A stretch of DNA of 64,000 nt from Bacteroidia bacterium. Lineage in GTDB: Bacteria > Bacteroidota > Bacteroidia > J057 > JADKCL01. The stretch is from positions 5,506 to 69,505 of the forward strand of contig JAXLVK010000014.1 in NCBI GenBank assembly GCA_046329055.1, in the 5' to 3' direction. Under the pieces are notes generated by a model. It was not told where the DNA came from. It did not search any database and saw only the letters and a list, made by a program, of their open reading frames with translations. Position numbers and translations under genes: made by a program. Position 1 is the first letter of the stretch, and each line of letters begins with the position of its first letter. Shown here one piece after another: positions 1 through 64,000 of this stretch.

Positions 1-1
1 C

Positions 2-1489
2 GTCCAATCCCAGCTGATGCTGCACATGGATGGTCTGGAAAGCAGCTGGGAGGTGATGAATGCCCGTGCGCATGAGGTCAGCAAGGGCATCACCACGGCG
101 GCACCCGTCCTGCCTGCCGACGATCAGATGGGCCGCGAGCTGCGCACGACCATGGGCGACATCCGCATCGAGATGAGTCCCAAGGTCCGGGAATTCGTGC
201 AGCTCTTCACCCAACAGCGCCGGAGCACGACCGAGGCCATGCTGGGTGTGGCAGGCATTTACAGCCCAGTGATCGAGCGCCGCATGTCGGAGATGAACAT
301 GCCGCCGATCCTTTTCGCATTGCCGGCTGCGCTGTCCGCCTTCCACCTGCGGGCGGTTTCGGAGGATGGCTGTGCGGGGCTCTGGCAACTGAACCACTAT
401 GTCGCTGTGAAAAATGGCCTCATGTGCAATGCCACCGTGGACGAGCGCCGCGATCTCTACAAAAGCACCAAGGCCGCCATCGCGCACCTCGCGGATTTGT
501 ACAAACTCTACGGAGACTGGAGCCTCTCGCTCGTGGCCTATACCTGCAGCCCGGCGAGCATCGTGCGGGCGCGGCAGCGGGCAGGCATCCGGGCAGGGTT
601 CGAGCAGATGTACCCCTTCCTGCCGGAAAACAAGCGCGATTACGTCCCGGCATTTGCAGCGGCGGCCTACGTCATGACCCATACCAAGCAGCTGGGCCTG
701 AAGCCATTGCAGATGGAGGTGATGGCACTCCCCGACCGCATCCAACTTCAAGAGCCGCTCAAGTTCACCCACGTCGCGAACGCCCTCGGCATCCCGGAGG
801 ATCAGCTCCGCAACATGAACCCTGTCTGCCGCACGGAGGTCATCCCCGGCATCAACATGCCCGTGCAGCTCTGCCTACCCACGGGTTATGGTCAGCGGTT
901 CAACCTGCTCAAGGACTCCATCTACCAATTGCAAATGAAGATGGATGCCGAGACGATCAAGAAGATCGAGCCGAAACCGACGGCATCCAGCGCCGAGACG
1001 CCCGAGCATCCCAAGCCCGAACCCGTCAAGCCTCCGGCACCCAAGCCCTATGCCCCGCCGACGGGCACGGTCCCCCTGACCTATACCATCAAGTCCGGCG
1101 ACAATGTGGGCCTGATCGCGCAGTGGTACGCCATCCCCACCAAGAGCCTCAAGGAAATGAACAGCATGACCTCCGACCGCATCACGGCCGGGGACAAGCT
1201 CACCATCCACGTCCCCAAAGCTGACGCCGCCCGCCTCGGAAAGATCGAGACCATGACCTTCGAGCAGAAGCAGGCGATGGTCGGGGCGACCGTTCAACCC
1301 CAACCGATGCCCAAGGCCGCCCCTGCGAATGCAGGCTACACCTTGTACACGGTCAAGCAAGGCGACAACCTCTGGCTGATTTCCAAGAAATATCCGGGCG
1401 TGACGCCTGAGGCCATCATGAACCTGAACGGGGTGGGCACCAAGCTCCAACCCGGCATGCAGCTCAAAATCCCGAAAGTCCAAAAGTGA
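2..1489 (+). CDS. Lytic murein transglycosylase (MltD-like) with two C-terminal LysM domains; 5' end probably outside the window
   Basis: Frame is open to the left window edge. SLT-like core (GLWQLNHYVAVKNGL; LVAYTCSPASIVRA), a Pro-rich linker, then two LysM motifs (YTIKSGDNVGLIAQWY; YTVKQGDNLWLISKKY). Confidence 0.8.
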   Translation, partial: VQSQLMLHMDGLESSWEVMNARAHEVSKGITTAAPVLPADDQMGRELRTTMGDIRIEMSPKVREFVQLFTQQRRSTTEAMLGVAGIYSPVIERRMSEMNMPPILFALPAALSAFHLRAVSEDGCAGLWQLNHYVAVKNGLMCNATVDERRDLYKSTKAAIAHLADLYKLYGDWSLSLVAYTCSPASIVRARQRAGIRAGFEQMYPFLPENKRDYVPAFAAAAYVMTHTKQLGLKPLQMEVMALPDRIQLQEPLKFTHVANALGIPEDQLRNMNPVCRTEVIPGINMPVQLCLPTGYGQRFNLLKDSIYQLQMKMDAETIKKIEPKPTASSAETPEHPKPEPVKPPAPKPYAPPTGTVPLTYTIKSGDNVGLIAQWYAIPTKSLKEMNSMTSDRITAGDKLTIHVPKADAARLGKIETMTFEQKQAMVGATVQPQPMPKAAPANAGYTLYTVKQGDNLWLISKKYPGVTPEAIMNLNGVGTKLQPGMQLKIPKVQK

Positions 1490-3105
1490 GCACCCCGACA
1501 CAACATCCGTCCGTGGGTCCTGCCCACCCACATGCTGGCGCGACGCTGGACAAGCAGGCCGCGCAGCCTGGCGACCATGTCCCCGTTTCGCCTGGGCATC
1601 AGCCACCGCCCAGTGCCCCTCCAGGCAAGTCCATCCAGCCCTGGTACGTGCTGGGATATGTGATGAGCGTGATCGCGGTGCTAGGTGTGATTTCCCTGTT
1701 GGTTCCAGACAAGGGAATCCAAATACGCGCCTTTGGCCCGGTGCCAGCGATGACGCTCTACTTCCCGTCTTGGGATGATTTTTTCGCCCCGGACACGAAC
1801 CAGGCGAAGGACCTCGACGATATCCTCGCAGCGCTGAATGCCCCGGTGGATCCCAAGACGACCGCCTCCATGGACACCACCAAGGAGTTTGCCAAGTCCG
1901 CCAATCTCACACAGGCCCCGAACGTGATCCAATATCCGAACGGCGACCCGAGCGTGCTGTTTCCGGCATTTGAGGCATTCGAGAAAGCGGGACAAGGCAG
2001 CAAGCCCATCCGCGTCCTGCACTACGGCGACTCGCAGATTGAAGGTGACAGGATGAGCGGCCTCTTCCGTGCGAGGCTGCAGGAGCGCTTCGGTGGCGGC
2101 GGCCCCGGCTTGGTCGCGGCGAAGCCACTCACGAGCTCCATGAGTGTGGTGATGGATGCCTCCGAAAGCATGATGCGTTTCACGCAGTACGGCGTCCAAG
2201 ACCGATCCGTGAAGCACCGCCGCTACGGGGCCATGGCCATTTTCAGCAGATTTGCCCCGATCGTTCCGGACTCCGCCTACACAGAATCCGAGACCCATAC
2301 CGGCTGGGTCAGCATCTCGATCCAAGGCGGGGCCTACGGCCCGACCAAGAGCTACGACAAGCTCAAGATGTTCTACGGCCACAACCGCAGCGACGTGAAC
2401 GTCAAGGTGTTCCTGGACGACGTGCCCTATGCTGATGAGACCCTCCCTGCCAACAAATCCCTCCGCGTGCGGACTTGGCGGTTTGACAGGACTCCCCGCA
2501 AGATCATGATCATCATGGAGGGTTATGACAGCCCGGACATCTATGGCTTGAGCTTGGAGAAAGATGGGGGCATTGCCCTCGACAACATCTCGATGCGGGG
2601 CAGCTCCGGTACCACATTTGGCAGCCTGGAGACGGGCATCTTCAAGCCCATGCTGGACACGCTGAACCCCAAGCTGCTGCTGATGCAGTACGGCGGCAAC
2701 ACGGTGCCCTATATCAAGGACAAAAAATCTGCCGACAATTACGGCCGCAACTTCAAATCGCAGATCGAGTACCTCAAGGGCTTGGTGCCGGGTGCGGCGG
2801 TGATCGTGATCGGCCCGGGTGATATGAGCACCAAGGTCGAGGGCGAGATGCAGACCTACCCCAACCTGACCAATGTCCGGGATGCCTTGCGGCAGGCGGC
2901 ATTCGATGCGGGGGCGGGATTCTTCGACATCTATGAGGCCATGGGCGGTCACAACTCCATGATCCAATGGGTGGAGGCCAAACCCTCTCTGGCAGCAGCC
3001 GACTATGTCCACTTCTCCCCCAACGGCGCCAAGATCATCGCGGAGGCCTTCATCAAGTCCCTGATGGCAGACTACGAATCCTACCGCCAAGCCAAGATCA
3101 ATTGA
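1486..3105 (+). CDS. Membrane-anchored SGNH/GDSL-family hydrolase or acyltransferase
   Basis: GTG start overlaps the upstream stop (GTGA). Pro-rich N-terminus and one TM helix (WYVLGYVMSVIAVLGVISLLV). SGNH blocks: RVLHYGDSQIEGD, LLLMQYGGNT, DYVHFSPNGA (DxxH). Confidence 0.7.
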   Translation: MSTPTQHPSVGPAHPHAGATLDKQAAQPGDHVPVSPGHQPPPSAPPGKSIQPWYVLGYVMSVIAVLGVISLLVPDKGIQIRAFGPVPAMTLYFPSWDDFFAPDTNQAKDLDDILAALNAPVDPKTTASMDTTKEFAKSANLTQAPNVIQYPNGDPSVLFPAFEAFEKAGQGSKPIRVLHYGDSQIEGDRMSGLFRARLQERFGGGGPGLVAAKPLTSSMSVVMDASESMMRFTQYGVQDRSVKHRRYGAMAIFSRFAPIVPDSAYTESETHTGWVSISIQGGAYGPTKSYDKLKMFYGHNRSDVNVKVFLDDVPYADETLPANKSLRVRTWRFDRTPRKIMIIMEGYDSPDIYGLSLEKDGGIALDNISMRGSSGTTFGSLETGIFKPMLDTLNPKLLLMQYGGNTVPYIKDKKSADNYGRNFKSQIEYLKGLVPGAAVIVIGPGDMSTKVEGEMQTYPNLTNVRDALRQAAFDAGAGFFDIYEAMGGHNSMIQWVEAKPSLAAADYVHFSPNGAKIIAEAFIKSLMADYESYRQAKIN

Positions 3106-3149
3106 GGACAAGCGGGACATATCGTGGATGGGCTCGCGGCTTCGTGCTG

Positions 3150-4382
3150 ATGATGGCCTGCATGCTCGTGGTCGTATCGGCCCAAGCGCAGCAGGACTAT
3201 CCCTACGCCCTGAATGTCTATCCCTTCCTGCATCTGGACAAGAATCAATTGACCTTCCCCGGCGACCCAAACGCATTTGAGCCGCTGTTTGCGAAGATGG
3301 ACAAGGTCCTGTACGAGGGCAAGGGTCAGGTGCAGGTGGTCCACATCGGGGGGTCGCACTTGCAGGCGGACATGTGGAGCGACCGGATGCGGCAGCGCTT
3401 GCAGCATTTCTTCCCGGGAGTAGAGGCCACGCGGGGGCTGCTCTTCCCCTTCAACATGGCCCATACCAACAATCCCTACAACTACCACACGGAATACACG
3501 GGTAATTGGGAGAGCTGCCGCAACGTGCAGTGGAACAAGGCTTGCACCCTGGGCCTCACGGGCATCTCGGCGACCACGCATGACAGCCTTTGCCGGATCA
3601 AGGTCTTCTTCCGCGGGGCGGATTACCCGCAGTACGAGTTCAACCGGGTGCGGGTCTTCATGGACCTGGACAGCAGCAGCTACTCGGTCTCGGTGGTGAA
3701 TCCGGGGGTCACCTCGCAGGCTTCCACGGACTCAGCATTGGGCTACACGGCGTTTCAGTTGGGGGCATTTCAGACGAGCCTCGAACTGGAAATCCGGAAG
3801 ACTGCGCCCGGGCAGAACCATTTCACTTTCTACGGCATCAGCTTGGAGAGCGAGGATCCGGGATTCGTGTATTCGGCGATCGGGGTGAATGGGGCTGCGA
3901 CCAAGAGCTACCTGCGCTGCAACCTCTTCGAGCAGCATTTGCGGGCGGTCAAGCCGGACTTGGTGATCTTCTCCGTCGGGATCAATGACGCGAACACCTC
4001 GGAGTTCGACTCGCACATGTTTGAGCGGAACTACGATAGCCTGCTCACGCGGGTGCGGCGGGCGGTGCCTGGCAGCACCATCCTGTTCACCACCAACAAT
4101 GACACCTATTACCTCAAGAAATACCCCAACCGCAATGCTGAAAAGGTCCGAGTGAGCATGCTCAAGATCGCCAAGAAGCACAATGCGGCCGTATGGGACC
4201 TCTTCGAGATCATGGGGGGCTTGGGTTCGATCAAGGAATGGATTGCTGCCGGATTGGCGAATCAGGACAAGATCCACCTGCTCAAGCCGGGCTACGAACT
4301 CGTGGCGGACATGCTGTTCAATGCCCTGATGCAAGCCTACGACCAACACCTCGCCACGACATTCCAAACAACCCAGAAATAG
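3150..4382 (+). CDS. Secreted SGNH-family hydrolase or acyltransferase
   Basis: The track ORF starts at 2967, but a signal peptide (MMACMLVVVSAQAQ) begins at the ATG at 3150, after the upstream stop at 3105. SGNH-like blocks: VQVVHIGGSHLQADMW, VIFSVGINDA, DKIHLLKPGY. Confidence 0.7.
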   Translation: MMACMLVVVSAQAQQDYPYALNVYPFLHLDKNQLTFPGDPNAFEPLFAKMDKVLYEGKGQVQVVHIGGSHLQADMWSDRMRQRLQHFFPGVEATRGLLFPFNMAHTNNPYNYHTEYTGNWESCRNVQWNKACTLGLTGISATTHDSLCRIKVFFRGADYPQYEFNRVRVFMDLDSSSYSVSVVNPGVTSQASTDSALGYTAFQLGAFQTSLELEIRKTAPGQNHFTFYGISLESEDPGFVYSAIGVNGAATKSYLRCNLFEQHLRAVKPDLVIFSVGINDANTSEFDSHMFERNYDSLLTRVRRAVPGSTILFTTNNDTYYLKKYPNRNAEKVRVSMLKIAKKHNAAVWDLFEIMGGLGSIKEWIAAGLANQDKIHLLKPGYELVADMLFNALMQAYDQHLATTFQTTQK

Positions 4383-4394
4383 AGACCACGACCC

Positions 4395-6077
4395 TTGGAA
4401 CTCCTTCGATCCATATTCCTCGACTATCAGACGCCCCTGCTGTTCACGCAGTTCTTCTTTTGGGGCTTCTACGCGGTGGTCTTGGGAATCTTCACCCTCA
4501 TCCATCCCCATCGCCTGGCGCGGAACACTTTCCTCTTCATCGCCAGCATCTTCTTCTACTACAAGACGGGGAGCTTCTTCTTCGTGCTGCTGCTCAGCTC
4601 CACGCTCTTCGACTATTGCATGGGTTTCCTCATCTTCAATGCGAAGAAGAAACCCGTCAAGATCATGTGGTTGGTGACGGCGATCGTTTACAACCTGCTG
4701 GTATTGAGCTATTTCAAATACAGCTATTTCTTCACGGAATCCTTCAACGACCTCTTCGGCACCCATATCGAGTACCACAACTACTTCAATGAGTGGATGA
4801 ACGGCATGGCGGATTGGATGGGGATCAAGCTGGGCAAGACCTTCCCCATCGACAACCTGATCCCGCCTGTGGGGGTGAGTTTCTTCACCTTCCAGACCAT
4901 CAGCTATGCCATCGACGTCTATCGCGGCGACATCAAACCGGTGCGGAACATTCTGGATTTCGGATTTTTTGTGAGCTACTTCCCGCAGTTGGTCGCAGGG
5001 CCCATCGTGCGAGCGTCCGAGTTCATCCCGCAGATTTACCAGCCATACAGGGTGACGCAACGGGAGTTCGGGATCGCGATCATCTGGGTGCTGAAGGGCT
5101 TGATCAAGAAACTGGTGCTCGCGGACTTCATCGCCGTGAACTTCGTGGACCGCATCTTCGCGAACCCCGAGCTCTACACGGGTTTTGAAAACCTGATGGG
5201 GGTCTATGGTTACAGTATCCAAGTCTATGCGGACTTCTCGGGCTATACGGACATCGCGATTGGCATTTCGCTGCTGATGGGCTTCCGCCTCCCCGTTAAC
5301 TTCAACTCTCCCTACAAGGCTCGAAGTGTCGCGGAATTCTGGCGGAGGTGGCATATCTCGCTCTCTACTTGGTTGCGGGATTACCTCTACAAGCCGCTCG
5401 GCGGCAACAAGGGCAGCAGCTTCATGACCTGGGCCTTTTACTTCTCGTTGCCGCTGATCGCCTTGGGCATCTTTGGCCTGGCCTACCTGCCGTACATCAT
5501 CTTCGGGAGCGTTGCATTGCTGGTCATCTTCCTGTTCTTGGATTACCGCTTCCCTGAAACCCGGGCCGAGATGGCTGTGAGTGCAAACCTGCTCATCACC
5601 ATGCTGCTGGGTGGATTCTGGCATGGCGCGAGCTGGATGTTCATCATCTGGGCCGCGCTGAACGGGTCGGCATTGGTGATCTACAAATACTGGAAGCGCA
5701 TCAGCCCCTACGAGGGTCGCAAGGAATGGTATTGGGTGGTGTTCACAGTGTTTTTCACCTTCAGCTTCATCTCCTTCACCCGGATCTGGTTCCGCAGCCC
5801 CGACTTGGAGACCGCCAATGCCCTCATCCACAACATCTTCACCAACTTCGGCTTCGAGCATATCCCCGCCGTGGTGGACAATTACTTCAAGGTCTTCTAT
5901 GTGATGCACCTGGGCTTGGTGGTCCACTGGTTGCCGGATTGGATGAAGGACCGGGCTTACAATGCCTTCATCCGCCTGCACCTCGGCTTCAAGGTCGCCA
6001 TCACCGTCTCCGTGGTCTTCCTGGTCTATCAAGCGATCTCGAGCGAGCTGCAGCCCTTCATCTACTTCCAGTTCTAG
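4395..6077 (+). CDS. MBOAT-family membrane O-acyltransferase (AlgI/PatA/DltB-like)
   Basis: Polytopic 560-aa protein. Contains the MBOAT conserved-His region (EFWRRWHISLSTWLRDYLYKPLGGN; GGFWHGASWMF). Apparent TTG start. Confidence 0.85.
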   Translation: MELLRSIFLDYQTPLLFTQFFFWGFYAVVLGIFTLIHPHRLARNTFLFIASIFFYYKTGSFFFVLLLSSTLFDYCMGFLIFNAKKKPVKIMWLVTAIVYNLLVLSYFKYSYFFTESFNDLFGTHIEYHNYFNEWMNGMADWMGIKLGKTFPIDNLIPPVGVSFFTFQTISYAIDVYRGDIKPVRNILDFGFFVSYFPQLVAGPIVRASEFIPQIYQPYRVTQREFGIAIIWVLKGLIKKLVLADFIAVNFVDRIFANPELYTGFENLMGVYGYSIQVYADFSGYTDIAIGISLLMGFRLPVNFNSPYKARSVAEFWRRWHISLSTWLRDYLYKPLGGNKGSSFMTWAFYFSLPLIALGIFGLAYLPYIIFGSVALLVIFLFLDYRFPETRAEMAVSANLLITMLLGGFWHGASWMFIIWAALNGSALVIYKYWKRISPYEGRKEWYWVVFTVFFTFSFISFTRIWFRSPDLETANALIHNIFTNFGFEHIPAVVDNYFKVFYVMHLGLVVHWLPDWMKDRAYNAFIRLHLGFKVAITVSVVFLVYQAISSELQPFIYFQF

Positions 6078-6091
6078 GTTCCACTACCCCC

Positions 6092-6128
6092 AAAAACAAC
6101 ATGGCGGCAACTCGAAAGCCACCGCCAC
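6092..6128 (-). terminator. Possible rho-independent terminator downstream of the 6150-6947 gene
   Basis: On the minus strand, stem TGGCGG...CCGCCA is followed by TGTTGTTTTT. The loop is long, so this is weak. Confidence 0.3.
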
Positions 6129-6149
6129 GCTGGGTTTGCGACCCTACTG

Positions 6150-6947
6150 TCAATGCAGGGTGTAACTCTTGAGGGTGCGCGACCAGGTGAGCTGCCCGGT
6201 GTGTGCATGGAAGTCTGTGTCCAAGAATGCAGCATCTGCAAAGTTGACCACTCTTACCAATCCCACTCCCGGAGCCCAGTAGGCATTGCCGATGGCCTGG
6301 CACCCGAAGACGCCTGCAGGCGAGGTGACTGGGACGATGGTGGCATCCACGTGTACAGGGAATATGGGCAAGGAGTACTGCACTCCAATCTGGGACGTGG
6401 GCCCAAGGCCGGGGATGCATTGCGGCAGGTCCTGGAAGATGGGATATAGGCTGATGGCACTGGTGTCGTTGCTGGGCTCTACGAGGCCGGGATACATCGC
6501 CTCATTTTCAGTGTACAGCACGGGGACATTCGCTTCAAAGCCATTCCGAACCTCGTTGCATTGGTCATTGTTCAGCCCGAGCAACTGGTAGAAAGGCTGC
6601 GGGCCAAATACCTTGGCGGAATCCACGATGTAGGTGAACACCTTGTCGGGCACGTCAGAAGTCACGACTTCCCAAGCTTCGTAGCGCTGAATTTCGTGGT
6701 CACCCTGCCCAGTGTGGGTTTCGAGTGTGCGCTTTCTGCGGGTGACGCGGTAGCTGACCTCCCTCACGAGGGTATCGGAGCTAGGGAGGCTGGTAGTAGT
6801 GAAGAAGCTGTCCACGAAGACCCATTCGTTGCCGACGGCGAGTGGTAGCAGGGAGTGCGTCTGCGGAGCGACGTCCTCAACCTTTTTGCAGCCCATGGCC
6901 ATCCCGGCCAAGACTGCGATGACGGTGGCGATGCGGCGGGCTTTCAT
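6150..6947 (-). CDS. Hypothetical lipoprotein
   Basis: The internal ATG at 6947 gives a lipoprotein signal (MKARRIATVIAVLAGMAMGCKK). That ATG overlaps the upstream stop (ATGA). No recognisable catalytic motif. Confidence 0.6.
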   Translation of the reverse strand: MKARRIATVIAVLAGMAMGCKKVEDVAPQTHSLLPLAVGNEWVFVDSFFTTTSLPSSDTLVREVSYRVTRRKRTLETHTGQGDHEIQRYEAWEVVTSDVPDKVFTYIVDSAKVFGPQPFYQLLGLNNDQCNEVRNGFEANVPVLYTENEAMYPGLVEPSNDTSAISLYPIFQDLPQCIPGLGPTSQIGVQYSLPIFPVHVDATIVPVTSPAGVFGCQAIGNAYWAPGVGLVRVVNFADAAFLDTDFHAHTGQLTWSRTLKSYTLH

Positions 6948-7528
6948 AGGGATTCGAATTGTTTGAAGAGCCTGAAATGAACTGCAAGAGATCCTGCGGG
7001 ATTGAGGTAGCGGTAGGGATTGGCAGACAGATAAGTGTCCTCCGGCCCTACTTCGTGGATGTACTGTGCGCCCATCATGAATTGCACTGCCCACCGTTGC
7101 TTGGCGTAGATGGACAGACCTATGGTGAGCCCTGCACGGAACTCGTCGGAAAGCAGGCTACGACCGATCAGGGTCAGGTAGTAATTGCCGTTTTCGCGGG
7201 AAGCGAATGCCGAGGCGTCCAAGGTGAACTGCACGGGCCGCTTCCACTTGATGAGGGGCGAGTGGTGGGTGACAATCAAGCCCGGATTGAACACATACGG
7301 CAGCAGGTCCAGGGACCACCTGCGGTAGTGGACAGCCAAGGAGGGATAGAGGTGCATGGCATTCGCAGAGCCAGCCGCGATCCCTGCACCGACGTTCCAT
7401 TTGCGAAAGCGAAGCTTGGGGGTTTCCGACGTAGTCGTGGCTGATGCATCTGAGGTAGCGTCGGTCTGTGCCTGTGAAGGCAGGGAGAGCAGCAAGAAAA
7501 GCCCTGCCAGCAAGACCAGTATCCTCAT
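6944..7528 (-). CDS. Hypothetical secreted protein, possibly a small outer-membrane beta-barrel
   Basis: Signal peptide from the ATG at 7528 (MRILVLLAGLFLLLSLPSQAQ). Alternating aromatic/hydrophobic strands. Translationally coupled to the downstream lipoprotein gene. Confidence 0.55.
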   Translation of the reverse strand: MRILVLLAGLFLLLSLPSQAQTDATSDASATTTSETPKLRFRKWNVGAGIAAGSANAMHLYPSLAVHYRRWSLDLLPYVFNPGLIVTHHSPLIKWKRPVQFTLDASAFASRENGNYYLTLIGRSLLSDEFRAGLTIGLSIYAKQRWAVQFMMGAQYIHEVGPEDTYLSANPYRYLNPAGSLAVHFRLFKQFESL

Positions 7529-7706
7529 GCGGTGATGTACAGCCGGGGGCCGGATGATTTTCAACCGATTCATAAGAGCAGAATTTTAAGTGAGGTAGAG
7601 GTCTCTCTCGATGCTCCAAATATGTCGTCCCGATTTTGGGAAAAAGGTGTCAAAATCGGTGGATATCGGTGCAGTCTCTGGTGCACCATGCATCAGGCCA
7701 ACGGGG

Positions 7707-8291
7707 CTACAGCTCGAACTTCACATTCCTGTAAATTCCCCTCATGGGCACCTTGATGGCGATGGAATGCAGGGCCACAGTATCCTCAAGGCTTTGGTAG
7801 CTCGTGAAATACCATTCGTCCCCGGGCGAGCGGGTATAGACATCCACCTGCGGATGGCTCTGCTCGATGATGACGTACTCCTTGAGGCTGGGTATCGTCC
7901 AATATTTCAGTAGTTTGCCGCCGCGATCCCACTTCATGTTGCCGGGGGAGAGCACCTCGACGATGAGGGTCGGATTGGTGGCAATGTCCTTGCGGTCTGG
8001 CGTGGTTTCAATCTCTCCGCAAATCACAGAGGCATCTGGGAAAACGATCGAACCGTCTGACTCAATCTGAAAGCAGAGATCACCGTTGAAGGCGATGCAT
8101 TCTGTGCCTTCCAATGCGCCCCGGATTTCACTGCCGATATTGAGTCCAATCAGGCTATGGCTGGGAGAACCGCCCGCCATGTCGTAAATCTCACCGTTGA
8201 GGTATTCGGCCTTCCCCTGAATGGAGTCCAGATAGTCCAGGAACACCGACCTGCTCACCTTCTGCCGTTCATCTCGCGCCCATGGAATCAA
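7707..8291 (-). CDS. Uma2-family (DUF820) PD-(D/E)XK-type endonuclease
   Basis: Family-typical motifs: EYLNGEIYDMAGGSPSHSLI, PDASVICGE, NPTLIVEVLSPGN, DRGGKLLKYWTIPSLKEYVIIEQ. The region is visibly AT-richer than its flanks. Confidence 0.75.
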   Translation of the reverse strand: MIPWARDERQKVSRSVFLDYLDSIQGKAEYLNGEIYDMAGGSPSHSLIGLNIGSEIRGALEGTECIAFNGDLCFQIESDGSIVFPDASVICGEIETTPDRKDIATNPTLIVEVLSPGNMKWDRGGKLLKYWTIPSLKEYVIIEQSHPQVDVYTRSPGDEWYFTSYQSLEDTVALHSIAIKVPMRGIYRNVKFEL

Positions 8292-8372
8292 AGATAGAAA
8301 TCAGGCCATGGGAGTCAATAGCCTCTCCATCAACTGACTCGCCAAAGACTTGGTTTGCTAGGATTTACGGCC

Positions 8373-9317
8373 TCAGCCGCGCACCTCATTCACCGCCTTC
8401 ACCACATCCTTCACACCCAGACCGTACTTCTCGAGCAGCTGCTCGGGTTCGCCACTCTCGCCGAAAGTATCGTTCACGGCGACGTAGCGCTGCGGGGCAG
8501 GATGCTTCTCGGCCAAAACTTGCGCGACGGCATCGCCCAGGCCGCCATGGCGGTTGTGCTCCTCGGCGGTGACGACCCGACCGGTCTTCCGGACGGATTT
8601 CAGGATCGCCTCCTCGTCGAGGGGCTTGATGGTGTGCATGTTGATGACCTCGACGGAGACGCCTTGCTCCTTCAGCTCGGCAGCGGCTTGCAGCGCGATC
8701 CAGACCATGTGCCCACAAGCGATCACAGTCACGTCGGTGCCTTCCACCAGCACTTGCGCCTTGCCGATCTCAAATGTCGGATCCTCTGCGGGCGTGAAGA
8801 TGTCCCATTTCGGGCGACCAAAACGCAGATAAACCGGCCCCTTCAAGGCGGCGACAGCCAAGGTCGCGAGGCGCGTCTGATTGTAATCGCAGGGGACGAC
8901 CACGGTCATGCCGGGTAGCATCCGCATCATGCCCACGTCCTCCAGGCTTTGGTGGGTCGCCCCGTCCTCTCCCAGCGTCAGGCCCGCATGGCTTGCGCAG
9001 ACCTTCACATTCTTCTTGCTGTAGCAGACGCTCTGACGAATCTGGTCAAACACCCGCGCCGTGCTGAAATTGGCGAAGGTGCCCGTGAAGGGAATCTTCC
9101 CGCCAATGGTCAAGCCTGCGGCCATCCCGATCATGTTGGCCTCGGAAATGCCGCATTGGAAGAAGCGATCCGGGAACTCTGCCTCGAAGGCGTCCATCTT
9201 CAATGAACCCGTGAGGTCCGCGCAGAGCGCCACCACATCCGGGTTCGAGCGACCCAGCTCCAAGAGGCCCTGACCGAAGCCAGAACGGGTGTCTTTTTTG
9301 CCAGTAGAAACCAACAT
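8373..9317 (-). CDS. Transketolase, C-terminal (pyrimidine-binding) subunit
   Basis: [14 protein letters not shown]...[15 protein letters not shown]...[16 protein letters not shown]. The start was moved to the ATG at 9317 ([12 protein letters not shown]). Confidence 0.9.
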
Positions 9318-9352
9318 TTTGAGTTGACAGTTGAAAGTTGAGAGTTGACAAA
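9318..9352 (-). repeat. TCAACT word repeat forming the leader directly 5' of the 9317 start codon
   Basis: The coding strand reads TTTGTCAACTCTCAACTTTCAACTGTCAACTCAAAATG. A related block precedes the DinB start at 59632. Confidence 0.6.
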
Positions 9353-9370
9353 GACCAGTGGGAAGGCGCG

Positions 9371-10225
9371 TCAATAATCCAAGAACCGGGTGACGGGCAG
9401 CTGCGCCATGGCGCGCTCAAACTGCGCGTCGTTGGGGGCCTTGCCATGCCATTCGTGGGTGCCCTGCATGAAGTCCACGCCGCGGCCCATGTCCGTGGTC
9501 ATGAGGATGCAGATGGGACGGCCACGGTAGGTCGCCCGACGGGCGTCCTCCAGCACGTTGAGCAGGCTCACGTAGTCGTGCCCGGACATGTCCAGCACCA
9601 GCCAGCCAAAGGCCTCGAACTTGCGGCGCATGTCCCCGAGGGCCATGACCTTGTTCACCGGGCCGTCGATCTGCTGACCGTTCCAGTCGATGGTGCAGAT
9701 GAGGTTGTCCACCTTCTTGGCAGCAGCATAGATCACCGCCTCCCAGATTTGGCCCTCTTGCAGCTCGCCGTCCCCGTGCAGGGTATAGACGATGTTCTTG
9801 TCGCCGTTCAGCTTCTTGGAGAGCGCCGCGCCGATGGCCACGGACATGCCCTGCCCGAGCGAACCCGATGCGATGCGCACGCCCGGCAAGCCTTCCTTGG
9901 TCGCAGGGTGACCCTGCAGGCGGGAATTGATCTTGCGGAAAGTGGCGAGCTCATCGACGGAGAAATAGCCGCTCCGCGCCAGAACGCTGTAGAAGACCGG
10001 AGAGATATGGCCATTGGACAGGAAGAAAAGATCCTGATCGCGGCCGTCCATGCTCCAGTTTTGGGGATCGTGGCGGAGGTGGTGGAAATACATCGCGATG
10101 AAAAACTCGGTGCATCCCAGCGACCCGCCCGGGTGTCCCGATTGCACGGCATGTACCATGCGCAGGATGTCGCGCCGCACTTGATCGGCCATTTCCTGCA
10201 TCTCGGGGATAGTGTTCAACCTCAT
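9371..10225 (-). CDS. Transketolase, N-terminal (thiamine-diphosphate-binding) subunit
   Basis: [14 protein letters not shown]...[10 protein letters not shown]...[15 protein letters not shown] are classic TPP-binding transketolase motifs. Lies adjacent to the C-terminal subunit gene. Confidence 0.9.
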
Positions 10226-10304
10226 TGTTTTGAAGAATGGCGCGAAATTACGAAGCCATCCGTTGCTTTAATTCACAATCTTGTTCACAGAAAAATGCCC
10301 CGTC

Positions 10305-11831
10305 CTAAGCGACCAGCGACCAGATGAAGTAGGCCGTGGCCCCCATCAAGGCTGAGATCGGGATGGTGATGATCCACGCGACAAGCAAGCGGCGGGTCAC
10401 ACCCCAGCGCACTGCGGAAAGGCGACGCATGGAACCGGCACCCATGATGGAACCCGTCACGGTATGCGTGGTGGACACGGGAATGGACAGGTTTTCGGTC
10501 AGGAAGAGGATGGAGGCACCCGCAGTGTCCGCGACCACACCTTCGAAGGGCGTGACCTTGGTGATCTTGCTGCCCATGGTCTTGATGATCTTCCAGCCGC
10601 CACTCAGGGTGCCCATCGCAATCGCCCCGTAACAGGACAGCGCCACCCAGTTCGGGATATGGCTCGCATCGGGGATCAGCCCCTCCGCCACCAATGCCAC
10701 AGCGATGATACCCATGACTTTCTGCGCATCGTTGCCACCATGACCGATGCAAAATGCCGCAGAGGACACCAGCTGCATCCGGCGGAACCAGCGCTCAGCC
10801 TTGGCCACAGGCATGCCACTCAGGAACATGGTGAAGATGCTCACGATGGAGACGATGCTCATCAAGAGCAGCCATTTGAAGTTGGTGCCATGGAAGACGA
10901 CCTTGAGCCAGTAGGACTTGAAGCTCGACTTCAGGTGCGAAGTGTCCCAGCGTTCCGTCTCCGGCGAACTCTCCGTGATGCGGTGCGCCTCTACGATATG
11001 GCTGGCCACCTTGGTCTTGGCGGCCCCATCTTGGATCTTGGTCGTCAAGGAGGGGTCCACCGTGGTTTCTCCCGCCTTCTTGAGGAAGTTCGTCTTGACC
11101 GTGAACAGCGTCTTGGTCTGGTCTGGATTTCCGCTGGCATCGTTCGCAGGCTTCACCACCGGGGCAAATTCCTTTTCATCCTTGTCCTTGAAGGTGAAGT
11201 CCTTCTTGAGGTCGTCGCTCTTAACCTCGGAATCAAACTGGATGGTATAGACCGTGCCGCCGAGGAAATCCTTCTTGGTTTCGAGGTTGGACCAGACCAG
11301 GAAGGCCATGCCTCCTATGATTGCCAAGCTGATGAACTTCGGATACAGCGCCTTGCGGAAGCTGTGCAGGAACCACAGGCCGATCAGCATTGCCACCAAC
11401 ATGCCCAGCATCGGGGCCAGCAGGATGAAGCTCGCGGCCTTGATGATGGGGGTGGAATTCAGGCTCTGGAATCCGGCAGCGGCGATCGCGGCACCCATCA
11501 ATCCTCCCAGCAAGGTATGCGAGGAGCTGGACGGAATGCCTTTCCACCAGGTCAACAGGTTCCAAATGATGGCTGCGATGAGCCCGGAGATGATAAGTGG
11601 CAGGGTGATGTAGGGCTCCAAGACGGTTTTGGAAATGGTCTTGGCGACACCATGCTCCGTGAAGATGAAAAACGCCACGAAGTTGAACGCGGCGGCCCAG
11701 ATCACGGCTTGTCGTGCTGTGAGCACACGGGTGGAAACGATGGTCGCCACCGAGTTGGCGGCGTCATGGAATCCATTGATGTAATCAAAGCCTAGGGCTA
11801 GGATGATGATTACAACCAATAAAACGGTCAT
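10305..11831 (-). CDS. PiT-family inorganic phosphate transporter
   Basis: Duplicated PiT signature (GFHDAANSVAT; GHGGNDAQKVMG). Multiple TM helices around a central hydrophilic loop. Confidence 0.9.
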   Translation of the reverse strand: MTVLLVVIIILALGFDYINGFHDAANSVATIVSTRVLTARQAVIWAAAFNFVAFFIFTEHGVAKTISKTVLEPYITLPLIISGLIAAIIWNLLTWWKGIPSSSSHTLLGGLMGAAIAAAGFQSLNSTPIIKAASFILLAPMLGMLVAMLIGLWFLHSFRKALYPKFISLAIIGGMAFLVWSNLETKKDFLGGTVYTIQFDSEVKSDDLKKDFTFKDKDEKEFAPVVKPANDASGNPDQTKTLFTVKTNFLKKAGETTVDPSLTTKIQDGAAKTKVASHIVEAHRITESSPETERWDTSHLKSSFKSYWLKVVFHGTNFKWLLLMSIVSIVSIFTMFLSGMPVAKAERWFRRMQLVSSAAFCIGHGGNDAQKVMGIIAVALVAEGLIPDASHIPNWVALSCYGAIAMGTLSGGWKIIKTMGSKITKVTPFEGVVADTAGASILFLTENLSIPVSTTHTVTGSIMGAGSMRRLSAVRWGVTRRLLVAWIITIPISALMGATAYFIWSLVA

Positions 11832-11841
11832 CGGAAAGGGA

Positions 11842-12492
11842 TCAGGTGGTCTTGATCAGGATGGCCTCCAAGGCGAAGGAGAGCTCAGCGAAGTAGCGCA
11901 TGGCGTTGTCGGTGGCGTAGAAGATCTCGCGGAGCTTCAGGACCAGGGTCTGGTCGTAGTCACCGCTGTACAGGGCCGCCATGCCGTGCATGAAGGTCTC
12001 CTCAGCGCGGGACTTGTGCTCTTGGATGGTCTTGATCTTCGCGGCCAGCATCTTCGGCTGACGCAGGGACTTGAGCATGTGGATGGCCTCAGCGGCTGCC
12101 TCTCCGCAGTCCTGGATATCGGCTGCGAGGTCGAGCAACTGTGTCGGGAAGGTCTTGACGTCGTAGAGGATCACCCGGCGGGCGCCTCCATTCAGTTCGT
12201 CCAGGATCCCGTCCAGCGTGGTAGCGAGGCGGTGGATGTCCTCCCGGTCAAAGGGAGTGAGAAAAGTAGCGGTCAATTCCGTGATCACCGTGTGGATCAC
12301 CTGGTCGCCTTTTTCCTCGGCATCGCTCACTTGATCCGCAAACCGACGGCGGGCGTCGGCATCCTTGGCGGTGAGCAGCTCGAAGTAGGCATTTCCAGCC
12401 AACTTGACTTGCTCCGCGTGGGAATCAAAGAGTGGGTAAAACCTCTTGTCCTTGGGCACCAGCTTCTGAATCAGAGAATTGGCGAAGGACAT
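11842..12492 (-). CDS. DUF47-family (PhoU-like) phosphate transport accessory protein
   Basis: Start moved to the ATG at 12492 (MSFANSLIQKLVPKDKRFYPLF). Helical PhoU-like sequence. Ends 10 nt upstream of the PiT gene, the usual pairing. Confidence 0.85.
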   Translation of the reverse strand: MSFANSLIQKLVPKDKRFYPLFDSHAEQVKLAGNAYFELLTAKDADARRRFADQVSDAEEKGDQVIHTVITELTATFLTPFDREDIHRLATTLDGILDELNGGARRVILYDVKTFPTQLLDLAADIQDCGEAAAEAIHMLKSLRQPKMLAAKIKTIQEHKSRAEETFMHGMAALYSGDYDQTLVLKLREIFYATDNAMRYFAELSFALEAILIKTT

Positions 12493-12643
12493 GCGGGAAT
12501 AGGCACCTGTCTGTTTGGATTTTGAATCGCGCTCTTGCACAACTGTAGCTTCTGCGATCATACAAAGAGAAAACTGCTTTATGCAGCACTCCAAATATCG
12601 ACATTACCCTTGAGTCAAATATTTCCGGGATGTTAAATAAATG

Positions 12644-13036
12644 TTACGTCTCAAGGGCACTGTCCCTCAATGCGGTAGGCGAGCCGGACAGGAATTTTCC
12701 ATCAAAAAATACCTGAAGGAATTCATCCAGCTCATTTTCCCAACCTCCGGTGAGCAGCAGGGTATGGGCCTCCGCATCGTCGCGGTCCAAGGGCAAGTCC
12801 TGACAAATGCCCAACACGGTAAGCCCCCATTGCTGCAGGTTGTTGCCACACATGTCCGGCTCATTCATCCAGACCAGAAAGCAGCGTTCCCAGCTCCGCC
12901 CAAACTCCAGGCGCTGCCGACAGCCCCAGCTCCCGGAGCCGCCGTGGGCATGCAGCAGTTCCCAACCATGCCCGTCCATGGCCTGAAAAATCGGCTTCCA
13001 AGCCTCCGGCAAGCCCAATTCTGGATAAGTGATCAT
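12644..13036 (-). CDS. Hypothetical small protein (weak SUKH/SMI1-KNR4-like flavour)
   Basis: The ATG at 13036 overlaps the upstream stop (ATGA). The sequence MITYPELGLPEAWKPIFQAMDGHGWELL looks protein-like. The opposite-strand ORF 12641-13108 was judged non-coding. Confidence 0.5.
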   Translation of the reverse strand: MITYPELGLPEAWKPIFQAMDGHGWELLHAHGGSGSWGCRQRLEFGRSWERCFLVWMNEPDMCGNNLQQWGLTVLGICQDLPLDRDDAEAHTLLLTGGWENELDEFLQVFFDGKFLSGSPTALRDSALET

Positions 13037-14637
13037 GCGCTGGGCAATTGTCTTGCAAATGTACTGGCGTGGGCCTCCAGCATGTGGACCTCCCAACCCG
13101 CAGGGTAGGGTGGCGTGAGCAGGCTGCCGGGCTCCAGGTAGGGATAACTTTCGTCGTAACGCGCCACGACGGTCTGCGACTCGTTCCGGTGGATATGGGC
13201 GCGGTTGATCTGCGTGGATCGCTTCAGCCCCGTCGCCGCCAGCAATTCCCGGAAGGCCTTCACAGTCTCGCCATGGAAATTGGCGACGCGCTGCTTCTTG
13301 TCAGCCACGACCAAGCCCTTCATCAGCTCCGGCTTCTGTGTCGCCACCCCGGTCGGGCAGATGTTCTTGTTGCATTCGAGGCTCTGGATACAGCCCAGCG
13401 AAAGCATGAACCCTCGGGCCGCATTGCAGCCATCCGCCCCGATCGCCAGTGCGCGGTAGATGTCGAATGCCGTCGCGACCTTGCCAGAGGCGATGAGCTT
13501 GATGTCCCGCTTCAGGTCAAATCCCACGAGCGCATCATAAACGAATGCCAATCCATCCCTCAGCGGCCAACCCACACTGTTGCTGAACTCCACGGGCGCC
13601 GCGCCTGTGCCGCCCTCTCCCCCATCCACCGTGATGAAATCCGGCCGGATGCCAGTCTCCACCATGGCCTTGCAGATGGCCAAGAACTCGCTCTTCTGAC
13701 CCAAGCAGAGCTTGAAACCAACGGGCTTGCCCCCGCTGAGCTCTCGCAGCTGCGCGATGAACTGCATCATCTCAATGGGGGTGTGAAATGCGGTATGGTA
13801 GGGCGGAGAGTTCACCGTGGTGCCGGGTGTGACCCCGCGGATGGCAGCAATCTCAGGCGTGTTCTTGGCGGCGGGCAGGATGCCTCCATGGCCGGGCTTC
13901 GCCCCTTGGGAGAGTTTGAGCTCCACCATCTTTACCTCAGGTCGCTGGGCATTTTCTGCAAATGCCTTTGCCGAAAATCCCTCCTTGCCGGGTTCACGCG
14001 CCCCAAAGTAGCCCGTCCCGACTTGGAAGATGATGTCCCCGCCGTTTTCGAGGTGGTACTTGCTGATGCCGCCCTCCCCGGTGTTGTGCGCGAATCCCCC
14101 GATCTTGGCGCCGCCGTTCAGGGACATGATCGCATTGGGGCTGAGGCTGCCATAGCTCATCGCGGAGATGTTCAGGATGCTCGCCGAGTAGGGCTGCTTG
14201 CAGGCCGGGCCGCCGATGAGGATGCGGGGATCCTCCTCCACCGCGTGGTGGTCCAGCGCGGCGATGCTGTGGTTCACCCACTCGTAGCCCTCGGCATAGA
14301 CATCGAGCTGCGTCCCGAAGGGGGCCGTGTCCAGCTCCTTCTTGGCCCGCTGATAGATCACCGACCGATCGATCCGTGAAAATGGCCGCCCATCAATGTC
14401 ACTCTCCACGAAGTACTGGTAGATCTTCGGGCGCAGGAATTCCATGAAATACCGTCCCCGGCCCAGCAAAGGGAAGTTTCTCCGGATCGTCTGCCGCGTC
14501 TGCAACATGTCCATCCATCCCAGCACCAACAGCGGCCCGATCAGCACCAATGAAAACAGGACCGGCCACCAAAAGGGCGCGATTGCCCCGATGGCGATCA
14601 GGACCACGACCGTGAAAACGACAAATTCATTCCGCAT
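13033..14637 (-). CDS. FMN-binding glutamate synthase-family (GltB domain 2-like) protein with N-terminal TM helices
   Basis: LSQGAKPGHGGILP, ITVDGGEGGTGAAP and ASGKVATAFD are typical of the GltS FMN domain family. Confidence 0.85.
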   Translation of the reverse strand: MRNEFVVFTVVVLIAIGAIAPFWWPVLFSLVLIGPLLVLGWMDMLQTRQTIRRNFPLLGRGRYFMEFLRPKIYQYFVESDIDGRPFSRIDRSVIYQRAKKELDTAPFGTQLDVYAEGYEWVNHSIAALDHHAVEEDPRILIGGPACKQPYSASILNISAMSYGSLSPNAIMSLNGGAKIGGFAHNTGEGGISKYHLENGGDIIFQVGTGYFGAREPGKEGFSAKAFAENAQRPEVKMVELKLSQGAKPGHGGILPAAKNTPEIAAIRGVTPGTTVNSPPYHTAFHTPIEMMQFIAQLRELSGGKPVGFKLCLGQKSEFLAICKAMVETGIRPDFITVDGGEGGTGAAPVEFSNSVGWPLRDGLAFVYDALVGFDLKRDIKLIASGKVATAFDIYRALAIGADGCNAARGFMLSLGCIQSLECNKNICPTGVATQKPELMKGLVVADKKQRVANFHGETVKAFRELLAATGLKRSTQINRAHIHRNESQTVVARYDESYPYLEPGSLLTPPYPAGWEVHMLEAHASTFARQLPSA

Positions 14638-14700
14638 GCCACAGATTTACAGCATATCGCGCATTTTTCCAATCTGGAAAGTCTCCGCATCTTTACCCCC

Positions 14701-15801
14701 ATGGCCTGCCCTCGCTTCATCCCCCACTCTGCCCTCAGGACCTTGCTGGCCTTGACTGTTTGCCTCTTGGGGGTGGGGAAGCCTGTGCCGGGACGCTCAA
14801 CTGATCCGCCCGCGATTCCATCAGATTCAATCCATCCAGCACAAGTGTCCAGCGGATATTCCTTTCTGGCAGGCGGGCACTGGTATGGCGCACATGAAAA
14901 CGTGCATTCGCTGCGGGTTGCGTCGTCACTGTACGCTGCAATACCTGCGATCAAGGCAGCCCAACCGGACAGGATTTTCGCCCTCGGTGACGTGGTGAGG
15001 GATGCGGGCGACGTAAGACAAATCCATGGCTTCGTTGACCTTCAGACGGAAATCGGGGTGGGTATCCGTGTCGCACCGGGAAACCATGACCTGAATCGAA
15101 ACGGCTATTTCCGATTCCCACACCGGTTCGGAACAGGGAACACATTTACATATTTCAATGGTGACAGGTTCTTGGTCTTGAATACCGAGATGCTGGTCAA
15201 CAAGCAATCACATGATTTGATCGAGTTTGTGCAGAAGTCATTCGTAGATGTTCCGGAAGGACGGAATCTCTTCGTCTTCACGCACCGACTGGTTTGGGCG
15301 CTCGCGGAGCCGGGATTCTCAGAGATGGACGACTTCGCAAATGAGCCGATCGGGGACAAGGCGCCCTTGGATTCCATCAAAATGCTCTACGATGCCGTCT
15401 GTCGCCATGCGCCATCAGGGAGGATGTGGTGGTTCAGCGGGGATGTGGGGGCGAGTTGGTCCCTGACCTTGTTTGAGGGGCGGAGCCGGGACGGGCTGCG
15501 GCATTTTTATGCAGCGGGCTTGGGTGACAGGCCCGAGGACGCCTTTTGGCGGGTGGATGTGGACAGTTTGGGGGAGGTGAATGTGTCGCCATTTCCCTTG
15601 GTGGATGCAAAGGCATTGGAGCCGCATCAGGATTTGCAGTATTGGCGGGGGAAAATGAAGGAGGTGATGGCGGAGAATCAGGCACCTGGTGGACTGGGTT
15701 TTGGGCGGCTGCTGCAGACGCTATCGCTGTGGATCGGGTTGGTGCTGGGTGCATTGATCGGGGTGCTGGGCATGTATGTGATTCGGCGTCGGAAGCGCTG
15801 A
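14701..15801 (+). CDS. Calcineurin-like metallophosphoesterase with a C-terminal TM anchor
   Basis: Signal-like N-terminus. Motifs GDVVRDAGD, APGNHD and VFTHR. C-terminal helix LWIGLVLGALIGVLGMYVI. Confidence 0.65.
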   Translation: MACPRFIPHSALRTLLALTVCLLGVGKPVPGRSTDPPAIPSDSIHPAQVSSGYSFLAGGHWYGAHENVHSLRVASSLYAAIPAIKAAQPDRIFALGDVVRDAGDVRQIHGFVDLQTEIGVGIRVAPGNHDLNRNGYFRFPHRFGTGNTFTYFNGDRFLVLNTEMLVNKQSHDLIEFVQKSFVDVPEGRNLFVFTHRLVWALAEPGFSEMDDFANEPIGDKAPLDSIKMLYDAVCRHAPSGRMWWFSGDVGASWSLTLFEGRSRDGLRHFYAAGLGDRPEDAFWRVDVDSLGEVNVSPFPLVDAKALEPHQDLQYWRGKMKEVMAENQAPGGLGFGRLLQTLSLWIGLVLGALIGVLGMYVIRRRKR

Positions 15802-15807
15802 GTTGCC

Positions 15808-16719
15808 ATGGGGTTTTCTGCCTACATTGGCCTGACGATTGATCAAGACATGGACATTTTCAACGGCAACAAGAAACTAGAGGAAGTCATTTTTGATGCC
15901 CTCGACTACGCACTGTACTCCCGCCATGATATCCGGGATGTCTTCGTACCCTTCATGGTGCTGCACAGTGGTGGGGAGAGACGGCTCGTGCGCCTGGTTG
16001 GCGGTGGCGATCCCAATGCGGGCTTTGAGCAAATGTTGCGGGGTATGACCGAGTCCTACGACTTTATCGCGACCTGTTGCGAGGGCCGCATGACACATGG
16101 TGACACCAAGCAAGACGCGATCTTTGTCAAGGGATTTGACACCAGCCTGCCGGAGGGATTTCTGTTTGGGCAGCGCTTCCAGGGCATCGAATCCGGCGGC
16201 CCATTCAGGAAGCTGGGCAATCCCGCCCTGTTGAGCAAAACGGAGCCGCTTCCGGTGCCGCTCGTGGCGCGCGACGAGGATGAGGAGTACGATGAGCCGT
16301 ACGTATCGGGCATGGTCGTGAAGGCCCCCCATGGTTCGACCAAAAGGGTCATCGTGGCCAGCCATACCAGTGCCTCGGTGCTGAGCCCGGCGCTCTTTGA
16401 TTTCGTGGTCCAGGCGATATCCAAGGCAGAGCCAGACTTCTCCGGCGAATTCCTCTTCAATTTCGTCCCCGATTCCCTCAAGAACGATGGGCTGAACCGC
16501 TTCATCCTGGACATGCTGCACCAGGATTTGCTGGAGTTCCTGGCAGTAAAGGCTTGGGAATCCAAAACCGGGCACAGACTGCAGATTTCGCTGGAGTTCA
16601 ATGATGGGAAGGGCGAGATCAAGCTGGCACGCACTGGCGGCAACAAATCGGGAGGCGCGTCTGGTGGCAGCAGTGGAAGCACCGCACAAGGGAAAAAACC
16701 GTGGTGGAAGTTCTGGTGA
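15808..16719 (+). CDS. Hypothetical protein (303 aa)
   Basis: Starts 7 nt after the upstream stop. No recognised motif. Gly/Ser-rich tail ends in KKPWWKFW. Confidence 0.55.
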   Translation: MGFSAYIGLTIDQDMDIFNGNKKLEEVIFDALDYALYSRHDIRDVFVPFMVLHSGGERRLVRLVGGGDPNAGFEQMLRGMTESYDFIATCCEGRMTHGDTKQDAIFVKGFDTSLPEGFLFGQRFQGIESGGPFRKLGNPALLSKTEPLPVPLVARDEDEEYDEPYVSGMVVKAPHGSTKRVIVASHTSASVLSPALFDFVVQAISKAEPDFSGEFLFNFVPDSLKNDGLNRFILDMLHQDLLEFLAVKAWESKTGHRLQISLEFNDGKGEIKLARTGGNKSGGASGGSSGSTAQGKKPWWKFW

Positions 16720-16869
16720 GACAGAAACGAGTTCCGAGCGGGAGTGGCACCACCACCCGGCCCTGACTGGCATCAGCTCGTATCCCATTCTAGCCCATTC
16801 AGGCAGCACCGTGGCTGGATGGCACCAAGCCACCCCATCATTGTAGCAGAATGAACACCATTCAAAATC

Positions 16870-18093
16870 ATGAAACCTGAAAACAGCATCTCCAAGTCCA
16901 AGAATGTCCTACTGATCAACTCCGACAGCGAGGCCCTTCCGCCCGAAGTGCAGACATTGATGGCAGATTTCTGCGGGGTCGTCGTGAGGAGCCTTGCCGA
17001 AATCCAAGACGAACTCCGCTCCACGAAGCTCTATTTCTGCGGCGACGCCAGCGGACTGCGAGACCTGGACATGCCCGTTTCCATCATTCAGGAATTTTCA
17101 TCGGGCTTCGAAGGCTCAGCCAATGAACACCATCGCTTGATTTCCCTTGGCAAGGTGCCTGTAGTGGTGCAGGGTGCCGGGGTGTATTTCCGCGAATTCT
17201 TCAATGGGAAGGACCATTTCCACAAGATCAAGGCCGAGCACCAATTCCAGAACCTCACCGATTCTAACAAGCCGGGGACGGCATTCCGCAAGGGGATTTA
17301 CCTCAGCGAGGTCCTGCGGGAAGAGAATCCGGAACAAGGTGAAGGCTACCGGTTCCATCTGCTGCGCTGCTCCAGCAACCTCAGCGGCCCCACTGACAAT
17401 TTCCGGACGACGGACCGCGAGATCGTCCAGGCCATCAATGCAGCGGCTCGGGAGGTCTTCGAATTGGAGACGGCATTGAACCACGTCCTCGCGCAGGTCT
17501 ATGAAAACAAGGCATTGACCGAGACCCAAGGCAAGGAGAAGAAGGCCAAGATCAAGGCGCATTCCGACAAGACCAAGGACATGGCTCCAGAGGGATTGAT
17601 GGCCTTCTGCACGTTTTATGACCCCACGCAGTTCAATCACCTCAAGCCCTCCTCCACCGACCGCTTCGACTGGGTGCGCAATGGGATTAGCGGATTGACA
17701 CGGCTGCATTTCCGGCTCAAGGAAGCTGCGACCGACCCGACCTTGCCCCGCGAATTCAGCGTGACTCTGTATCCGAACTCGGTGTTTTTCGTCCCGCTGT
17801 CCACCAATCGCCTCTATACCCACGAGATCAGGCCCTCCATCTTGAGCGTGGAGCAAATCCCGACCCGCCTCGGCTACGTCGTCCGCTGCTCCAACAAGGA
17901 GGCCTTGCATTCCGGCGGGCAGACTTATGTGAATGAATACGGCGAATTGATCCCACTTGTGCCGATGACCCACGAAGGCATGGTGGATCTGAAGACAAAA
18001 TACCGCGAGGAAAACACCTCGGTCGAGCGCATCGTCTATGGCCCGGTGGATTTCAGCATGAATGAGGGGGATTATGAGCGGCCGATATGGTGA
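16870..18093 (+). CDS. AlkB-like 2OG-Fe(II) dioxygenase-superfamily protein with extra N- and C-terminal regions
   Basis: HxD...H...R arrangement: KIKAHSDKTKD, NRLYTHEIRPS, RLGYVVRCS. Clear paralogy to 18407-19239. Confidence 0.6.
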   Translation: MKPENSISKSKNVLLINSDSEALPPEVQTLMADFCGVVVRSLAEIQDELRSTKLYFCGDASGLRDLDMPVSIIQEFSSGFEGSANEHHRLISLGKVPVVVQGAGVYFREFFNGKDHFHKIKAEHQFQNLTDSNKPGTAFRKGIYLSEVLREENPEQGEGYRFHLLRCSSNLSGPTDNFRTTDREIVQAINAAAREVFELETALNHVLAQVYENKALTETQGKEKKAKIKAHSDKTKDMAPEGLMAFCTFYDPTQFNHLKPSSTDRFDWVRNGISGLTRLHFRLKEAATDPTLPREFSVTLYPNSVFFVPLSTNRLYTHEIRPSILSVEQIPTRLGYVVRCSNKEALHSGGQTYVNEYGELIPLVPMTHEGMVDLKTKYREENTSVERIVYGPVDFSMNEGDYERPIW

Positions 18094-18406
18094 CAGCCCA
18101 CCCTCCTGTCCCGGCGAAGTCGCGGAGCGGAGGCCCAACCCTCCTGTCATGTCGAGCGGAAGCCCAAGGGGCTGAAGCCGAGAACTACGAAGCAACTGCG
18201 AAGCACATCACGAAGACCGCTGAAAAAAACGTCACTGAGTACATCACGAGTGCCGCAGAAAAGGAGCAAAGACGAGTACATCTAGCGCACATAGCTAGCG
18301 TGTTACTGTCCATGCCAGATGTCTCGGCTACGCTCGACATGTCAAATGAAGCAGTTCTCGGCTAGGCTCAACATGACAAAGGCATTCCCAATATCTTGAA
18401 CCCCCA
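18094..18406. repeat. MITE-like or dispersed intergenic repeat
   Basis: Internal inverted copies of the CGCTCGACATGACA motif at 18145-18158 (inverted), 18331-18344 and 18364-18377. Shares blocks, including the exact 13-mer CATCTAGCGCACA (18279-18291), with 41572-41740. Confidence 0.5.
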
Positions 18407-19239
18407 ATGTGGCAGATGAATCCTCCCGCCTTCCATCAACTCCACCTCTCGCTCGGCGAGGACATGTTCGCAGAACTGTCGCAGTCCGCTGCATTAGAGG
18501 ACGTCGCCAAGGGCCGCAAGGGCAATCACCTCGTGGATCCGAGCGCGGCAGGCATTCCCCTTGTGCGCACCACGACGCAATACCATTTGCCTGCGAGCCC
18601 GTTCTTGGAGGTGCATCGCAGGGTAGTAGGGAGCATCCAAGCCGCAGCTGTCAATGCACCGGGGTTGCAAGACAAGCCCATCGCCTTCAACAATGCATTG
18701 ATCGAGATCACGACCACAGCTATACCAGCATGAAGTACCACAGCGATCAATGCCTCGACATCGCAGAGGATTCCTTCATCGCGCTGTATTCCCGCTATGA
18801 AAGCCCGACAGCAATGCGCCCCGGAGACGCCCGCAAGCTGAAAGTCCGCAGCAAATCAGGCGATGCAGAATTCGAATTCGACCTCGCTCACAATTCCGTG
18901 ATCCTGTTCTCCACCGAGACAAATGCGCATTTTCAGCACAAAATCGTCCTCGAACCTGCCAAAGGGGCCACACCCATCCCCGAACGCGGCCGGTGGCTGG
19001 GCATCACGTTCCGGCTGTCCAAGACTTTCATCCATTTCCGGGACGGGAAGCCGTATTTCCCAAATGGAATCGAGCTGCGGCTGGCGGATGCGGAAGAGAG
19101 CAAGGAGTTCTACCGCCTGCGAGGTGCGGAGAATGCAGCGGTCGGGTTTGTGTATCCAGAGGTGGGGTACACGATCAGTGAGGGGGATTTGATGGAGGTG
19201 GAATTTGAAGAAGATTCGCCCCGAAATCCATTGACGTAA
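18407..19239 (+). pseudogene. Frameshifted AlkB-like 2OG-Fe(II) dioxygenase, paralog of 16870-18093
   Basis: The N-terminal part (frame of 18407) stops at 18733. The remainder, with MKYHSDQ (HxD), HFQHKI and RWLGITFRLS, is in the frame of 18409. Both halves align to the upstream paralog. Confidence 0.6.
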
Positions 19240-19250
19240 GTGGCTGAAAT

Positions 19251-19889
19251 ATGCTGATTCCCAGAAACAACACTCCTTGGAAGAAAAGCCGAAAATTCGG
19301 CGACGTGATGGGCGGGCGCACCCATCCCAAGATTGCTGACCGGGTATTCAACCGAAAGCACAACCTGACTGCTCCGACCGAAGGAACTGTACTGCCCATT
19401 TTCATCACGGACAATCCTTCGAGGGACTTCTATTTTCCGATCAGCACCGATGACATTCAGGCTGCATTGGACCGCCTTCCAGCAGAACATACGCAGCATC
19501 TCACCCATGTATGGCTCCAAAAGTTCCGCAAATCGGATTACCAGGAGGGGGAGACGATCCAAGGTTGTTTCATCCGTGGCAGCGGGGTTTGCCTCATTGT
19601 GTTGCATCCCTTCCCCAAGGATCTGAAAATGCGATTTGGGAAGGAAAAGCCGTCCAATAGCAAAGTCAAGTATTATCAGCCATTCGATCCAAGCCTCGGA
19701 GAGGACAAACTGGGATGGTACTTGCTTTGGGATGAGAAGGAAATCCGGAGGTATTACCTCGACAGCCTTCTCCTCTATTTAGTGGGGTTCGCAGTAGCGG
19801 ATTCTCACGGCCTGTACCAGGGCAAAGCCCATGTCGCGAAGTCTGAGAAGTGGGCGGAGAATTATGCCAAGGTTTGGGGGAAAGGGTAA
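19251..19889 (+). CDS. Hypothetical protein (212 aa)
   Basis: Starts 12 nt after the upstream stop. Sequence is protein-like but has no recognised motif. AT-richer composition. Confidence 0.5.
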   Translation: MLIPRNNTPWKKSRKFGDVMGGRTHPKIADRVFNRKHNLTAPTEGTVLPIFITDNPSRDFYFPISTDDIQAALDRLPAEHTQHLTHVWLQKFRKSDYQEGETIQGCFIRGSGVCLIVLHPFPKDLKMRFGKEKPSNSKVKYYQPFDPSLGEDKLGWYLLWDEKEIRRYYLDSLLLYLVGFAVADSHGLYQGKAHVAKSEKWAENYAKVWGKG

Positions 19890-20001
19890 CGGAATTCAAG
19901 GGCATCGCGGATGAAAGCTATAGCACCAAGTTTTTCGATTGACGAAGTAATCGGTCAGTACAATCAGCAAGGCAAATGGCTCCATCCCCAATCCATGCCG
20001 C

Positions 20002-20829
20002 TCAAACCCCTTTGCCAGCAATGAGCTGATGGACTTGAGCCTCGGTCTTGCCCGATATTGCGGAGATTTGTGCAACGGGAAGTCCAGCGCTGTGCATGGC
20101 CAAAATCATCTCCCTCTTGCCTTGCTCGACCAGAAAAATCTCACGCTGCGCCATGTCAGTGAGGTAGATACCAAAGTCGTCGTAGGCATCTCGCTCCGCC
20201 TTGGTCCAGGATTGTTGGTCGGCATCGAGATAGGCGGTCTTGAGGCCATCATCATCGACATTGCTGGGAATGACCGCCAAATGTTCGGCATTCTTGATGA
20301 AGTAGGCCCACTTGTCCACCATGCTGACCAACTCATGCTCCTTTTTGTCAAACTTTCGCAGCTCGATGAAGAAGTACTTCACATCAGAAAGTAGGTTTTC
20401 ACCTGTCATGGTGTCAACCGTCTGATGCGTGGAGAAGTAGCTGGGATTCTGGGTGAAGTTGAAGTCCAAGATACCGATGAAGTAGGTCGGCTTCAGTTTC
20501 GGGTAGTCATCCCCGCGTTCGATTTGTGTGGAGTAGTCGCGGGCGACATAGTACTGTACCCGCTTGTCAAAGCCCACCTTCTCGGCGACTTGCAACTCAA
20601 CGATGAATTTGCGACCGCCCTGATCGGTGGCCTTCACATCGAGAATGCTCGTCTTGCCCGCAGGAACAGGTGGAAATAGGTAGGGATTCTCGACCGTGAC
20701 ACTCACCACCCTGTTGGAGCCGTCCGCGAAAAGCACCGCGTTCAGGAACGAGATGAGCGTGATGGTCTTGTTGGCATTGCCAAAAATCTTGTGGAAGGCC
20801 ACATCGTTCTTGACATCGACGAATTTCAT
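20002..20829 (-). CDS. Rpn-family recombination-promoting nuclease / putative PD-(D/E)XK transposase (YhgA-like)
   Basis: From the ATG at 20829: MKFVDVKNDVAFHKIFG..., ILDVKATDQGGRKFIVELQV, YYVARDY, PTYFIGILDF. Confidence 0.8.
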   Translation of the reverse strand: MKFVDVKNDVAFHKIFGNANKTITLISFLNAVLFADGSNRVVSVTVENPYLFPPVPAGKTSILDVKATDQGGRKFIVELQVAEKVGFDKRVQYYVARDYSTQIERGDDYPKLKPTYFIGILDFNFTQNPSYFSTHQTVDTMTGENLLSDVKYFFIELRKFDKKEHELVSMVDKWAYFIKNAEHLAVIPSNVDDDGLKTAYLDADQQSWTKAERDAYDDFGIYLTDMAQREIFLVEQGKREMILAMHSAGLPVAQISAISGKTEAQVHQLIAGKGV

Positions 20830-20850
20830 GCTGTGAGCGATTTTAAGGTG

Positions 20851-20858
20851 CAAAGATA
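20851..20858 (-). promoter_or_regulatory. Bacteroidota -7 promoter-like motif (TAtcTTTG) upstream of the Rpn gene
   Basis: The minus strand reads CGTATCTTTGCACC, 22 nt upstream of the ATG. It matches the TAnnTTTG consensus. Confidence 0.3.
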
Positions 20859-20942
20859 CGGAAATTCGCGGGAGGTTGCTTCTTCGAAGGGGAATCGAAT
20901 CCTCCCCCCGCATCCCCTTTTTTAGTAACTTGCCGCCCTTTT

Positions 20943-23207
20943 ATGAAAGGCTGGGGCACATACACACTGGGCACTAGGAATGGGCTGATCGCCCTCCTCC
21001 TCTTTTTGTGTATGGCCTCCCTCCTCCACGCCCAGCGGCTCGACGACGACATCGACAACTTCCCCAAGCTGCCGCAGGACAGCAGCCGGGTGGAGGCCCT
21101 TTGCCGCATCAGCGATGCGCTCATGCGGGATTATCCCGACTCGGCGATGGCGTTTGCTGGGCAGGCGATGGCGATCAGCCGCAAGGTGAATTACCTCCCG
21201 GGACAATCGCGGGCGCGGCTCCTTCAGACGAGGGCCTTCATCGCCAAGGGCGATTTTGAGAATGCGGAGGCCTCCCTGAGCATCTGTGAATCGGAATTCG
21301 GGCAGGCGGCGGACATGCACGGGCTGGCGGATTGCGCGCTTGCGCAGGCGGAACTGGGCATGGCCCGGCGCAACTGGACCAAGGCCCTCGCGGCTTGCCA
21401 CAAGGCGGATTCGCTCCTGCAAGGCGACTCATTGGCATGGTGGGCGACGGCGCACCTGCGCGGTCGGCTGTTCCAGGAACTGGGCAGTTTGGATCAGGCG
21501 GGGCAATATTTCGGCGAGGCGATCCGGCTGGCTTCGGTCAAGGGCGACGTCCGCGGTCATGGCCTGGGTTGCGAATCCTTGGGGCAAGTCCAGCTTTCAC
21601 AAGGCCGCAATGACAGCGCTGCGATTCAATTCAGGGATGCATTCGAGGCTTGGAAGGCAGCGGGTGACCGCAATGGGCAATCCTCGGCATTGATCGGTGA
21701 GGGAACGGCGGCGGTGCGGGCTGGGCGGCCGGAAAATGGCTTCCAACTCCTGCGCAAGGCCTACATCATCGCATTGGAGGATGGGGCGCGGCAAAGGGCG
21801 GCATTGGCATTGATCCGGCTGGGTGAATCGGAGGTGAAGCTGGGGCAGCCCGACTCGGCGCTCAAGCGCTGCGCGGACGCGGTGACACTGCTGCGGCAGC
21901 CCAAGGATCTGAACCTCGCGGTGGATGCGCGCATCGGATTGGTGCAGGCGTTGCTGATCAAGGGTGACTATGCGCGGGGCATCCGCCATGGGGACACGGC
22001 GATCGCATTGGCGGACAGCTTCAAGCTCTTCAAGCCATTGGCGACGGTGAACCTGCTCATTTCCAGGGCCTACCAGACCACAGGCGATTACCGCCGGGCC
22101 CTCGACCACTTCCAATGGGCGAGTGCAGCCAAGGACAGCCTGCAAAGGCAGCGCGACCGCAACCAAACCACGGCATTGCAGGTGCGGCTCACGGACGAGG
22201 AGGAGTTTTCCGGCAGGCACAAGATCGAGCAGGCACAGGCTGCAGCCGAGGCGGCGCAATCCGATGCCAAGACCTACCAATTGTTGTTCTGGATCGGCTT
22301 GGGGGCATTGATCCTGGGCATTGGGCTGGGTGGATGGGTCGTGTTGCGGGCAAATGGCCGTGCACGCAAGCTCTCCCAACGGGTCCGTGAGCAAAACGAC
22401 GAACTCGGCCGTACCAAGGAGGAACTCGCCCGCGTGAGCACCCGCCTGCAGGAAAGCAACTTTGACTACGAATCGGTGATCGCTGAGCGGACGGAGACCT
22501 TGCAAGAGGCCGTCGAAAGCCTGATTTCCGAAAATGAGGCCTTGGAGGAATTCATCAACCACAGCGCCAATGACCTGCTCGGCCCGGTCGCACGGCTCAA
22601 GGGATTGGTCTCCGTCGCCCGCAATTCCGGCCAAATCAAGGACCTGATCCAGGCCATCGACCTGATCGACGCGGTGAGCACCTACATGGACAAGGTGATC
22701 CGCAAACTCATCGCCTCCCACGAACTCAAGCACGGCTTCAAAAGTCCGGAGCAGGTGAACTTGGAGGAATTGATCTTGGACATCATCCCGCAGCTCAAGC
22801 AGATTCCCGGCGTCAAATACCCGGACATCCGCCTCGACGACCGCCTCAAGCGTCCGGTGTTCGTGGACCGCAACATGATCCGTGTGATCTTGGAGAACCT
22901 GCTGGAAAATGCCTGCGTCTTCCGCAAGGACGTGAACAACGACTCCCCCAAGATCGATGTGCTGCTCCAAAAGGAGGACGAAGGCATCATGATCCGCATC
23001 CACGACGAAGGTATCGGCATCCCGAACAACATCCGCGACCAGATTTTCAACCTCTTCTTCCGGGGCAATGAGCGCTCCAAAGGCGTGGGCCTCGGCCTGC
23101 ACCTCGTGCAACGTGCATTGCGTCAGATTGGCGGCCGCGTAGCCGTGGAAAGCAAGCAGGGCATGTTCACGGAATTTACCGTTCGGTTCAGGGAGTACGA
23201 GGGCTAA
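20943..23207 (+). CDS. TPR-repeat sensor histidine kinase (orphan)
   Basis: Signal/TM, long TPR-like region, TM (LLFWIGLGALILGIGLGGWVV), coiled coil. HATPase_c blocks: ILENLLENACVF, DEGIGIP, GVGLGLHLV. Confidence 0.85.
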   Translation: MKGWGTYTLGTRNGLIALLLFLCMASLLHAQRLDDDIDNFPKLPQDSSRVEALCRISDALMRDYPDSAMAFAGQAMAISRKVNYLPGQSRARLLQTRAFIAKGDFENAEASLSICESEFGQAADMHGLADCALAQAELGMARRNWTKALAACHKADSLLQGDSLAWWATAHLRGRLFQELGSLDQAGQYFGEAIRLASVKGDVRGHGLGCESLGQVQLSQGRNDSAAIQFRDAFEAWKAAGDRNGQSSALIGEGTAAVRAGRPENGFQLLRKAYIIALEDGARQRAALALIRLGESEVKLGQPDSALKRCADAVTLLRQPKDLNLAVDARIGLVQALLIKGDYARGIRHGDTAIALADSFKLFKPLATVNLLISRAYQTTGDYRRALDHFQWASAAKDSLQRQRDRNQTTALQVRLTDEEEFSGRHKIEQAQAAAEAAQSDAKTYQLLFWIGLGALILGIGLGGWVVLRANGRARKLSQRVREQNDELGRTKEELARVSTRLQESNFDYESVIAERTETLQEAVESLISENEALEEFINHSANDLLGPVARLKGLVSVARNSGQIKDLIQAIDLIDAVSTYMDKVIRKLIASHELKHGFKSPEQVNLEELILDIIPQLKQIPGVKYPDIRLDDRLKRPVFVDRNMIRVILENLLENACVFRKDVNNDSPKIDVLLQKEDEGIMIRIHDEGIGIPNNIRDQIFNLFFRGNERSKGVGLGLHLVQRALRQIGGRVAVESKQGMFTEFTVRFREYEG

Positions 23208-24693
23208 GCCCCGGAATCCAAGCCTTCAGTTCCATCTTCTGATCCACCTTCCACATCGGCACCCAAAGCGTGTCCTTCCCCGAAAATGCGGGCAGGAAAT
23301 GCACCACCTCATTTTCCCCCATCACCTCAGCAGGCAGCGGGTTGCGGTTGGAGACGAACAGGTATTGCCCCATGCCTGAGAGTTCGGCCTCTTTGGTCAG
23401 GAGGTGATCCATCTGAAAACTGTCATGCAGACATGTTCGGATCCGGCTTCCTCCTTCCTCCAAGAATCTGCGACTGAAGTGGTAGCCCCATTCGCCCGTC
23501 CTGATGAACCGCTCGCGGTCATGGAGTTCATCTGCCACGGATTCCAGCAAATGATCCAGATACGCCGGATCGCTGAACACCGACAGCTTTTGGAAGTACT
23601 CCCGCACAAACCGATCATCCCGAAACGGAAAATCCCCCATGACCTCGTGGTAATCCCCGACCGGATTCCATCCGTCCACGCGGTAACCCCAAATCGGGCC
23701 GTTGATATAGGTGTCCTCGCCCTGACCGGAGAAGCCGTCGTAGCCCACAGGCTCAAGCTGGCTCGAAACGGGATTGAAATAGTACCGCCGGTTGTGCCAA
23801 ATCAAGCTATGGTAGGCTCCAAACAAGTCGGTGAGGGCATAGTAGCTCGCCGTCCGATGCAGGTCGATCATGTCCATCGGGACGCCAGAGCCTTGGCGGT
23901 ATTCTGCCATCAACTGGTCGGCGAAGTGAAATTCGGCGAGGTTGGCTGAGTCGCGGAGGATGGATTTGGGCTTGAAGGGCCGCACAGGCGCTGCCTCCAA
24001 GAATGGCGTAAGCATGTACGGAAATGCGCTGTCCCGCAATGCCGCGACCCGCGCCTCCCACATCCCGGTTTCGTCGATCCGCAGGATGGGTCCCTCTGGC
24101 CTGCCTTGGCGACGCAGCAATTGCGGGGTGAAATGCTCCTCGACCGCGTACGGCCCCCAATCCTCACCATTGACGGCGAGCCGGATGAAGTCATAGCGCG
24201 GCGCCAAAACGCCCTCGGCTTGCAGGGCCTTGTGGTAGAGCCATTCCTTCAGGTGGTCCCTGCGGCGCGGCAGCATCAAGGAGAAGTCGGTCAGACCCCG
24301 CCAAGCCTTGTCGCCCTTGACCTCGACACGGAATGACCACCGGTCGTCTTGGATATGATCGGTCCAGTCGCCCTTGAGGCGCAATTCGACGGGCCAATCT
24401 TGGTCGCCTTCTGTCAATTCAGCTTCGACCCAGCTTTCGTCGGTTTCGCGCAGGACGCCGATTTGCAGGGCTTGCTCGCGGATGGCGTTGAGTTGTGCCA
24501 TAGCTGCAGGCTCGATTCGGAGCTCGATGGACTGCATCGATGGGAAGGTGTGGGGGGAGAGGTCGCTGGACGACTTTTTGTCCGGGCTCATTGTCGCCAA
24601 TGCAACCAAGAACAGAACCGGGATCGCCAATGCCAGCAACACCACGCTCCATGAGGATCGTGCCTTTTGGGCGGGGTGATGATGGATGGACAT
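23188..24693 (-). CDS. CotH kinase-family protein (N-terminal TM/signal anchor)
   Basis: WPVELRLKGDWTDHIQDDRWSFRVEVKGDKAWRGLTDFSLMLPRRRDHLKEWLYH...VNGEDWGPYAVEEHF. Paralogous to the core of 24940-27864. Confidence 0.75.
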   Translation of the reverse strand: MSIHHHPAQKARSSWSVVLLALAIPVLFLVALATMSPDKKSSSDLSPHTFPSMQSIELRIEPAAMAQLNAIREQALQIGVLRETDESWVEAELTEGDQDWPVELRLKGDWTDHIQDDRWSFRVEVKGDKAWRGLTDFSLMLPRRRDHLKEWLYHKALQAEGVLAPRYDFIRLAVNGEDWGPYAVEEHFTPQLLRRQGRPEGPILRIDETGMWEARVAALRDSAFPYMLTPFLEAAPVRPFKPKSILRDSANLAEFHFADQLMAEYRQGSGVPMDMIDLHRTASYYALTDLFGAYHSLIWHNRRYYFNPVSSQLEPVGYDGFSGQGEDTYINGPIWGYRVDGWNPVGDYHEVMGDFPFRDDRFVREYFQKLSVFSDPAYLDHLLESVADELHDRERFIRTGEWGYHFSRRFLEEGGSRIRTCLHDSFQMDHLLTKEAELSGMGQYLFVSNRNPLPAEVMGENEVVHFLPAFSGKDTLWVPMWKVDQKMELKAWIPGLSPRTP

Positions 24694-24939
24694 GTTTCTC
24701 TATTTGAATTCTCTGTACAGCTTGATGCCTGTATGCCGCAATGCAACTTTTAGACTTCTTGTCCTTTCAATTGGATGCAGCTTTTGATCCCTTGCGGCTC
24801 TCATTTTGATTGAACGGGATAGACTGAAAACTGGTCTTCCGATTTACTCCCGCCAGAGGCGGGCGGTCTTTTCGGCTTCGGGCCGGAGCCTGTCCCGACA
24901 ATCGGGGGCCTCTCGCCTCATTTCAGGCCTCTCGCCTCC

Positions 24940-27864
24940 TCAGATTTCCGGTGCGTCCACGCTTCCTTCGATCACCTTGCCTTCCAGTGTGAGCTTGGAT
25001 CCTGTCTGGATGACGTGCAGGAGCTGGTTCCCAGCGTTTTCGCATTTCTGCACCGTGATGGTCGCCGGGCCGTATTCTGCGCGGGTCTGACTGGCCGTGA
25101 ATCCACGCTCGTTCTTGCTCAGCACCAATTTCTGGGCTTCTACTTTGGCCAGGTCTTCGGCGGCCACGGCGGTCTCGCATCCGGTTACAGTCCCATCCGC
25201 GATCGCGACCCGCGCCTCTTCTTGTGCGAGAATGCCCCGGCGCTTCGCGCCTTCGATTTGCACCCGCGCAATGCTGATATTCCCTCCGCTGAATTCCATC
25301 GCGTCCTTGCCCACCCGACTCACGGCGGCATTGTTCAACACACCCATGCAGAAGTCCGCGTCCAATCCGTCCTCCTTCGCCTGCCCGATGTAGCTGTCGT
25401 TGAAGGTGAAGATGCAGCGCATCAGGCAAAGCGCATCCTCAGCCCTGCTCCGCACGATGCGCACATGGTCAAAGAGGCTCTCGGTCTCGTACATCGTCAC
25501 CGACCCGTCCAGCTTCCAGCCCATGTAATTCAGTGAACCCAGCCCCTCGAAGGCGACATAATGGAACTCGGATTTGCCCTCGGCCTGCAACATGGAAAAG
25601 CCTTGGGCGGAGCTGTCGCTGCTCGTGATCAAGATGGGCGCATCGGCATCCCCAAACATCAGCACCTGCGACTTGGAGATGAATTTGGCGCCATTCACCA
25701 GGTCCAATTCCACGCCTTTTTCAAACCAAATCTGATAACCCACAGGGAACAGCAGGTCGCGGTTCACGGTATGCTTGCCCCGCTTGAAAGTGACCCGGTG
25801 CAGCGCCTCATCCACTTGGTAGATGTCATTGCTGCTGATGGTGAGGCCGGAAAACAGGCGCTGCTCCGGCGTGATGCCCTCGGGCTGCTTCCATTGCAAT
25901 ACCTCCACGCGGTAGAGCGAGTCCAATCCCGGCACCTTGAAATAGATCCATTTACCCTCCGTCGGGCAATACACGTCCAGGTACTCAGCAGGGAACTCAT
26001 TGTTATAGGCATCGAGGAAAGTGCTGCCCGTGAAGCTCGCATCCACACCATCGCCCTTCTTGCCAATGCCCTCCAAGAACACAGGCAGGCAATGGTAATT
26101 GAAGACGCGGTAATGATGCCCCTGGGCGGTTTTGCCTTGGTAATGCGCCTTCACGGAGCTGTGCTGCAAGGGCGCGATGAGCTGACGGATCGTTTCTCCC
26201 CGCTCAAACATCCGCCTCCGGTCAAATTTGTAACTCGGCCATTCCTTCTGGATCACCTGCTCGTAGTAGCCGATCTGCGGGGCGATGCTCAGGTAAAATG
26301 CATCCAAGTAATCCGGCTGAGTGAACTCCTGCAGCGCCTTGACATAGAGCGCGAGGAACTTCATGTCATGGAAAAACCGCTCAAACATGAGTTCCCGGTA
26401 GCCTGGCGCCATGTAACGGACGTTGCGGCTGAATCCGATGAAGGGTTTGTCGATCCAGATGAGCGGCCCAGCCTCGGTAAATCCATCGAATCCGATCGGC
26501 TCCAGCTTCTGCAATACCGGGTTGAAGTACCAGCGTTGGTTGTGCCAGATGAAGGCATGTTGCGCACCCAGCACATCGATGACGGCGTAGTAGCGGGCCA
26601 CCTTTTGCGCGTCAAACAGCTCCCAAATGGTCCGTTGCCCGGTTTTGTACTGCTGGATGAGCTGCTGCGCCGTCTCCACCTCGCGCCGGAGAGTGCTGTC
26701 CTTCCGCAAGGATTTTCCGCCAAATGGCACAATGTCCGAGGATTTGTAAGCCGGGACATGACGCTCGAAGTCCTCCAGGTCCGTGTCGAGTGAGACACCC
26801 TGTGCCTCCCAGAGTCCTTCCTCGTCGTATTTCATGATCGGGCCCTTGACCCGGCCCTTTTCACGGGCCATCTGCGGGGTGAAATGCTCCTCGTAGGCAT
26901 AAAGGCCCTTTTCCTTGCCATTGATCCGCACCTGCACGAAACCGTAGATCGGGTTGATGACCTGCTCCTTGTCAAGCCAGCGGTGGAAAATCCATTCGCT
27001 CAGGAAGGACCGCGTCCGGGGATTTTGGATGGAAAATACCGTCATGCCCCGCCAAGCCTCGCCCTCATCCAGATCTATGCGGAAGGACCATTTGTCGCCC
27101 ATGAGGTGATCCGTCCAGTCGCCCTTGAGCCGGAGGCGACCCGGATGCTGCTTGCCGCCCTCCTTGAGCGTGCACCGCACCCAGCTCTGCTCGTCCTGCC
27201 CCAGCAACCCGCGCGCCAGCGCAGCCTCGCGCTGCTGCACAAGCGTATCCCATCCGCTCCCCACTTCCAAGTCGAGCGTCACCACGGAATCCTGCGCCGT
27301 GACATTGCCCTCCGGCAGGCTCTGCCCCTCGGCCAGTCGCTGCACGCTGAAGTCGTCGAAATAGGCAGTAGCCGGGTTCGGGTTCCAGACATAGACCTTG
27401 AGGCTCGCCTTCCCGCTGTAGGTCGGGACCTTGATCTTGAGCATGTATTCGACCCAATCTCCCTCGATCATTCCGGTCGCCACGGCTTCCTTGTATTGGC
27501 CCCAGGAGGCGTCCGCAACGAAGGTGCCTGTGTTTTCGGGCGACTTGCGCCAAACCTTGGCGACAAACTGATCGCCGGGGCGCAGGTCGGTCGTCTCCCA
27601 AGTCAGTCCAAATTCCTTGCCCGCCTGAATCCTGCAACTGTATTTGCCAGAGCGGGCGGCGGAGTCGCTTTGGGTCTCCCCGTGAGCGAAGCGTTGCCCT
27701 CCAGCCTTGAAGTAGGTCGCATCACCCTCCTTTTCCACGCTTTCCATGTCGCAGGAGAGGGAGTCCCAGCCGCGTCCCCCCTTGCCACAGCCGCCGATCA
27801 TGCCAGCGCTGAGCAGCAAGGACAGCAACACCATCCATCTATGGATATGGGCCGCAGCCCTCAT
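24940..27864 (-). CDS. Large CotH kinase-family lipoprotein: N-terminal CBM-like domain, CotH core, C-terminal beta-helix-like region
   Basis: Lipobox from the ATG at 27864 (LSAGMIGGCGK). Jelly-roll/CBM-like N-terminal region ending in AYFDDFSVQRL. CotH core: RLRLKGDWTDHLMGDKWSFRIDL...INGKEKGLYAYEEHF. Confidence 0.75.
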   Translation of the reverse strand: MRAAAHIHRWMVLLSLLLSAGMIGGCGKGGRGWDSLSCDMESVEKEGDATYFKAGGQRFAHGETQSDSAARSGKYSCRIQAGKEFGLTWETTDLRPGDQFVAKVWRKSPENTGTFVADASWGQYKEAVATGMIEGDWVEYMLKIKVPTYSGKASLKVYVWNPNPATAYFDDFSVQRLAEGQSLPEGNVTAQDSVVTLDLEVGSGWDTLVQQREAALARGLLGQDEQSWVRCTLKEGGKQHPGRLRLKGDWTDHLMGDKWSFRIDLDEGEAWRGMTVFSIQNPRTRSFLSEWIFHRWLDKEQVINPIYGFVQVRINGKEKGLYAYEEHFTPQMAREKGRVKGPIMKYDEEGLWEAQGVSLDTDLEDFERHVPAYKSSDIVPFGGKSLRKDSTLRREVETAQQLIQQYKTGQRTIWELFDAQKVARYYAVIDVLGAQHAFIWHNQRWYFNPVLQKLEPIGFDGFTEAGPLIWIDKPFIGFSRNVRYMAPGYRELMFERFFHDMKFLALYVKALQEFTQPDYLDAFYLSIAPQIGYYEQVIQKEWPSYKFDRRRMFERGETIRQLIAPLQHSSVKAHYQGKTAQGHHYRVFNYHCLPVFLEGIGKKGDGVDASFTGSTFLDAYNNEFPAEYLDVYCPTEGKWIYFKVPGLDSLYRVEVLQWKQPEGITPEQRLFSGLTISSNDIYQVDEALHRVTFKRGKHTVNRDLLFPVGYQIWFEKGVELDLVNGAKFISKSQVLMFGDADAPILITSSDSSAQGFSMLQAEGKSEFHYVAFEGLGSLNYMGWKLDGSVTMYETESLFDHVRIVRSRAEDALCLMRCIFTFNDSYIGQAKEDGLDADFCMGVLNNAAVSRVGKDAMEFSGGNISIARVQIEGAKRRGILAQEEARVAIADGTVTGCETAVAAEDLAKVEAQKLVLSKNERGFTASQTRAEYGPATITVQKCENAGNQLLHVIQTGSKLTLEGKVIEGSVDAPEI

Positions 27865-28043
27865 CGTCTTGTATTCCATTGGCATTCTTACCATCAGGCA
27901 ATCCGACGCCTCCCCGACCTCCTTCAAGTGGGTTGGGCGTCACAGCCCCTAAAATTAGACAACGCCCACCGCAAAAGCGAAGGACGGCTGAGGGCTTGGC
28001 AGGACTTGTTGAGGAAATGAGCCGGATTTACCCAGAAAAGGCG

Positions 28044-28439
28044 TCAATCCTTCGGTCGGTTGCAGATGTGGATGCAGTGTGGCTTCTCGGGGAGCTCGAT
28101 AAAGGTGAAGCAGCCCTTGATGCCTTTGCGCCTCACTTGGCGTCGAACTTCCTGAACCCGATAGTAGCTACCACTGACGTAGAAGACCGAGCCCTTTGCT
28201 ACATTGAAATGTACAGGTCCCGTCACCGAAAACTGAACCAAGGGCCGGATGGCAGGAAGGCCGAATCGATTGACCACAATCCCCCGGAAGAATCCATGAA
28301 CGCTTGCACGGCATTCTCCTAGCTGAAATCCTGCGGGATTGCAGAACTCATAGGCTGAAGCCTCTTGGGCGACAAGCTTGGTTCCACCAATCAAGCACAG
28401 CAGCATGAGAATCTTCAGTATCGTTGCCCTTGGCCTCAT
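28044..28439 (-). CDS. Small secreted Cys-rich protein; candidate immunity or inhibitor partner of the calpain-like protease
   Basis: Signal peptide MRPRATILKILMLLCLIGGTKLVAQEA. Five Cys in the mature part. Its ATG overlaps the upstream stop (ATGA at 28436-28439). Confidence 0.55.
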   Translation of the reverse strand: MRPRATILKILMLLCLIGGTKLVAQEASAYEFCNPAGFQLGECRASVHGFFRGIVVNRFGLPAIRPLVQFSVTGPVHFNVAKGSVFYVSGSYYRVQEVRRQVRRKGIKGCFTFIELPEKPHCIHICNRPKD

Positions 28440-29389
28440 TCCTCCGACGACTTTGCTGGGCCATAGTCAACTGATACGAAGTGCTTCACAAGCAAGTCCA
28501 CTGGAAGATCGTATAAGTTGTCAGGACCGTAGGGATCCCTAAGAGAAATCGTCCCGCCAGCCGGATCAACATCAATCACTGAGTAGGCATGTGGGCCTAG
28601 GATGGTGAAATTGCCAAATTGCTTCTTCTTCCCTCCCCAATCCTTCGTACATAACACCACTGCGTTTCCTTCGGAAACTTGGTCAGCGATCAATTGCAAG
28701 ACCGTATCCTTCCCCGCCGCCAAGCCAGCCTTGGCGAATGCTTGCTCATCGCTCCCCCAGCGGTCCGTACGTTCATTGTAAATGGCGGCGTTTTTGGATG
28801 ATTGGCCAGTAAACATCTCGAAGGCAACCGTTGGATCTTCCCCATCCAAGTCCTGGAAGTGACCTCCGCTGATAAGCACCGCTGCAGCTTCCAGTACCAT
28901 CACCCAGATTTCCATTTGGTCATCCCCCAGGCCCGCATAGCGCGGAAACCCAGTATCGGCTCTGGTGGGGAACTTCCTTCCGACCGTTATCGTCTTCCGG
29001 ACCAAGGGAGATTTTTCGTCTCCACCCTCGCGGACATAGAGCTTCACATTGAATTTGCCGTCCTCTCGCTCTTCGATGATCTCCTCCAAATAGGACGGAT
29101 TGGCCTTGGCAAATGCGGCAAGGGTTGCCATCAGCCAGCAATCCCCTACCTCCCCTTGGTAAACATCATCCTCCGCGAAGGCATGCGCATCGCCCTCGCC
29201 TGCTGCTGCCAAAGGCCCCTCGAACCGCTTGGGTTCACTTGGTACGGGCGGCTTCTTCTTTTTGCCTCCACCCCCGTCCTCGGGGCTTGCCGTAAGTGAA
29301 AACGCAGGTGGCGCCATGGCGGTCATCGTTGGAGACTCAGCCTCTGGGGCTTGACGCAATTGTCTTGGTGACTGTGTTTGTGCTTTCAT
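28436..29389 (-). CDS. Calpain-like (C2/papain-fold) cysteine protease with a disordered N-terminal region and no signal peptide
   Basis: Catalytic-site-like motifs: YQGEVGDCWLMATLAAFA (Cys), LGPHAYSVIDV (His), ISLRDPYG (Asn/Asp position). The N-terminal ~70 aa are Pro/Gly/Lys-rich and contain APPAFSLTAS. Confidence 0.75.
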   Translation of the reverse strand: MKAQTQSPRQLRQAPEAESPTMTAMAPPAFSLTASPEDGGGGKKKKPPVPSEPKRFEGPLAAAGEGDAHAFAEDDVYQGEVGDCWLMATLAAFAKANPSYLEEIIEEREDGKFNVKLYVREGGDEKSPLVRKTITVGRKFPTRADTGFPRYAGLGDDQMEIWVMVLEAAAVLISGGHFQDLDGEDPTVAFEMFTGQSSKNAAIYNERTDRWGSDEQAFAKAGLAAGKDTVLQLIADQVSEGNAVVLCTKDWGGKKKQFGNFTILGPHAYSVIDVDPAGGTISLRDPYGPDNLYDLPVDLLVKHFVSVDYGPAKSSEE

Positions 29390-29655
29390 TTGTGTGAAGC
29401 TCTATTGAATGAGAATGCTTTGTAGTGATGCAAATATGCACATATCAATGGGTTCTGCAAGCGGGGCAATGAACGCGCTGCCGATTTGATCGAAATCGCT
29501 CCTGCCCAGGCCGAGCCTTTGGCACGCATTTTGGACTGTTTCCAGTGGAGGCAATCATCAACCTCCTACAACATCGGTCTTTGTCTTTCGTATGATTCGT
29601 AGGTCAGTGGGGCAATGGGTGGAAAACCTGTTACCAAATTGGCCTAGATAAAAGA

Positions 29656-29663
29656 TAGATTTG
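29656..29663 (+). promoter_or_regulatory. Bacteroidota -7 promoter-like motif (TAgaTTTG)
   Basis: GATAGATTTGTAC lies 26-32 nt upstream of the 29689/29695 start codons. It matches TAnnTTTG. Confidence 0.35.
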
Positions 29664-29688
29664 TACTTTAGGAAGAGTTTTACTCAGA

Positions 29689-30135
29689 ATGGATATGAAA
29701 TACGCTACAAAGTTTGCTTTCTTGATGGCATTGGTGTGGATGGTGGCGGGTGCCACAGGCGTGAAAGCCCAGAGCGAGACTGGAATCCAGTTCTTCCACG
29801 GGAGCTTCGCCGAGGCACAGGCCAAAGCCAAGAAGGAGAACAAGCTCATCTTCATGGATGCTTACACCTCTTGGTGCGCCCCCTGCCGCTACATGGCCTC
29901 CAATGTCTTCACCGACGAGTCTGTGGGTGAGTACTACAACTCCCACTTCGTGAACATCAAAGTGGACATGGAAAAAGGTGAAGGCCCTGACCTCGCCCGC
30001 CGCTACAGTGTGATGGCCTACCCCACCCTCCTCTTCTTGGATGGCAATGGCGAGGTGAAATCCCGCACAATGGGTGGCAAGCCTGCCGCGGACTTCATCG
30101 CCCTCGGGCAAAAGGCCGTGAAAGGCGGCAATTGA
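29689..30135 (+). CDS. Secreted thioredoxin-fold protein (thioredoxin_7/DUF255-like)
   Basis: Signal peptide, then FMDAYTSWCAPCRYM (CxxC) and VMAYPTLLFLDGNGE. Confidence 0.8.
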   Translation: MDMKYATKFAFLMALVWMVAGATGVKAQSETGIQFFHGSFAEAQAKAKKENKLIFMDAYTSWCAPCRYMASNVFTDESVGEYYNSHFVNIKVDMEKGEGPDLARRYSVMAYPTLLFLDGNGEVKSRTMGGKPAADFIALGQKAVKGGN

Positions 30136-30170
30136 AAGAGACAGTTGTTCTGAAATCTATAGAATGGACC

Positions 30171-30202
30171 GGGGCTGCGATGAGCAGCCCCGGTTGTTTT
30201 TT
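30171..30202 (+). terminator. Rho-independent terminator
   Basis: GGGGCTGC-gatga-GCAGCCCC followed by GGTTGTTTTTTC, 36 nt after the stop at 30135. Confidence 0.6.
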
Positions 30203-30495
30203 CTCGCTACGGCGGATCGGAACCCGAGCGGAGCCGAGGGCTGTACGACAAATTGGGAAGGTTTTTCCCAAGCGACCCCAGCGCCGCGTGCCGAGCTATC
30301 GGCGGGGTCGAACGTGGGTAGCCCCAGGCCACACACGCGACCATATCGACCCCAGCGGGGTCGCACAGCGCGACACGATGCTGCCGGATTTGTCGTAAAC
30401 CCGAGCCTAGGGAACTCTGGCAGGAATCAGCGGAATTGCATTCCTTTAGGGGCATCTGCCACAGGCAATCGCTCGCCCAACTGCAGGTTGCCTGC

Positions 30496-31626
30496 TCAAT
30501 TGAAAACCAGCAAGCCATATCCTGCCGTCCCCACCCACTTCGCCTGGGTGCCGGACTCCACACGCATGCAGGTCGCTGTGTTGAGCATGTTGGAGCTGTT
30601 GGCCTCGGTATAGAGGGTCCACACATTTCCCGTTGGTACAAAGTTGGTCAATGACAGGGGTGATCTCATCCAGACCTCTCCGTATTGATCGCGCGTCAGC
30701 ACATCGACACTCGGGTGGGTGATGGGCGAATTGGCTTCGCTCCAGTTGTCCCATGCATTGGCAGAGGACTTGAAGCTCAGGCCGCCCTGAGAGCCGATCC
30801 ATAGGTCGCCGTCACCAGTGAGGATCAGGGAATTGATGGTGTTGTTCAGGATAGGCGAGTTGGAGGTGTTCAGGGTCCCGAAGTTGAAATTCGAGAAGGT
30901 CACCACTCCGGAGTCAGCCGATCCGAAATAGACCTCTTGCAATGGATTGGCGTCCACGTCCGTGAGGTTGTCGGTGGGGAGACTGGAATTGGCGGTGGTG
31001 TAGGAGGTCCAAGTGAAGGTATCGTAGATCATGAAGCCCGAACCAGGTGTGGTGACGATGGTCCAGTTGAGGGCTTGGACGATATGCCCAGCATTGTTCA
31101 GTTGCGCAGGGGCGCCAGTGCCAGAATTGTAGATCGTCCAAGTGCCGTTGTTGAGGCGGGCGACGCCATTGGCCGTGGTCATCCACATGCTGCCATCATT
31201 GGCTTGCCAGAAGTCGCGGACATCGTCTGAGGGAAGCATGGAATTGGAGGTATTGTACACCACCCAGGTTTCATTGGTCAGGACGCCGACACCTGCATCC
31301 GTAGCGAGCCACAGGCTCGTGCCGTCCCACCACATCTCGCGGACATTGTCGCTGGGGATGTCGGAATTGGCGGTATTGTATTGACGGAGGTTGGAGATGA
31401 TGCTGCAGGCGTTGGGACAGACCCCGCCACAATCGACACCCGTCTCATTTTGATTGCGAATCCCGTCCGAGCAGGTCGCGCAGGCCTCGCACACGCCACC
31501 GCAGTCCACGGCGGTCTCGTCTTGATTCATGATCGCATCGTCGCAGGACTCCTTGTCCTTGCAATGCGAGAATGCCAAGGCGCACACGAACAGCAGCAGC
31601 CAAATCGGAGTTTTCAGGTTTTTCAT
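30496..31626 (-). CDS. Lipoprotein with two Cys-rich modules followed by two-component-regulator-propeller (Reg_prop)-type beta-propeller repeats
   Basis: Lipobox LAFSHC. Duplicated C..(D/N)ETxVDCGGVCxxC modules. Repeated units of the type N.W..YNTSNS.LPSD.V. Confidence 0.7.
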   Translation of the reverse strand: MKNLKTPIWLLLFVCALAFSHCKDKESCDDAIMNQDETAVDCGGVCEACATCSDGIRNQNETGVDCGGVCPNACSIISNLRQYNTANSDIPSDNVREMWWDGTSLWLATDAGVGVLTNETWVVYNTSNSMLPSDDVRDFWQANDGSMWMTTANGVARLNNGTWTIYNSGTGAPAQLNNAGHIVQALNWTIVTTPGSGFMIYDTFTWTSYTTANSSLPTDNLTDVDANPLQEVYFGSADSGVVTFSNFNFGTLNTSNSPILNNTINSLILTGDGDLWIGSQGGLSFKSSANAWDNWSEANSPITHPSVDVLTRDQYGEVWMRSPLSLTNFVPTGNVWTLYTEANSSNMLNTATCMRVESGTQAKWVGTAGYGLLVFN

Positions 31627-31655
31627 GCCAAATTAAGGTTCGTGAATCCTCTAAC

Positions 31656-31870
31656 TTCTAGAATTTCAGCCAGAAATCCAATTGGGCGAGAACGAGCAAA
31701 AGGCAAAACAGGAACCCCAGAGGGTCAAACGAATGCTCAGCCAGAAATCCAATGGCACGGACCCAAGTAGAAGCCCATCCAGGGACCCCAGAGGGGTCAA
31801 ACGTATGCTCAGCCAGAAATCCAATGGCACGGACCCCAAGTAGAAGCCCATCCAGGGACCCCAGAGGGGT
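31656..31870. repeat. Tandem repeat, three ~72-bp units, each with a GACCCC-AGA-GGGGTC hairpin
   Basis: Units start at 31656, 31727 and 31799 with TCAGCCAGAAATCCAAT. Units 2 and 3 are near-identical; unit 1 diverges in its centre. Confidence 0.8.
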
Positions 31871-31914
31871 CCAACGTATGTAGCGCCCAAGGCGCGCCCA
31901 TTCCACACATCCCC

Positions 31915-31946
31915 CCAAAAACAAAGGCGGCCAATCGACCGCCTTT
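31915..31946 (-). terminator. Rho-independent terminator downstream of sodA
   Basis: The minus strand reads AAAGGCGG-tcgattgg-CCGCCTTT followed by GTTTTT. Confidence 0.55.
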
Positions 31947-31984
31947 GCTCTCTCATATATAGAATCTGATAGTATCCAGTAGGA

Positions 31985-32581
31985 TTACTTCGCGTAGAGC
32001 TCGGCCACCTTGCTCCAGTTCACCACGTTCCACCAAGCACCGATGTAGTCGGGGCGGCGGTTTTGGTAATTCAGGTAGTAGGCGTGCTCCCAGACGTCCA
32101 AGCCGAGGATGGGGGTACCCGTGCCGGGTTCCATCAGCGCATTGTCTTGGTTGGCTGTGCTGCTGATGCTGAGCTTGCCGTCTTCGCCCTTGAGGAGCCA
32201 TGCCCATCCAGAGCCGAAGCGTGTTGCAGCTGCTTGGTTGAACTTGGTCTTGAAGTCCGCAAAGCTGCCGAAGTCGCGGGCGATCGCAGCGCCGAGGTCT
32301 CCGCCGGGCTCGCCACCACCATTGGGGCTCATGACTTCCCAGAACAGGTTGTGGTTCCAGAAACCGCCGCCGTTGTTGCGGATGGCAGGGGAGCTGCTCA
32401 TGGCCACGGACAGGATTTCCTCGATCGTCTTGCCAGCGAGTTCGGTGCCCTCGATGGCCGCGTTCAAGTTGTTGGTATAGGCCGCGTGGTGCTTGGAGTG
32501 GTGGATTTCCATGGTCCGAGCATCGATATGCGGCTCCAGCGCGTCATAAGCGTAGGGGAGTTGAGGAAGGGTAAATGCCAT
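31985..32581 (-). CDS. sodA: Fe/Mn-family superoxide dismutase (Mn-type features)
   Basis: From the ATG at 32581: [63 protein letters not shown]. Confidence 0.9.
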
Positions 32582-32794
32582 ATTTTCAAATCGTTGCGTT
32601 GTGAGATACTGCGATGGAAAGGCCACCGCAAGCCTCGGCAAATTACAGCCCGTCCCGCTGAATCTAAAACCTGCTGGGCAGGATTTTGGATGGGCGGACC
32701 GAGACTGCTGCCATGAAAAGATAACATCGGTTCCGGCATTATGTTTGCAGCAGTGGTTACGCAGCTGGGTTGGATCACTTGAAGGGAATGCCTT

Positions 32795-32968
32795 ATGAAG
32801 AAGAGAATCATTTTTCTAGTGACGTGCCTGACCTTGACGGTCGGATTGGTCGCCTGTTCACCCTACCGCGTCCACAAGAAGCCCGCCCGCAGCGCGGCGA
32901 AGCATGTGACAAAGCCGCCCATGACCATCATGGATTTTTCGCTGAAGCGGGGATGCGGGTGTCATTGA
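32795..32968 (+). CDS. Candidate 57-aa lipoprotein, below the ORF-track length cut-off
   Basis: ATG at 32795. [21 protein letters not shown] has a lipobox. The basic mature part ends in KRGCGCH, with TGA at 32966-32968. Confidence 0.45.
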
Positions 32969-33272
32969 TGGGGGAAATGAAGCGGCGGCGTCCCGCCGCA
33001 CGCTGATCGACAATGCCGCCTCCCGGCGGCACAGAATTACTCTACGAATCAGAACCAGTCAAGGCGTTCAACCGATCAATTGCGCTCACCGAAGTTGAAT
33101 CGAGGCATTCGGCCGATCAATTGCACTGTTCGAAGTTGATCAAAAGTGCCGCAATTCACCCTCCAGCGCAAAGGTGTACCTGATAGAGAACGCCTGATTG
33201 GGTTTCTCTGCCTCGCCGCCAGAGGCGGCGGTATCGATAGCCCTGCGGCGGGACGCCGCGGGCTCAATCTGT

Positions 33273-34103
33273 TCAATCATTCCCCAAGATCACGGGCAGC
33301 CCATCGCTCCCGCCGATCACGATGATCTTCGAGTTCTTGCTGTTCGCAAGCTCCTGGGTCGCTTCGATGCCTTTCCACTTCAGCAGCTTGTCGCTGATCC
33401 CATCCGAGACGATGTCCTGAAAATCCTTGATGCCTTGGGCCTCGATGCGCTTGCGCTCGGCTTCCTTGGCTTCCTTTTGGATCCGGAACTCGTATTCGTC
33501 CCGCTGCTGCTGTTGCTCCAGCTTGCGTTCGATTGCCCCCTTGATGAGTTCGGGCAGCTTCACCGAGCGGATCAGCACGGCGTCCAGGTGGATGTGCTTG
33601 GGCTTGACGTTCGCCTCCGTCTGCGTGAAAATCTCATTTTGGATCGCGTCACGCTTGGTGCTGTACAACTCCTCCGGCAGGTACTTGCCGATCACCTTCC
33701 GCGTCGCGGCCCGCACCTCGGGAGTCACGATCTTGTCCGCGTAGGTTTGGCCGATCTCCTCGTGCAGGTAGCCGACCTCCGAGGGCACCACGCGGTAGCG
33801 AAAGCTCAGGTCAACGTGGATGTTCAAGCCATTGGCGGCGAGCACGTCCATGTCCTCGGTGCGTTCCTGAATCCGGGCATCGTAAGTGAAGACCGTGTTC
33901 CAGGGCGATACCATGTGGAACCCCGGCCCGAGCAGGTTCTCCTTGTCCAGCCCTCCTGCAAATGGCCTGAAAAGGACCGCCTGAAAGCCCGCCTCCACGG
34001 TGATGAAGAGGCTGTTGAAGAGGACGATCAGCAGGACAATGCCAACAACTGCCACTGCCGGCAGCAAAAAGCGGCGTTTGGTTTTGGGATCGAGGGATGC
34101 CAT
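33273..34103 (-). CDS. SPFH/Band 7 (prohibitin/HflC-like) membrane protein
   Basis: N-terminal TM, then the SPFH core (VEAGFQAVLFRPFAGGL..., LNIHVDLSFRYRV) and a coiled-coil EQQQQRDEYEFRIQKEAKEAERKRIEAQ. Confidence 0.85.
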   Translation of the reverse strand: MASLDPKTKRRFLLPAVAVVGIVLLIVLFNSLFITVEAGFQAVLFRPFAGGLDKENLLGPGFHMVSPWNTVFTYDARIQERTEDMDVLAANGLNIHVDLSFRYRVVPSEVGYLHEEIGQTYADKIVTPEVRAATRKVIGKYLPEELYSTKRDAIQNEIFTQTEANVKPKHIHLDAVLIRSVKLPELIKGAIERKLEQQQQRDEYEFRIQKEAKEAERKRIEAQGIKDFQDIVSDGISDKLLKWKGIEATQELANSKNSKIIVIGGSDGLPVILGND

Positions 34104-34120
34104 TGGAATTGATTTTGAAT

Positions 34121-34146
34121 GAAAAAGCGCCCGAAGGCGCTTTTTG
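34121..34146 (-). terminator. Hairpin terminator, structurally bidirectional, between the nuoG-like and SPFH genes
   Basis: AAAAAGCGCC-cgaa-GGCGCTTTTT is palindromic with U-tracts on both strands. Lies 6 nt beyond the stop at 34152. Confidence 0.6.
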
Positions 34147-34151
34147 TTTTA

Positions 34152-35873
34152 TCACTTGATCGCGAAGTCGTACTGCGTGATCTTGAATGCTTCCTTGGGG
34201 ATTTTGTAGCTCACCACGAAGTCCTTGAGGGCGGGCAGCTCGGACTTGAGCTTGGCAACCACATCTTTGTGGTCCTTGAGCTGCAGGTCCTTGCCCAGCG
34301 GACGGCTGATCATGGCCAGCAGTTTCCAGCTCGGCTGCACGTCGTGGATATGGTCCACGCTCCTCCAGCGGTCGATCGCCACAGCGGCCTTGTCGAGGCG
34401 GCTCTTGGGGAGGCGCATCCACATCTCGGGGGTCATCTGAGCGACCTGCTTGGCCATCTTGCTGTACTGCGGAATGCCGTCTTCGTTCACGAAGGTGCTC
34501 TCCGTCTCGATCTCCATGGCTGCAGGCAGCACCACGTCCAGCTTTTCCAGACCGGGGACATGCTGTGTGGCATGGGCGATCAGGGTCATGCCGTCGATCT
34601 TGGCCTTGGCGGCGGCTGCGAGCGCTTCGGTGTCTTCCAGCATATAGACGAACTTGAATTCGTTTTCGTGGAAGCGGCGAATCAGGTCAGTGATGGTGAT
34701 GGGCTCCATGCCCAGCATCTCGCAACCCTTGGCGTTCGGGCTGCGGTCGTCGCGGCGGAGGAGGCTGTCACCCCAGCCCTTTTCGTTGTGGGTGATGTAG
34801 AAGATGCGGTGGTTGGGGCTCGCCTTCTTGGCAAATGCCTTGAGGGCGTAGTTGCTTTCCAGCGATGCGCGGGAGCTGCCGATGAAGTGCACGGTGCCTT
34901 CCCACTTGCGGATGAGCTCGACGGCGCGCTCCACACCCTTGTCGATATCGACAGGCACGTCACCCTTGACCCGGGCGCCTGATACGCGGTTGTCATTGAA
35001 TTTCTGAATGTCCAGACGGCCAGCGTCGCACATCCAGTATTGGTTGACATCCTTGTTGTCGCGGGGGGTGAGGCGCATGACCTTGTTGTCCCGGACCCAG
35101 ACGTCGATGTTGCAGCCTTTGGAGCAGCCGGTGCAGACGCCGGGGGTGTAAGCCATTTCCCAGACGCGGGCCTTGAAGCGGAAATCCTTGCTCGTGAGGG
35201 CGCCCACCGGACAGATGTCGATGGTGTTCATGGAGTAGGGATCGTCGAAGACGCCGCCGGGGCCAGTGCTCGGATAGTTCTTCTCGCCGCGGCCCACGAT
35301 GCTGAGCTGCGCGGTCTTGCTGATCTCTTCGGTAAACCGGACGCAACGGGTGCAGTTGATGCAGCGCTCTGCGTCGAGGACCACATTCGGGCCGAGTTCC
35401 ACGCGCTTGGGCTTGTGGACTTTGGAGGACTCGTAGCGGGAGCCTTCCGGGCCATATTTATAGGTCCAGATTTGCAGGGGGCATTCGCCAGCCTGATCGC
35501 AGATGGGGCAATCGAGGGGGTGGTTCACGAGCATGTACTCGAGGACACCCTTCTGATAGTCCTTCACGGCTGCGCTGCTCGAATGGGTCTTGACGACCAT
35601 GTTCGGGGAGAGCGGCGTGTTGCAGGCGGTCGCAGGCTTGCGGCCCCAGTTCACGATCAATTGGTTATTGTCGTCATACTTCAAGGCACCCGTGGCCCTG
35701 TCGGTCATCGGGTAGCCGACCTCCACCAAGCACATGCGGCAGTTGGTGGGGATGCTCATGGCAGGATGGTAGCAGAAATAGGGAATCTCCACCCCATTGT
35801 CCAAAGCAAATTGGAGCAGCATGGGCTGCCCTTCGTAATTGTATGCCTTACCGTCGATCGTGATCTGTGGCAT
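34152..35873 (-). CDS. nuoG: NADH-quinone oxidoreductase subunit G-like Fe-S protein (stand-alone)
   Basis: MPQITIDGKAYNYEG...IPYFCYHPAMSIPTNCRMCLVEV (2Fe-2S). HPLDCPICDQAGEC, CINCTRCVRF and CPVGALT (4Fe-4S). Confidence 0.75.
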   Translation of the reverse strand: MPQITIDGKAYNYEGQPMLLQFALDNGVEIPYFCYHPAMSIPTNCRMCLVEVGYPMTDRATGALKYDDNNQLIVNWGRKPATACNTPLSPNMVVKTHSSSAAVKDYQKGVLEYMLVNHPLDCPICDQAGECPLQIWTYKYGPEGSRYESSKVHKPKRVELGPNVVLDAERCINCTRCVRFTEEISKTAQLSIVGRGEKNYPSTGPGGVFDDPYSMNTIDICPVGALTSKDFRFKARVWEMAYTPGVCTGCSKGCNIDVWVRDNKVMRLTPRDNKDVNQYWMCDAGRLDIQKFNDNRVSGARVKGDVPVDIDKGVERAVELIRKWEGTVHFIGSSRASLESNYALKAFAKKASPNHRIFYITHNEKGWGDSLLRRDDRSPNAKGCEMLGMEPITITDLIRRFHENEFKFVYMLEDTEALAAAAKAKIDGMTLIAHATQHVPGLEKLDVVLPAAMEIETESTFVNEDGIPQYSKMAKQVAQMTPEMWMRLPKSRLDKAAVAIDRWRSVDHIHDVQPSWKLLAMISRPLGKDLQLKDHKDVVAKLKSELPALKDFVVSYKIPKEAFKITQYDFAIK

Positions 35874-35945
35874 GTGTTTACCTTAAAATTTGATGCACCA
35901 AATGAGGAGCCAAATTTAGGGCTTTTTCGGTAGGAACAAAGCAAA

Positions 35946-36368
35946 TCAATCCTTGGGGACGACCGTGGCGGTGTTCATCCAGCACTTGAGGGGATAGGTG
36001 TCGCCCGGCTGCCAACCGAGGTAGGCCGCCTCCCGGAGGGACGGTGCCCGGCGGGCATATTTTTCGTGGCGCGCATTGGCCTCCGTCTCCATTTCAGGGT
36101 CAATGCCTTTCAACTTTTGGCACAGCTCCATCAGCAGCCAATACATCGCCCGCCCCTCAAAATCCGGCCAGGCGCATTGCTCCGAACCCTCAATGTAAAG
36201 GTCCATCAGTTGCAAATAGGGCTCTCCCCAGTCCGGCCTCAGCCTCATCGCCTCCTGCAATGCAGCACGCGCCTCCCGCCACCGTCCCTGCTCCCGCCAT
36301 GTCGCCGCCACCTGCAGCATGTCCGCCGCCTTCAATGCCACATCCTGCTCCCCTGCCGCCGCCGCCAT
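35946..36368 (-). CDS. Hypothetical TPR-like protein; possibly the C-terminal part of a frameshifted gene continuous with 36332-37204
   Basis: No signal peptide of its own. RWREARAALQEAMRLRPDWGEPYLQLMDLY is TPR-like. The frame opens just after a TAA inside the upstream ORF. Confidence 0.45.
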   Translation of the reverse strand: MAAAAGEQDVALKAADMLQVAATWREQGRWREARAALQEAMRLRPDWGEPYLQLMDLYIEGSEQCAWPDFEGRAMYWLLMELCQKLKGIDPEMETEANARHEKYARRAPSLREAAYLGWQPGDTYPLKCWMNTATVVPKD

Positions 36369-37204
36369 CCAATGCCCCTTGCCCGTTTCCCAATCCCCCT
36401 GCTCATCGCCTCGGCCCCGCCCATCCGGTGCAGCCACGGCGAATCTTCCGCTTCGCTCACCTTACCCCAGGCCGCCTCCCACAGCCCCGACTGATCGCAG
36501 CCCTGCAAGGCGTACATCACCAAGAATGCCCTGCATTCCCGCACCCCCAAGGCCCTCCGTGCGATCGAGTCCGCATACCGCGTCAGCAACGGCCCGCAAT
36601 CCGGAAGTGCCGCCCGCATCCGCAGAGTCAGCCGCGCCTGCTCCCGCACCCAAAAGGCCCCATCGTCCCCGCTCGCCAATGCCCGCCGCTCCATCACCTG
36701 CTCCACGACCGACCAATCATTCGCCGCCGTCACCCACGAGGCCCCAGCCTGAGCAACAAGCCGGGCAGCGGTCTCCCGCACCAGCGCCAGCGGGACCTTG
36801 GCAGGCGCCACCCGCATCGCCTCCATCGCCCAATCCATTGCTTTTGAGCTGAAATGCACCTCCTGCCGCATCCCGAGCAATGCCCGCGCCACGACCCAGG
36901 GTTCCTGCCCCGCAGGATCTTTCGCCATCCCGATGTGGATGATCCGCAACAGGGTATCCGCCTGCGACCGGCTCATTTTCCCGGTCCTGCCATCCATCGC
37001 GGCCATGGACTCCTCCGACACACGGAATACTTGGTTGCTGTCAGCTTCCCAGATTTGACGGAGGTGGGCCCGGACCTCGGCGGCATTGTCGGTCTTGTGG
37101 ATCGCGTCAATCCATGCCTCCACCGCAGACTGCGCGGGCAGCTGCCACCACAGGGTCGCCAAGAGCAAGGCAAGCCCCCACCCAACAGGATTGCGGGAGG
37201 TCAT
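36332..37204 (-). CDS. Hypothetical secreted protein
   Basis: Signal peptide (GWGLALLLATLWWQLPAQSA). Helical, Ala/Arg-rich. Its 3' end overlaps the next ORF in another frame. Confidence 0.5.
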   Translation of the reverse strand: MTSRNPVGWGLALLLATLWWQLPAQSAVEAWIDAIHKTDNAAEVRAHLRQIWEADSNQVFRVSEESMAAMDGRTGKMSRSQADTLLRIIHIGMAKDPAGQEPWVVARALLGMRQEVHFSSKAMDWAMEAMRVAPAKVPLALVRETAARLVAQAGASWVTAANDWSVVEQVMERRALASGDDGAFWVREQARLTLRMRAALPDCGPLLTRYADSIARRALGVRECRAFLVMYALQGCDQSGLWEAAWGKVSEAEDSPWLHRMGGAEAMSRGIGKRARGIGWRRRQGSRMWH

Positions 37205-37373
37205 GACTCAAAAATAAGGGAAATGCGGGCACGGTTGGGGGGTATGGTTGTGTATCTACTGTCCTTGTAGGGGCAGGTCGCGACCTGACCTTACAAGGAC
37301 GAAATATCCATCGATTATGAATGAATTACCGCAGAATCACAGGGAATTCCCTGACCTCAGGGGAAGTCGATTT

Positions 37374-39065
37374 TCAATCAATCCTCCGCTTGATGAACCA
37401 GATGTCGTTCAGGTTCACGCCGAGGCGGAATTGGAGGGTCAGCTCCTGGAGCAGGTTGTTTTCGAGGGTGCCGCGACGGCCCACGTTCACGCCGACATTG
37501 ATGCGGCTATAGCTCTGACCGATGGGGTTGAAGAAACCGATGGGGAGGCCCACGCCTGCGGTGATGCCCATCTCGGTGATGGCGCTGCCTTGCAGGTTCA
37601 GGAAGGTGCCATGGTAATAAGCGCCGAAGCGGTAGGCGATCTTCCGGGCGTACTTGTTCGAGCCGAGTTCCGGGATCCATTCGCCGCCCACATTCGCTTG
37701 GAGCGAGTTCGTGAGGGTCGAGGGGTCACCGAAGTAGGAAAACTTGGACCAGTCCTGCAGGCTCACGTCCGCGCCGACCATCCACTTGTTGGGGCGGGCG
37801 ATGCTGAAGCCGAAGCCGAGCTTGCTGGGCATGGTCACCTTGCCAGTGTCGGCGTAGAGGGTGTCTTGGATGATGCTGTTGTTGTAGCGGTAGAGCTCCG
37901 TGCCGTTCATGGAGATGCCCGGGTCGAATGTGGCCCCTCCGCGAACGAGGATGCGTTGGGTCTTGGTGACGGTGCCCTCCTTTTTGCCGGATTCGACGTC
38001 CTTTTTCTCCTGCTCCAGGGCCGTGATGCGCTGGGCGATGCGGTCGCGGCGCAGGTTGATCCGGGCCTCGGCGTCGGTCACTTCCTTCTTGCGGGCCTTC
38101 ATGTCCTGGGTGAGCTTCTTCCGCTTCTTGTCGAGGCGGTAGATCTTGTCCTGGAGCTTGCCGATTTCCTTGCTGTTGGCACGCTCATTTTGACCCAATG
38201 ACTTCACCTGCTCCTCCAATGCCGCCTTTTCTTTTTCGAGGGCATCGGCTTTGGCTTGCTTGCTCTGGTCCTTGGCGTCGCCCTTGGAGGCCTCGGATTT
38301 CACAGCCTCCATCTCCTTGTCCAGGTTTTCGCGCTCATTTTGCAGGTCCTGGATTTGGTCCTCGATCTCCTTGACCCGCGACACCTTGACTTTGAGCTTG
38401 AGGGTATCCCCATACTGCAAGCCAAACTGCGGCAGGAACCCGCGCAGGGCGACGGAGCGCTCGGCTGCGCCAGTGAGGATCGTGCCATCGTCGTAGTCGG
38501 CAAACCACTGGTAGTTGGTGCTGCCAAATGCATAGCTGAGGTTGACCCCGGCCTGCACCCGCTTGAGGAAGCGCACCCCGAAGCCCACATAGAGCTGATT
38601 GAGACCGCCTGATCCTGCATACCGCGCCGTATAGGCCTCGACGGAGGTGTCCGCTTGGATCGAATCGCGCACCCGGACGTCGTATCCCACGGAGGAGTAA
38701 GGCGCCAATCCCACCACGATGCCATAGCCCCGGCGGTTGCTGAAGGCAAGGGAGACGTTGTGGAAGCCGGAGGTGCTGACCGTCTGGGAATTCAGGTTGC
38801 TCTTTTGGTTGCTCGTGGTCACGAAGCCATTGAAGTCGAAGGTCGTGAGGCGCAGGTCCGCAAGCGATGCGGGATTGAGCCGGTTCACCGAAGCATTGTC
38901 ATAGCTGCCGATGCCGATGCGGCCCATGCCGAAGCTGCGGGCGCTGGAACTGCTGAAGATGTCCCCCAGCCCGTAGTAGGAATACGGGGAAATGGCGACC
39001 TGCGAATGGGCTGTGAAGGCCATCCCAATCACCAGGAACATCCACAGTATGAATCTTTTATGCAT
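37374..39065 (-). CDS. Outer-membrane beta-barrel (porin/FadL-like) protein with a ~145-aa charged coiled-coil insertion
   Basis: Signal peptide. Barrel-type strands (ISPYSYYGLGD..., GLNQLYVGFGVRF, RINVGVNVG). Residues ~224-368 (nt 37962-38396) are a K/E/D/Q-rich heptad-like insertion. Confidence 0.7.
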   Translation of the reverse strand: MHKRFILWMFLVIGMAFTAHSQVAISPYSYYGLGDIFSSSSARSFGMGRIGIGSYDNASVNRLNPASLADLRLTTFDFNGFVTTSNQKSNLNSQTVSTSGFHNVSLAFSNRRGYGIVVGLAPYSSVGYDVRVRDSIQADTSVEAYTARYAGSGGLNQLYVGFGVRFLKRVQAGVNLSYAFGSTNYQWFADYDDGTILTGAAERSVALRGFLPQFGLQYGDTLKLKVKVSRVKEIEDQIQDLQNERENLDKEMEAVKSEASKGDAKDQSKQAKADALEKEKAALEEQVKSLGQNERANSKEIGKLQDKIYRLDKKRKKLTQDMKARKKEVTDAEARINLRRDRIAQRITALEQEKKDVESGKKEGTVTKTQRILVRGGATFDPGISMNGTELYRYNNSIIQDTLYADTGKVTMPSKLGFGFSIARPNKWMVGADVSLQDWSKFSYFGDPSTLTNSLQANVGGEWIPELGSNKYARKIAYRFGAYYHGTFLNLQGSAITEMGITAGVGLPIGFFNPIGQSYSRINVGVNVGRRGTLENNLLQELTLQFRLGVNLNDIWFIKRRID

Positions 39066-39807
39066 GGTAACGAATCAAGGCATTGATGCCGTAGAGCAGC
39101 AAATTTGGATCGGCAAAGGTGAGGCTTTTCACCTGATTTCCCAAGTACAGCGCGTCACCTCCGGTCAAAAACACGGGAAGCGGTGCCGATGAGAGGCTGC
39201 CGTAGTGCGCGATGAAGCCTTCGATCTCGGAAACCAGGCCATGGACCACACCGCTCCGGATGCAGGTCTCAGTGCTGTCTCCGACCCAAGGCAGTTCCCC
39301 TTCCGCATCGATCATGGGCAGGGCGGCAGTGTAATCGTACAATGCCCGGAACCGCGTCCGCATGCCAGGGCTGATCGCCCCGCCGAGGTAGTCGCCATGG
39401 GCATCCACATAATCGTATGTGACCGCAGTGCCCGCCCCGATCACCAGAACCGGACCTGAGCCTGCACGTTGATAGCCTGCCACAGCCGCACAGACGCGGT
39501 CCATCCCCAGGGTCTGCGGACTTCCGTACCGGTTCCCGATGGGCAGCGCCGTGTCCCGGTCGATGCGTCGCATCTCCAATCCGGGTTCCGCTTCTAGCAA
39601 TGTTTCTGTGGCCTTCACCATTTCAGCATTCCCTACGCTCACGAGGCCGAGATATTTTGAACGGGGGGAAAACTGCCGCCAAGCCTCGGAGGTCAGCACC
39701 GCCTGCGGGAAGTCCTGATGCGGGTAGGCATTCACCGCCAGCAACTCCTCGCCTTGGAAGTAGCCGACCTTCACCCGCGTATTGCCGATGTCCACGACGA
39801 TGTTCAT
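39058..39807 (-). CDS. coaX: Type III pantothenate kinase
   Basis: MNIVVDIGNTRVKVGYF..., VIGAGTAVTYDYV and GGDA are family-typical. Confidence 0.85.
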   Translation of the reverse strand: MNIVVDIGNTRVKVGYFQGEELLAVNAYPHQDFPQAVLTSEAWRQFSPRSKYLGLVSVGNAEMVKATETLLEAEPGLEMRRIDRDTALPIGNRYGSPQTLGMDRVCAAVAGYQRAGSGPVLVIGAGTAVTYDYVDAHGDYLGGAISPGMRTRFRALYDYTAALPMIDAEGELPWVGDSTETCIRSGVVHGLVSEIEGFIAHYGSLSSAPLPVFLTGGDALYLGNQVKSLTFADPNLLLYGINALIRYHA

Positions 39808-40556
39808 AGGATGAATCGCACCTCCTTCACGCCGTAAAAATGCAGTCCCTCACCATGCCGCAGCGCCAGCCTGCCGTCCGGGTCCACGCCGACCACATGC
39901 GCCGAAATGCGTTGCCCGGCGATCTCCACCTCGGTATCCTCCTGATAGGCGAAGAGGTGCTGCAAGTATTCCCGCTCGATGCGGTCCGCCCGTCCAGCCC
40001 GGATGGCGAGGTAGCCCGCCTCGATCAGTTCCAGCAACCTCTCCAAGATAGGACGGATCGTGTGCTCCTTCCCCGATTCCAGCACCAGCGAGGTTGCCCT
40101 CCCATGCAGCTCAGGGTCAAATTCCCATTGGTTCACATTCAGCCCGATCCCAACCACTGCCGACTTGATGCGCGCGGGTTCCAATGCCGTCTCGACCAAG
40201 ATGCCCGCCACCTTCCTGCGGTTCACCAGGAGGTCATTCGGCCACTTGATCTGGACCGTGGACTCCGGCAGGATGCCAGCAACCAGCTCCCGCAGGGCGC
40301 AAGCGATGAGTTTGTTCAGCAGGAAGATCTGCCGGGGTGCCAAAAAATGTGGCTGCAACACCAATGAAAAGGTGAGATTTTGCCCCGGCTGCGCCAACCA
40401 TTGGCTGCCTTGCTGTCCCCTTCCGGCGGTCTGATGCTGCGCCAAAACCACCGTTCCCTCGGCGGCTCCGGCCTCCAGGAGGCTTTGCGCCACGGTATTG
40501 GTGGAGTCCACTTCCGACAGCTCCACAAAATTCTTCCCGATGAAAAGCGTATTCAA
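39804..40556 (-). CDS. birA: Biotin--[acetyl-CoA-carboxylase] ligase (no N-terminal HTH)
   Basis: QTAGRGQQGSQW (GRGRxGRxW-type motif), KWPNDLLVNRRKVAGILVE. Its stop overlaps the coaX start. Confidence 0.85.
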   Translation of the reverse strand: MNTLFIGKNFVELSEVDSTNTVAQSLLEAGAAEGTVVLAQHQTAGRGQQGSQWLAQPGQNLTFSLVLQPHFLAPRQIFLLNKLIACALRELVAGILPESTVQIKWPNDLLVNRRKVAGILVETALEPARIKSAVVGIGLNVNQWEFDPELHGRATSLVLESGKEHTIRPILERLLELIEAGYLAIRAGRADRIEREYLQHLFAYQEDTEVEIAGQRISAHVVGVDPDGRLALRHGEGLHFYGVKEVRFIL

Positions 40557-40569
40557 GCCAGAACTTCGC

Positions 40570-40577
40570 TAATTTTG
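40570..40577 (+). promoter_or_regulatory. Bacteroidota -7 promoter-like motif (TAatTTTG) upstream of rsfS
   Basis: GCTAATTTTGGTC lies 30 nt upstream of the ATG at 40608. Confidence 0.3.
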
Positions 40578-40607
40578 GTCGAAAGTTACAGGTTTATAAG
40601 GATTTGA

Positions 40608-40982
40608 ATGAAGGTTAGCACCCTAGTATCCGCCAAGCAGCTCGCAGACGCAGTGGTGGACGCCCTGCAAGACAAAAAAGGACTCAAGATCGTCGTGATG
40701 GATTTGCGTCAGGTGCGCGGTGCCATTTCGGATTATTTTGTGATCTGCTCCGGCACCTCCGACCGCCACGTGATGGCACTCAGTGACACCGTGTACGAGG
40801 AGCTGCGCATCAAGCTCCAAGACAAGCCCATGAATGTCGAGGGCAGGCAGCGCGGTGAGTGGATCCTGATGGACTACGTGAACGTGGTGGTCCACATCTT
40901 CCTGGAAGAGAAGCGGCGATTTTTTGACATCGAAAGCCTCTGGGCCGACGCCCCCGTCGAGCGCATCGCACAAACCTGGTGA
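40608..40982 (+). CDS. rsfS: Ribosome silencing factor
   Basis: KGLKIVVMDLRQVRGAISDYFVICSGTSDRHVMAL...GEWILMDYVNVVVHIF...FFDIESLW. Confidence 0.85.
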   Translation: MKVSTLVSAKQLADAVVDALQDKKGLKIVVMDLRQVRGAISDYFVICSGTSDRHVMALSDTVYEELRIKLQDKPMNVEGRQRGEWILMDYVNVVVHIFLEEKRRFFDIESLWADAPVERIAQTW

Positions 40983-42407
40983 CAGCTGCCCCTCAGCGCA
41001 AGGGCCTCTGGGTCGCAGGTTGGGTAGCATTCGCCGCGATCACGCTCTGGTTCTCGTTTCACATCCATTCGCGGTCGGCTCCGTTCACTTACAAGAGCCA
41101 GATTTTCGCTGACAAGGCGGGGTACTACATCTACCTCCCGGCGACCTTTGTCTTCGGATTCGATGCCGACGCCGTGCCGGACAGCCTTTCCCAAAAGGTC
41201 GGCAATGGCTTCCTGATCACGGATCAAAACAAGATCTACACCAAGTACCCCATCGGGGTCTCCCTGATGCAGTCGCCATTTTTCCTGCTGGCGCACGGGG
41301 TGCTCTCGCCGCTGACCGGGCAACCTGCGGACGGATTTTCTCCCGTTTACCACGCCATGGTGGACATCGCCGCCTGGGCCTACATGCTCCTCGGGATGGG
41401 AATGCTCCTCATCGCTGAGGCGGCGGCATTCCGTCGGCCGCACCTTGGGGACATTGGCACTGTTGCTGTTCGGGACCAATCTCGCCTACTACTACTCCAC
41501 CGAGTCCGGGATGTCGCATATCTACTCGTTTTGCGTCGTCCCGGCCTTGATCCTCTTGCTGGATCGGGTTGGATGTGTCATGTTGCCTTGTCCTGCAAAG
41601 TCGGGAAGCGGAGCAGCGCAGCTGTGAGTCGAAGTCATCTAGCGCACACAGAAACACTCCCTGCTTGTCCAATCCCAAAGCCCCGAAATCCCCACCCATC
41701 CCCCAAGCTCACCCCCCGCAAGCCCGGCTCCTAGGCAGCCTTGCGGCCTCCTCATCGTCACCCGCTTCACGAACGTCCTCCTCCTCAGCCTAGTCCTAGC
41801 TTGGGGCGTTCAGGACCTCAATGGCCTCTGGCAACGAATCCGTCTCATTCTCTCCCCAAAGACATTGCCCCTTTTGCTGCTAGGCCCAGCCATCCTCATC
41901 GGCCTGCAACTCGCGTATTACCACTACCTCACCAACAGCCTCTTCCTCTACACCTACGGCGACGAAGGTTTCGACTTCCTCCATCCCGAGCTGCTCAAAG
42001 CCTGGTTTTCCCCCAACAACGGCCTCTTCCCCCACGCCCCGATGGTGCTTTTCGGGCTCATCGGCATGGGCATCATGGCCGCGCGGCGCGAAGCCCTCGG
42101 CTGGTACGGCCTCGGATTGTTCGCCCTCAGCGCCTACATCTTCTCCTGCTGGTGGCAATGGTACTTCGGCTGCGCCTTTGGGCAGCGGAGCTACGTCGAG
42201 CTCTACCCGATATTGGCCTTCGGCCTCGCCCGGTTCCTTCAATGGGTCAGCACACGGACGCCCCGACCCGTTCAGATTTTGACTTGGAGCGTGTTGATTT
42301 TGCTCTGCCTGCTCGTCACCAACCACATGTACCACTTCAAACTCTGCTACATCGGGCAGGGGGACTGGGACTGGGGGTACTGGTGGGGGGAGGTTGTGCG
42401 GGTTTGA
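40979..42407 (+). pseudogene. Disrupted polytopic membrane protein (GT-C/ArnT-like, tentative): one frameshift plus a repeat insertion
   Basis: Membrane-protein sequence runs in frame 2 (40979 to ~41410). It switches to frame 0 (LGTLALLLFGTNLAYYYSTESGMSHIY). In-frame stops at 41625 and 41640 lie inside a repeat. Frame 0 resumes (GLLIVTRFTNVLLLSLVLAWG...) and runs to 42407. Confidence 0.55.
41572..41740. repeat. Copy of the dispersed repeat seen at 18094-18406, inserted in a coding region (boundaries approximate)
   Basis: Shares TGTCATGT, GTCCTGCAAAGTCGGGAAGCGGAG (versus GTCCCGGCGAAGTCGCGGAGCGGAG) and the exact CATCTAGCGCACA (41636-41648). Confidence 0.4.
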
Positions 42408-42414
42408 GGGGGGG

Positions 42415-43233
42415 CTAATGATACAACTCCGCCTCCACCAAATACCTTCCACCCAACTCCACCAAGCTCCGCACAGCCGCGACCACCCTACCAGGCGCCT
42501 CGTACATCCCCATGTGGCTCGCCTCCGGAATCCGGTGCAGCAATGCCAATGGCAGCTCTTGCAGCTCCATCCGGCTACGCTCCGGGCTCACGAGGCCATC
42601 CTTCCCGCCGATGATGTACATCACGGGCACCGCCAAGCCGCGCACCGCAGCCCGCTTGTCCGGACGGTCACGCATGATGCGCAACAATGCCAAAATCGCC
42701 TCCTCCGATGTCCCCGAGGTGATTTCCGCCAATTCAGCCACCCACTGCGCCTCCGGGTCATGGAACAAGGAGTCCACAAATGCCCGCAGAAACGGCTCCC
42801 GGCCATGGTCCTTCACGAACCCAATGGCTTTGGTACGGTTGGGCTTGCGCTCCTCGGCATCGTCCATCGCGGTGGAATGCAGGAATCCCAGCCCCGCCAA
42901 TCGCTCCGAAAACAGGTCCGCGAATGCCGCTGCGATGTACCCGCCCATGCTATGCCCCACCAGGACACAACGCTCGATGCCCATGGCATCCAAGATGTCC
43001 CGCAGCCAGCAGGCGATGTCGTCAAGCGAACGAATAGAAGGATCCCAGGGCGTGCCACCATGACCCGGCAGGGTCGGCGCGATCACCCGGCATTCTTGGG
43101 ACAGCTCAGGCAAAATCCCATTGAAAATCGCGGGCGTCTCACAAAACCCATGCAAAATGACCAGCGGAAGACCCTCCCCGATATCAACCACGGGGACGGA
43201 GGCAAGGAAAGCTATCTCTTCAGGGGATTGCAA
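42415..43233 (-). CDS. Alpha/beta-fold hydrolase
   Basis: LPLVILHGF (oxyanion region), nucleophile elbow VGHSMGG, C-terminal SHMG. The TTG at 43233 avoids overlap with clpS; the track ORF extends to 43284. Confidence 0.75.
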   Translation of the reverse strand: MQSPEEIAFLASVPVVDIGEGLPLVILHGFCETPAIFNGILPELSQECRVIAPTLPGHGGTPWDPSIRSLDDIACWLRDILDAMGIERCVLVGHSMGGYIAAAFADLFSERLAGLGFLHSTAMDDAEERKPNRTKAIGFVKDHGREPFLRAFVDSLFHDPEAQWVAELAEITSGTSEEAILALLRIMRDRPDKRAAVRGLAVPVMYIIGGKDGLVSPERSRMELQELPLALLHRIPEASHMGMYEAPGRVVAAVRSLVELGGRYLVEAELYH

Positions 43234-43238
43234 CGGAC

Positions 43239-43508
43239 TCAGACAACCTCGGAGGTGAGGCCACGGTCCAGCAAAGCGATGCAACGGTCGATCATGTCAC
43301 GCTTCTCGCCGCTTTTGACAATGTACTTGCCCTTGTGATGAACGATCCAGGCACATTGTTCGGCTTGGGTCGCCGAATGGTCACACACCTCGATCAGGCT
43401 CTGAATCACCCAATCGAATGAATTCACCTCGTCATTGAACAATACAATGCTGTATGTCTCGGTTACTACCGTCTCAACCGCTTCAAGGGTTAGCTCTTTG
43501 ATACTCAT
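43239..43508 (-). CDS. clpS: ATP-dependent Clp protease adaptor
   Basis: YSIVLFNDEVNSFDWVIQSLIEVCDHSATQAEQCAWIVHHKGKYIVKSG. Confidence 0.85.
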   Translation of the reverse strand: MSIKELTLEAVETVVTETYSIVLFNDEVNSFDWVIQSLIEVCDHSATQAEQCAWIVHHKGKYIVKSGEKRDMIDRCIALLDRGLTSEVV

Positions 43509-43621
43509 CTCACAATCAGTTACAAACTCAGCCTAAAACCATCCTAAACATGCCATTGGCGCGAACCAAAAATAGCGAATTTTCGCCACGAATGCAAAGA
43601 AAATGTACTAAGATTGCGCCG

Positions 43622-44515
43622 ATGCCACAGCCCGCCAAAATCCAAGTTTTCTCTCCCAGCCAGTTCCTGGACCATGAACTCATCGACGCAGGTGGCGGCG
43701 AAAAACTGGAACGCTTTGGCAAGTTTGTGCTGATCAGGCCAGAGCCGCAGGCACTTTGGTCACCCTCACTGTCCCCCGAGGAATGGCGCAAGATGGCCCA
43801 TGCCCGCTTCGTGCAGGACGGCTCTGCCTCCGGAGACTGGGAACGCTACGACAACTCCCTCCCCGACCAATGGACCATCGGCTACAACCATGGCGACATG
43901 AAGCTGCGCTTCCGGCTGGGACTCACCCGCTTCAAGCACGTCGGCGTCTTCCCCGAACAGGCCGTGAACTGGGACTTCATTTATGACCGCTGCCGTGGCC
44001 TCAAGGCTCCCAAAGTCCTGAACCTCTTCGCCTACACGGGGGGCGCGAGCCTGGCCGCCAAGGCCGGGGGCGCGGACGTGATCCATTGCGACGCCATCAA
44101 GCAAGTCGTGAACTGGGCCGCCGCCAACATGGAACTCAGCAAACTCGAAGGGATCCGTTGGCTGGTGGAGGACGCCTTCAAATTCGTGCAGCGTGAGGCC
44201 AAGCGCGGCAACCAATACGACGGCATCATCCTCGATCCCCCGGCATGGGGACACGGCCCCAAGGGCGAGAAGTGGAAGCTGGAGGACCAAGTCAACGAGC
44301 TCATGCAGCAAGTCGCCGCCATCCTCTCCCCGGAGCGCAACTTCCTCGTAATGAATGCCTATTCCCTCGGCTACTCCTCCCTCATCTTGGAAAATCTAGG
44401 CCGCAGCCACTTCCGCGACCAACAACTCAAGAACCTAGAAATCGGCGAACTCTGCCTCCCCGAACGCAGCCACCGCCGCCTCCCCGCCGGCGTCTTCATG
44501 CGCTTCTGGAACTAA
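43622..44515 (+). CDS. Class I SAM-dependent methyltransferase (RlmI/RlmK-like)
   Basis: VLNLFAYTGGASLAAKAGGADVIHCDA (motif I) and YDGIILDPPAWGHG. Start set at the ATG at 43622. Confidence 0.75.
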   Translation: MPQPAKIQVFSPSQFLDHELIDAGGGEKLERFGKFVLIRPEPQALWSPSLSPEEWRKMAHARFVQDGSASGDWERYDNSLPDQWTIGYNHGDMKLRFRLGLTRFKHVGVFPEQAVNWDFIYDRCRGLKAPKVLNLFAYTGGASLAAKAGGADVIHCDAIKQVVNWAAANMELSKLEGIRWLVEDAFKFVQREAKRGNQYDGIILDPPAWGHGPKGEKWKLEDQVNELMQQVAAILSPERNFLVMNAYSLGYSSLILENLGRSHFRDQQLKNLEIGELCLPERSHRRLPAGVFMRFWN

Positions 44516-44752
44516 ACCAAGGCGGCGCCACACCCAAGAGGCGGCGGCATACCCAAGAGGCGGCGGCCTCCGGCCGCACGCCGACCGGACATTTGCCTCC
44601 GGCGAATAACCAGCTCAGCACCCCAATGACCCCGTCGCTGCCCCCTAAGCCTGCCGCAGGAGCCGCCAGCCCCTACAATATGCACCAACGAAGTGGACAC
44701 CGCAGACCAATACGCAATCCTCCCCAATCCGTTTTTTCCCTAATTTCCCAGC

Positions 44753-46159
44753 ATGAAGCGCCTTTTCACCACCGCGTTGCTTGCCGGGTCGCTTTCAGGA
44801 ATGGCATTGGCCCAGACTCCTGAGGACTCCGTCATGCTCCGCCGACTCTTCGATGCCGAGATCACCCAAGGCACCTGCTACGAGAACCTCCGGCACCTCT
44901 GCAAGGACGTCGGCCATCGCCTGAGCGGCAGCCCAAACGCTGCCAAGGCCGTGGAATGGGCCGCTGCCACCATGAACACCATGGGCCTGGACCGGGTGGA
45001 GAAGCAGCCTGTCTTGGTGCCGCACTGGGAGAGGGGCAAGGCCGACCGCGCCTGGTACAAAGGCAAAATGGGCAAGGTCACACCTCCCATCCTCGCTCTC
45101 GGCAGCTCCGTCGGCACTCCGAACGGCAAGGCAATTTCCGCCCCCGTGGTCGAGGTCTTCAGCTTGGACGAGGTCCGCAAAATGGAGGACGGCTCCCTCA
45201 AGGGCAAGATCGTGTTCTACAACAGGCCGATGAACGCCAAAGAACTCGACACATTTGATGCTTACGGCGGCTGCGTGGACCAACGGGGCGGCGGCTCGGT
45301 CGAGGCATCCAAGAAAGGGGCTCTCGCTGTAATTGTGCGCTCCATGACCCTGCAGCACGACGACCATCCCCATACCGGCAACATGCGCAACGAGGAAGGC
45401 ACGACCAAGATTCCTGCCGCTGCCATCAGCACGAACGGGGCCGACCGCCTGCACGAGGACCTGAAGAATGATCCCAACCTCGTCTTCTCCCTACAAATGG
45501 GCTGTCAGACCTTTCCGGATGCACCGAGCCACAACGTGATCGGCGAAATCAAAGGCAGCGCCCTCCCAAATGAGTTCATCACCGTGGGCGGGCACCTCGA
45601 CTCCTGGGACGTGGGCGAAGGCGCGCACGACGATGGCACAGGCGTGGTCCAAGCGATGGAAGTGCTCAAGCTCTTCCGCATGGTCGGCTACCAACCCCGG
45701 CACACCATCCGCGCGGTGGCCTTCATGAACGAGGAAAATGGCATGAAAGGTGGCCTCGAATACGCCGCACAGGCCAAGGCCAAGGGCGAGAAACACATTG
45801 CTGCATTGGAAAGTGACAGGGGCGGATTCTCTCCGAGAGGCGTTGAAATCCAAGCCAATCCCGAGAACACCGCCTGGTCCCTCAAGTACAAGCCGCTCTT
45901 CATCCCCTACATGGTCCACAACATACAGCCGGGCTATGGCGGAGTGGACATCAGCCCCTTGCGGGCGCAGGGCGCGGGCCTGTACGGCTACCTCCCAGAT
46001 TCGCAGCGATACTTCGACTTCCACCATGCGGAAACGGACGTGTTCGAGGCGGTGAATGAGCGGGAACTCAAACTGGGTGCCTGGGTGATGGCGGCGTGGA
46101 TCTACCTCATTGATCAATACGGCCTTCCGAGCAATGAACCCTACGAGCCGCCGAAGTAA
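44753..46159 (+). CDS. Secreted M28-family aminopeptidase
   Basis: Signal peptide. NVIGEIKG, GGHLDSWDVGEGAHDDGTG and FMNEENG are M28 zinc-ligand blocks. Confidence 0.8.
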   Translation: MKRLFTTALLAGSLSGMALAQTPEDSVMLRRLFDAEITQGTCYENLRHLCKDVGHRLSGSPNAAKAVEWAAATMNTMGLDRVEKQPVLVPHWERGKADRAWYKGKMGKVTPPILALGSSVGTPNGKAISAPVVEVFSLDEVRKMEDGSLKGKIVFYNRPMNAKELDTFDAYGGCVDQRGGGSVEASKKGALAVIVRSMTLQHDDHPHTGNMRNEEGTTKIPAAAISTNGADRLHEDLKNDPNLVFSLQMGCQTFPDAPSHNVIGEIKGSALPNEFITVGGHLDSWDVGEGAHDDGTGVVQAMEVLKLFRMVGYQPRHTIRAVAFMNEENGMKGGLEYAAQAKAKGEKHIAALESDRGGFSPRGVEIQANPENTAWSLKYKPLFIPYMVHNIQPGYGGVDISPLRAQGAGLYGYLPDSQRYFDFHHAETDVFEAVNERELKLGAWVMAAWIYLIDQYGLPSNEPYEPPK

Positions 46160-46252
46160 GGGCAGTTGATTTTGCGATGTCGAAACCTTGGTTTTTCCGG
46201 CAGAAATGCCGTAATTCGCCACGCATTTTCAAAAACGCAAAATCGCAGTAGA

Positions 46253-46993
46253 ATGAAACAATTGACTTATGCAATGATCCTGGCGTTGGCCGTGATCCTC
46301 GTCGGTTGCGACAAGGGTGCTGGCGGTGAGGGCGGCGACGCCTCCACGCTCAAGGACAACAAGGATAGCGTGAGCTACGCCATCGGCTATGACATCGGCA
46401 AAAACTTCTCCCAACAGGGCGTCGAGCTGAACATCGCAGTGTTTTCCAAGGCCCTCGAAGAAGGCATGGCAGGCACCGCTCCCAAGTTGGATGAGCAAAC
46501 CGCTCGCAACGTGATGATGGCCTACCAGCAGGTCCTCCAAAAGAAGCAACAAGAGAAGCGCGCCAAGGAAGCTGGCGAGAACCTCGAGAAGAGCAACAAG
46601 TTCCTCGCTGACAACAAGGCAACTGCAGGTGTGGTCGAACTGCCCAGCGGTCTGCAATACCAAGTCATCAAGGAAGGCACCGGCAAGCAGCCGACCCTCG
46701 AAGACCAAGTCACCACCCACTACCATGGCACCCTGATGGACGGCAGCGTGTTCGACAGCTCCCGTGAGCGTGGCGAACCTGCCACCTTCCCCCTGAAAGG
46801 TGTGATCCAAGCTTGGCAGCAAATCCTCCCGATGATGAAGGAGGGCGCTACCTACAAAATCTGGTCTCCTCCCGCACTTGCTTACGGTGAGTACGGCAGC
46901 CCGCCCAAGATCGGCCCGAACGTGGCGCTGGTGTTTGAAATCGAACTCATCAAAGTCGGTGGCCCCGCTGAAGGCGCTGCCCAACCCCAATAA
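46253..46993 (+). CDS. FKBP-type peptidyl-prolyl cis-trans isomerase lipoprotein (FkpA/Mip-like)
   Basis: Lipobox LVGC from the ATG at 46253. N-terminal dimerisation helix. FKBP core: VTTHYHGTLMDGSVFDSS...GVIQAWQQILPMMKEG..WSPPALAYG. Confidence 0.85.
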   Translation: MKQLTYAMILALAVILVGCDKGAGGEGGDASTLKDNKDSVSYAIGYDIGKNFSQQGVELNIAVFSKALEEGMAGTAPKLDEQTARNVMMAYQQVLQKKQQEKRAKEAGENLEKSNKFLADNKATAGVVELPSGLQYQVIKEGTGKQPTLEDQVTTHYHGTLMDGSVFDSSRERGEPATFPLKGVIQAWQQILPMMKEGATYKIWSPPALAYGEYGSPPKIGPNVALVFEIELIKVGGPAEGAAQPQ

Positions 46994-47015
46994 TCGCCTT
47001 TTGAACAGTATAGGA

Positions 47016-47054
47016 CTCCCCGGTAGGCTTGGCTTGCCGGGGAGTTTTGTTTTT
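47016..47054 (+). terminator. Rho-independent terminator
   Basis: CTCCCCGG-(13-nt loop)-CCGGGGAG followed by TTTTGTTTTT. Confidence 0.65.
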
Positions 47055-47063
47055 CATCGGTTT

Positions 47064-47133
47064 AACCGCAAAGACGCAATGGGCGCAAAGACAGTTCGCG
47101 TGCAGCTTTGCGTAACTTTGCGCCTTTGCGGTT
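47064..47133. repeat. GCAAAG word repeat forming an imperfect inverted repeat
   Basis: The left arm AACCGCAAAGACGCAATGGGCGCAAAG (47064-47090) faces the right arm CTTTGCGTAACTTTGCGCCTTTGCGGTT (47106-47133). Confidence 0.5.
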
Positions 47134-47155
47134 CAGAAATTCACCCTCAGTCAAA

Positions 47156-47449
47156 ATGCACCCCGCCCCACATCCCACAGCCAAACTCGCCAAGACCATT
47201 TCCATCCTTACCATGGTGGTCACCACGGCTCTGGTCCTGTTGCTCTACGGCATCTACTTCGACTCATTTTCAGAAAGCGCATTGGTCACCCTGAGCTTTG
47301 TATGGGTGAATCTCTTCGGTTTTGGACTTGGGGGACTGATTGTTTCGCGGCGAGGGATCGGATGGAGCGTGGGGATTGGTTTTGTTGCCGCCTTGGCGCT
47401 GGATTTGGCCTTGTTCACCTTCTTTCTTGTGCTTTGGCCAATGCTCTGA
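47156..47449 (+). CDS. Possible small membrane protein (3 predicted TM helices)
   Basis: From the ATG at 47156. The sequence is hydrophobic (ISILTMVVTTALVLLLYGIYF; FVWVNLFGFGLGGLIV; VAALALDLALFTFFLVLW). No homology recognised. Confidence 0.35.
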   Translation: MHPAPHPTAKLAKTISILTMVVTTALVLLLYGIYFDSFSESALVTLSFVWVNLFGFGLGGLIVSRRGIGWSVGIGFVAALALDLALFTFFLVLWPML

Positions 47450-47457
47450 AAGGCCCC

Positions 47458-49326
47458 TTAAGCTGCCTGCGCCGACACCACGACCGTGAATGTCGTCCCC
47501 TCTCCCACCGTCGAGTCCACGAGGATTTGTACGCCGATCTTCTCTGACAATGCCTTCACGATCGCGAGCCCAAGGCCGCTGCTGTGCTCCCCGGCAGTGG
47601 GCTTGGCGCTGAGTTTCTGGAACTTGCCGAAGAGCTTCTTCCTGTCTTGATCGGTGAGGCCCGGCCCCTGATCCTGAACCTCCACGCGCCAGCCTTCTTG
47701 CCCCTCTTGCAGGCGAATCCAGATCATCTTCCCCTTGGGGGTGAATTTGAGCGCATTGCCCACGATGTTCTCAACCACGCGGCGGAGGAGGATCCTGTCG
47801 GACCGCACGGTCACTGAATTCGCTGGCAGATCGGCCTCCAGCCGGATCGCCTTCTCCTGAGCTGGATGCCGGAAGTCCGTGACCACCTCCTCCATCATCG
47901 CGCGCAGGTCCATTTCCTGGCTGCGGGCAGCGACATCCCCCGATTCGAGCCTCGACAACTCCAACAGGTTGGCCACAAGATTGTTACCCCGGTCGAGCGA
48001 CCTGCGGATCAGTTCCAGGAATTGCAGGCGGTCCTCGGCGGAGGTGCTCGGGTCCTCGATCAATGCCATGAGCCCGCTGATCGCATTCAACGGCGATTTC
48101 AGGTCGTGCACCATGATGTTCATGATCATGTCCTTCTCCGCAATCACCTCGTCCAGGACGCGGTTCTTGGCGGCGAGTTGGGCATTCATCGCCTTCGTGT
48201 TTTTGATGCTGAGCAGGAGCAGGATGCCCAAGAAGCCCAGCATCACCACTATGACAACCACCAGGGTGATGATCAGCTGCTGAGTCCGGTGACGGGATGC
48301 CAAATGCGCATTTTCATTCTTGACTTCCTCATTCTCCTGCTTCAGGTCCATGGCCGCGAGTTGGATCTTGACCTGGTTCCCGCTGATGATCTCTCGCAGG
48401 GTGTCCGCCTTGAGTTGCAGTTGCCAGGCCTGGCGGACGTGTCCATTTTGCAGATGAATTTCGGCAAGGAGCTCAGTGAATTTCTTCTGCCATTTGATCG
48501 CCCCTTGTTCGCTGGTCTTCTTCACCATCTCCTCACAGATGCGGAGGCTCTGTTGGGAGCGGTTGGTCTTGGAGTAGAGCTCGCTGAGGAACAGCTCACT
48601 TTCGAAGTAGGCGGTGATATTGGAGTATTGCTTGGCGGCATCAATGAGCAGGGCCTCTGCACGCGGATAGTTGCCGGAGCGCAAGTACATGATGCCCAGG
48701 TTCTGCCGGATGACGTTCAGCGCATGCTTGAAGGAGATCACCTCCGCATGGCTTTCTGCCGCCCGGTAGTTGAGTTCTGCGAGGGAATCACTGCCCGCTG
48801 CCCGGTGTACCTCCCCCAGCATGTTGTAGCTCCATGCAAGGACCGTGTCGTTGTTCATGGTCTCGGAGAGGCGAAGGGCTTCAGTTGCCATCTTGAGGGC
48901 ATCACCGTATTTGCCGAGTTCCATCGCGGTGCCAGCGAGGCGGTAGTAGGCCCAGATTTGGCCCTTCATGTAACCCTCCTGCTTCGCGAGGTTCAGCGCC
49001 TCCAAGGCATATTGGTTGGCAAGCGGGAAGTTGCCGAGGTCACTGTACTGAAAGGCGAGGATGGCGGCGAAGTCGCTCTTGTCGCGGGGCAGGTGATGCT
49101 CCTCAGCGAGCCGGTAACCCTTGAATGCTGCGTCAAATGCATCCCTCAAGTCCAAGCTGAACTGACCCCGGGCGATGGCTCGGAGTTCCCTCAGGGTATT
49201 GGCGATCTCGGACGGAGCTTGGCTCGGGCTCCCTGCTTGAACACTGGACTGGGCCGAAACGCCACTGGACAAACCCCATGCTAGGCATAGCAGCAGAACT
49301 GCCTGCCGGACGGTCACCCGCCGCAT
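47458..49326 (-). CDS. TPR-repeat sensor histidine kinase (orphan)
   Basis: Signal peptide from the ATG at 49326. TPR region, TM (LIITLVVVIVVMLGFLGILLLL). H-box MVHDLKSPLNAI. HATPase blocks VVENIVGNALKF, DQGPGL, GLGLAIV. Confidence 0.8.
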   Translation of the reverse strand: MRRVTVRQAVLLLCLAWGLSSGVSAQSSVQAGSPSQAPSEIANTLRELRAIARGQFSLDLRDAFDAAFKGYRLAEEHHLPRDKSDFAAILAFQYSDLGNFPLANQYALEALNLAKQEGYMKGQIWAYYRLAGTAMELGKYGDALKMATEALRLSETMNNDTVLAWSYNMLGEVHRAAGSDSLAELNYRAAESHAEVISFKHALNVIRQNLGIMYLRSGNYPRAEALLIDAAKQYSNITAYFESELFLSELYSKTNRSQQSLRICEEMVKKTSEQGAIKWQKKFTELLAEIHLQNGHVRQAWQLQLKADTLREIISGNQVKIQLAAMDLKQENEEVKNENAHLASRHRTQQLIITLVVVIVVMLGFLGILLLLSIKNTKAMNAQLAAKNRVLDEVIAEKDMIMNIMVHDLKSPLNAISGLMALIEDPSTSAEDRLQFLELIRRSLDRGNNLVANLLELSRLESGDVAARSQEMDLRAMMEEVVTDFRHPAQEKAIRLEADLPANSVTVRSDRILLRRVVENIVGNALKFTPKGKMIWIRLQEGQEGWRVEVQDQGPGLTDQDRKKLFGKFQKLSAKPTAGEHSSGLGLAIVKALSEKIGVQILVDSTVGEGTTFTVVVSAQAA

Positions 49327-49569
49327 CTTCCACACGGTTTGAACAGCCATTGCGAATGATCTTGACTCTGGGGAGGTTTGCTGACTCATAGCCTCCCTTT
49401 CGGAAATATAGGGAATTCGGGAAACACCTCGTAGCGCAGAAAGTGATTTTTGTCGCATTCCAAGGAATTTGCAAAAAACTGCCAAAATGAACGCAAACCA
49501 CCCTTGCACCAGCGATCGGAGCCAGTGGCGTACTGATTCTTGTTTGGGCTTCCCCCACCGCCACCTACT

Positions 49570-49707
49570 TTCGAAGGGATTGGAAAAAGCAGTGTCACCC
49601 ACAAAAGCGCTACTGTTGAGGGCATGCAGAAATGCAATGATCTGGCAGTTTTCTTCATCCGTGAGTCGGTTTCCGCCCCAGTGGGAAATCTGGATTCGGT
49701 TGCCGGG
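49570..49707 (-). pseudogene. Possible ~45-codon remnant of the C-terminus of a di-haem cytochrome c peroxidase/MauG-family gene
   Basis: The minus-strand frame directly after a TAG (49708-49710) reads PGNRIQISHWGGNRLTDEENCQIIAFLHALNSSAFVGDTAFSNPFE. This resembles CCP C-terminal tails; no upstream part is present. Confidence 0.3.
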
Positions 49708-49750
49708 CTAGAAATGATCGTGGCCGTGTCAGTTCCAATGAGATTCCAAT

Positions 49751-49788
49751 ACAAACAAAAAAGCCAGCCCCAAATCTGGACTGGCTTT
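49751..49788 (-). terminator. Rho-independent terminator of the SusC/SusD operon
   Basis: The minus strand reads AAAGCCAG-(13-nt loop)-CTGGCTTT followed by TTTGTTTGT, 19 nt after the stop at 49807. Confidence 0.65.
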
Positions 49789-49806
49789 GATTCAAATTTC
49801 TATGAC

Positions 49807-50652
49807 TCAATTGCAACGGAAGTGGAACTCGTAGAGGCCGTCCACGGCATCGTCGGAGCTCTGAAGGTTGGGCTTCATGATCTGAAGCCGCACAAAGTCG
49901 AGGGTTTTGCCCTGCGGGATATTGAAGACCTTCTCAGGCCAAATGCTCCAAGTGTACAGGGTGCCCGATTGCGTCATGCTCAGGTCGGCGTTGCTGCCAA
50001 CTTGGGAGATGGGCGAAGGCTTGTACTCGGTGCCGTCGGTGTCGTAGGCACGGGCATACACGGAGAGTGCGCCAGGGTTCATCATCGTGACCTTGGTCTC
50101 CTGACTGTTGTCGTAGAGCAGGGTGAAGATGTCGTCCTGCTTGAGGGCCACGGAGTCACCGTCTTGCACGTCGGGGAAGGAATAGACCTTGCGCACGAGC
50201 GGTCCGGGAGGATTGACCTCCACGCTCAAGTCTTCGGTCTTCCACTCATTGCCGGCTGCGCTGCAGTCGCCACCGCCACCACCATCGAGGGCCTTGGCGA
50301 GGAAAAAGATGTCATTGTCGTACACATCCTGAGCCGTGACTCCATAGAAGTCCGTGGGCAGGATGGTGATGCTCCAGATGTCGGGCGACTCGTTCACGAA
50401 GGCGTGGTCCGTGTTGCTCGCGCTCCATTGGCCGTTGCCGCCGACGGGGTCAGCGGGTTTCCATGACCAGATGTACAGCGGGCCCGCATAACCCACGAGC
50501 TTGTTGCAGTCCATCTTGGTGAGGTCGATGTAGATCTTGACGGAGTCGGAGGGATTGGTGACCACAGCGGGTTCCGTCCACACCTTTTGCGCCATTCCGG
50601 CCTGTGCCAGTCCGCAAGCCAAGAGTATTCCCAATGCGAATGTCTTCTTCAT
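49807..50652 (-). CDS. Secreted hypothetical protein, possibly a SusE/F-like binding protein
   Basis: Signal peptide. Beta-rich, Trp-containing sequence (LYIWSWKPADPVGGNGQW). Last gene of the SusC/D operon. Confidence 0.6.
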   Translation of the reverse strand: MKKTFALGILLACGLAQAGMAQKVWTEPAVVTNPSDSVKIYIDLTKMDCNKLVGYAGPLYIWSWKPADPVGGNGQWSASNTDHAFVNESPDIWSITILPTDFYGVTAQDVYDNDIFFLAKALDGGGGGDCSAAGNEWKTEDLSVEVNPPGPLVRKVYSFPDVQDGDSVALKQDDIFTLLYDNSQETKVTMMNPGALSVYARAYDTDGTEYKPSPISQVGSNADLSMTQSGTLYTWSIWPEKVFNIPQGKTLDFVRLQIMKPNLQSSDDAVDGLYEFHFRCN

Positions 50653-50663
50653 GATGTCCTCCC

Positions 50664-51143
50664 TCAGTTGCGTGCAAACTTGAATTGATAGATGACGGAG
50701 ACTGTGCCGCCGCAGGAGCGCTCAAACTGCACCTCCAGGTATTCGTCTTGTGGACGGATGGTGTGGAGAAGCTTGAGGTCGTACTGCGCGGTGCCATCGT
50801 TCATGGCGATGAGCGTGGGATAGTCGTTGTTGTCAAACGCCCACGTCCCACTGCTGCCCAAGTAATTGGGTGCATCCCCGGGGTTGAAGGTGAAGTCGAA
50901 AGTGCTCGAATTGAAGGTGATGGACGGCACGGTGCCTTTGGTGAAGGCGGAGGTCACGTCCAGGCTGTTGCCACTGCCGATCACAAAAGGATCAACTTGG
51001 GTGACACTGCTCAATGTAAAGGTACCGTTGATGCCCTCGAGCTTGCTGGGCGGCGGATCCAACACGATCTCCTCAGGCTTGCAACCCGCAAGGGACAGGG
51101 CAGCAAGCAGCAGGAACATGTATATTTTGATTTTGCCTTTCAT
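50664..51143 (-). CDS. Small lipoprotein, lipocalin-like (PUL accessory)
   Basis: Lipobox LSLAGC. Beta-rich 159-aa protein located between SusD and the terminal gene. Confidence 0.6.
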   Translation of the reverse strand: MKGKIKIYMFLLLAALSLAGCKPEEIVLDPPPSKLEGINGTFTLSSVTQVDPFVIGSGNSLDVTSAFTKGTVPSITFNSSTFDFTFNPGDAPNYLGSSGTWAFDNNDYPTLIAMNDGTAQYDLKLLHTIRPQDEYLEVQFERSCGGTVSVIYQFKFARN

Positions 51144-51194
51144 AATCTTCTGTTTCAGGCTAAAAGTTACCGAATCACATCAAATTTATCAATG

Positions 51195-52577
51195 TCAGCA
51201 GCCTCCCTCGGGGTTGAGGACGATGGTCGGGTTGCCGGAGCGCTCCTCGTCTGGGAGTTGCACCATCATGCCGTTGCAGTTCCAAGGGGAGCCGTTGATG
51301 AGCAGGTTGGGGCTGTCGTGCACACCCTGGCGACGGAGGTCGTGGAAGCGGAAGCCTTCGCCCACCATTTCGTAACGGCGCTCGTTGCGGATGATGACCT
51401 TCAGGGAGGTAGCATCCAATCCTGGGGTCACATTGGGGAGGCCGGCGCGGTTGCGGATGGCGTTCACATCGGCTTCAGCGACAGCGAGGTTGCCCAGCTC
51501 CGCAGCGGATTCTGCACGGATGAGGAGCATCTCCGCCAAGTGCAGGAGCGGCACGCTGAACCAGGACTCGTTGAAGCGCGTGAGCAGGACCAATTCGTTG
51601 CTCTGGCCGGGATTGGCGAGGACGAAAAAGTTCTTGAAGCGCAGGTCACTGGTATCGGCGTTGTAGTAGAGCTCGCTGCTCATCCGTCCTGCGGGCGGGT
51701 TGCTCAGGTTGGTGCTGCGGTAGATGCCGCCCAACTCGGAACCGGAGTTGTTGAGGGATCCGGTGCTGATCAGGTTGAGGATGTTCTCGCTGGAGGGGGT
51801 GGAGGAGAACCGCGCCATGACGTTGGTGTCGAGGGCGAAGCCGCCGCCATTGATGACCTCGTCCGCGTAGTTGAATGCGGATTGGAAGTCGTTCATCTGG
51901 AAATGCACACGTGCGAGGTAAGCCTTCACCGCCCAGGAGGTGGCGTAGCCGCCATTGGAGCCGGGCAGGACATCCTTGGCATCCTCGAGGTCGCTCAGGA
52001 CTTGGGCATAGACTTCACCCACCGTCGCGCGGGGCAGGGCCTCTTGGCTGGCTACGATGCGGAGCGGAATGCCGTCATGGCTGTTGTCCGAGGTGAATCC
52101 GTAGGGATTGGCAAACATCCGGACGAGTTCGAAGTGACCTACTGCGCGGAGGAACTTGGCTTCTGCGGTGACACGGGCCTTCATGTCGGCGCTCAGGTCG
52201 GGCACGAGGTCCATGTTTTCCAGCAACACGTTGCAGCGGTAGATCATGATGTAAGGCTCGCTCCAAGCATCGCGGGTCTCTTGGTTGAAGATGCCCGTGT
52301 TGTGGCTGAAGTAGCTGAGCCAGTTGCCGGAGAGGGAGCGGCCGTCGCGGTCGTCGCCCATCAGGTCGCTGAGGTTGCGCATTTTGCCGCCCATGAACTT
52401 GGCGGAGCGGAGGACGTCGTAGCAGCTGTTGAGCAGGAGCTGGACGTCGCGGGATGTGGTGAGGGCATCCTCCGTGGGAATCTCGCCTTCCGGTGGGATC
52501 TCCAGGAACTTGTTGCAGGATGTGGCCCCGAGCAAGACCACGAAGCAGAGCAGGAGATTGATGCTGAGTTTTTTCAT
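51195..52577 (-). CDS. SusD/RagB-family nutrient-binding outer-membrane lipoprotein
   Basis: Lipobox LGATSC. SusD-type helical/TPR-like sequence (RAESAAELGNLAVAEADVNAIRNRAGL). Lies immediately downstream of SusC. Confidence 0.85.
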   Translation of the reverse strand: MKKLSINLLLCFVVLLGATSCNKFLEIPPEGEIPTEDALTTSRDVQLLLNSCYDVLRSAKFMGGKMRNLSDLMGDDRDGRSLSGNWLSYFSHNTGIFNQETRDAWSEPYIMIYRCNVLLENMDLVPDLSADMKARVTAEAKFLRAVGHFELVRMFANPYGFTSDNSHDGIPLRIVASQEALPRATVGEVYAQVLSDLEDAKDVLPGSNGGYATSWAVKAYLARVHFQMNDFQSAFNYADEVINGGGFALDTNVMARFSSTPSSENILNLISTGSLNNSGSELGGIYRSTNLSNPPAGRMSSELYYNADTSDLRFKNFFVLANPGQSNELVLLTRFNESWFSVPLLHLAEMLLIRAESAAELGNLAVAEADVNAIRNRAGLPNVTPGLDATSLKVIIRNERRYEMVGEGFRFHDLRRQGVHDSPNLLINGSPWNCNGMMVQLPDEERSGNPTIVLNPEGGC

Positions 52578-52589
52578 TGTCTTGCGGTA

Positions 52590-55500
52590 TTAGAATTGGA
52601 GGTCCACGCCGAGGGAGACGGTGCGCTCTTGGGGCGGTGTGAGGTAGGTCACGTTGGGGCTGATGTTCCGGCCTTGGGGACCGTTGTGGTCACGCACGAT
52701 CTCGGGGTCGGAGCCGGGATACTTGGTGAGGGTGAACAAGTTGGTGGCCACGGAGTAGATGCGCAGCTTGCTCAGGAAGGACTTCTTCTCCTTGTTCAAG
52801 GTGAAGTTGTAGCCCAAGGTGACGTTCTTGAGACGGCCGTAGGTCGCATCGAAGAGCCACATCGTGGTGTTGTAGTTCCACTCGTTGTCGAGACCGTAGG
52901 TGGCTGGGTTCAAGGTGAGGCGGGGATACTGCGCATCGGTTTGGCCGGGGGTGGTCCAGCGGTTGACGATCTCCTCGCGCATGACCCAGTTGGAGACCAC
53001 ACCGAGTTGGCGCTTGGCGGCGTCGTCGTAGATTTTGCCACCGAGGGTGAAGGTCACGAAGAGGCTCAGGTCAAATCCTTTCCATTCAAAGGTGTTGCGG
53101 AGGCCGCCTTGGGCAGCAGGCTGCACGTTGCCGACGACGACGCGGTTCTCGGTGCGCCATTCGAAGGTCTCGTTGCCTTGAGCGTCCAGATAGACGGGCT
53201 TTCCGGTAGCTGCATCCACGTGGTCGAACCGCACGAGGTAGTTCACGCCCACTGGATAGCCGGGCACCACGCGGGTGTCGCCGGAACCTGCAAGGGCGTC
53301 AGGCGGGGTGGTGCCCACGTCCACGACCAGGTTGCGGTTGCGCGCGACGTTCAGGGTGGTCTTCCACTTGAAAGCCCCGTTAAGGTTGTAGCTGTTGATC
53401 TGGAGCTCGAGACCGCGGTTGCGGATGTGGCCGATGTTCTGCCAGTACTCCTTGAAGCCGCTGGAGCTCGGGGTGGCGGTGCGCAGGAGCACGTCCTTGC
53501 TCTCCTTGTTATAGACGGCAAATTCGCCCGTGATCCTGTCCTTCAGCACGCCGAATTCGAAGCCTGCGTCGATGGTCTGCGTGGTTTCCCAGCTCAGGTC
53601 GGGGTTTTCGAGGCGGATCGGGAAGATGATGGAGTCGCCGTTGTAGAGGATGTTGTTGTCGCGGCCGGAGAAGGTGCCGAAGCGCAAGAAGCTGGGGATG
53701 TCTGCGTTGCCGGTGACACCGAAGCTGGTCTTGAGCTTGAAGAAGTTGACGGCATTGCCGAGGCTGTTTTTCCAGAAGCCTTCCTCGCTCATGATCCATG
53801 CTGCACCCACCGCAGGGAAGTAGCCGTAGCGGTTGTTGCGACCGAACTTGGAGCTGCCGTCCACCCGGAGGCTCGCCTTGAAGAGGTAGCGGTTTTTCAA
53901 TTCATAATTGACCCGGCCAAATGTGCTCACGAAGCTCCAAGCGTCCAGCGGATACTGGGTATCGATGGTGTCGCTGTTTTCGGTGCCGGTCCAGTTCAGG
54001 TAGAGGTGGGAAGTCACGTCGCTGACCTCGTAGTAGCCGCTTTGGCGTTGCATCTTCTGTGCCTCACCACCGATCATCAGGCTCAGCTTGTGGTCGGCAG
54101 GCAGCATCTTGAAGTCGTACTTGGCCGTGGCGTTGGTGTTCCAGTTCAGGATCTTGTTGTACCACTCCTTGCCGATGGTGTAGGTGTTGGTCCAGAGGCT
54201 GTCCTCGAGGTAGTTGTCACCAAGGTTCATGTAGTCCAAGCTGCCATTCGCACTGATGGTGAGGTTCGCGATGGGCTGGTACTGGAGGTTCACGGTGTTG
54301 ATGGAGCGCTTCTCGATGCTGCGCCAGTCGATCTGGGTGCGGCGCTTGATGGGGTTGCCACCGCCAAATGCTGCATTTCCAGTCTCCTCATTGTAATAAG
54401 GAAGGGCATTGGACTGCGCCATACCGAGGGAGCCGTCCCATGCCTGGCCGATCTTGTTGTTGCGACCATAAGCGCCGGAGGTGCTGAGGCCGAACTTGAG
54501 GTTCTTGAGGATGTTCCAATCGAGGTTCACGCGACCGGTGTAGCGGCGGTAGCTGTTGCCAACCAGGTAGCTCTGGTTGTTCATCGCGCTCAGGTTCACG
54601 TAGGTCTTGATCTTGTCATTGCCCTGGGTCATGCTCAGGTCGTATTCCTGCTTCACGCCCGTGCCGGTGGTGAGGCGCTGCCAGTCGGTGGTGCCATTGG
54701 CGAGGGCGGAGTCCACGGAGTAGCCGCCGGGGAGTACGGTGGGCTGTCCAACATTGCCGTCATTTTCCCAAGCCTCTTGATAGAGTTGCACCCATTGCGG
54801 GGTGTCCAGGAAGCGGAGGAGCTTGGCGGGGCGGGAAATGCCGCTGCGCACGCTGAAATTGAAGGTGGGCTTGCCGCTTTTGCCGCGCTTGGTGGTGATG
54901 AGGATGACCCCGTTTGCACCGCGTGAACCATAGATGGCGGCTGCGGCGGCATCCTTCAGGATCTCGATGGACTCGATGTCCGCCGGGTTGATGGAGCTGA
55001 GGGGGTTGTTGTTTTGGCCACCGCGGTCACCTGCGAGGAAGGGGTCCTGTGTGATCGGAATGCCATCCACGACGTAGAGGGGGTCGCCACCCGCGGAGAT
55101 GGAGCCGGAACCACGAACGGTGATCTTGGCGCCGGCACCCGCGATACCGCTGCTCTGGATGACTTGCACGCCAGCAGCCTTGCCTTGAAGCGTCGCATCA
55201 AAGCTGGAGCCGGGGATGTCATTCAATTCGCGGGCGGTGATCTTGGAGACGGAGCCGGTCATGTCCCGCTTGCGTTCGGTGCCGTAACCGACGATGATGA
55301 CATCGTCCAGCACCTTGAGCTTGAGGTTGACATCCACGTTCATTTTCTCGCCCGCCGTGACCTTGAGCACCTGCTGGTACTTGTCATAGCTGACATAGTT
55401 GACCGTGAGGGTGTAGTCACCGGGCTTGACGCCGTCGATGGTGTAGGCGCCTTCGCCATCGGTCATGGCGCCGTACTGGGTGCCTTCGAGCACCACGGTT

Positions 55501-55631
55501 GCGCCAGTGAGGGGCGCATTGTTTTCGTCAAAGACCACGCCAGAGATCGATGCATTCTGTGCAGCGAGCCAGGCGAAAGCCATCGCGACGAATCCAAATG
55601 TTAATGCAATCCTTCGAGTAAATGTCCTCAT
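52590..55631 (-). CDS. SusC/RagA-family TonB-dependent outer-membrane transporter
   Basis: Signal peptide from ATG 55631/55637. CarboxypepD_reg domain (SGVVFDENNAPLTGATVVLEG). TonB-box/plug region (DVIIVGYGTERKRDMTGSVSKI). Terminal F. Confidence 0.9.
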   Translation of the reverse strand: MRTFTRRIALTFGFVAMAFAWLAAQNASISGVVFDENNAPLTGATVVLEGTQYGAMTDGEGAYTIDGVKPGDYTLTVNYVSYDKYQQVLKVTAGEKMNVDVNLKLKVLDDVIIVGYGTERKRDMTGSVSKITARELNDIPGSSFDATLQGKAAGVQVIQSSGIAGAGAKITVRGSGSISAGGDPLYVVDGIPITQDPFLAGDRGGQNNNPLSSINPADIESIEILKDAAAAAIYGSRGANGVILITTKRGKSGKPTFNFSVRSGISRPAKLLRFLDTPQWVQLYQEAWENDGNVGQPTVLPGGYSVDSALANGTTDWQRLTTGTGVKQEYDLSMTQGNDKIKTYVNLSAMNNQSYLVGNSYRRYTGRVNLDWNILKNLKFGLSTSGAYGRNNKIGQAWDGSLGMAQSNALPYYNEETGNAAFGGGNPIKRRTQIDWRSIEKRSINTVNLQYQPIANLTISANGSLDYMNLGDNYLEDSLWTNTYTIGKEWYNKILNWNTNATAKYDFKMLPADHKLSLMIGGEAQKMQRQSGYYEVSDVTSHLYLNWTGTENSDTIDTQYPLDAWSFVSTFGRVNYELKNRYLFKASLRVDGSSKFGRNNRYGYFPAVGAAWIMSEEGFWKNSLGNAVNFFKLKTSFGVTGNADIPSFLRFGTFSGRDNNILYNGDSIIFPIRLENPDLSWETTQTIDAGFEFGVLKDRITGEFAVYNKESKDVLLRTATPSSSGFKEYWQNIGHIRNRGLELQINSYNLNGAFKWKTTLNVARNRNLVVDVGTTPPDALAGSGDTRVVPGYPVGVNYLVRFDHVDAATGKPVYLDAQGNETFEWRTENRVVVGNVQPAAQGGLRNTFEWKGFDLSLFVTFTLGGKIYDDAAKRQLGVVSNWVMREEIVNRWTTPGQTDAQYPRLTLNPATYGLDNEWNYNTTMWLFDATYGRLKNVTLGYNFTLNKEKKSFLSKLRIYSVATNLFTLTKYPGSDPEIVRDHNGPQGRNISPNVTYLTPPQERTVSLGVDLQF

Positions 55632-55692
55632 CTCCATTCCATTAAGAGAGTAAGCGGATTCTGTGGGAGTCGCCAATTTAAAAAAAGTTTTC

Positions 55693-55715
55693 ATAAGTGT
55701 CACAATGACACTTAT
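55693..55715. promoter_or_regulatory. Perfect 10-3-10 palindrome upstream of susC (candidate operator)
   Basis: ATAAGTGTCA-caa-TGACACTTAT lies ~60 nt upstream of the SusC start, next to a TAAATTGG (-7-like) element. Confidence 0.35.
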
Positions 55716-55847
55716 TCGGAAATGAGATTCGCCTGCTGATGTCCGGATCAGAATTCTAGAATTATCAGAATTGCAGAAACTTTGCGCGTAGTTGGCGCAT
55801 GCCGATTCTTCAATTTTGGTAATTCCTTAATTCTGATTCAGAAACAA

Positions 55848-57044
55848 TCACCCCACCTTCTTCCGGTGGATGTACACCGTCCAGCCGAGCCGCAGCAGCA
55901 CCGCGAGGATCATCGGGTAAAATGCCGCGTGCAGGCCACAATGCAGGAAAAAGGCTGAGAGGGTCACCGGGATCATGACCATGGCGTATTTCAATGCAAG
56001 GGGGCGGCTGCGACGCATCACGAGCATGAAGGCGTAAATCAGGTGCAGCGGACTCGCCCAGAGCATGTTCAGGTTCCAATAGGTGGCTTGGTGATCGGTG
56101 GCGATCCAGAACAGGAGCAGCAGCACCCCCAGCAGGCCAAAGACGAAGAAGAGCAGGAAGTCAAATCCCCTGTATGGCCGCCGGGCGCGGAATCCGAGGA
56201 AGGTGACGGCGGCTGTGAGCGCGAAGATGATCCATCCCAGGATGTGCGGGCCGTATTGGAAGGCGGTGATTTCGCTCTTGGGCATTTCGAGCAGGACTTG
56301 CTGACTCGCCACAAGGGGCTTCCATTGGCCGTCGAGCTTGACTTCGGCGGTGTTCAGGGCTTGGAGCAGGTAGTCCGGCAGGAACATGGCGCCTTGCTGA
56401 TTGGCGGTCTTGTCGGTGGGGCGGCCCAATGCAAGGTCGATCCCAAAGTCCGCCCATACCTCGTTGCGGAGGTAGCCGTCGATGAGTTCCCGGTAGGTGC
56501 CGTAGTCGTCGCCTTCCTTTGGCTTCCAGCGCAGGTCTGGGCCGAGCGCCTTGGCGATCACGTCGCGCTCGCGGGTGGCGCAGTTGTCGTAGAAGAAGTC
56601 GTATTTATAGTATTTGTTGTCAGGGAGTTCGTTGACGAGGAGGGCGTCGAAGATGGCTTTCTTCTGAGCCTCGCTCAGGTTGAGGGTCTGCTCGGTGATG
56701 CTCCGCCTTTCTTGCTGGTACTCAGCATAAAAGTGCCGATAACTGTAGCTCAGGACATAGTACAGCAATTTTCCCCGCGCGAACTTCATCAAGAAATTGG
56801 GAGTGTCGAACTCAAATACGCCGTAATTCCAGACCCAATCGAGGCGACTGGTGGAGTCTTGAATGCGCAAGGCACTGTGTCCGAACACACTGTACAGCTC
56901 TGTCCCGGGCGAGCAAGTGAGCACGCTGAACTTGGCTGCCGGACTCAATGTGGAGACAGGGGGCTGGGCCTTAAGGGGATTCAGGCAAATCAAAATCCCA
57001 ATGAACAGCGTCAACAGGAATCGGTTCCGGAGGGTAGCGGACAT
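55848..57044 (-). CDS. DUF4105-domain membrane protein (Lnb-type, putative lipoprotein N-acyltransferase family)
   Basis: From the ATG at 57044: signal, then FSVLTCSPGTELYSVFGHSALRIQD (DUF4105 hallmark), then a C-terminal multi-TM region. Confidence 0.75.
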   Translation of the reverse strand: MSATLRNRFLLTLFIGILICLNPLKAQPPVSTLSPAAKFSVLTCSPGTELYSVFGHSALRIQDSTSRLDWVWNYGVFEFDTPNFLMKFARGKLLYYVLSYSYRHFYAEYQQERRSITEQTLNLSEAQKKAIFDALLVNELPDNKYYKYDFFYDNCATRERDVIAKALGPDLRWKPKEGDDYGTYRELIDGYLRNEVWADFGIDLALGRPTDKTANQQGAMFLPDYLLQALNTAEVKLDGQWKPLVASQQVLLEMPKSEITAFQYGPHILGWIIFALTAAVTFLGFRARRPYRGFDFLLFFVFGLLGVLLLLFWIATDHQATYWNLNMLWASPLHLIYAFMLVMRRSRPLALKYAMVMIPVTLSAFFLHCGLHAAFYPMILAVLLRLGWTVYIHRKKVG

Positions 57045-57129
57045 TTGAAAGGACTGAAGTGGATTCTGAAACGGACGCGAGGGCGATGTCATGCCCAAAT
57101 TTAGGATTTCTCCGAGATGGGAGTTGCAA

Positions 57130-57753
57130 TTACCACATCTTCCTGACCAATGCCTCCAATCGATTGCCTTCGCGGAGTTCGAGGTTCAGGGGCTTGTCGG
57201 CTTGCTTCTGGTCGAAGACGAGGGCTTTGCCGCATGGGGATGGGCTCAGGACCATGGCAACAGGTGACTTGCCGCGGTTGCGGACGGCAATGGCCCACTG
57301 TGCGACCATGGGGCAGGACTTGACGTTGGTATTGTCGTAGGTGGTGCTGTCGAGGAGGGCTGCCTTGATGTCCGCGACTTCGGTGGAGAGCAGGGGATGG
57401 ACCTTTTTTACTTCGTAGTCGAAGATGTAGCGGATGCCTTGCTTGTGCTCAGCGGGCAGGGTCTGGTAGCCGTCGATTTCGCAGGCCCAGAGGGTGTCGG
57501 CGGTGGCGAGCGTTTTTTGGAAACGGTCGAGGGTGCTGGTGGGTTTGCAGGCTGCTAGGATTATGGTGATGACCAGTAGGGCGGCGGCAGGGACTCGCCA
57601 ATTGGGGGAGTTGCGTTTTGGGCTCGGGCTGATTCCTCGACTGGTGCTGCCTCGCCGCCCCCTTCGACGATGCTCAGGGCAGGGTCCGGCGGCGTTTTCG
57701 ATCGGCGTGCCCCGATAGATCGGGACCGCCTCGTATCTATCACTAGCGTCCAT
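57130..57753 (-). CDS. Hypothetical membrane-anchored or lipoprotein-like protein coupled to the caspase-like gene
   Basis: The ATG at 57753 overlaps the upstream gene by 11 nt. Basic N-terminus, hydrophobic segment AAALLVITIILAAC, then a ~135-aa domain. The start is uncertain. Confidence 0.45.
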   Translation of the reverse strand: MDASDRYEAVPIYRGTPIENAAGPCPEHRRRGRRGSTSRGISPSPKRNSPNWRVPAAALLVITIILAACKPTSTLDRFQKTLATADTLWACEIDGYQTLPAEHKQGIRYIFDYEVKKVHPLLSTEVADIKAALLDSTTYDNTNVKSCPMVAQWAIAVRNRGKSPVAMVLSPSPCGKALVFDQKQADKPLNLELREGNRLEALVRKMW

Positions 57754-59062
57754 AGGTGATCTCGGAGTAGTAGAGGCCATTTTGGACGGTGCAGTTGGAG
57801 CAGGCGGCTTTGGTGGACTTGTAGCGGGCGCCGCTGATGGTGTTTTTGATGAGGCCATCCCAGTCTGCTTCGTCCTTGTGGAGGTAGCTGATCTCGTCGC
57901 GCAGGGATTGGAGGAAGCTGACGGTGTAGAAGCCGCCGTTCGCATTGTTGGCCCAGGAGACTTCGCCGGGGCTCGCTGCGGTGGAGATGAGGCTGCCCTT
58001 GCTGTTCAGGAAGAGCTTGCGCAGGCGCTGGACATCGTAGTTGTTGTTGGCTTGCATGTTCATGAAGCTGGCGGAGGTCATCTGGCTGATGCCCACATCA
58101 CTGTTGCAGCAGTCGGCGAGGAAGAGGTTGAGGCGGGCACCCTTGGCGGTGACGGTGTTGTACACCTCCTCCAGGTTGATGGAGGTGGCCTCGGAGATGC
58201 GGGCGTAGCTGGTGTAGCGCAGGTCGAGCTGCGGATAGGTCTCCTCCTGGTTGGACCAGCGGAATCCGTGGCCCCGGTAGATGAAGATGACGACGTCGTT
58301 GGCGGTGGGCTTGAGGCCGCTCAGGGTAGAGACGACATTGGCCTTGGTGAAGTTCTGGTCCTCGATGATGTACTGCTTGTAGCCCATGCCGACGGCCTCG
58401 GCGATGCCCTTGAACTCGCTCACGAGGTTGCGCTTGTCGATGCCGCAGCTGGCCCCGATGTCCCCGATCGCGGTGTTGGCGACGATCATGAGGTGGAGGG
58501 TGGCCTTGGCATTGTTGATCGGGGTGACCACGGGGGTGGTGTTCTTGTCCAAGCCAAAGAGCTTGCGCAACGCGAGGTATTCGGGCTCAGTGGGGCTGAA
58601 AAAGCCCTTGAGGTAGGCCTCCGTCGCCTTTTGCTTGGTGACGGTGGTGTAGCTCATCACCTTGGTGGCATTGGACATGTCGTACTCGGGGTCGTCCGAG
58701 GTGTAGGGCAGGTCGTAGTCGCCGCCGTCTTCCCAGACCCAGATGAAGTGGTCGGGATTATAGGTTTCGCCCTGTGCGTCCGTGATGAAGTGGGCATTGT
58801 CGCCGACGAGGAAGAAGTAGTTCTCGCCATCCTCCTCGCCCGTGGTGGCGACGTAGTCCGCGTGGACCACCCGGTACTTGCCGCCCTTGGTGTAGGCGAT
58901 GCGCATGAAGGCCTCCTCTTCATCGGTATAGACGAGCAGCCCGGTGTAGATGGTGCCATCGGAACCCTTGTACTTGAGTTCGCTTACGTCTTGGGCAAAT
59001 GCGAGCCGGGCAGTGGCCATCAGCAAGCAAAGCAACAGGGGCAGGTGGAGTCTCAATTTCAT
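57743..59062 (-). CDS. Secreted caspase-like (peptidase C14) protein with a ~190-aa N-terminal domain of unknown function
   Basis: Signal peptide from the ATG at 59062. Caspase His/Cys dyad context: VVIFIYRGHGF and LNLFLADCCNSD. Confidence 0.75.
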   Translation of the reverse strand: MKLRLHLPLLLCLLMATARLAFAQDVSELKYKGSDGTIYTGLLVYTDEEEAFMRIAYTKGGKYRVVHADYVATTGEEDGENYFFLVGDNAHFITDAQGETYNPDHFIWVWEDGGDYDLPYTSDDPEYDMSNATKVMSYTTVTKQKATEAYLKGFFSPTEPEYLALRKLFGLDKNTTPVVTPINNAKATLHLMIVANTAIGDIGASCGIDKRNLVSEFKGIAEAVGMGYKQYIIEDQNFTKANVVSTLSGLKPTANDVVIFIYRGHGFRWSNQEETYPQLDLRYTSYARISEATSINLEEVYNTVTAKGARLNLFLADCCNSDVGISQMTSASFMNMQANNNYDVQRLRKLFLNSKGSLISTAASPGEVSWANNANGGFYTVSFLQSLRDEISYLHKDEADWDGLIKNTISGARYKSTKAACSNCTVQNGLYYSEITYGR

Positions 59063-59173
59063 GACCAGATCAAGCAATTCTGCAATCGCCACAAAGCTAA
59101 GGATTCCAATGACGGAAGCCGCCCTGTGACCATCATTTCATTGAGCCACAGCAAATCGCGGGCCGAATTTTTC

Positions 59174-59632
59174 TCAGTCCATCATGCGCTTGAGCGCCAT
59201 GGCATAGCCGAGGTGCAATGCCTCGTGCACGGCGACGAAGCGGATGGCATCCTCCACGCTCGTGAGGTGGACACCGAATCCGGTGGTATAGGGCTCAAAT
59301 TGCTGGAATTTGCCTGCGGCGTAGTCGGCTTCGAGTGCGTCCAGGGTGGTCAATGCCCACTGACGGAGTTGGGCGACCTCGGCGGAGTTGTTCTTGCCAT
59401 CAGGTGCGGTGCCTCGGCGGTATTTCTCGATCACAGCCTCGTCCATGTGGTACGGCAGCCCTGTCGGGCGATAGACCAGCAATTGCGTGGAGACCAATGC
59501 ATGTGCAAAGTTCCAGAGCAGGTTGTTGTTGAAACCGTGGGGGACGAGGTTGAGGGTGGCGAGGCTGTGGCCTTCGATGAGTTTGAGGAAATTTTGCCGG
59601 GTCTGGCGGAGGATGGCGAAGGAGTGCTCCAT
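59174..59632 (-). CDS. DinB-family (DinB_2) four-helix-bundle metalloprotein
   Basis: NLLWNFAHALVSTQ (His1) and AVHEALHLGYAMAL (HxxxH). Confidence 0.75.
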   Translation of the reverse strand: MEHSFAILRQTRQNFLKLIEGHSLATLNLVPHGFNNNLLWNFAHALVSTQLLVYRPTGLPYHMDEAVIEKYRRGTAPDGKNNSAEVAQLRQWALTTLDALEADYAAGKFQQFEPYTTGFGVHLTSVEDAIRFVAVHEALHLGYAMALKRMMD

Positions 59633-59817
59633 TTTCTAGTTGATAGTTGACAAGGGAGAGTTGATAGGGGCCGGCATGGGTTTGACGGGTAACCATGTTG
59701 CTGAACTGAGTTGGGTGGCATTGGGTTTTGGAATTGGGGACGATTCATTGAGATTTCTCATGGCGGTATCGTTTAGGGGATTTGGCGTTATCTTTTCATC
59801 ATCCACCGCTATTGGTC

Positions 59818-60552
59818 ATGCATCGCATCCTCCTCCTTTGTTTTCTGCTTGCAATGGGTGTCGTGAGCCACGCTCAGAGCAATGCCCGGCTGGGATTCCA
59901 GGTGGGAATGGGCAGCAGCTGGGACTACGGGATCGAGATGCCCAATGTGCCGGGCTACGCGCCCTACTCGAGTGCGCGGACGAGCGCATGGAGTTTCGAT
60001 GCATTTGTGGGAATCCCATTTGGGCGGCTCACGGTGTATCCGACCTTCATCTATTCGGTGCCCTACCGCAGCATCCTGATCGAAAACCTGAATGGCGACT
60101 ACATCCCAGAGGGGTACTCCATCTCCCTGCCCTACTCCACGAACAATCCCGACGAGATCGACGGCCCGACCTACTACGACCTGAGTTCGCGGGCCATGAT
60201 TTGGGAACAGAAGCTGGGGGCCATGGCGCTCTTCCATGTCGGGGGAGGCTTGGAATTCGGGACGGGCATCTTCCGGCGACAGAAGACGATCACCATCACC
60301 TCCCCGGTCCTGTACGATGCCTACTGGTACGAGAGCTCGACGGGAACCCAGACCGACAACTACAGCTACTACGACACCTATACCGATCATTTTGAATTCG
60401 ATGAGATCACGTTCAACAGCATCAGCGTCCCGCTGGTGATGCAGTGGCGGTATGAGAGCTCGTACCTCTACACGGGAACCTCGATCGTGCGCTGGGTGGG
60501 CGGAGGCGATGCGTACTGGAGCTTCCGGTTCACAACGGGCTTTCATTTCTGA
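59818..60552 (+). CDS. Hypothetical outer-membrane beta-barrel protein
   Basis: Signal peptide from the ATG at 59818 (MHRILLLCFLLAMGVVSHAQS). Tyr/Ser/Thr-rich alternating strands. C-terminal ...FTTGFHF. Confidence 0.55.
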   Translation: MHRILLLCFLLAMGVVSHAQSNARLGFQVGMGSSWDYGIEMPNVPGYAPYSSARTSAWSFDAFVGIPFGRLTVYPTFIYSVPYRSILIENLNGDYIPEGYSISLPYSTNNPDEIDGPTYYDLSSRAMIWEQKLGAMALFHVGGGLEFGTGIFRRQKTITITSPVLYDAYWYESSTGTQTDNYSYYDTYTDHFEFDEITFNSISVPLVMQWRYESSYLYTGTSIVRWVGGGDAYWSFRFTTGFHF

Positions 60553-60654
60553 CTGGGCGGAACCGGGCGATTCATCGCATAGAATGTCGAGGAACCATCG
60601 GGGGAACATTGCCTTGAATGGCTTTTTACCATGCATCACCATTGGGCTATCCAG

Positions 60655-60709
60655 GGAGATGCCACGGAGATGGTGCGGAGATCATGCGGAGATGGTGCGG
60701 AGATACTGT
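60655..60709. repeat. 11-bp tandem word repeat (GGAGATnnnnC x5)
   Basis: GGAGATGCCAC GGAGATGGTGC GGAGATCATGC GGAGATGGTGC GGAGATACTGT. Confidence 0.6.
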
Positions 60710-61214
60710 GCGACAAACCCTCCTATCGCGTTGTAATCCAATTGATTACCACAGACATCCTTGCAGCGATTTCGTGAGTTTTTGACACGAGATGTCAAGG
60801 ATTTAGGGGCGGCACAGGTGGGGTGGGCCATGCTAAAGGTGTGAGGATTTCGGGAAGAATGCAATGCGGAAGGCCAGGGCAATCGCTCCTAATTTCGCCC
60901 GGGATTGAGGCGACGGCCTCCAGCCGGACGCGGCCCCTGCCGCTGGCATACCCGCCCTGAGCTTGTCGAAGGGTTGCCAGCGTAAACCGAGATTCCGATT
61001 AAATCTTCGAGATTCTGGAGTCCCTGCGCCAGAGGCTTGAGCAGGATAGCCCTGTGGCCGGGAGGCCACGGGCTCGAATGCGTTGCGGTTAAGAGCGATT
61101 GCCCTGCGAGGAAGGCCAAAAATCGGGCCTAGTGACTGAATGAATCGTTGATTGTCTCGGCGGTGGCTTGGGATGGGTTTGATTTGGGCCCGATCCCCTA
61201 ACTTCGCCATCCGA

Positions 61215-62099
61215 ATGGAAGCCCGGTCCCGTGCCTATCTGCAAATCCATACAGCCGTGCTCTTGTACGGCCTCACGGGCATATTGGGGGACCTCATCTC
61301 GATTCCGAAGCCCACGCTGGTCTGGTGGCGGCTGATCCTGACGGTGCTGACCTTCCTGTTTTGGCCGGGAGTGGTGCGGGATGCGATGCGGCTGGAGCGC
61401 AAGGTGCTGCTACGGATGATGGGCATCGGGGTACTGGTCGCAATCCATTGGGTGACATTTTTCGGGGCAATCGCCCTGACGAATGCCTCCGTCACGCTGG
61501 CGATGCTGGCAAGCTCCCCCTTCTTCACTGCCTTGCTGGAGCCGATCATCACCGGCCGACGGTTCAAGGGGTACGAGTTGCTGCTCGGCCTCGTGGTGAT
61601 TCCGGGCGTGGCCCTCGTGGTGGGAAGCACCGATTTTGAGATCCTGGGCATCATCGTCGCCTTGTTCTCGGCGGCCGTGGCTTGTGTGTTCAGCATCCTC
61701 AACAAGGGACTGGTGGGCAAGCAGAATCCCATGACGATGACCCTCGTGGAGCTGGGTTCGGGCCTTCTGTTCCTCTCACTGCTCGCGCCGATTTACTATG
61801 GGATGATGCCGGAGATGCCGTTTTTGCCCGTGAAATGGGACTGGGTCTATCTGGCGATCCTGGCATTTGGCTGCACCTCGTTTGCCTACGTGATCACGCT
61901 GCGCGCCCTGCAAGTGCTGCCGACCTTTACCATCAACCTCACCATCAATCTGGAGCCGATTTATACCATGATCATCGCCTATTTCATGCTGGACGACGCG
62001 AGCGAGCTGAATCTGGGCTTCTACGTCGGGGCGGCGGTGATCATCGTGTCGGTGTTCCTGCATCCGTTGCTGGCGCGGCGGTTTGATAGGGCTGTCTGA
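61215..62099 (+). CDS. EamA/DMT-superfamily transporter
   Basis: Ten hydrophobic helices in two EamA-like halves. Start set at the ATG at 61215. Confidence 0.8.
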   Translation: MEARSRAYLQIHTAVLLYGLTGILGDLISIPKPTLVWWRLILTVLTFLFWPGVVRDAMRLERKVLLRMMGIGVLVAIHWVTFFGAIALTNASVTLAMLASSPFFTALLEPIITGRRFKGYELLLGLVVIPGVALVVGSTDFEILGIIVALFSAAVACVFSILNKGLVGKQNPMTMTLVELGSGLLFLSLLAPIYYGMMPEMPFLPVKWDWVYLAILAFGCTSFAYVITLRALQVLPTFTINLTINLEPIYTMIIAYFMLDDASELNLGFYVGAAVIIVSVFLHPLLARRFDRAV

Positions 62100-62100
62100 A

Positions 62101-62235
62101 GCAGAATTCACAGGATTCACTGAATTCACAGAATGCAGATGTCTGAATCAGAATTCTCGGAATTCGCAGAATATGTCTGAATCAGAATTGTCAGGATTCG
62201 CCGAATTTCAGAAGGCAGGAGCAGAATTCAGTGAG
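62101..62235. repeat. GAATTC/AATCAGAATT word-repeat block
   Basis: Degenerate repeats of GAATTCACAG / TCTGAATCAGAATT. The 10-mer ATCAGAATTC also occurs at 55747-55756, in a similar block upstream of susC. Confidence 0.5.
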
Positions 62236-62308
62236 TTTCCATTGTGGGGACTTTTGCAGGATGAGATGGGGAGGCGGCCTTATCGAGGCTCAGAGTTATA
62301 TTTGTGGC

Positions 62309-63247
62309 ATGACCCGTTTCCTTCGAATCGCTGCATTTGTTTTGGGGGTGGCGCTGCTGCTTCCTGCCTGCAAGGAATCCGCTGGCTCTTCCAAGAAGCG
62401 CCGGACCAAGTGGCTGCCCTACGTGGAGCAGGCTGCCTTGGATGAAAATGCCTTGCGTGCCCGCTTGCATGTGATGTCGCGGGAGGCGAAAACCAATGCG
62501 CCCTCGGACACGGGGATCGTCTGGTTTCCTTCGGAGACGATCCTCTACAATGCCTACGGGCAGCCGACGATGGCGCAGGAGTTTGACCAAACGGGCGCGA
62601 TGGTCAAGGAGACCCGCAGCGATTACCAGGACAGCCTGCTGGTGCGTCAGGCGGTGAACGAAAAATCCGGCTACAGCTCCGCCATCCACACCACCTACAA
62701 TGCCGCCAAACTCAAGGTCTCCGAGTTGCTGTTCCAGCGCGGGGACAGCATCATGCGCCGCGAGTACAAGGTGGACGACCTGGGCAATGAGTTGGAAGTG
62801 AGCCTGATCCGCTACCGCGACAGCAGCCGCTACAAGCTGGTCACGGAGCGCGACGACCTGGGCCGCCCCGTCAATGTCAAGGAAATGCAAGGCGAGAAGA
62901 CGAACTGGACGGAGACCTACGAGATCAGCGATACCCTGTGGCGCATCCTCCGCAAGGAAACCTCGGGCAAGCTCCAGAGCGACTACGAAATGCGGTTCGA
63001 CAAGGAGGGACGCATCACCCGCATGGTCAATCGGAACCCGGACGGCAAGGCGCGCATCCAGGTCGATTACACCTACGACGCCAAAGGGCATCCGCTCACG
63101 GAATCCTACATTGGAGGGAATGGACAGCCCATGCAAACGATGGAATTCAGCTACGACGACAAGGGATTGATCACCGAGCGGCGGCTCATCGTGCCCAATC
63201 AGCCCTTTGTGCTGACGACGCGGTACACTTACATCTTCCGGAAATAA
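62309..63247 (+). CDS. Lipoprotein with YD-type repeats
   Basis: Lipobox LLLPAC from the ATG at 62309. Repeats: YKVDDLGNELEV, ERDDLGRPVNV, MRFDKEGRITRM, YTYDAKGHPLTE, FSYDDKGLITER. Confidence 0.6.
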   Translation: MTRFLRIAAFVLGVALLLPACKESAGSSKKRRTKWLPYVEQAALDENALRARLHVMSREAKTNAPSDTGIVWFPSETILYNAYGQPTMAQEFDQTGAMVKETRSDYQDSLLVRQAVNEKSGYSSAIHTTYNAAKLKVSELLFQRGDSIMRREYKVDDLGNELEVSLIRYRDSSRYKLVTERDDLGRPVNVKEMQGEKTNWTETYEISDTLWRILRKETSGKLQSDYEMRFDKEGRITRMVNRNPDGKARIQVDYTYDAKGHPLTESYIGGNGQPMQTMEFSYDDKGLITERRLIVPNQPFVLTTRYTYIFRK

Positions 63248-63250
63248 GGG

Positions 63251-64000
63251 TCAATCCCTGCAATTGATCTCGATCCAGACCTGCGCCTTCTCGGCGGTGG
63301 GTCCGGTGTCCACCTTGAGCACTTGGTGCCAATCCTTGCATGCGCCCTTGTAGTCGCCGAGCACGCGCTTGGCCTCGCCCCGGTTCAGGAAAGCCTCGGA
63401 GGCGGTTTTGTCAAGGGAAATGCAGCGGTCGTAAGCGGCGATGGCGTCCTTGTAACGGCGTTGCTTGAAGAAGATGCGGCCCATCAGCAGCCATCCTTCC
63501 GGCTCCTTGGGGGCGAGTTCGGTGGCCTTGAGGACTGCGGTCATGGCCTCGTCGTATTGCTCCAACTCGGCGTGAAGGAAGGCCTTGTTCCACCAACTCG
63601 TGGCAAACGTGGTGTCCGCAGCGATGGCACTGTCGAAATCGATCCGCGCGTCGTCCTTCAGTTCCAATGCCAGCAGGATGATGCCCCGGTTCAGGTGGGC
63701 GTCACGGTCTCCCGGACGCTTCTCGAGGACCATGGAATAGGCCTTCATTGCCTCGTAGGCATTGTTTTGGCGGACTTGGACATTGGCGAGGTTGAACCAA
63801 GCGTCGGGATCGTCGGCATCGAGGGCGAGGACGAGGTTGTAATCGGTCACGGCCTCTGGCAGATTGCCAAGGGAGGTCTGGGCGTTGCCACGGAGCATGA
63901 AAGCCTCCTTGTCGAGCGGGTTGGCATCGATGGCGCGGCTGTAATAGTCCACGGCCTGCCCTGCGCTGCCCGATGCGAAGAAGATGGCCCGGCCGTTTCC
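63251..64000 (-). CDS. TPR-repeat protein, 5' end outside the window
   Basis: Consecutive 34-aa TPR units (AIAAYDRCISLDKTASEAFLNRGEA...). The frame has no stop up to position 64000. Confidence 0.7.
   Translation of the reverse strand, partial: GNGRAIFFASGSAGQAVDYYSRAIDANPLDKEAFMLRGNAQTSLGNLPEAVTDYNLVLALDADDPDAWFNLANVQVRQNNAYEAMKAYSMVLEKRPGDRDAHLNRGIILLALELKDDARIDFDSAIAADTTFATSWWNKAFLHAELEQYDEAMTAVLKATELAPKEPEGWLLMGRIFFKQRRYKDAIAAYDRCISLDKTASEAFLNRGEAKRVLGDYKGACKDWHQVLKVDTGPTAEKAQVWIEINCRD

Follow-up and report, generated by a model that had tools for sequence, protein, structure and literature searches.

Two neighbouring genes, g3 and g4, are a widespread, unstudied gene pair encoding AlkB-like Fe(II)/2-oxoglutarate oxygenases, and this pair is the real unit of the region analysed here. 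The region lies in a 64,000-nucleotide stretch from a Bacteroidia bacterium (assembly GCA_046329055.1, contig JAXLVK010000014.1), hereafter the window (Table 1). The pair probably specifies a two-module AlkB-like dioxygenase for damaged or modified nucleic-acid bases, which is decaying in this genome; within this reading, hereafter the preferred one, the fold, the linkage and the fusions are what the data show, and the substrate is the part that we infer.

Table 1. Features of the analysed region (window coordinates)
Feature	Coordinates	Strand	Size	Description
Left flank	13033..14637	-		Glutamate-synthase-domain protein gene; PF01645 E=2.5e-81
g1	14701..15801	+	366 aa	ORF
g2	15808..16719	+	303 aa as ORF	Probable true start Met15 at 15850
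g3	16870..18093	+	407 aa	Large AlkB-like module, intact
g3-g4 spacer	18094..18406		313 bp	Composite of short palindromic repeat units
g4	~18407..19239	+	~265 aa in relatives	Small AlkB-like module, disrupted
Insertion	~19195..~20880		~1.7 kb	Carries g5 and the Rpn gene; boundaries approximate
g5	19251..19889	+	212 aa	HExxH-type small family, motif lost
Rpn gene	20002..20913	-		Rpn-family PD-(D/E)XK nuclease / putative transposase gene; PF12784, TIGR01784
Right flank	20943..23207	+		TPR-containing histidine kinase gene; HATPase_c and TPR matches

An earlier annotation made from the letters of the window (hereafter the sequence-only reading) had listed five plus-strand open reading frames, g1 to g5, and their coordinates were borne out. 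It described the gaps between them as short, which holds for two (6 and 11 bp) and not for the other two (150 and 313 bp). The conserved two-gene unit was not visible to it from the window alone.

Conservation and linkage of the g3 + g4 pair

Among the 87 fetched loci, mostly from Bacteroidota, g4 follows g3 in 82, with a gap of 0-42 bp in 81; a close relative has the pair, for example, as do Chitinophaga, Flavobacterium and Kordia. The exceptions L057, in which g3 has no g4 in the following 1.9 kb, and L083, in which two genes lie between g3 and g4, were counted against the preferred reading.

Fusion candidates were found via the g3 N-terminal domain and comprised eight representative proteins of 700-990 aa. 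All seven proteins tested match both the g3 and the g4 profiles; in P0329, the g3 match spans residues 44-458 (E=3.5e-139) and the g4 match residues 468-722 (E=1.9e-86). The fusions include Chromera velia Cvel_12286, and the fused form occurs in eukaryote-type sequences. Several fused versions start with a membrane-anchor-like segment, an unexpected feature in a repair enzyme that was counted against the preferred reading. Furthermore, g3 was found on six IMG/VR contigs, one labelled as a giant-virus MAG and four of 154-439 kb with 31-36% GC; on the giant-virus-like contigs, g4 lies tail-to-tail with g3 in all five loci extending past g3. Indeed, the linkage of g3 and g4 survives rearrangement, the two being found adjacent, fused and tail-to-tail.

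The sole recurrent neighbour of the pair is an endonuclease V-like gene, which adjoins it in 28 of 84 loci, from several Bacteroidota genera according to the record titles. It usually overlaps the g4 stop codon; two loci have it upstream of g3 instead. Its product matches PF04493 (E=2.4e-9, 37.6 bits versus a threshold of 23.4) and, by hhalign, E. coli Nfi (95%, E=3.6e-8). The YIPGxxxxRE, VDG and IGVAK motifs of endonuclease V are also present in this partner protein, but it is shorter than Nfi (~170 aa versus 223 aa) and has IG in place of the Nfi GH motif. The gene is absent from this window.

The large and the small module

The g3 protein consists of an N-terminal alpha/beta domain (residues ~1-95), an AlkB-type double-stranded beta-helix core and a C-terminal extension that finishes in an invariant FSMNxGDY motif. 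The sequence-only reading had seen an extra N-terminal domain of ~100 aa on this first copy, which agrees with the ~95 aa found. The core carries H231-S-D233, H318 and R333-x5-R339; H231-S-D233 and H318 are invariant in an alignment of 32 sequences, and both R333 and R339 are invariant in the g3-family alignment. The family counts 2672 homologs, ~55% identical over the full length. The AF2 model of g3 (pLDDT 83.7, pTM 0.88) had ALKBH2, ALKBH3, AlkB, FTO and ALKBH5 as top Foldseek matches (E=4.6e-8, target TM 0.68-0.70). Structure prediction with Foldseek, suggested earlier as a check, returned an AlkB-type fold, and for g3 the AlkB-like assignment holds at this level. The window g3 scores 16.3 bits against PF13532 (gathering threshold 31.2), and a search of the g3 profile against PDB sequences found nothing; both results were counted against the preferred reading. 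PF13532 is mostly absent from the g3 relatives.

The proposed paralogy of genes 3 and 4 was confirmed by BLASTP (E=2e-6, 23% identity) and by profile-profile comparison (probability 96.6%, E=5e-10), the latter over 252 columns that take in the C-terminal extension. The HxD...H pattern is present in both proteins, and the common C-terminal extension, put at ~70 aa before, measures ~65 aa in both. In g4, the HSD and the distal His are invariant across the family and retained in the window copy, and hhalign places them on H131-x-D133 and H187 of AlkB. The spacing after the distal His is exactly that of AlkB (17 and 23 residues). By this spacing, the g4 position matching AlkB Arg204 is an invariant Trp, and the second Arg only is retained, which suggests that 2-oxoglutarate binding may be atypical and was counted against the preferred reading. 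In AlkB, R204...R210 is the R-x5-R motif that follows the distal His.

The window g4 scores 21.8 bits against PF13532 (E=2.4e-4; gathering threshold 31.2). Its homologs carry precomputed PF13532 matches. In five of the seven fusion proteins scanned, the g4 module reaches 31.7-53.3 bits; in one it scores 26.3, and in one there is no match. For g4, the AlkB-like assignment holds at the sequence level in those of its relatives that pass the threshold, at up to 53 bits. The profile alignment to E. coli AlkB is weak (E about 0.1-0.25) and was counted against the preferred reading.

Probable decay of the cassette in this genome

The g3 + g4 cassette is probably decaying in this genome, as seen in a repeat element between the genes, a lost base in g4 and a replaced g4 tail. 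The reading of g4 begins at the ATG at 18407 in one frame and passes into the frame of the 18409 ORF at a one-base deletion (18709/18710), which falls in a conserved Tyr codon (ATC TAC GAC in the closest relative, L004, versus ATC -AC GAC in the window) and produces a frameshift. The sequence-only reading missed it and took gene 4 for an intact ORF. With the frame repaired, g4 gives one unbroken tblastn segment against 82 loci (40-55% identity). In the window, inserted DNA stands in place of its last ~15 codons.

It is possible, though we hold it for the less probable case, that g4 is intact in the organism and that the missing base reflects a mistake in the assembly or consensus of the MAG. 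Only a single base is missing, the frame is open on either side, and g4 still has its HxD, His and Arg. Nevertheless, no homopolymer run lies at the deletion site, and g4 bears two further lesions, the 313-bp upstream insertion and the replaced 3' tail. Moreover, 5 non-conservative changes fall in 61 near-invariant columns of g4, versus 3 deviations, all conservative, in 139 conserved columns of g3.

The 313-bp spacer takes the place of a g3-g4 gap of 0-42 bp in the relatives. It contains the inverted repeats TGTCATGTCGAGCG and CGCTCGACATGTCA (18145-18158 and 18331-18344), 14-nt arms that are 93% complementary and 172 nt apart and so have the form of terminal inverted repeats. The arm units are duplicated, and there are internal duplications; the RNA fold has z=-3.2, and Rfam gave no match. 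The core CATGTCGAGCGNAGCCGAGA (19 specified bases) was recovered from at least 120 metagenome stretches with varied flanks, where it is the arm of a palindromic element of ~80-110 nt. The repeat described earlier between the paralogs, there termed MITE-like, is real. No second copy of the element was found in the window or in the close relative's loci, and the exact 24-mer of the left arm had no match.

The insertion carrying g5 and the Rpn gene entered the g4 3' tail, a short way ahead of the histidine kinase gene, and is absent from L004 (blastn and alignment). L004 runs directly from g4 into the TPR histidine kinase gene, whose start (10042) overlaps the end of g4 (9212-10057). The AT-richer composition noted before for 19.2-20.9 kb was recovered, as GC is 0.51-0.54 at 19.0-20.9 kb versus 0.55-0.60 in genes 1-4 and 0.64 downstream.

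The g5 family (86 homologs) comprises ~220-aa proteins that normally have an HE[IVL]GH (HExxH, zincin-like) motif. This is present in 32 of 36 aligned members and not in the window copy, which reads YLVGF at the site, so that the motif is lost. The g5 protein had no significant Pfam or PDB match, and its homologs elsewhere lie within arrays of small hypothetical genes, contexts in which the link to an Rpn gene was not seen. The Rpn gene reported downstream on the opposite strand was confirmed by PF12784 (E=8.2e-50, 170.1 bits versus a cut-off of 27.4) and TIGR01784 (E=1.5e-30, 106.9 bits versus 52.1). Its true start is likely Met29 (20829), since the sequence matching the g4-kinase junction of the relative sets in again at ~20880, within the longer ORF. 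This gene is a strong member of the Rpn (YhgA-like) recombination-promoting nucleases/putative transposases and lies in inserted DNA of lower GC, but neither a target-site duplication nor terminal inverted repeats were found for the insertion.

In the proposed course of decay, the repeat element would have parted g4 from g3, g4 would have lost a base with a consequent frameshift, and the 1.7-kb insertion, with its degenerate HExxH-family gene and its Rpn gene, would have replaced the g4 3' tail.

Proposed function and comparison with known oxygenases

In the two-module enzyme that we propose, the large module (g3) has the extra N-terminal domain and the small module (g4) the catalytic core only; the HxD...H iron-binding residues are kept in both, as is the distinctive C-terminal extension. 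The modules would act as one enzyme, made from one transcript in bacteria and as a fused polypeptide in some eukaryotes. A physical complex is suggested by the linkage, by the natural fusions and by a structure model, the latter being of one fused chain and judged by pTM alone (pTM 0.82, with pLDDT 87.5 and an ordered linker); this model matches ALKBH2/3 with E=2e-10 and a target TM of 0.70-0.73. Like AlkB, ALKBH2 and ALKBH3, the enzyme would have as its substrates DNA or RNA bases that are alkylated or modified in another way, which it would oxidise, and it would often work beside the endonuclease V-like nuclease, which may handle deaminated purines.

In bacteria, AlkB is a single protein of 190-220 aa (PMC2790896); in the bacterial groups 1A/1B/2A/2B (van den Born et al. 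2009), an N-terminal extension and a nucleotide-recognition lid accompany the catalytic core. Assignment to these groups was tried and rejected, as g3 has 407 aa, g4 has ~265 aa and the two are paired. The modules share with AlkB/ALKBH2/ALKBH3 (PF13532, 2OG-FeII_Oxy_2) the predicted fold (target TM 0.68-0.73, E down to 2e-10) and the HxD...H iron ligands; R-x5-R is also found in g3, and the g4 modules of five of the seven scanned fusions exceed the PF13532 threshold. In contrast to the single bacterial AlkB protein, there are here two linked, diverged modules, with an extra N-terminal domain in g3, a ~65-aa C-terminal extension and an acidic pI in both, and an invariant Trp at the first Arg of R-x5-R in g4; unlike the AlkB demethylases, the g3 and g4 modules have no known activity. 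The median pI is about 6.0 and 5.8 for the g3 and g4 families, and this mild acidity was counted against the preferred reading. AlkB enzymes that bind nucleic acid are usually basic.

With somewhat less likelihood than the assembly error discussed above, the pair could hydroxylate a protein or a small molecule, as a tandem-domain oxygenase like OGFOD1/Tpa1. These have two double-stranded beta-helix domains in one chain, and the fused eukaryote-type g3-g4 is likewise tandem; OGFOD1 is among the matches of the fused model, and the acidic pI of both proteins, the membrane-anchor-like N-termini and the Trp that replaces one AlkB arginine in g4 point the same way. The OGFOD1 match is poor, however (TM 0.17-0.25, rmsd about 22 Å), the top ranks are held by AlkB-family DNA/RNA enzymes (target TM about 0.7), and the sole recurrent neighbour is the endonuclease V-like nuclease. 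The second domain of OGFOD1 is not known to be catalytic, whereas the iron ligands are kept in both g3-g4 modules, and the sequence relationship to OGFOD1/Tpa1 is at the superfamily level only.

Less likely still, g3 and g4 could be independent AlkB-like enzymes with different substrates, as ALKBH2 versus ALKBH3, co-regulated without forming a complex. Coherently with this, each has a full HxD...H triad, their identity is a mere 23%, some bacteria carry several AlkB genes (PMC2790896), g3 is on its own in L057, and in the window a well-conserved g3 stands beside a broken g4. Nevertheless, the natural fusions keep the same g3-g4 order, the linkage occurs in three arrangements, including convergent genes that are unable to share a transcript, and the fused-chain model reaches a pTM of 0.82.

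Composition of the surrounding region

The region combines resident genes with inserted DNA in a mosaic whose core is g3 + g4. Both flanking genes are resident: the glutamate-synthase-domain protein has 92.6% amino-acid identity to L004 and anchors the synteny, and the TPR histidine kinase has 86.6%. The synteny of g1-g4 with L004 marks them as resident genes and not as recent acquisitions. The horizontal acquisition proposed for the whole cluster fits its downstream part only, as the comparison with L004 found g1-g4 present and g5 and the Rpn gene absent.

The genes g1 and g2 are lineage-specific neighbours unrelated to g3 + g4. The N-terminus of the g1 protein resembles a signal peptide and its C-terminal part contains a hydrophobic anchor; its visible GD and GNHD motifs give it a weak resemblance to metallophosphoesterases. 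Its earlier designation as one of them was not upheld by PF00149 (20.0 bits, E=0.001, below the cut-off of 21.5), and there was no match among PDB sequences. Among the 87 loci, a g1 homolog lies beside the pair only in L004 and L005 (68% identity). The g2 family is very rare, with only 16 homologs found, and Met15 (Table 1) is invariant in the g2 alignment; g2 had no Pfam, NCBIfam, PADLOC, PHROG or PDB match, and its homologs lie in unrelated genomic contexts. Co-occurrence of the dioxygenase with the 303-aa and 212-aa ORFs was not found as a rule: g2 accompanies the pair only in L004/L005, and g5 in none of the 87 loci.

A single functional accessory module, acquired horizontally, made up of all five plus-strand genes and delimited by the Rpn gene, is highly improbable and already largely refuted: they share one strand, some gaps are short, the 3' part has lower GC and the g1-g4 order is shared with one relative, but among the 87 loci g1/g2 are found with the pair in the closest relative alone and g5 in none, g2 and g5 homologs occur elsewhere in unrelated contexts, L004 is without g5 and Rpn, and g1 looks exported or membrane-anchored while the oxygenases look cytoplasmic.

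Possible significance

Returning to the two-module dioxygenase, we tentatively suggest, without giving it even odds, that g3 and g4 may define a distinct enzyme type, an AlkB-like dioxygenase obligately built of two modules (heteromeric or fused) and bearing two active sites, which would be common to Bacteroidota, alveolate-type eukaryotes, giant viruses and some cyanobacteria. Together with the endonuclease V-like nuclease, such an enzyme would write, erase or repair, in nucleic acid, a base modification outside the range of the single-chain AlkBs.

A mosaic around a two-module AlkB-like cassette

The apparent cluster of five plus-strand genes (g1 to g5), together with the minus-strand Rpn nuclease gene downstream, is a mosaic. 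At its centre lies a decaying copy of a cassette, formed by g3 and g4, for a two-module AlkB-like dioxygenase; this cassette is widespread but uncharacterised. The observations of the sequence-only reading were confirmed in part, and its interpretation was partly supported. The coordinates are listed in the table; the g2 start is probably Met15 (15850) instead of 15808, as Met15 is invariant and the homologs start there.

Genes of the cluster and supporting profile matches (window positions)
Gene	Position	Strand	Description
g1	14701-15801	+	ORF
g2	15808-16719	+	ORF
g3	16870-18093	+	ORF
g4	about 18407-19239	+	ORF, disrupted
g5	19251-19889	+	ORF
Rpn	20002-20913	-	PF12784 E=8e-50, TIGR01784 E=1.5e-30

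Fold and catalytic residues

The proposed paralogy of g3 and g4 was borne out by profile-profile comparison: residues 101-406 of g3 align to g4 over its full length, C-terminal extension included (probability 96.6%, E=5e-10). The N-terminal alpha/beta domain of about 95 aa is carried by g3 alone. The AF2 model of g3 (pLDDT 83.7, pTM 0.88) also recovered the 2OG-oxygenase fold assumed from the motifs. Indeed, its best PDB matches were ALKBH2, ALKBH3, AlkB, FTO, and ALKBH5 (E=4.6e-8, target TM 0.68-0.70). Neither the HxD motif nor the distal His varies in either family; R-x5-R is present in g3, and g4 keeps the AlkB spacing but has an invariant Trp for the first Arg. The branch, which includes thousands of highly conserved sequences, scores below or only just above the Pfam thresholds, and no NCBIfam model matches it.

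Conservation and linkage of g3 and g4

We found 2672 homologs of g3, all about 400-410 aa long and about 55% identical over the full length, in Chitinophaga, Flavobacterium, Kordia, Chryseobacterium, Pedobacter, and others. The annotation is almost always “hypothetical,” and the window g3 is 100% identical to the NCBI entry [quoted passage not shown] Scanning one genome per species, we confirmed 128 loci and kept 80; in all, 87 loci were retrieved with g3. In 82/87 loci, a same-strand g4 homolog lies downstream of g3, with a gap of 0-42 bp in 81 of these 82; the gap in the window is 313 bp. Four of the five remaining loci end at, or soon past, the end of g3. Two lipoprotein-like genes lie between g3 and g4 in a Saprospiraceae MAG (L083, 7621-9325). 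In a Raineyaceae MAG (L057, 5679-7557), the gene after g3 encodes a PAS-repeat protein, and the contig ends without a g4 having appeared. The cassette also occurs in two cyanobacteria, Calothrix sp. NIES-4101 (L045) and Nostoc linckia FACHB-104 (L047). Its identity there is ~54%, the same level as between Bacteroidota orders, which suggests transfer between phyla.

The g3 gene is also present on six IMG/VR contigs (L215-L220), of which one has the label GVMAG and four measure 154-439 kb, at 31-36% GC. Five of the contigs continue beyond g3, and in all five g4 is its immediate neighbour, in convergent orientation; in L216, g3 (4995-6215, plus strand) and g4 (6194-6952, minus strand) overlap at their 3' ends by about 20 bp. 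On these giant-virus-like contigs, the two genes therefore stay together with no transcript in common.

The two modules also occur as one protein. A search of the g3 N-terminal-domain profile against 1.84 billion representative proteins retrieved 196 proteins, in which the domain is always N-terminal; eight of them are 700-990 aa long. Seven of these long proteins were scored with the g3 and g4 profiles, and 7/7 were g3-g4 fusions in the operon order (e.g., in P0329, g3 at 44-458 with E=3.5e-139 and g4 at 468-722 with E=1.9e-86). One is Cvel_12286 of Chromera velia. Several fusions (P0264, P0288, P0329, and P0353) bear a hydrophobic, transmembrane-like N-terminal segment and low-complexity inserts; these sequence features hint at membrane anchoring or organelle targeting in eukaryotes. 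We predicted the structure of the fusion P0279 from an alignment of natural fusions and g3 homologs. The AF2 model (pLDDT 87.5, pTM 0.82) has an ordered linker, suggesting a defined packing of the two modules, and its best matches were again ALKBH2/3 (E=2e-10). That the linkage persists in three forms, as operon, fusion, and convergent pair, strongly indicates a mutual dependence of g3 and g4.

Erosion of the cassette in the window

In the window, g3 is intact, with three conservative deviations in 139 conserved columns. The g4 gene has three lesions: the 313-bp element upstream, a one-base deletion, and a replaced 3' tail. Moreover, it shows five non-conservative changes in 61 near-invariant columns. 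The frame from ATG 18407 stops at 18733, and the ORF starting at 18409 supplies the frame of the conserved C-terminal part. Joining the frames at 18709/18710 yields a 277-aa protein, whose alignment with g3 runs through the junction (BLASTP E=2e-6) and which matches 82 other loci in one tblastn segment (40-55% identity). At this position, the closest relative reads ATC TAC GAC and the window ATC -AC GAC, so a near-invariant Tyr codon lacks one base. The frameshift could still be an assembly error. Programmed -1 frameshifting was rejected, as there is no slippery heptamer at GAG ATC ACG ACC and the relatives read straight through. We regard this copy of the cassette as a case of ordinary genome erosion, to which the repeat element, the frameshift, and the insertion with Rpn contribute.

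The element between the paralogs (18094-18406) had been described as MITE-like, which holds in a loose sense. It has 14-nt inverted repeats and duplicated arms, and its core motif is present in at least 120 metagenome stretches as an arm of a ~80-110-nt palindromic element. No second copy was found within the window, the Rfam search gave no match, and an exact 24-mer of the left arm had none in metagenomes. Other repeats in the window are tandem direct repeats with ~72-nt spacing at 31666-31880 and 34-nt units at 62092-62206. A 102-nt direct repeat (24280-24381 and 27031-27132; 71% identity, 2.75 kb between copies) may be a mark of paralogous genes; one copy lies within a 501-aa ORF (23188-24693), whose counterpart in the close relative has a weak CotH match.

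Neighbours of the pair

The five genes had been read as one accessory module. Among the 87 loci, g1 and g2 (303 aa) flank the pair only in L004 and L005, two metagenome contigs of a close relative, and g5 (212 aa) in none, so the co-occurrence of these ORFs with the oxygenases is not conserved. The gene order in L004 is Glu_synthase, g1, g2, g3, g4, TPR histidine kinase, and CotH. When window 12500-24558 is compared with L004, the flanks are 83-84% identical in DNA and 87-93% in protein, against 68-78% and about 54-71% for g1 to g4, which therefore evolve faster than their neighbours. DNA comparison found no counterpart of window 19195-20880 in L004. Taken together, these distributions show that there is no five-gene module: g5 and Rpn entered the 3' tail of g4 by insertion, and g1 and g2 are neighbours specific to the lineage. 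The horizontal acquisition proposed for the whole cluster thus holds for the g5-Rpn insertion, but not for g1 to g4, present in the same order in L004. The Rpn gene itself is firmly assigned from its profile matches, on the strand first reported, and the AT-richer stretch noted at 19.2-20.9 kb was confirmed (GC down to 0.51-0.54 across 19.0-20.9 kb). Neither target-site duplications nor terminal repeats were found around the insertion.

In L004, the kinase gene (10042-12306) overlaps the end of g4 (9212-10057), so that in that lineage one transcript may cover both the kinase and the oxygenase pair; in the window, the insertion breaks this overlap.

The g2 family comprises only 16 detected proteins, in unrelated contexts. 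The g5 family has 86, two of them in arrays of small hypothetical genes. HE[IVL]GH is conserved in 32/36 aligned g5-family members (~220 aa), suggesting an unrecognised zincin-like family; the window g5 reads YLVGF at this site, and three other members also lack the motif. No significant PDB match came from sequence searches with g1, g2, and g5 or with the profiles of g3, g5, and g2. A known defence system was not supported, since scanning the five proteins with PADLOC, PHROGs, and NCBIfam returned only Rpn and noise-level matches.

Possible function of the pair

The sole neighbour recurring across genera is a ~170-aa endonuclease V-like gene, present in 28/84 loci (Flavobacterium, Arcicella, Pedobacter, Formosa, Winogradskyella, Cellulophaga, and several MAGs). 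It matches PF04493 (E=2.4e-9) and E. coli endonuclease V, Nfi (hhalign probability 95%, E=3.6e-8), and keeps the RE, VDG, and IGVAK motifs. Most copies overlap the g4 stop codon by 4 nt, whereas those in L017 and L022 are located upstream of g3. All-against-all clustering of flanking ORFs and phmmer revealed otherwise only genus-level synteny (S1/P1 nuclease, sigma-70, and GNAT genes in Chryseobacterium; a DNA_alkylation gene in Kordia).

By analogy, this neighbour and the AlkB-type fold point to a pair that would oxidise damaged or modified bases in nucleic acid. The acidic pI of both families, the anchor-like N-termini of the fused forms, and the atypical arginine motif of g4 speak against this reading. 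We found no description of the pair, of an AlkB-EndoV link, or of the Chromera protein in the literature.

AlkB-family enzymes are regarded as single-protein direct-repair or demethylation systems. The branch described here, in contrast, consists of two diverged modules linked as operon, fusion, or convergent pair, and has members in bacteria, among eukaryote-type sequences, and on giant-virus-like contigs. In bacteria, a canonical AlkB is one protein of 190-220 aa, and three such proteins occur in Flavobacterium johnsoniae (PMC2790896); thus, the pair is probably no simple substitute for AlkB. If both modules act as one enzyme, this would be a new architecture for the AlkB family, and its members would be testable candidates wherever base repair or modification in Bacteroidota and protists is unexplained.
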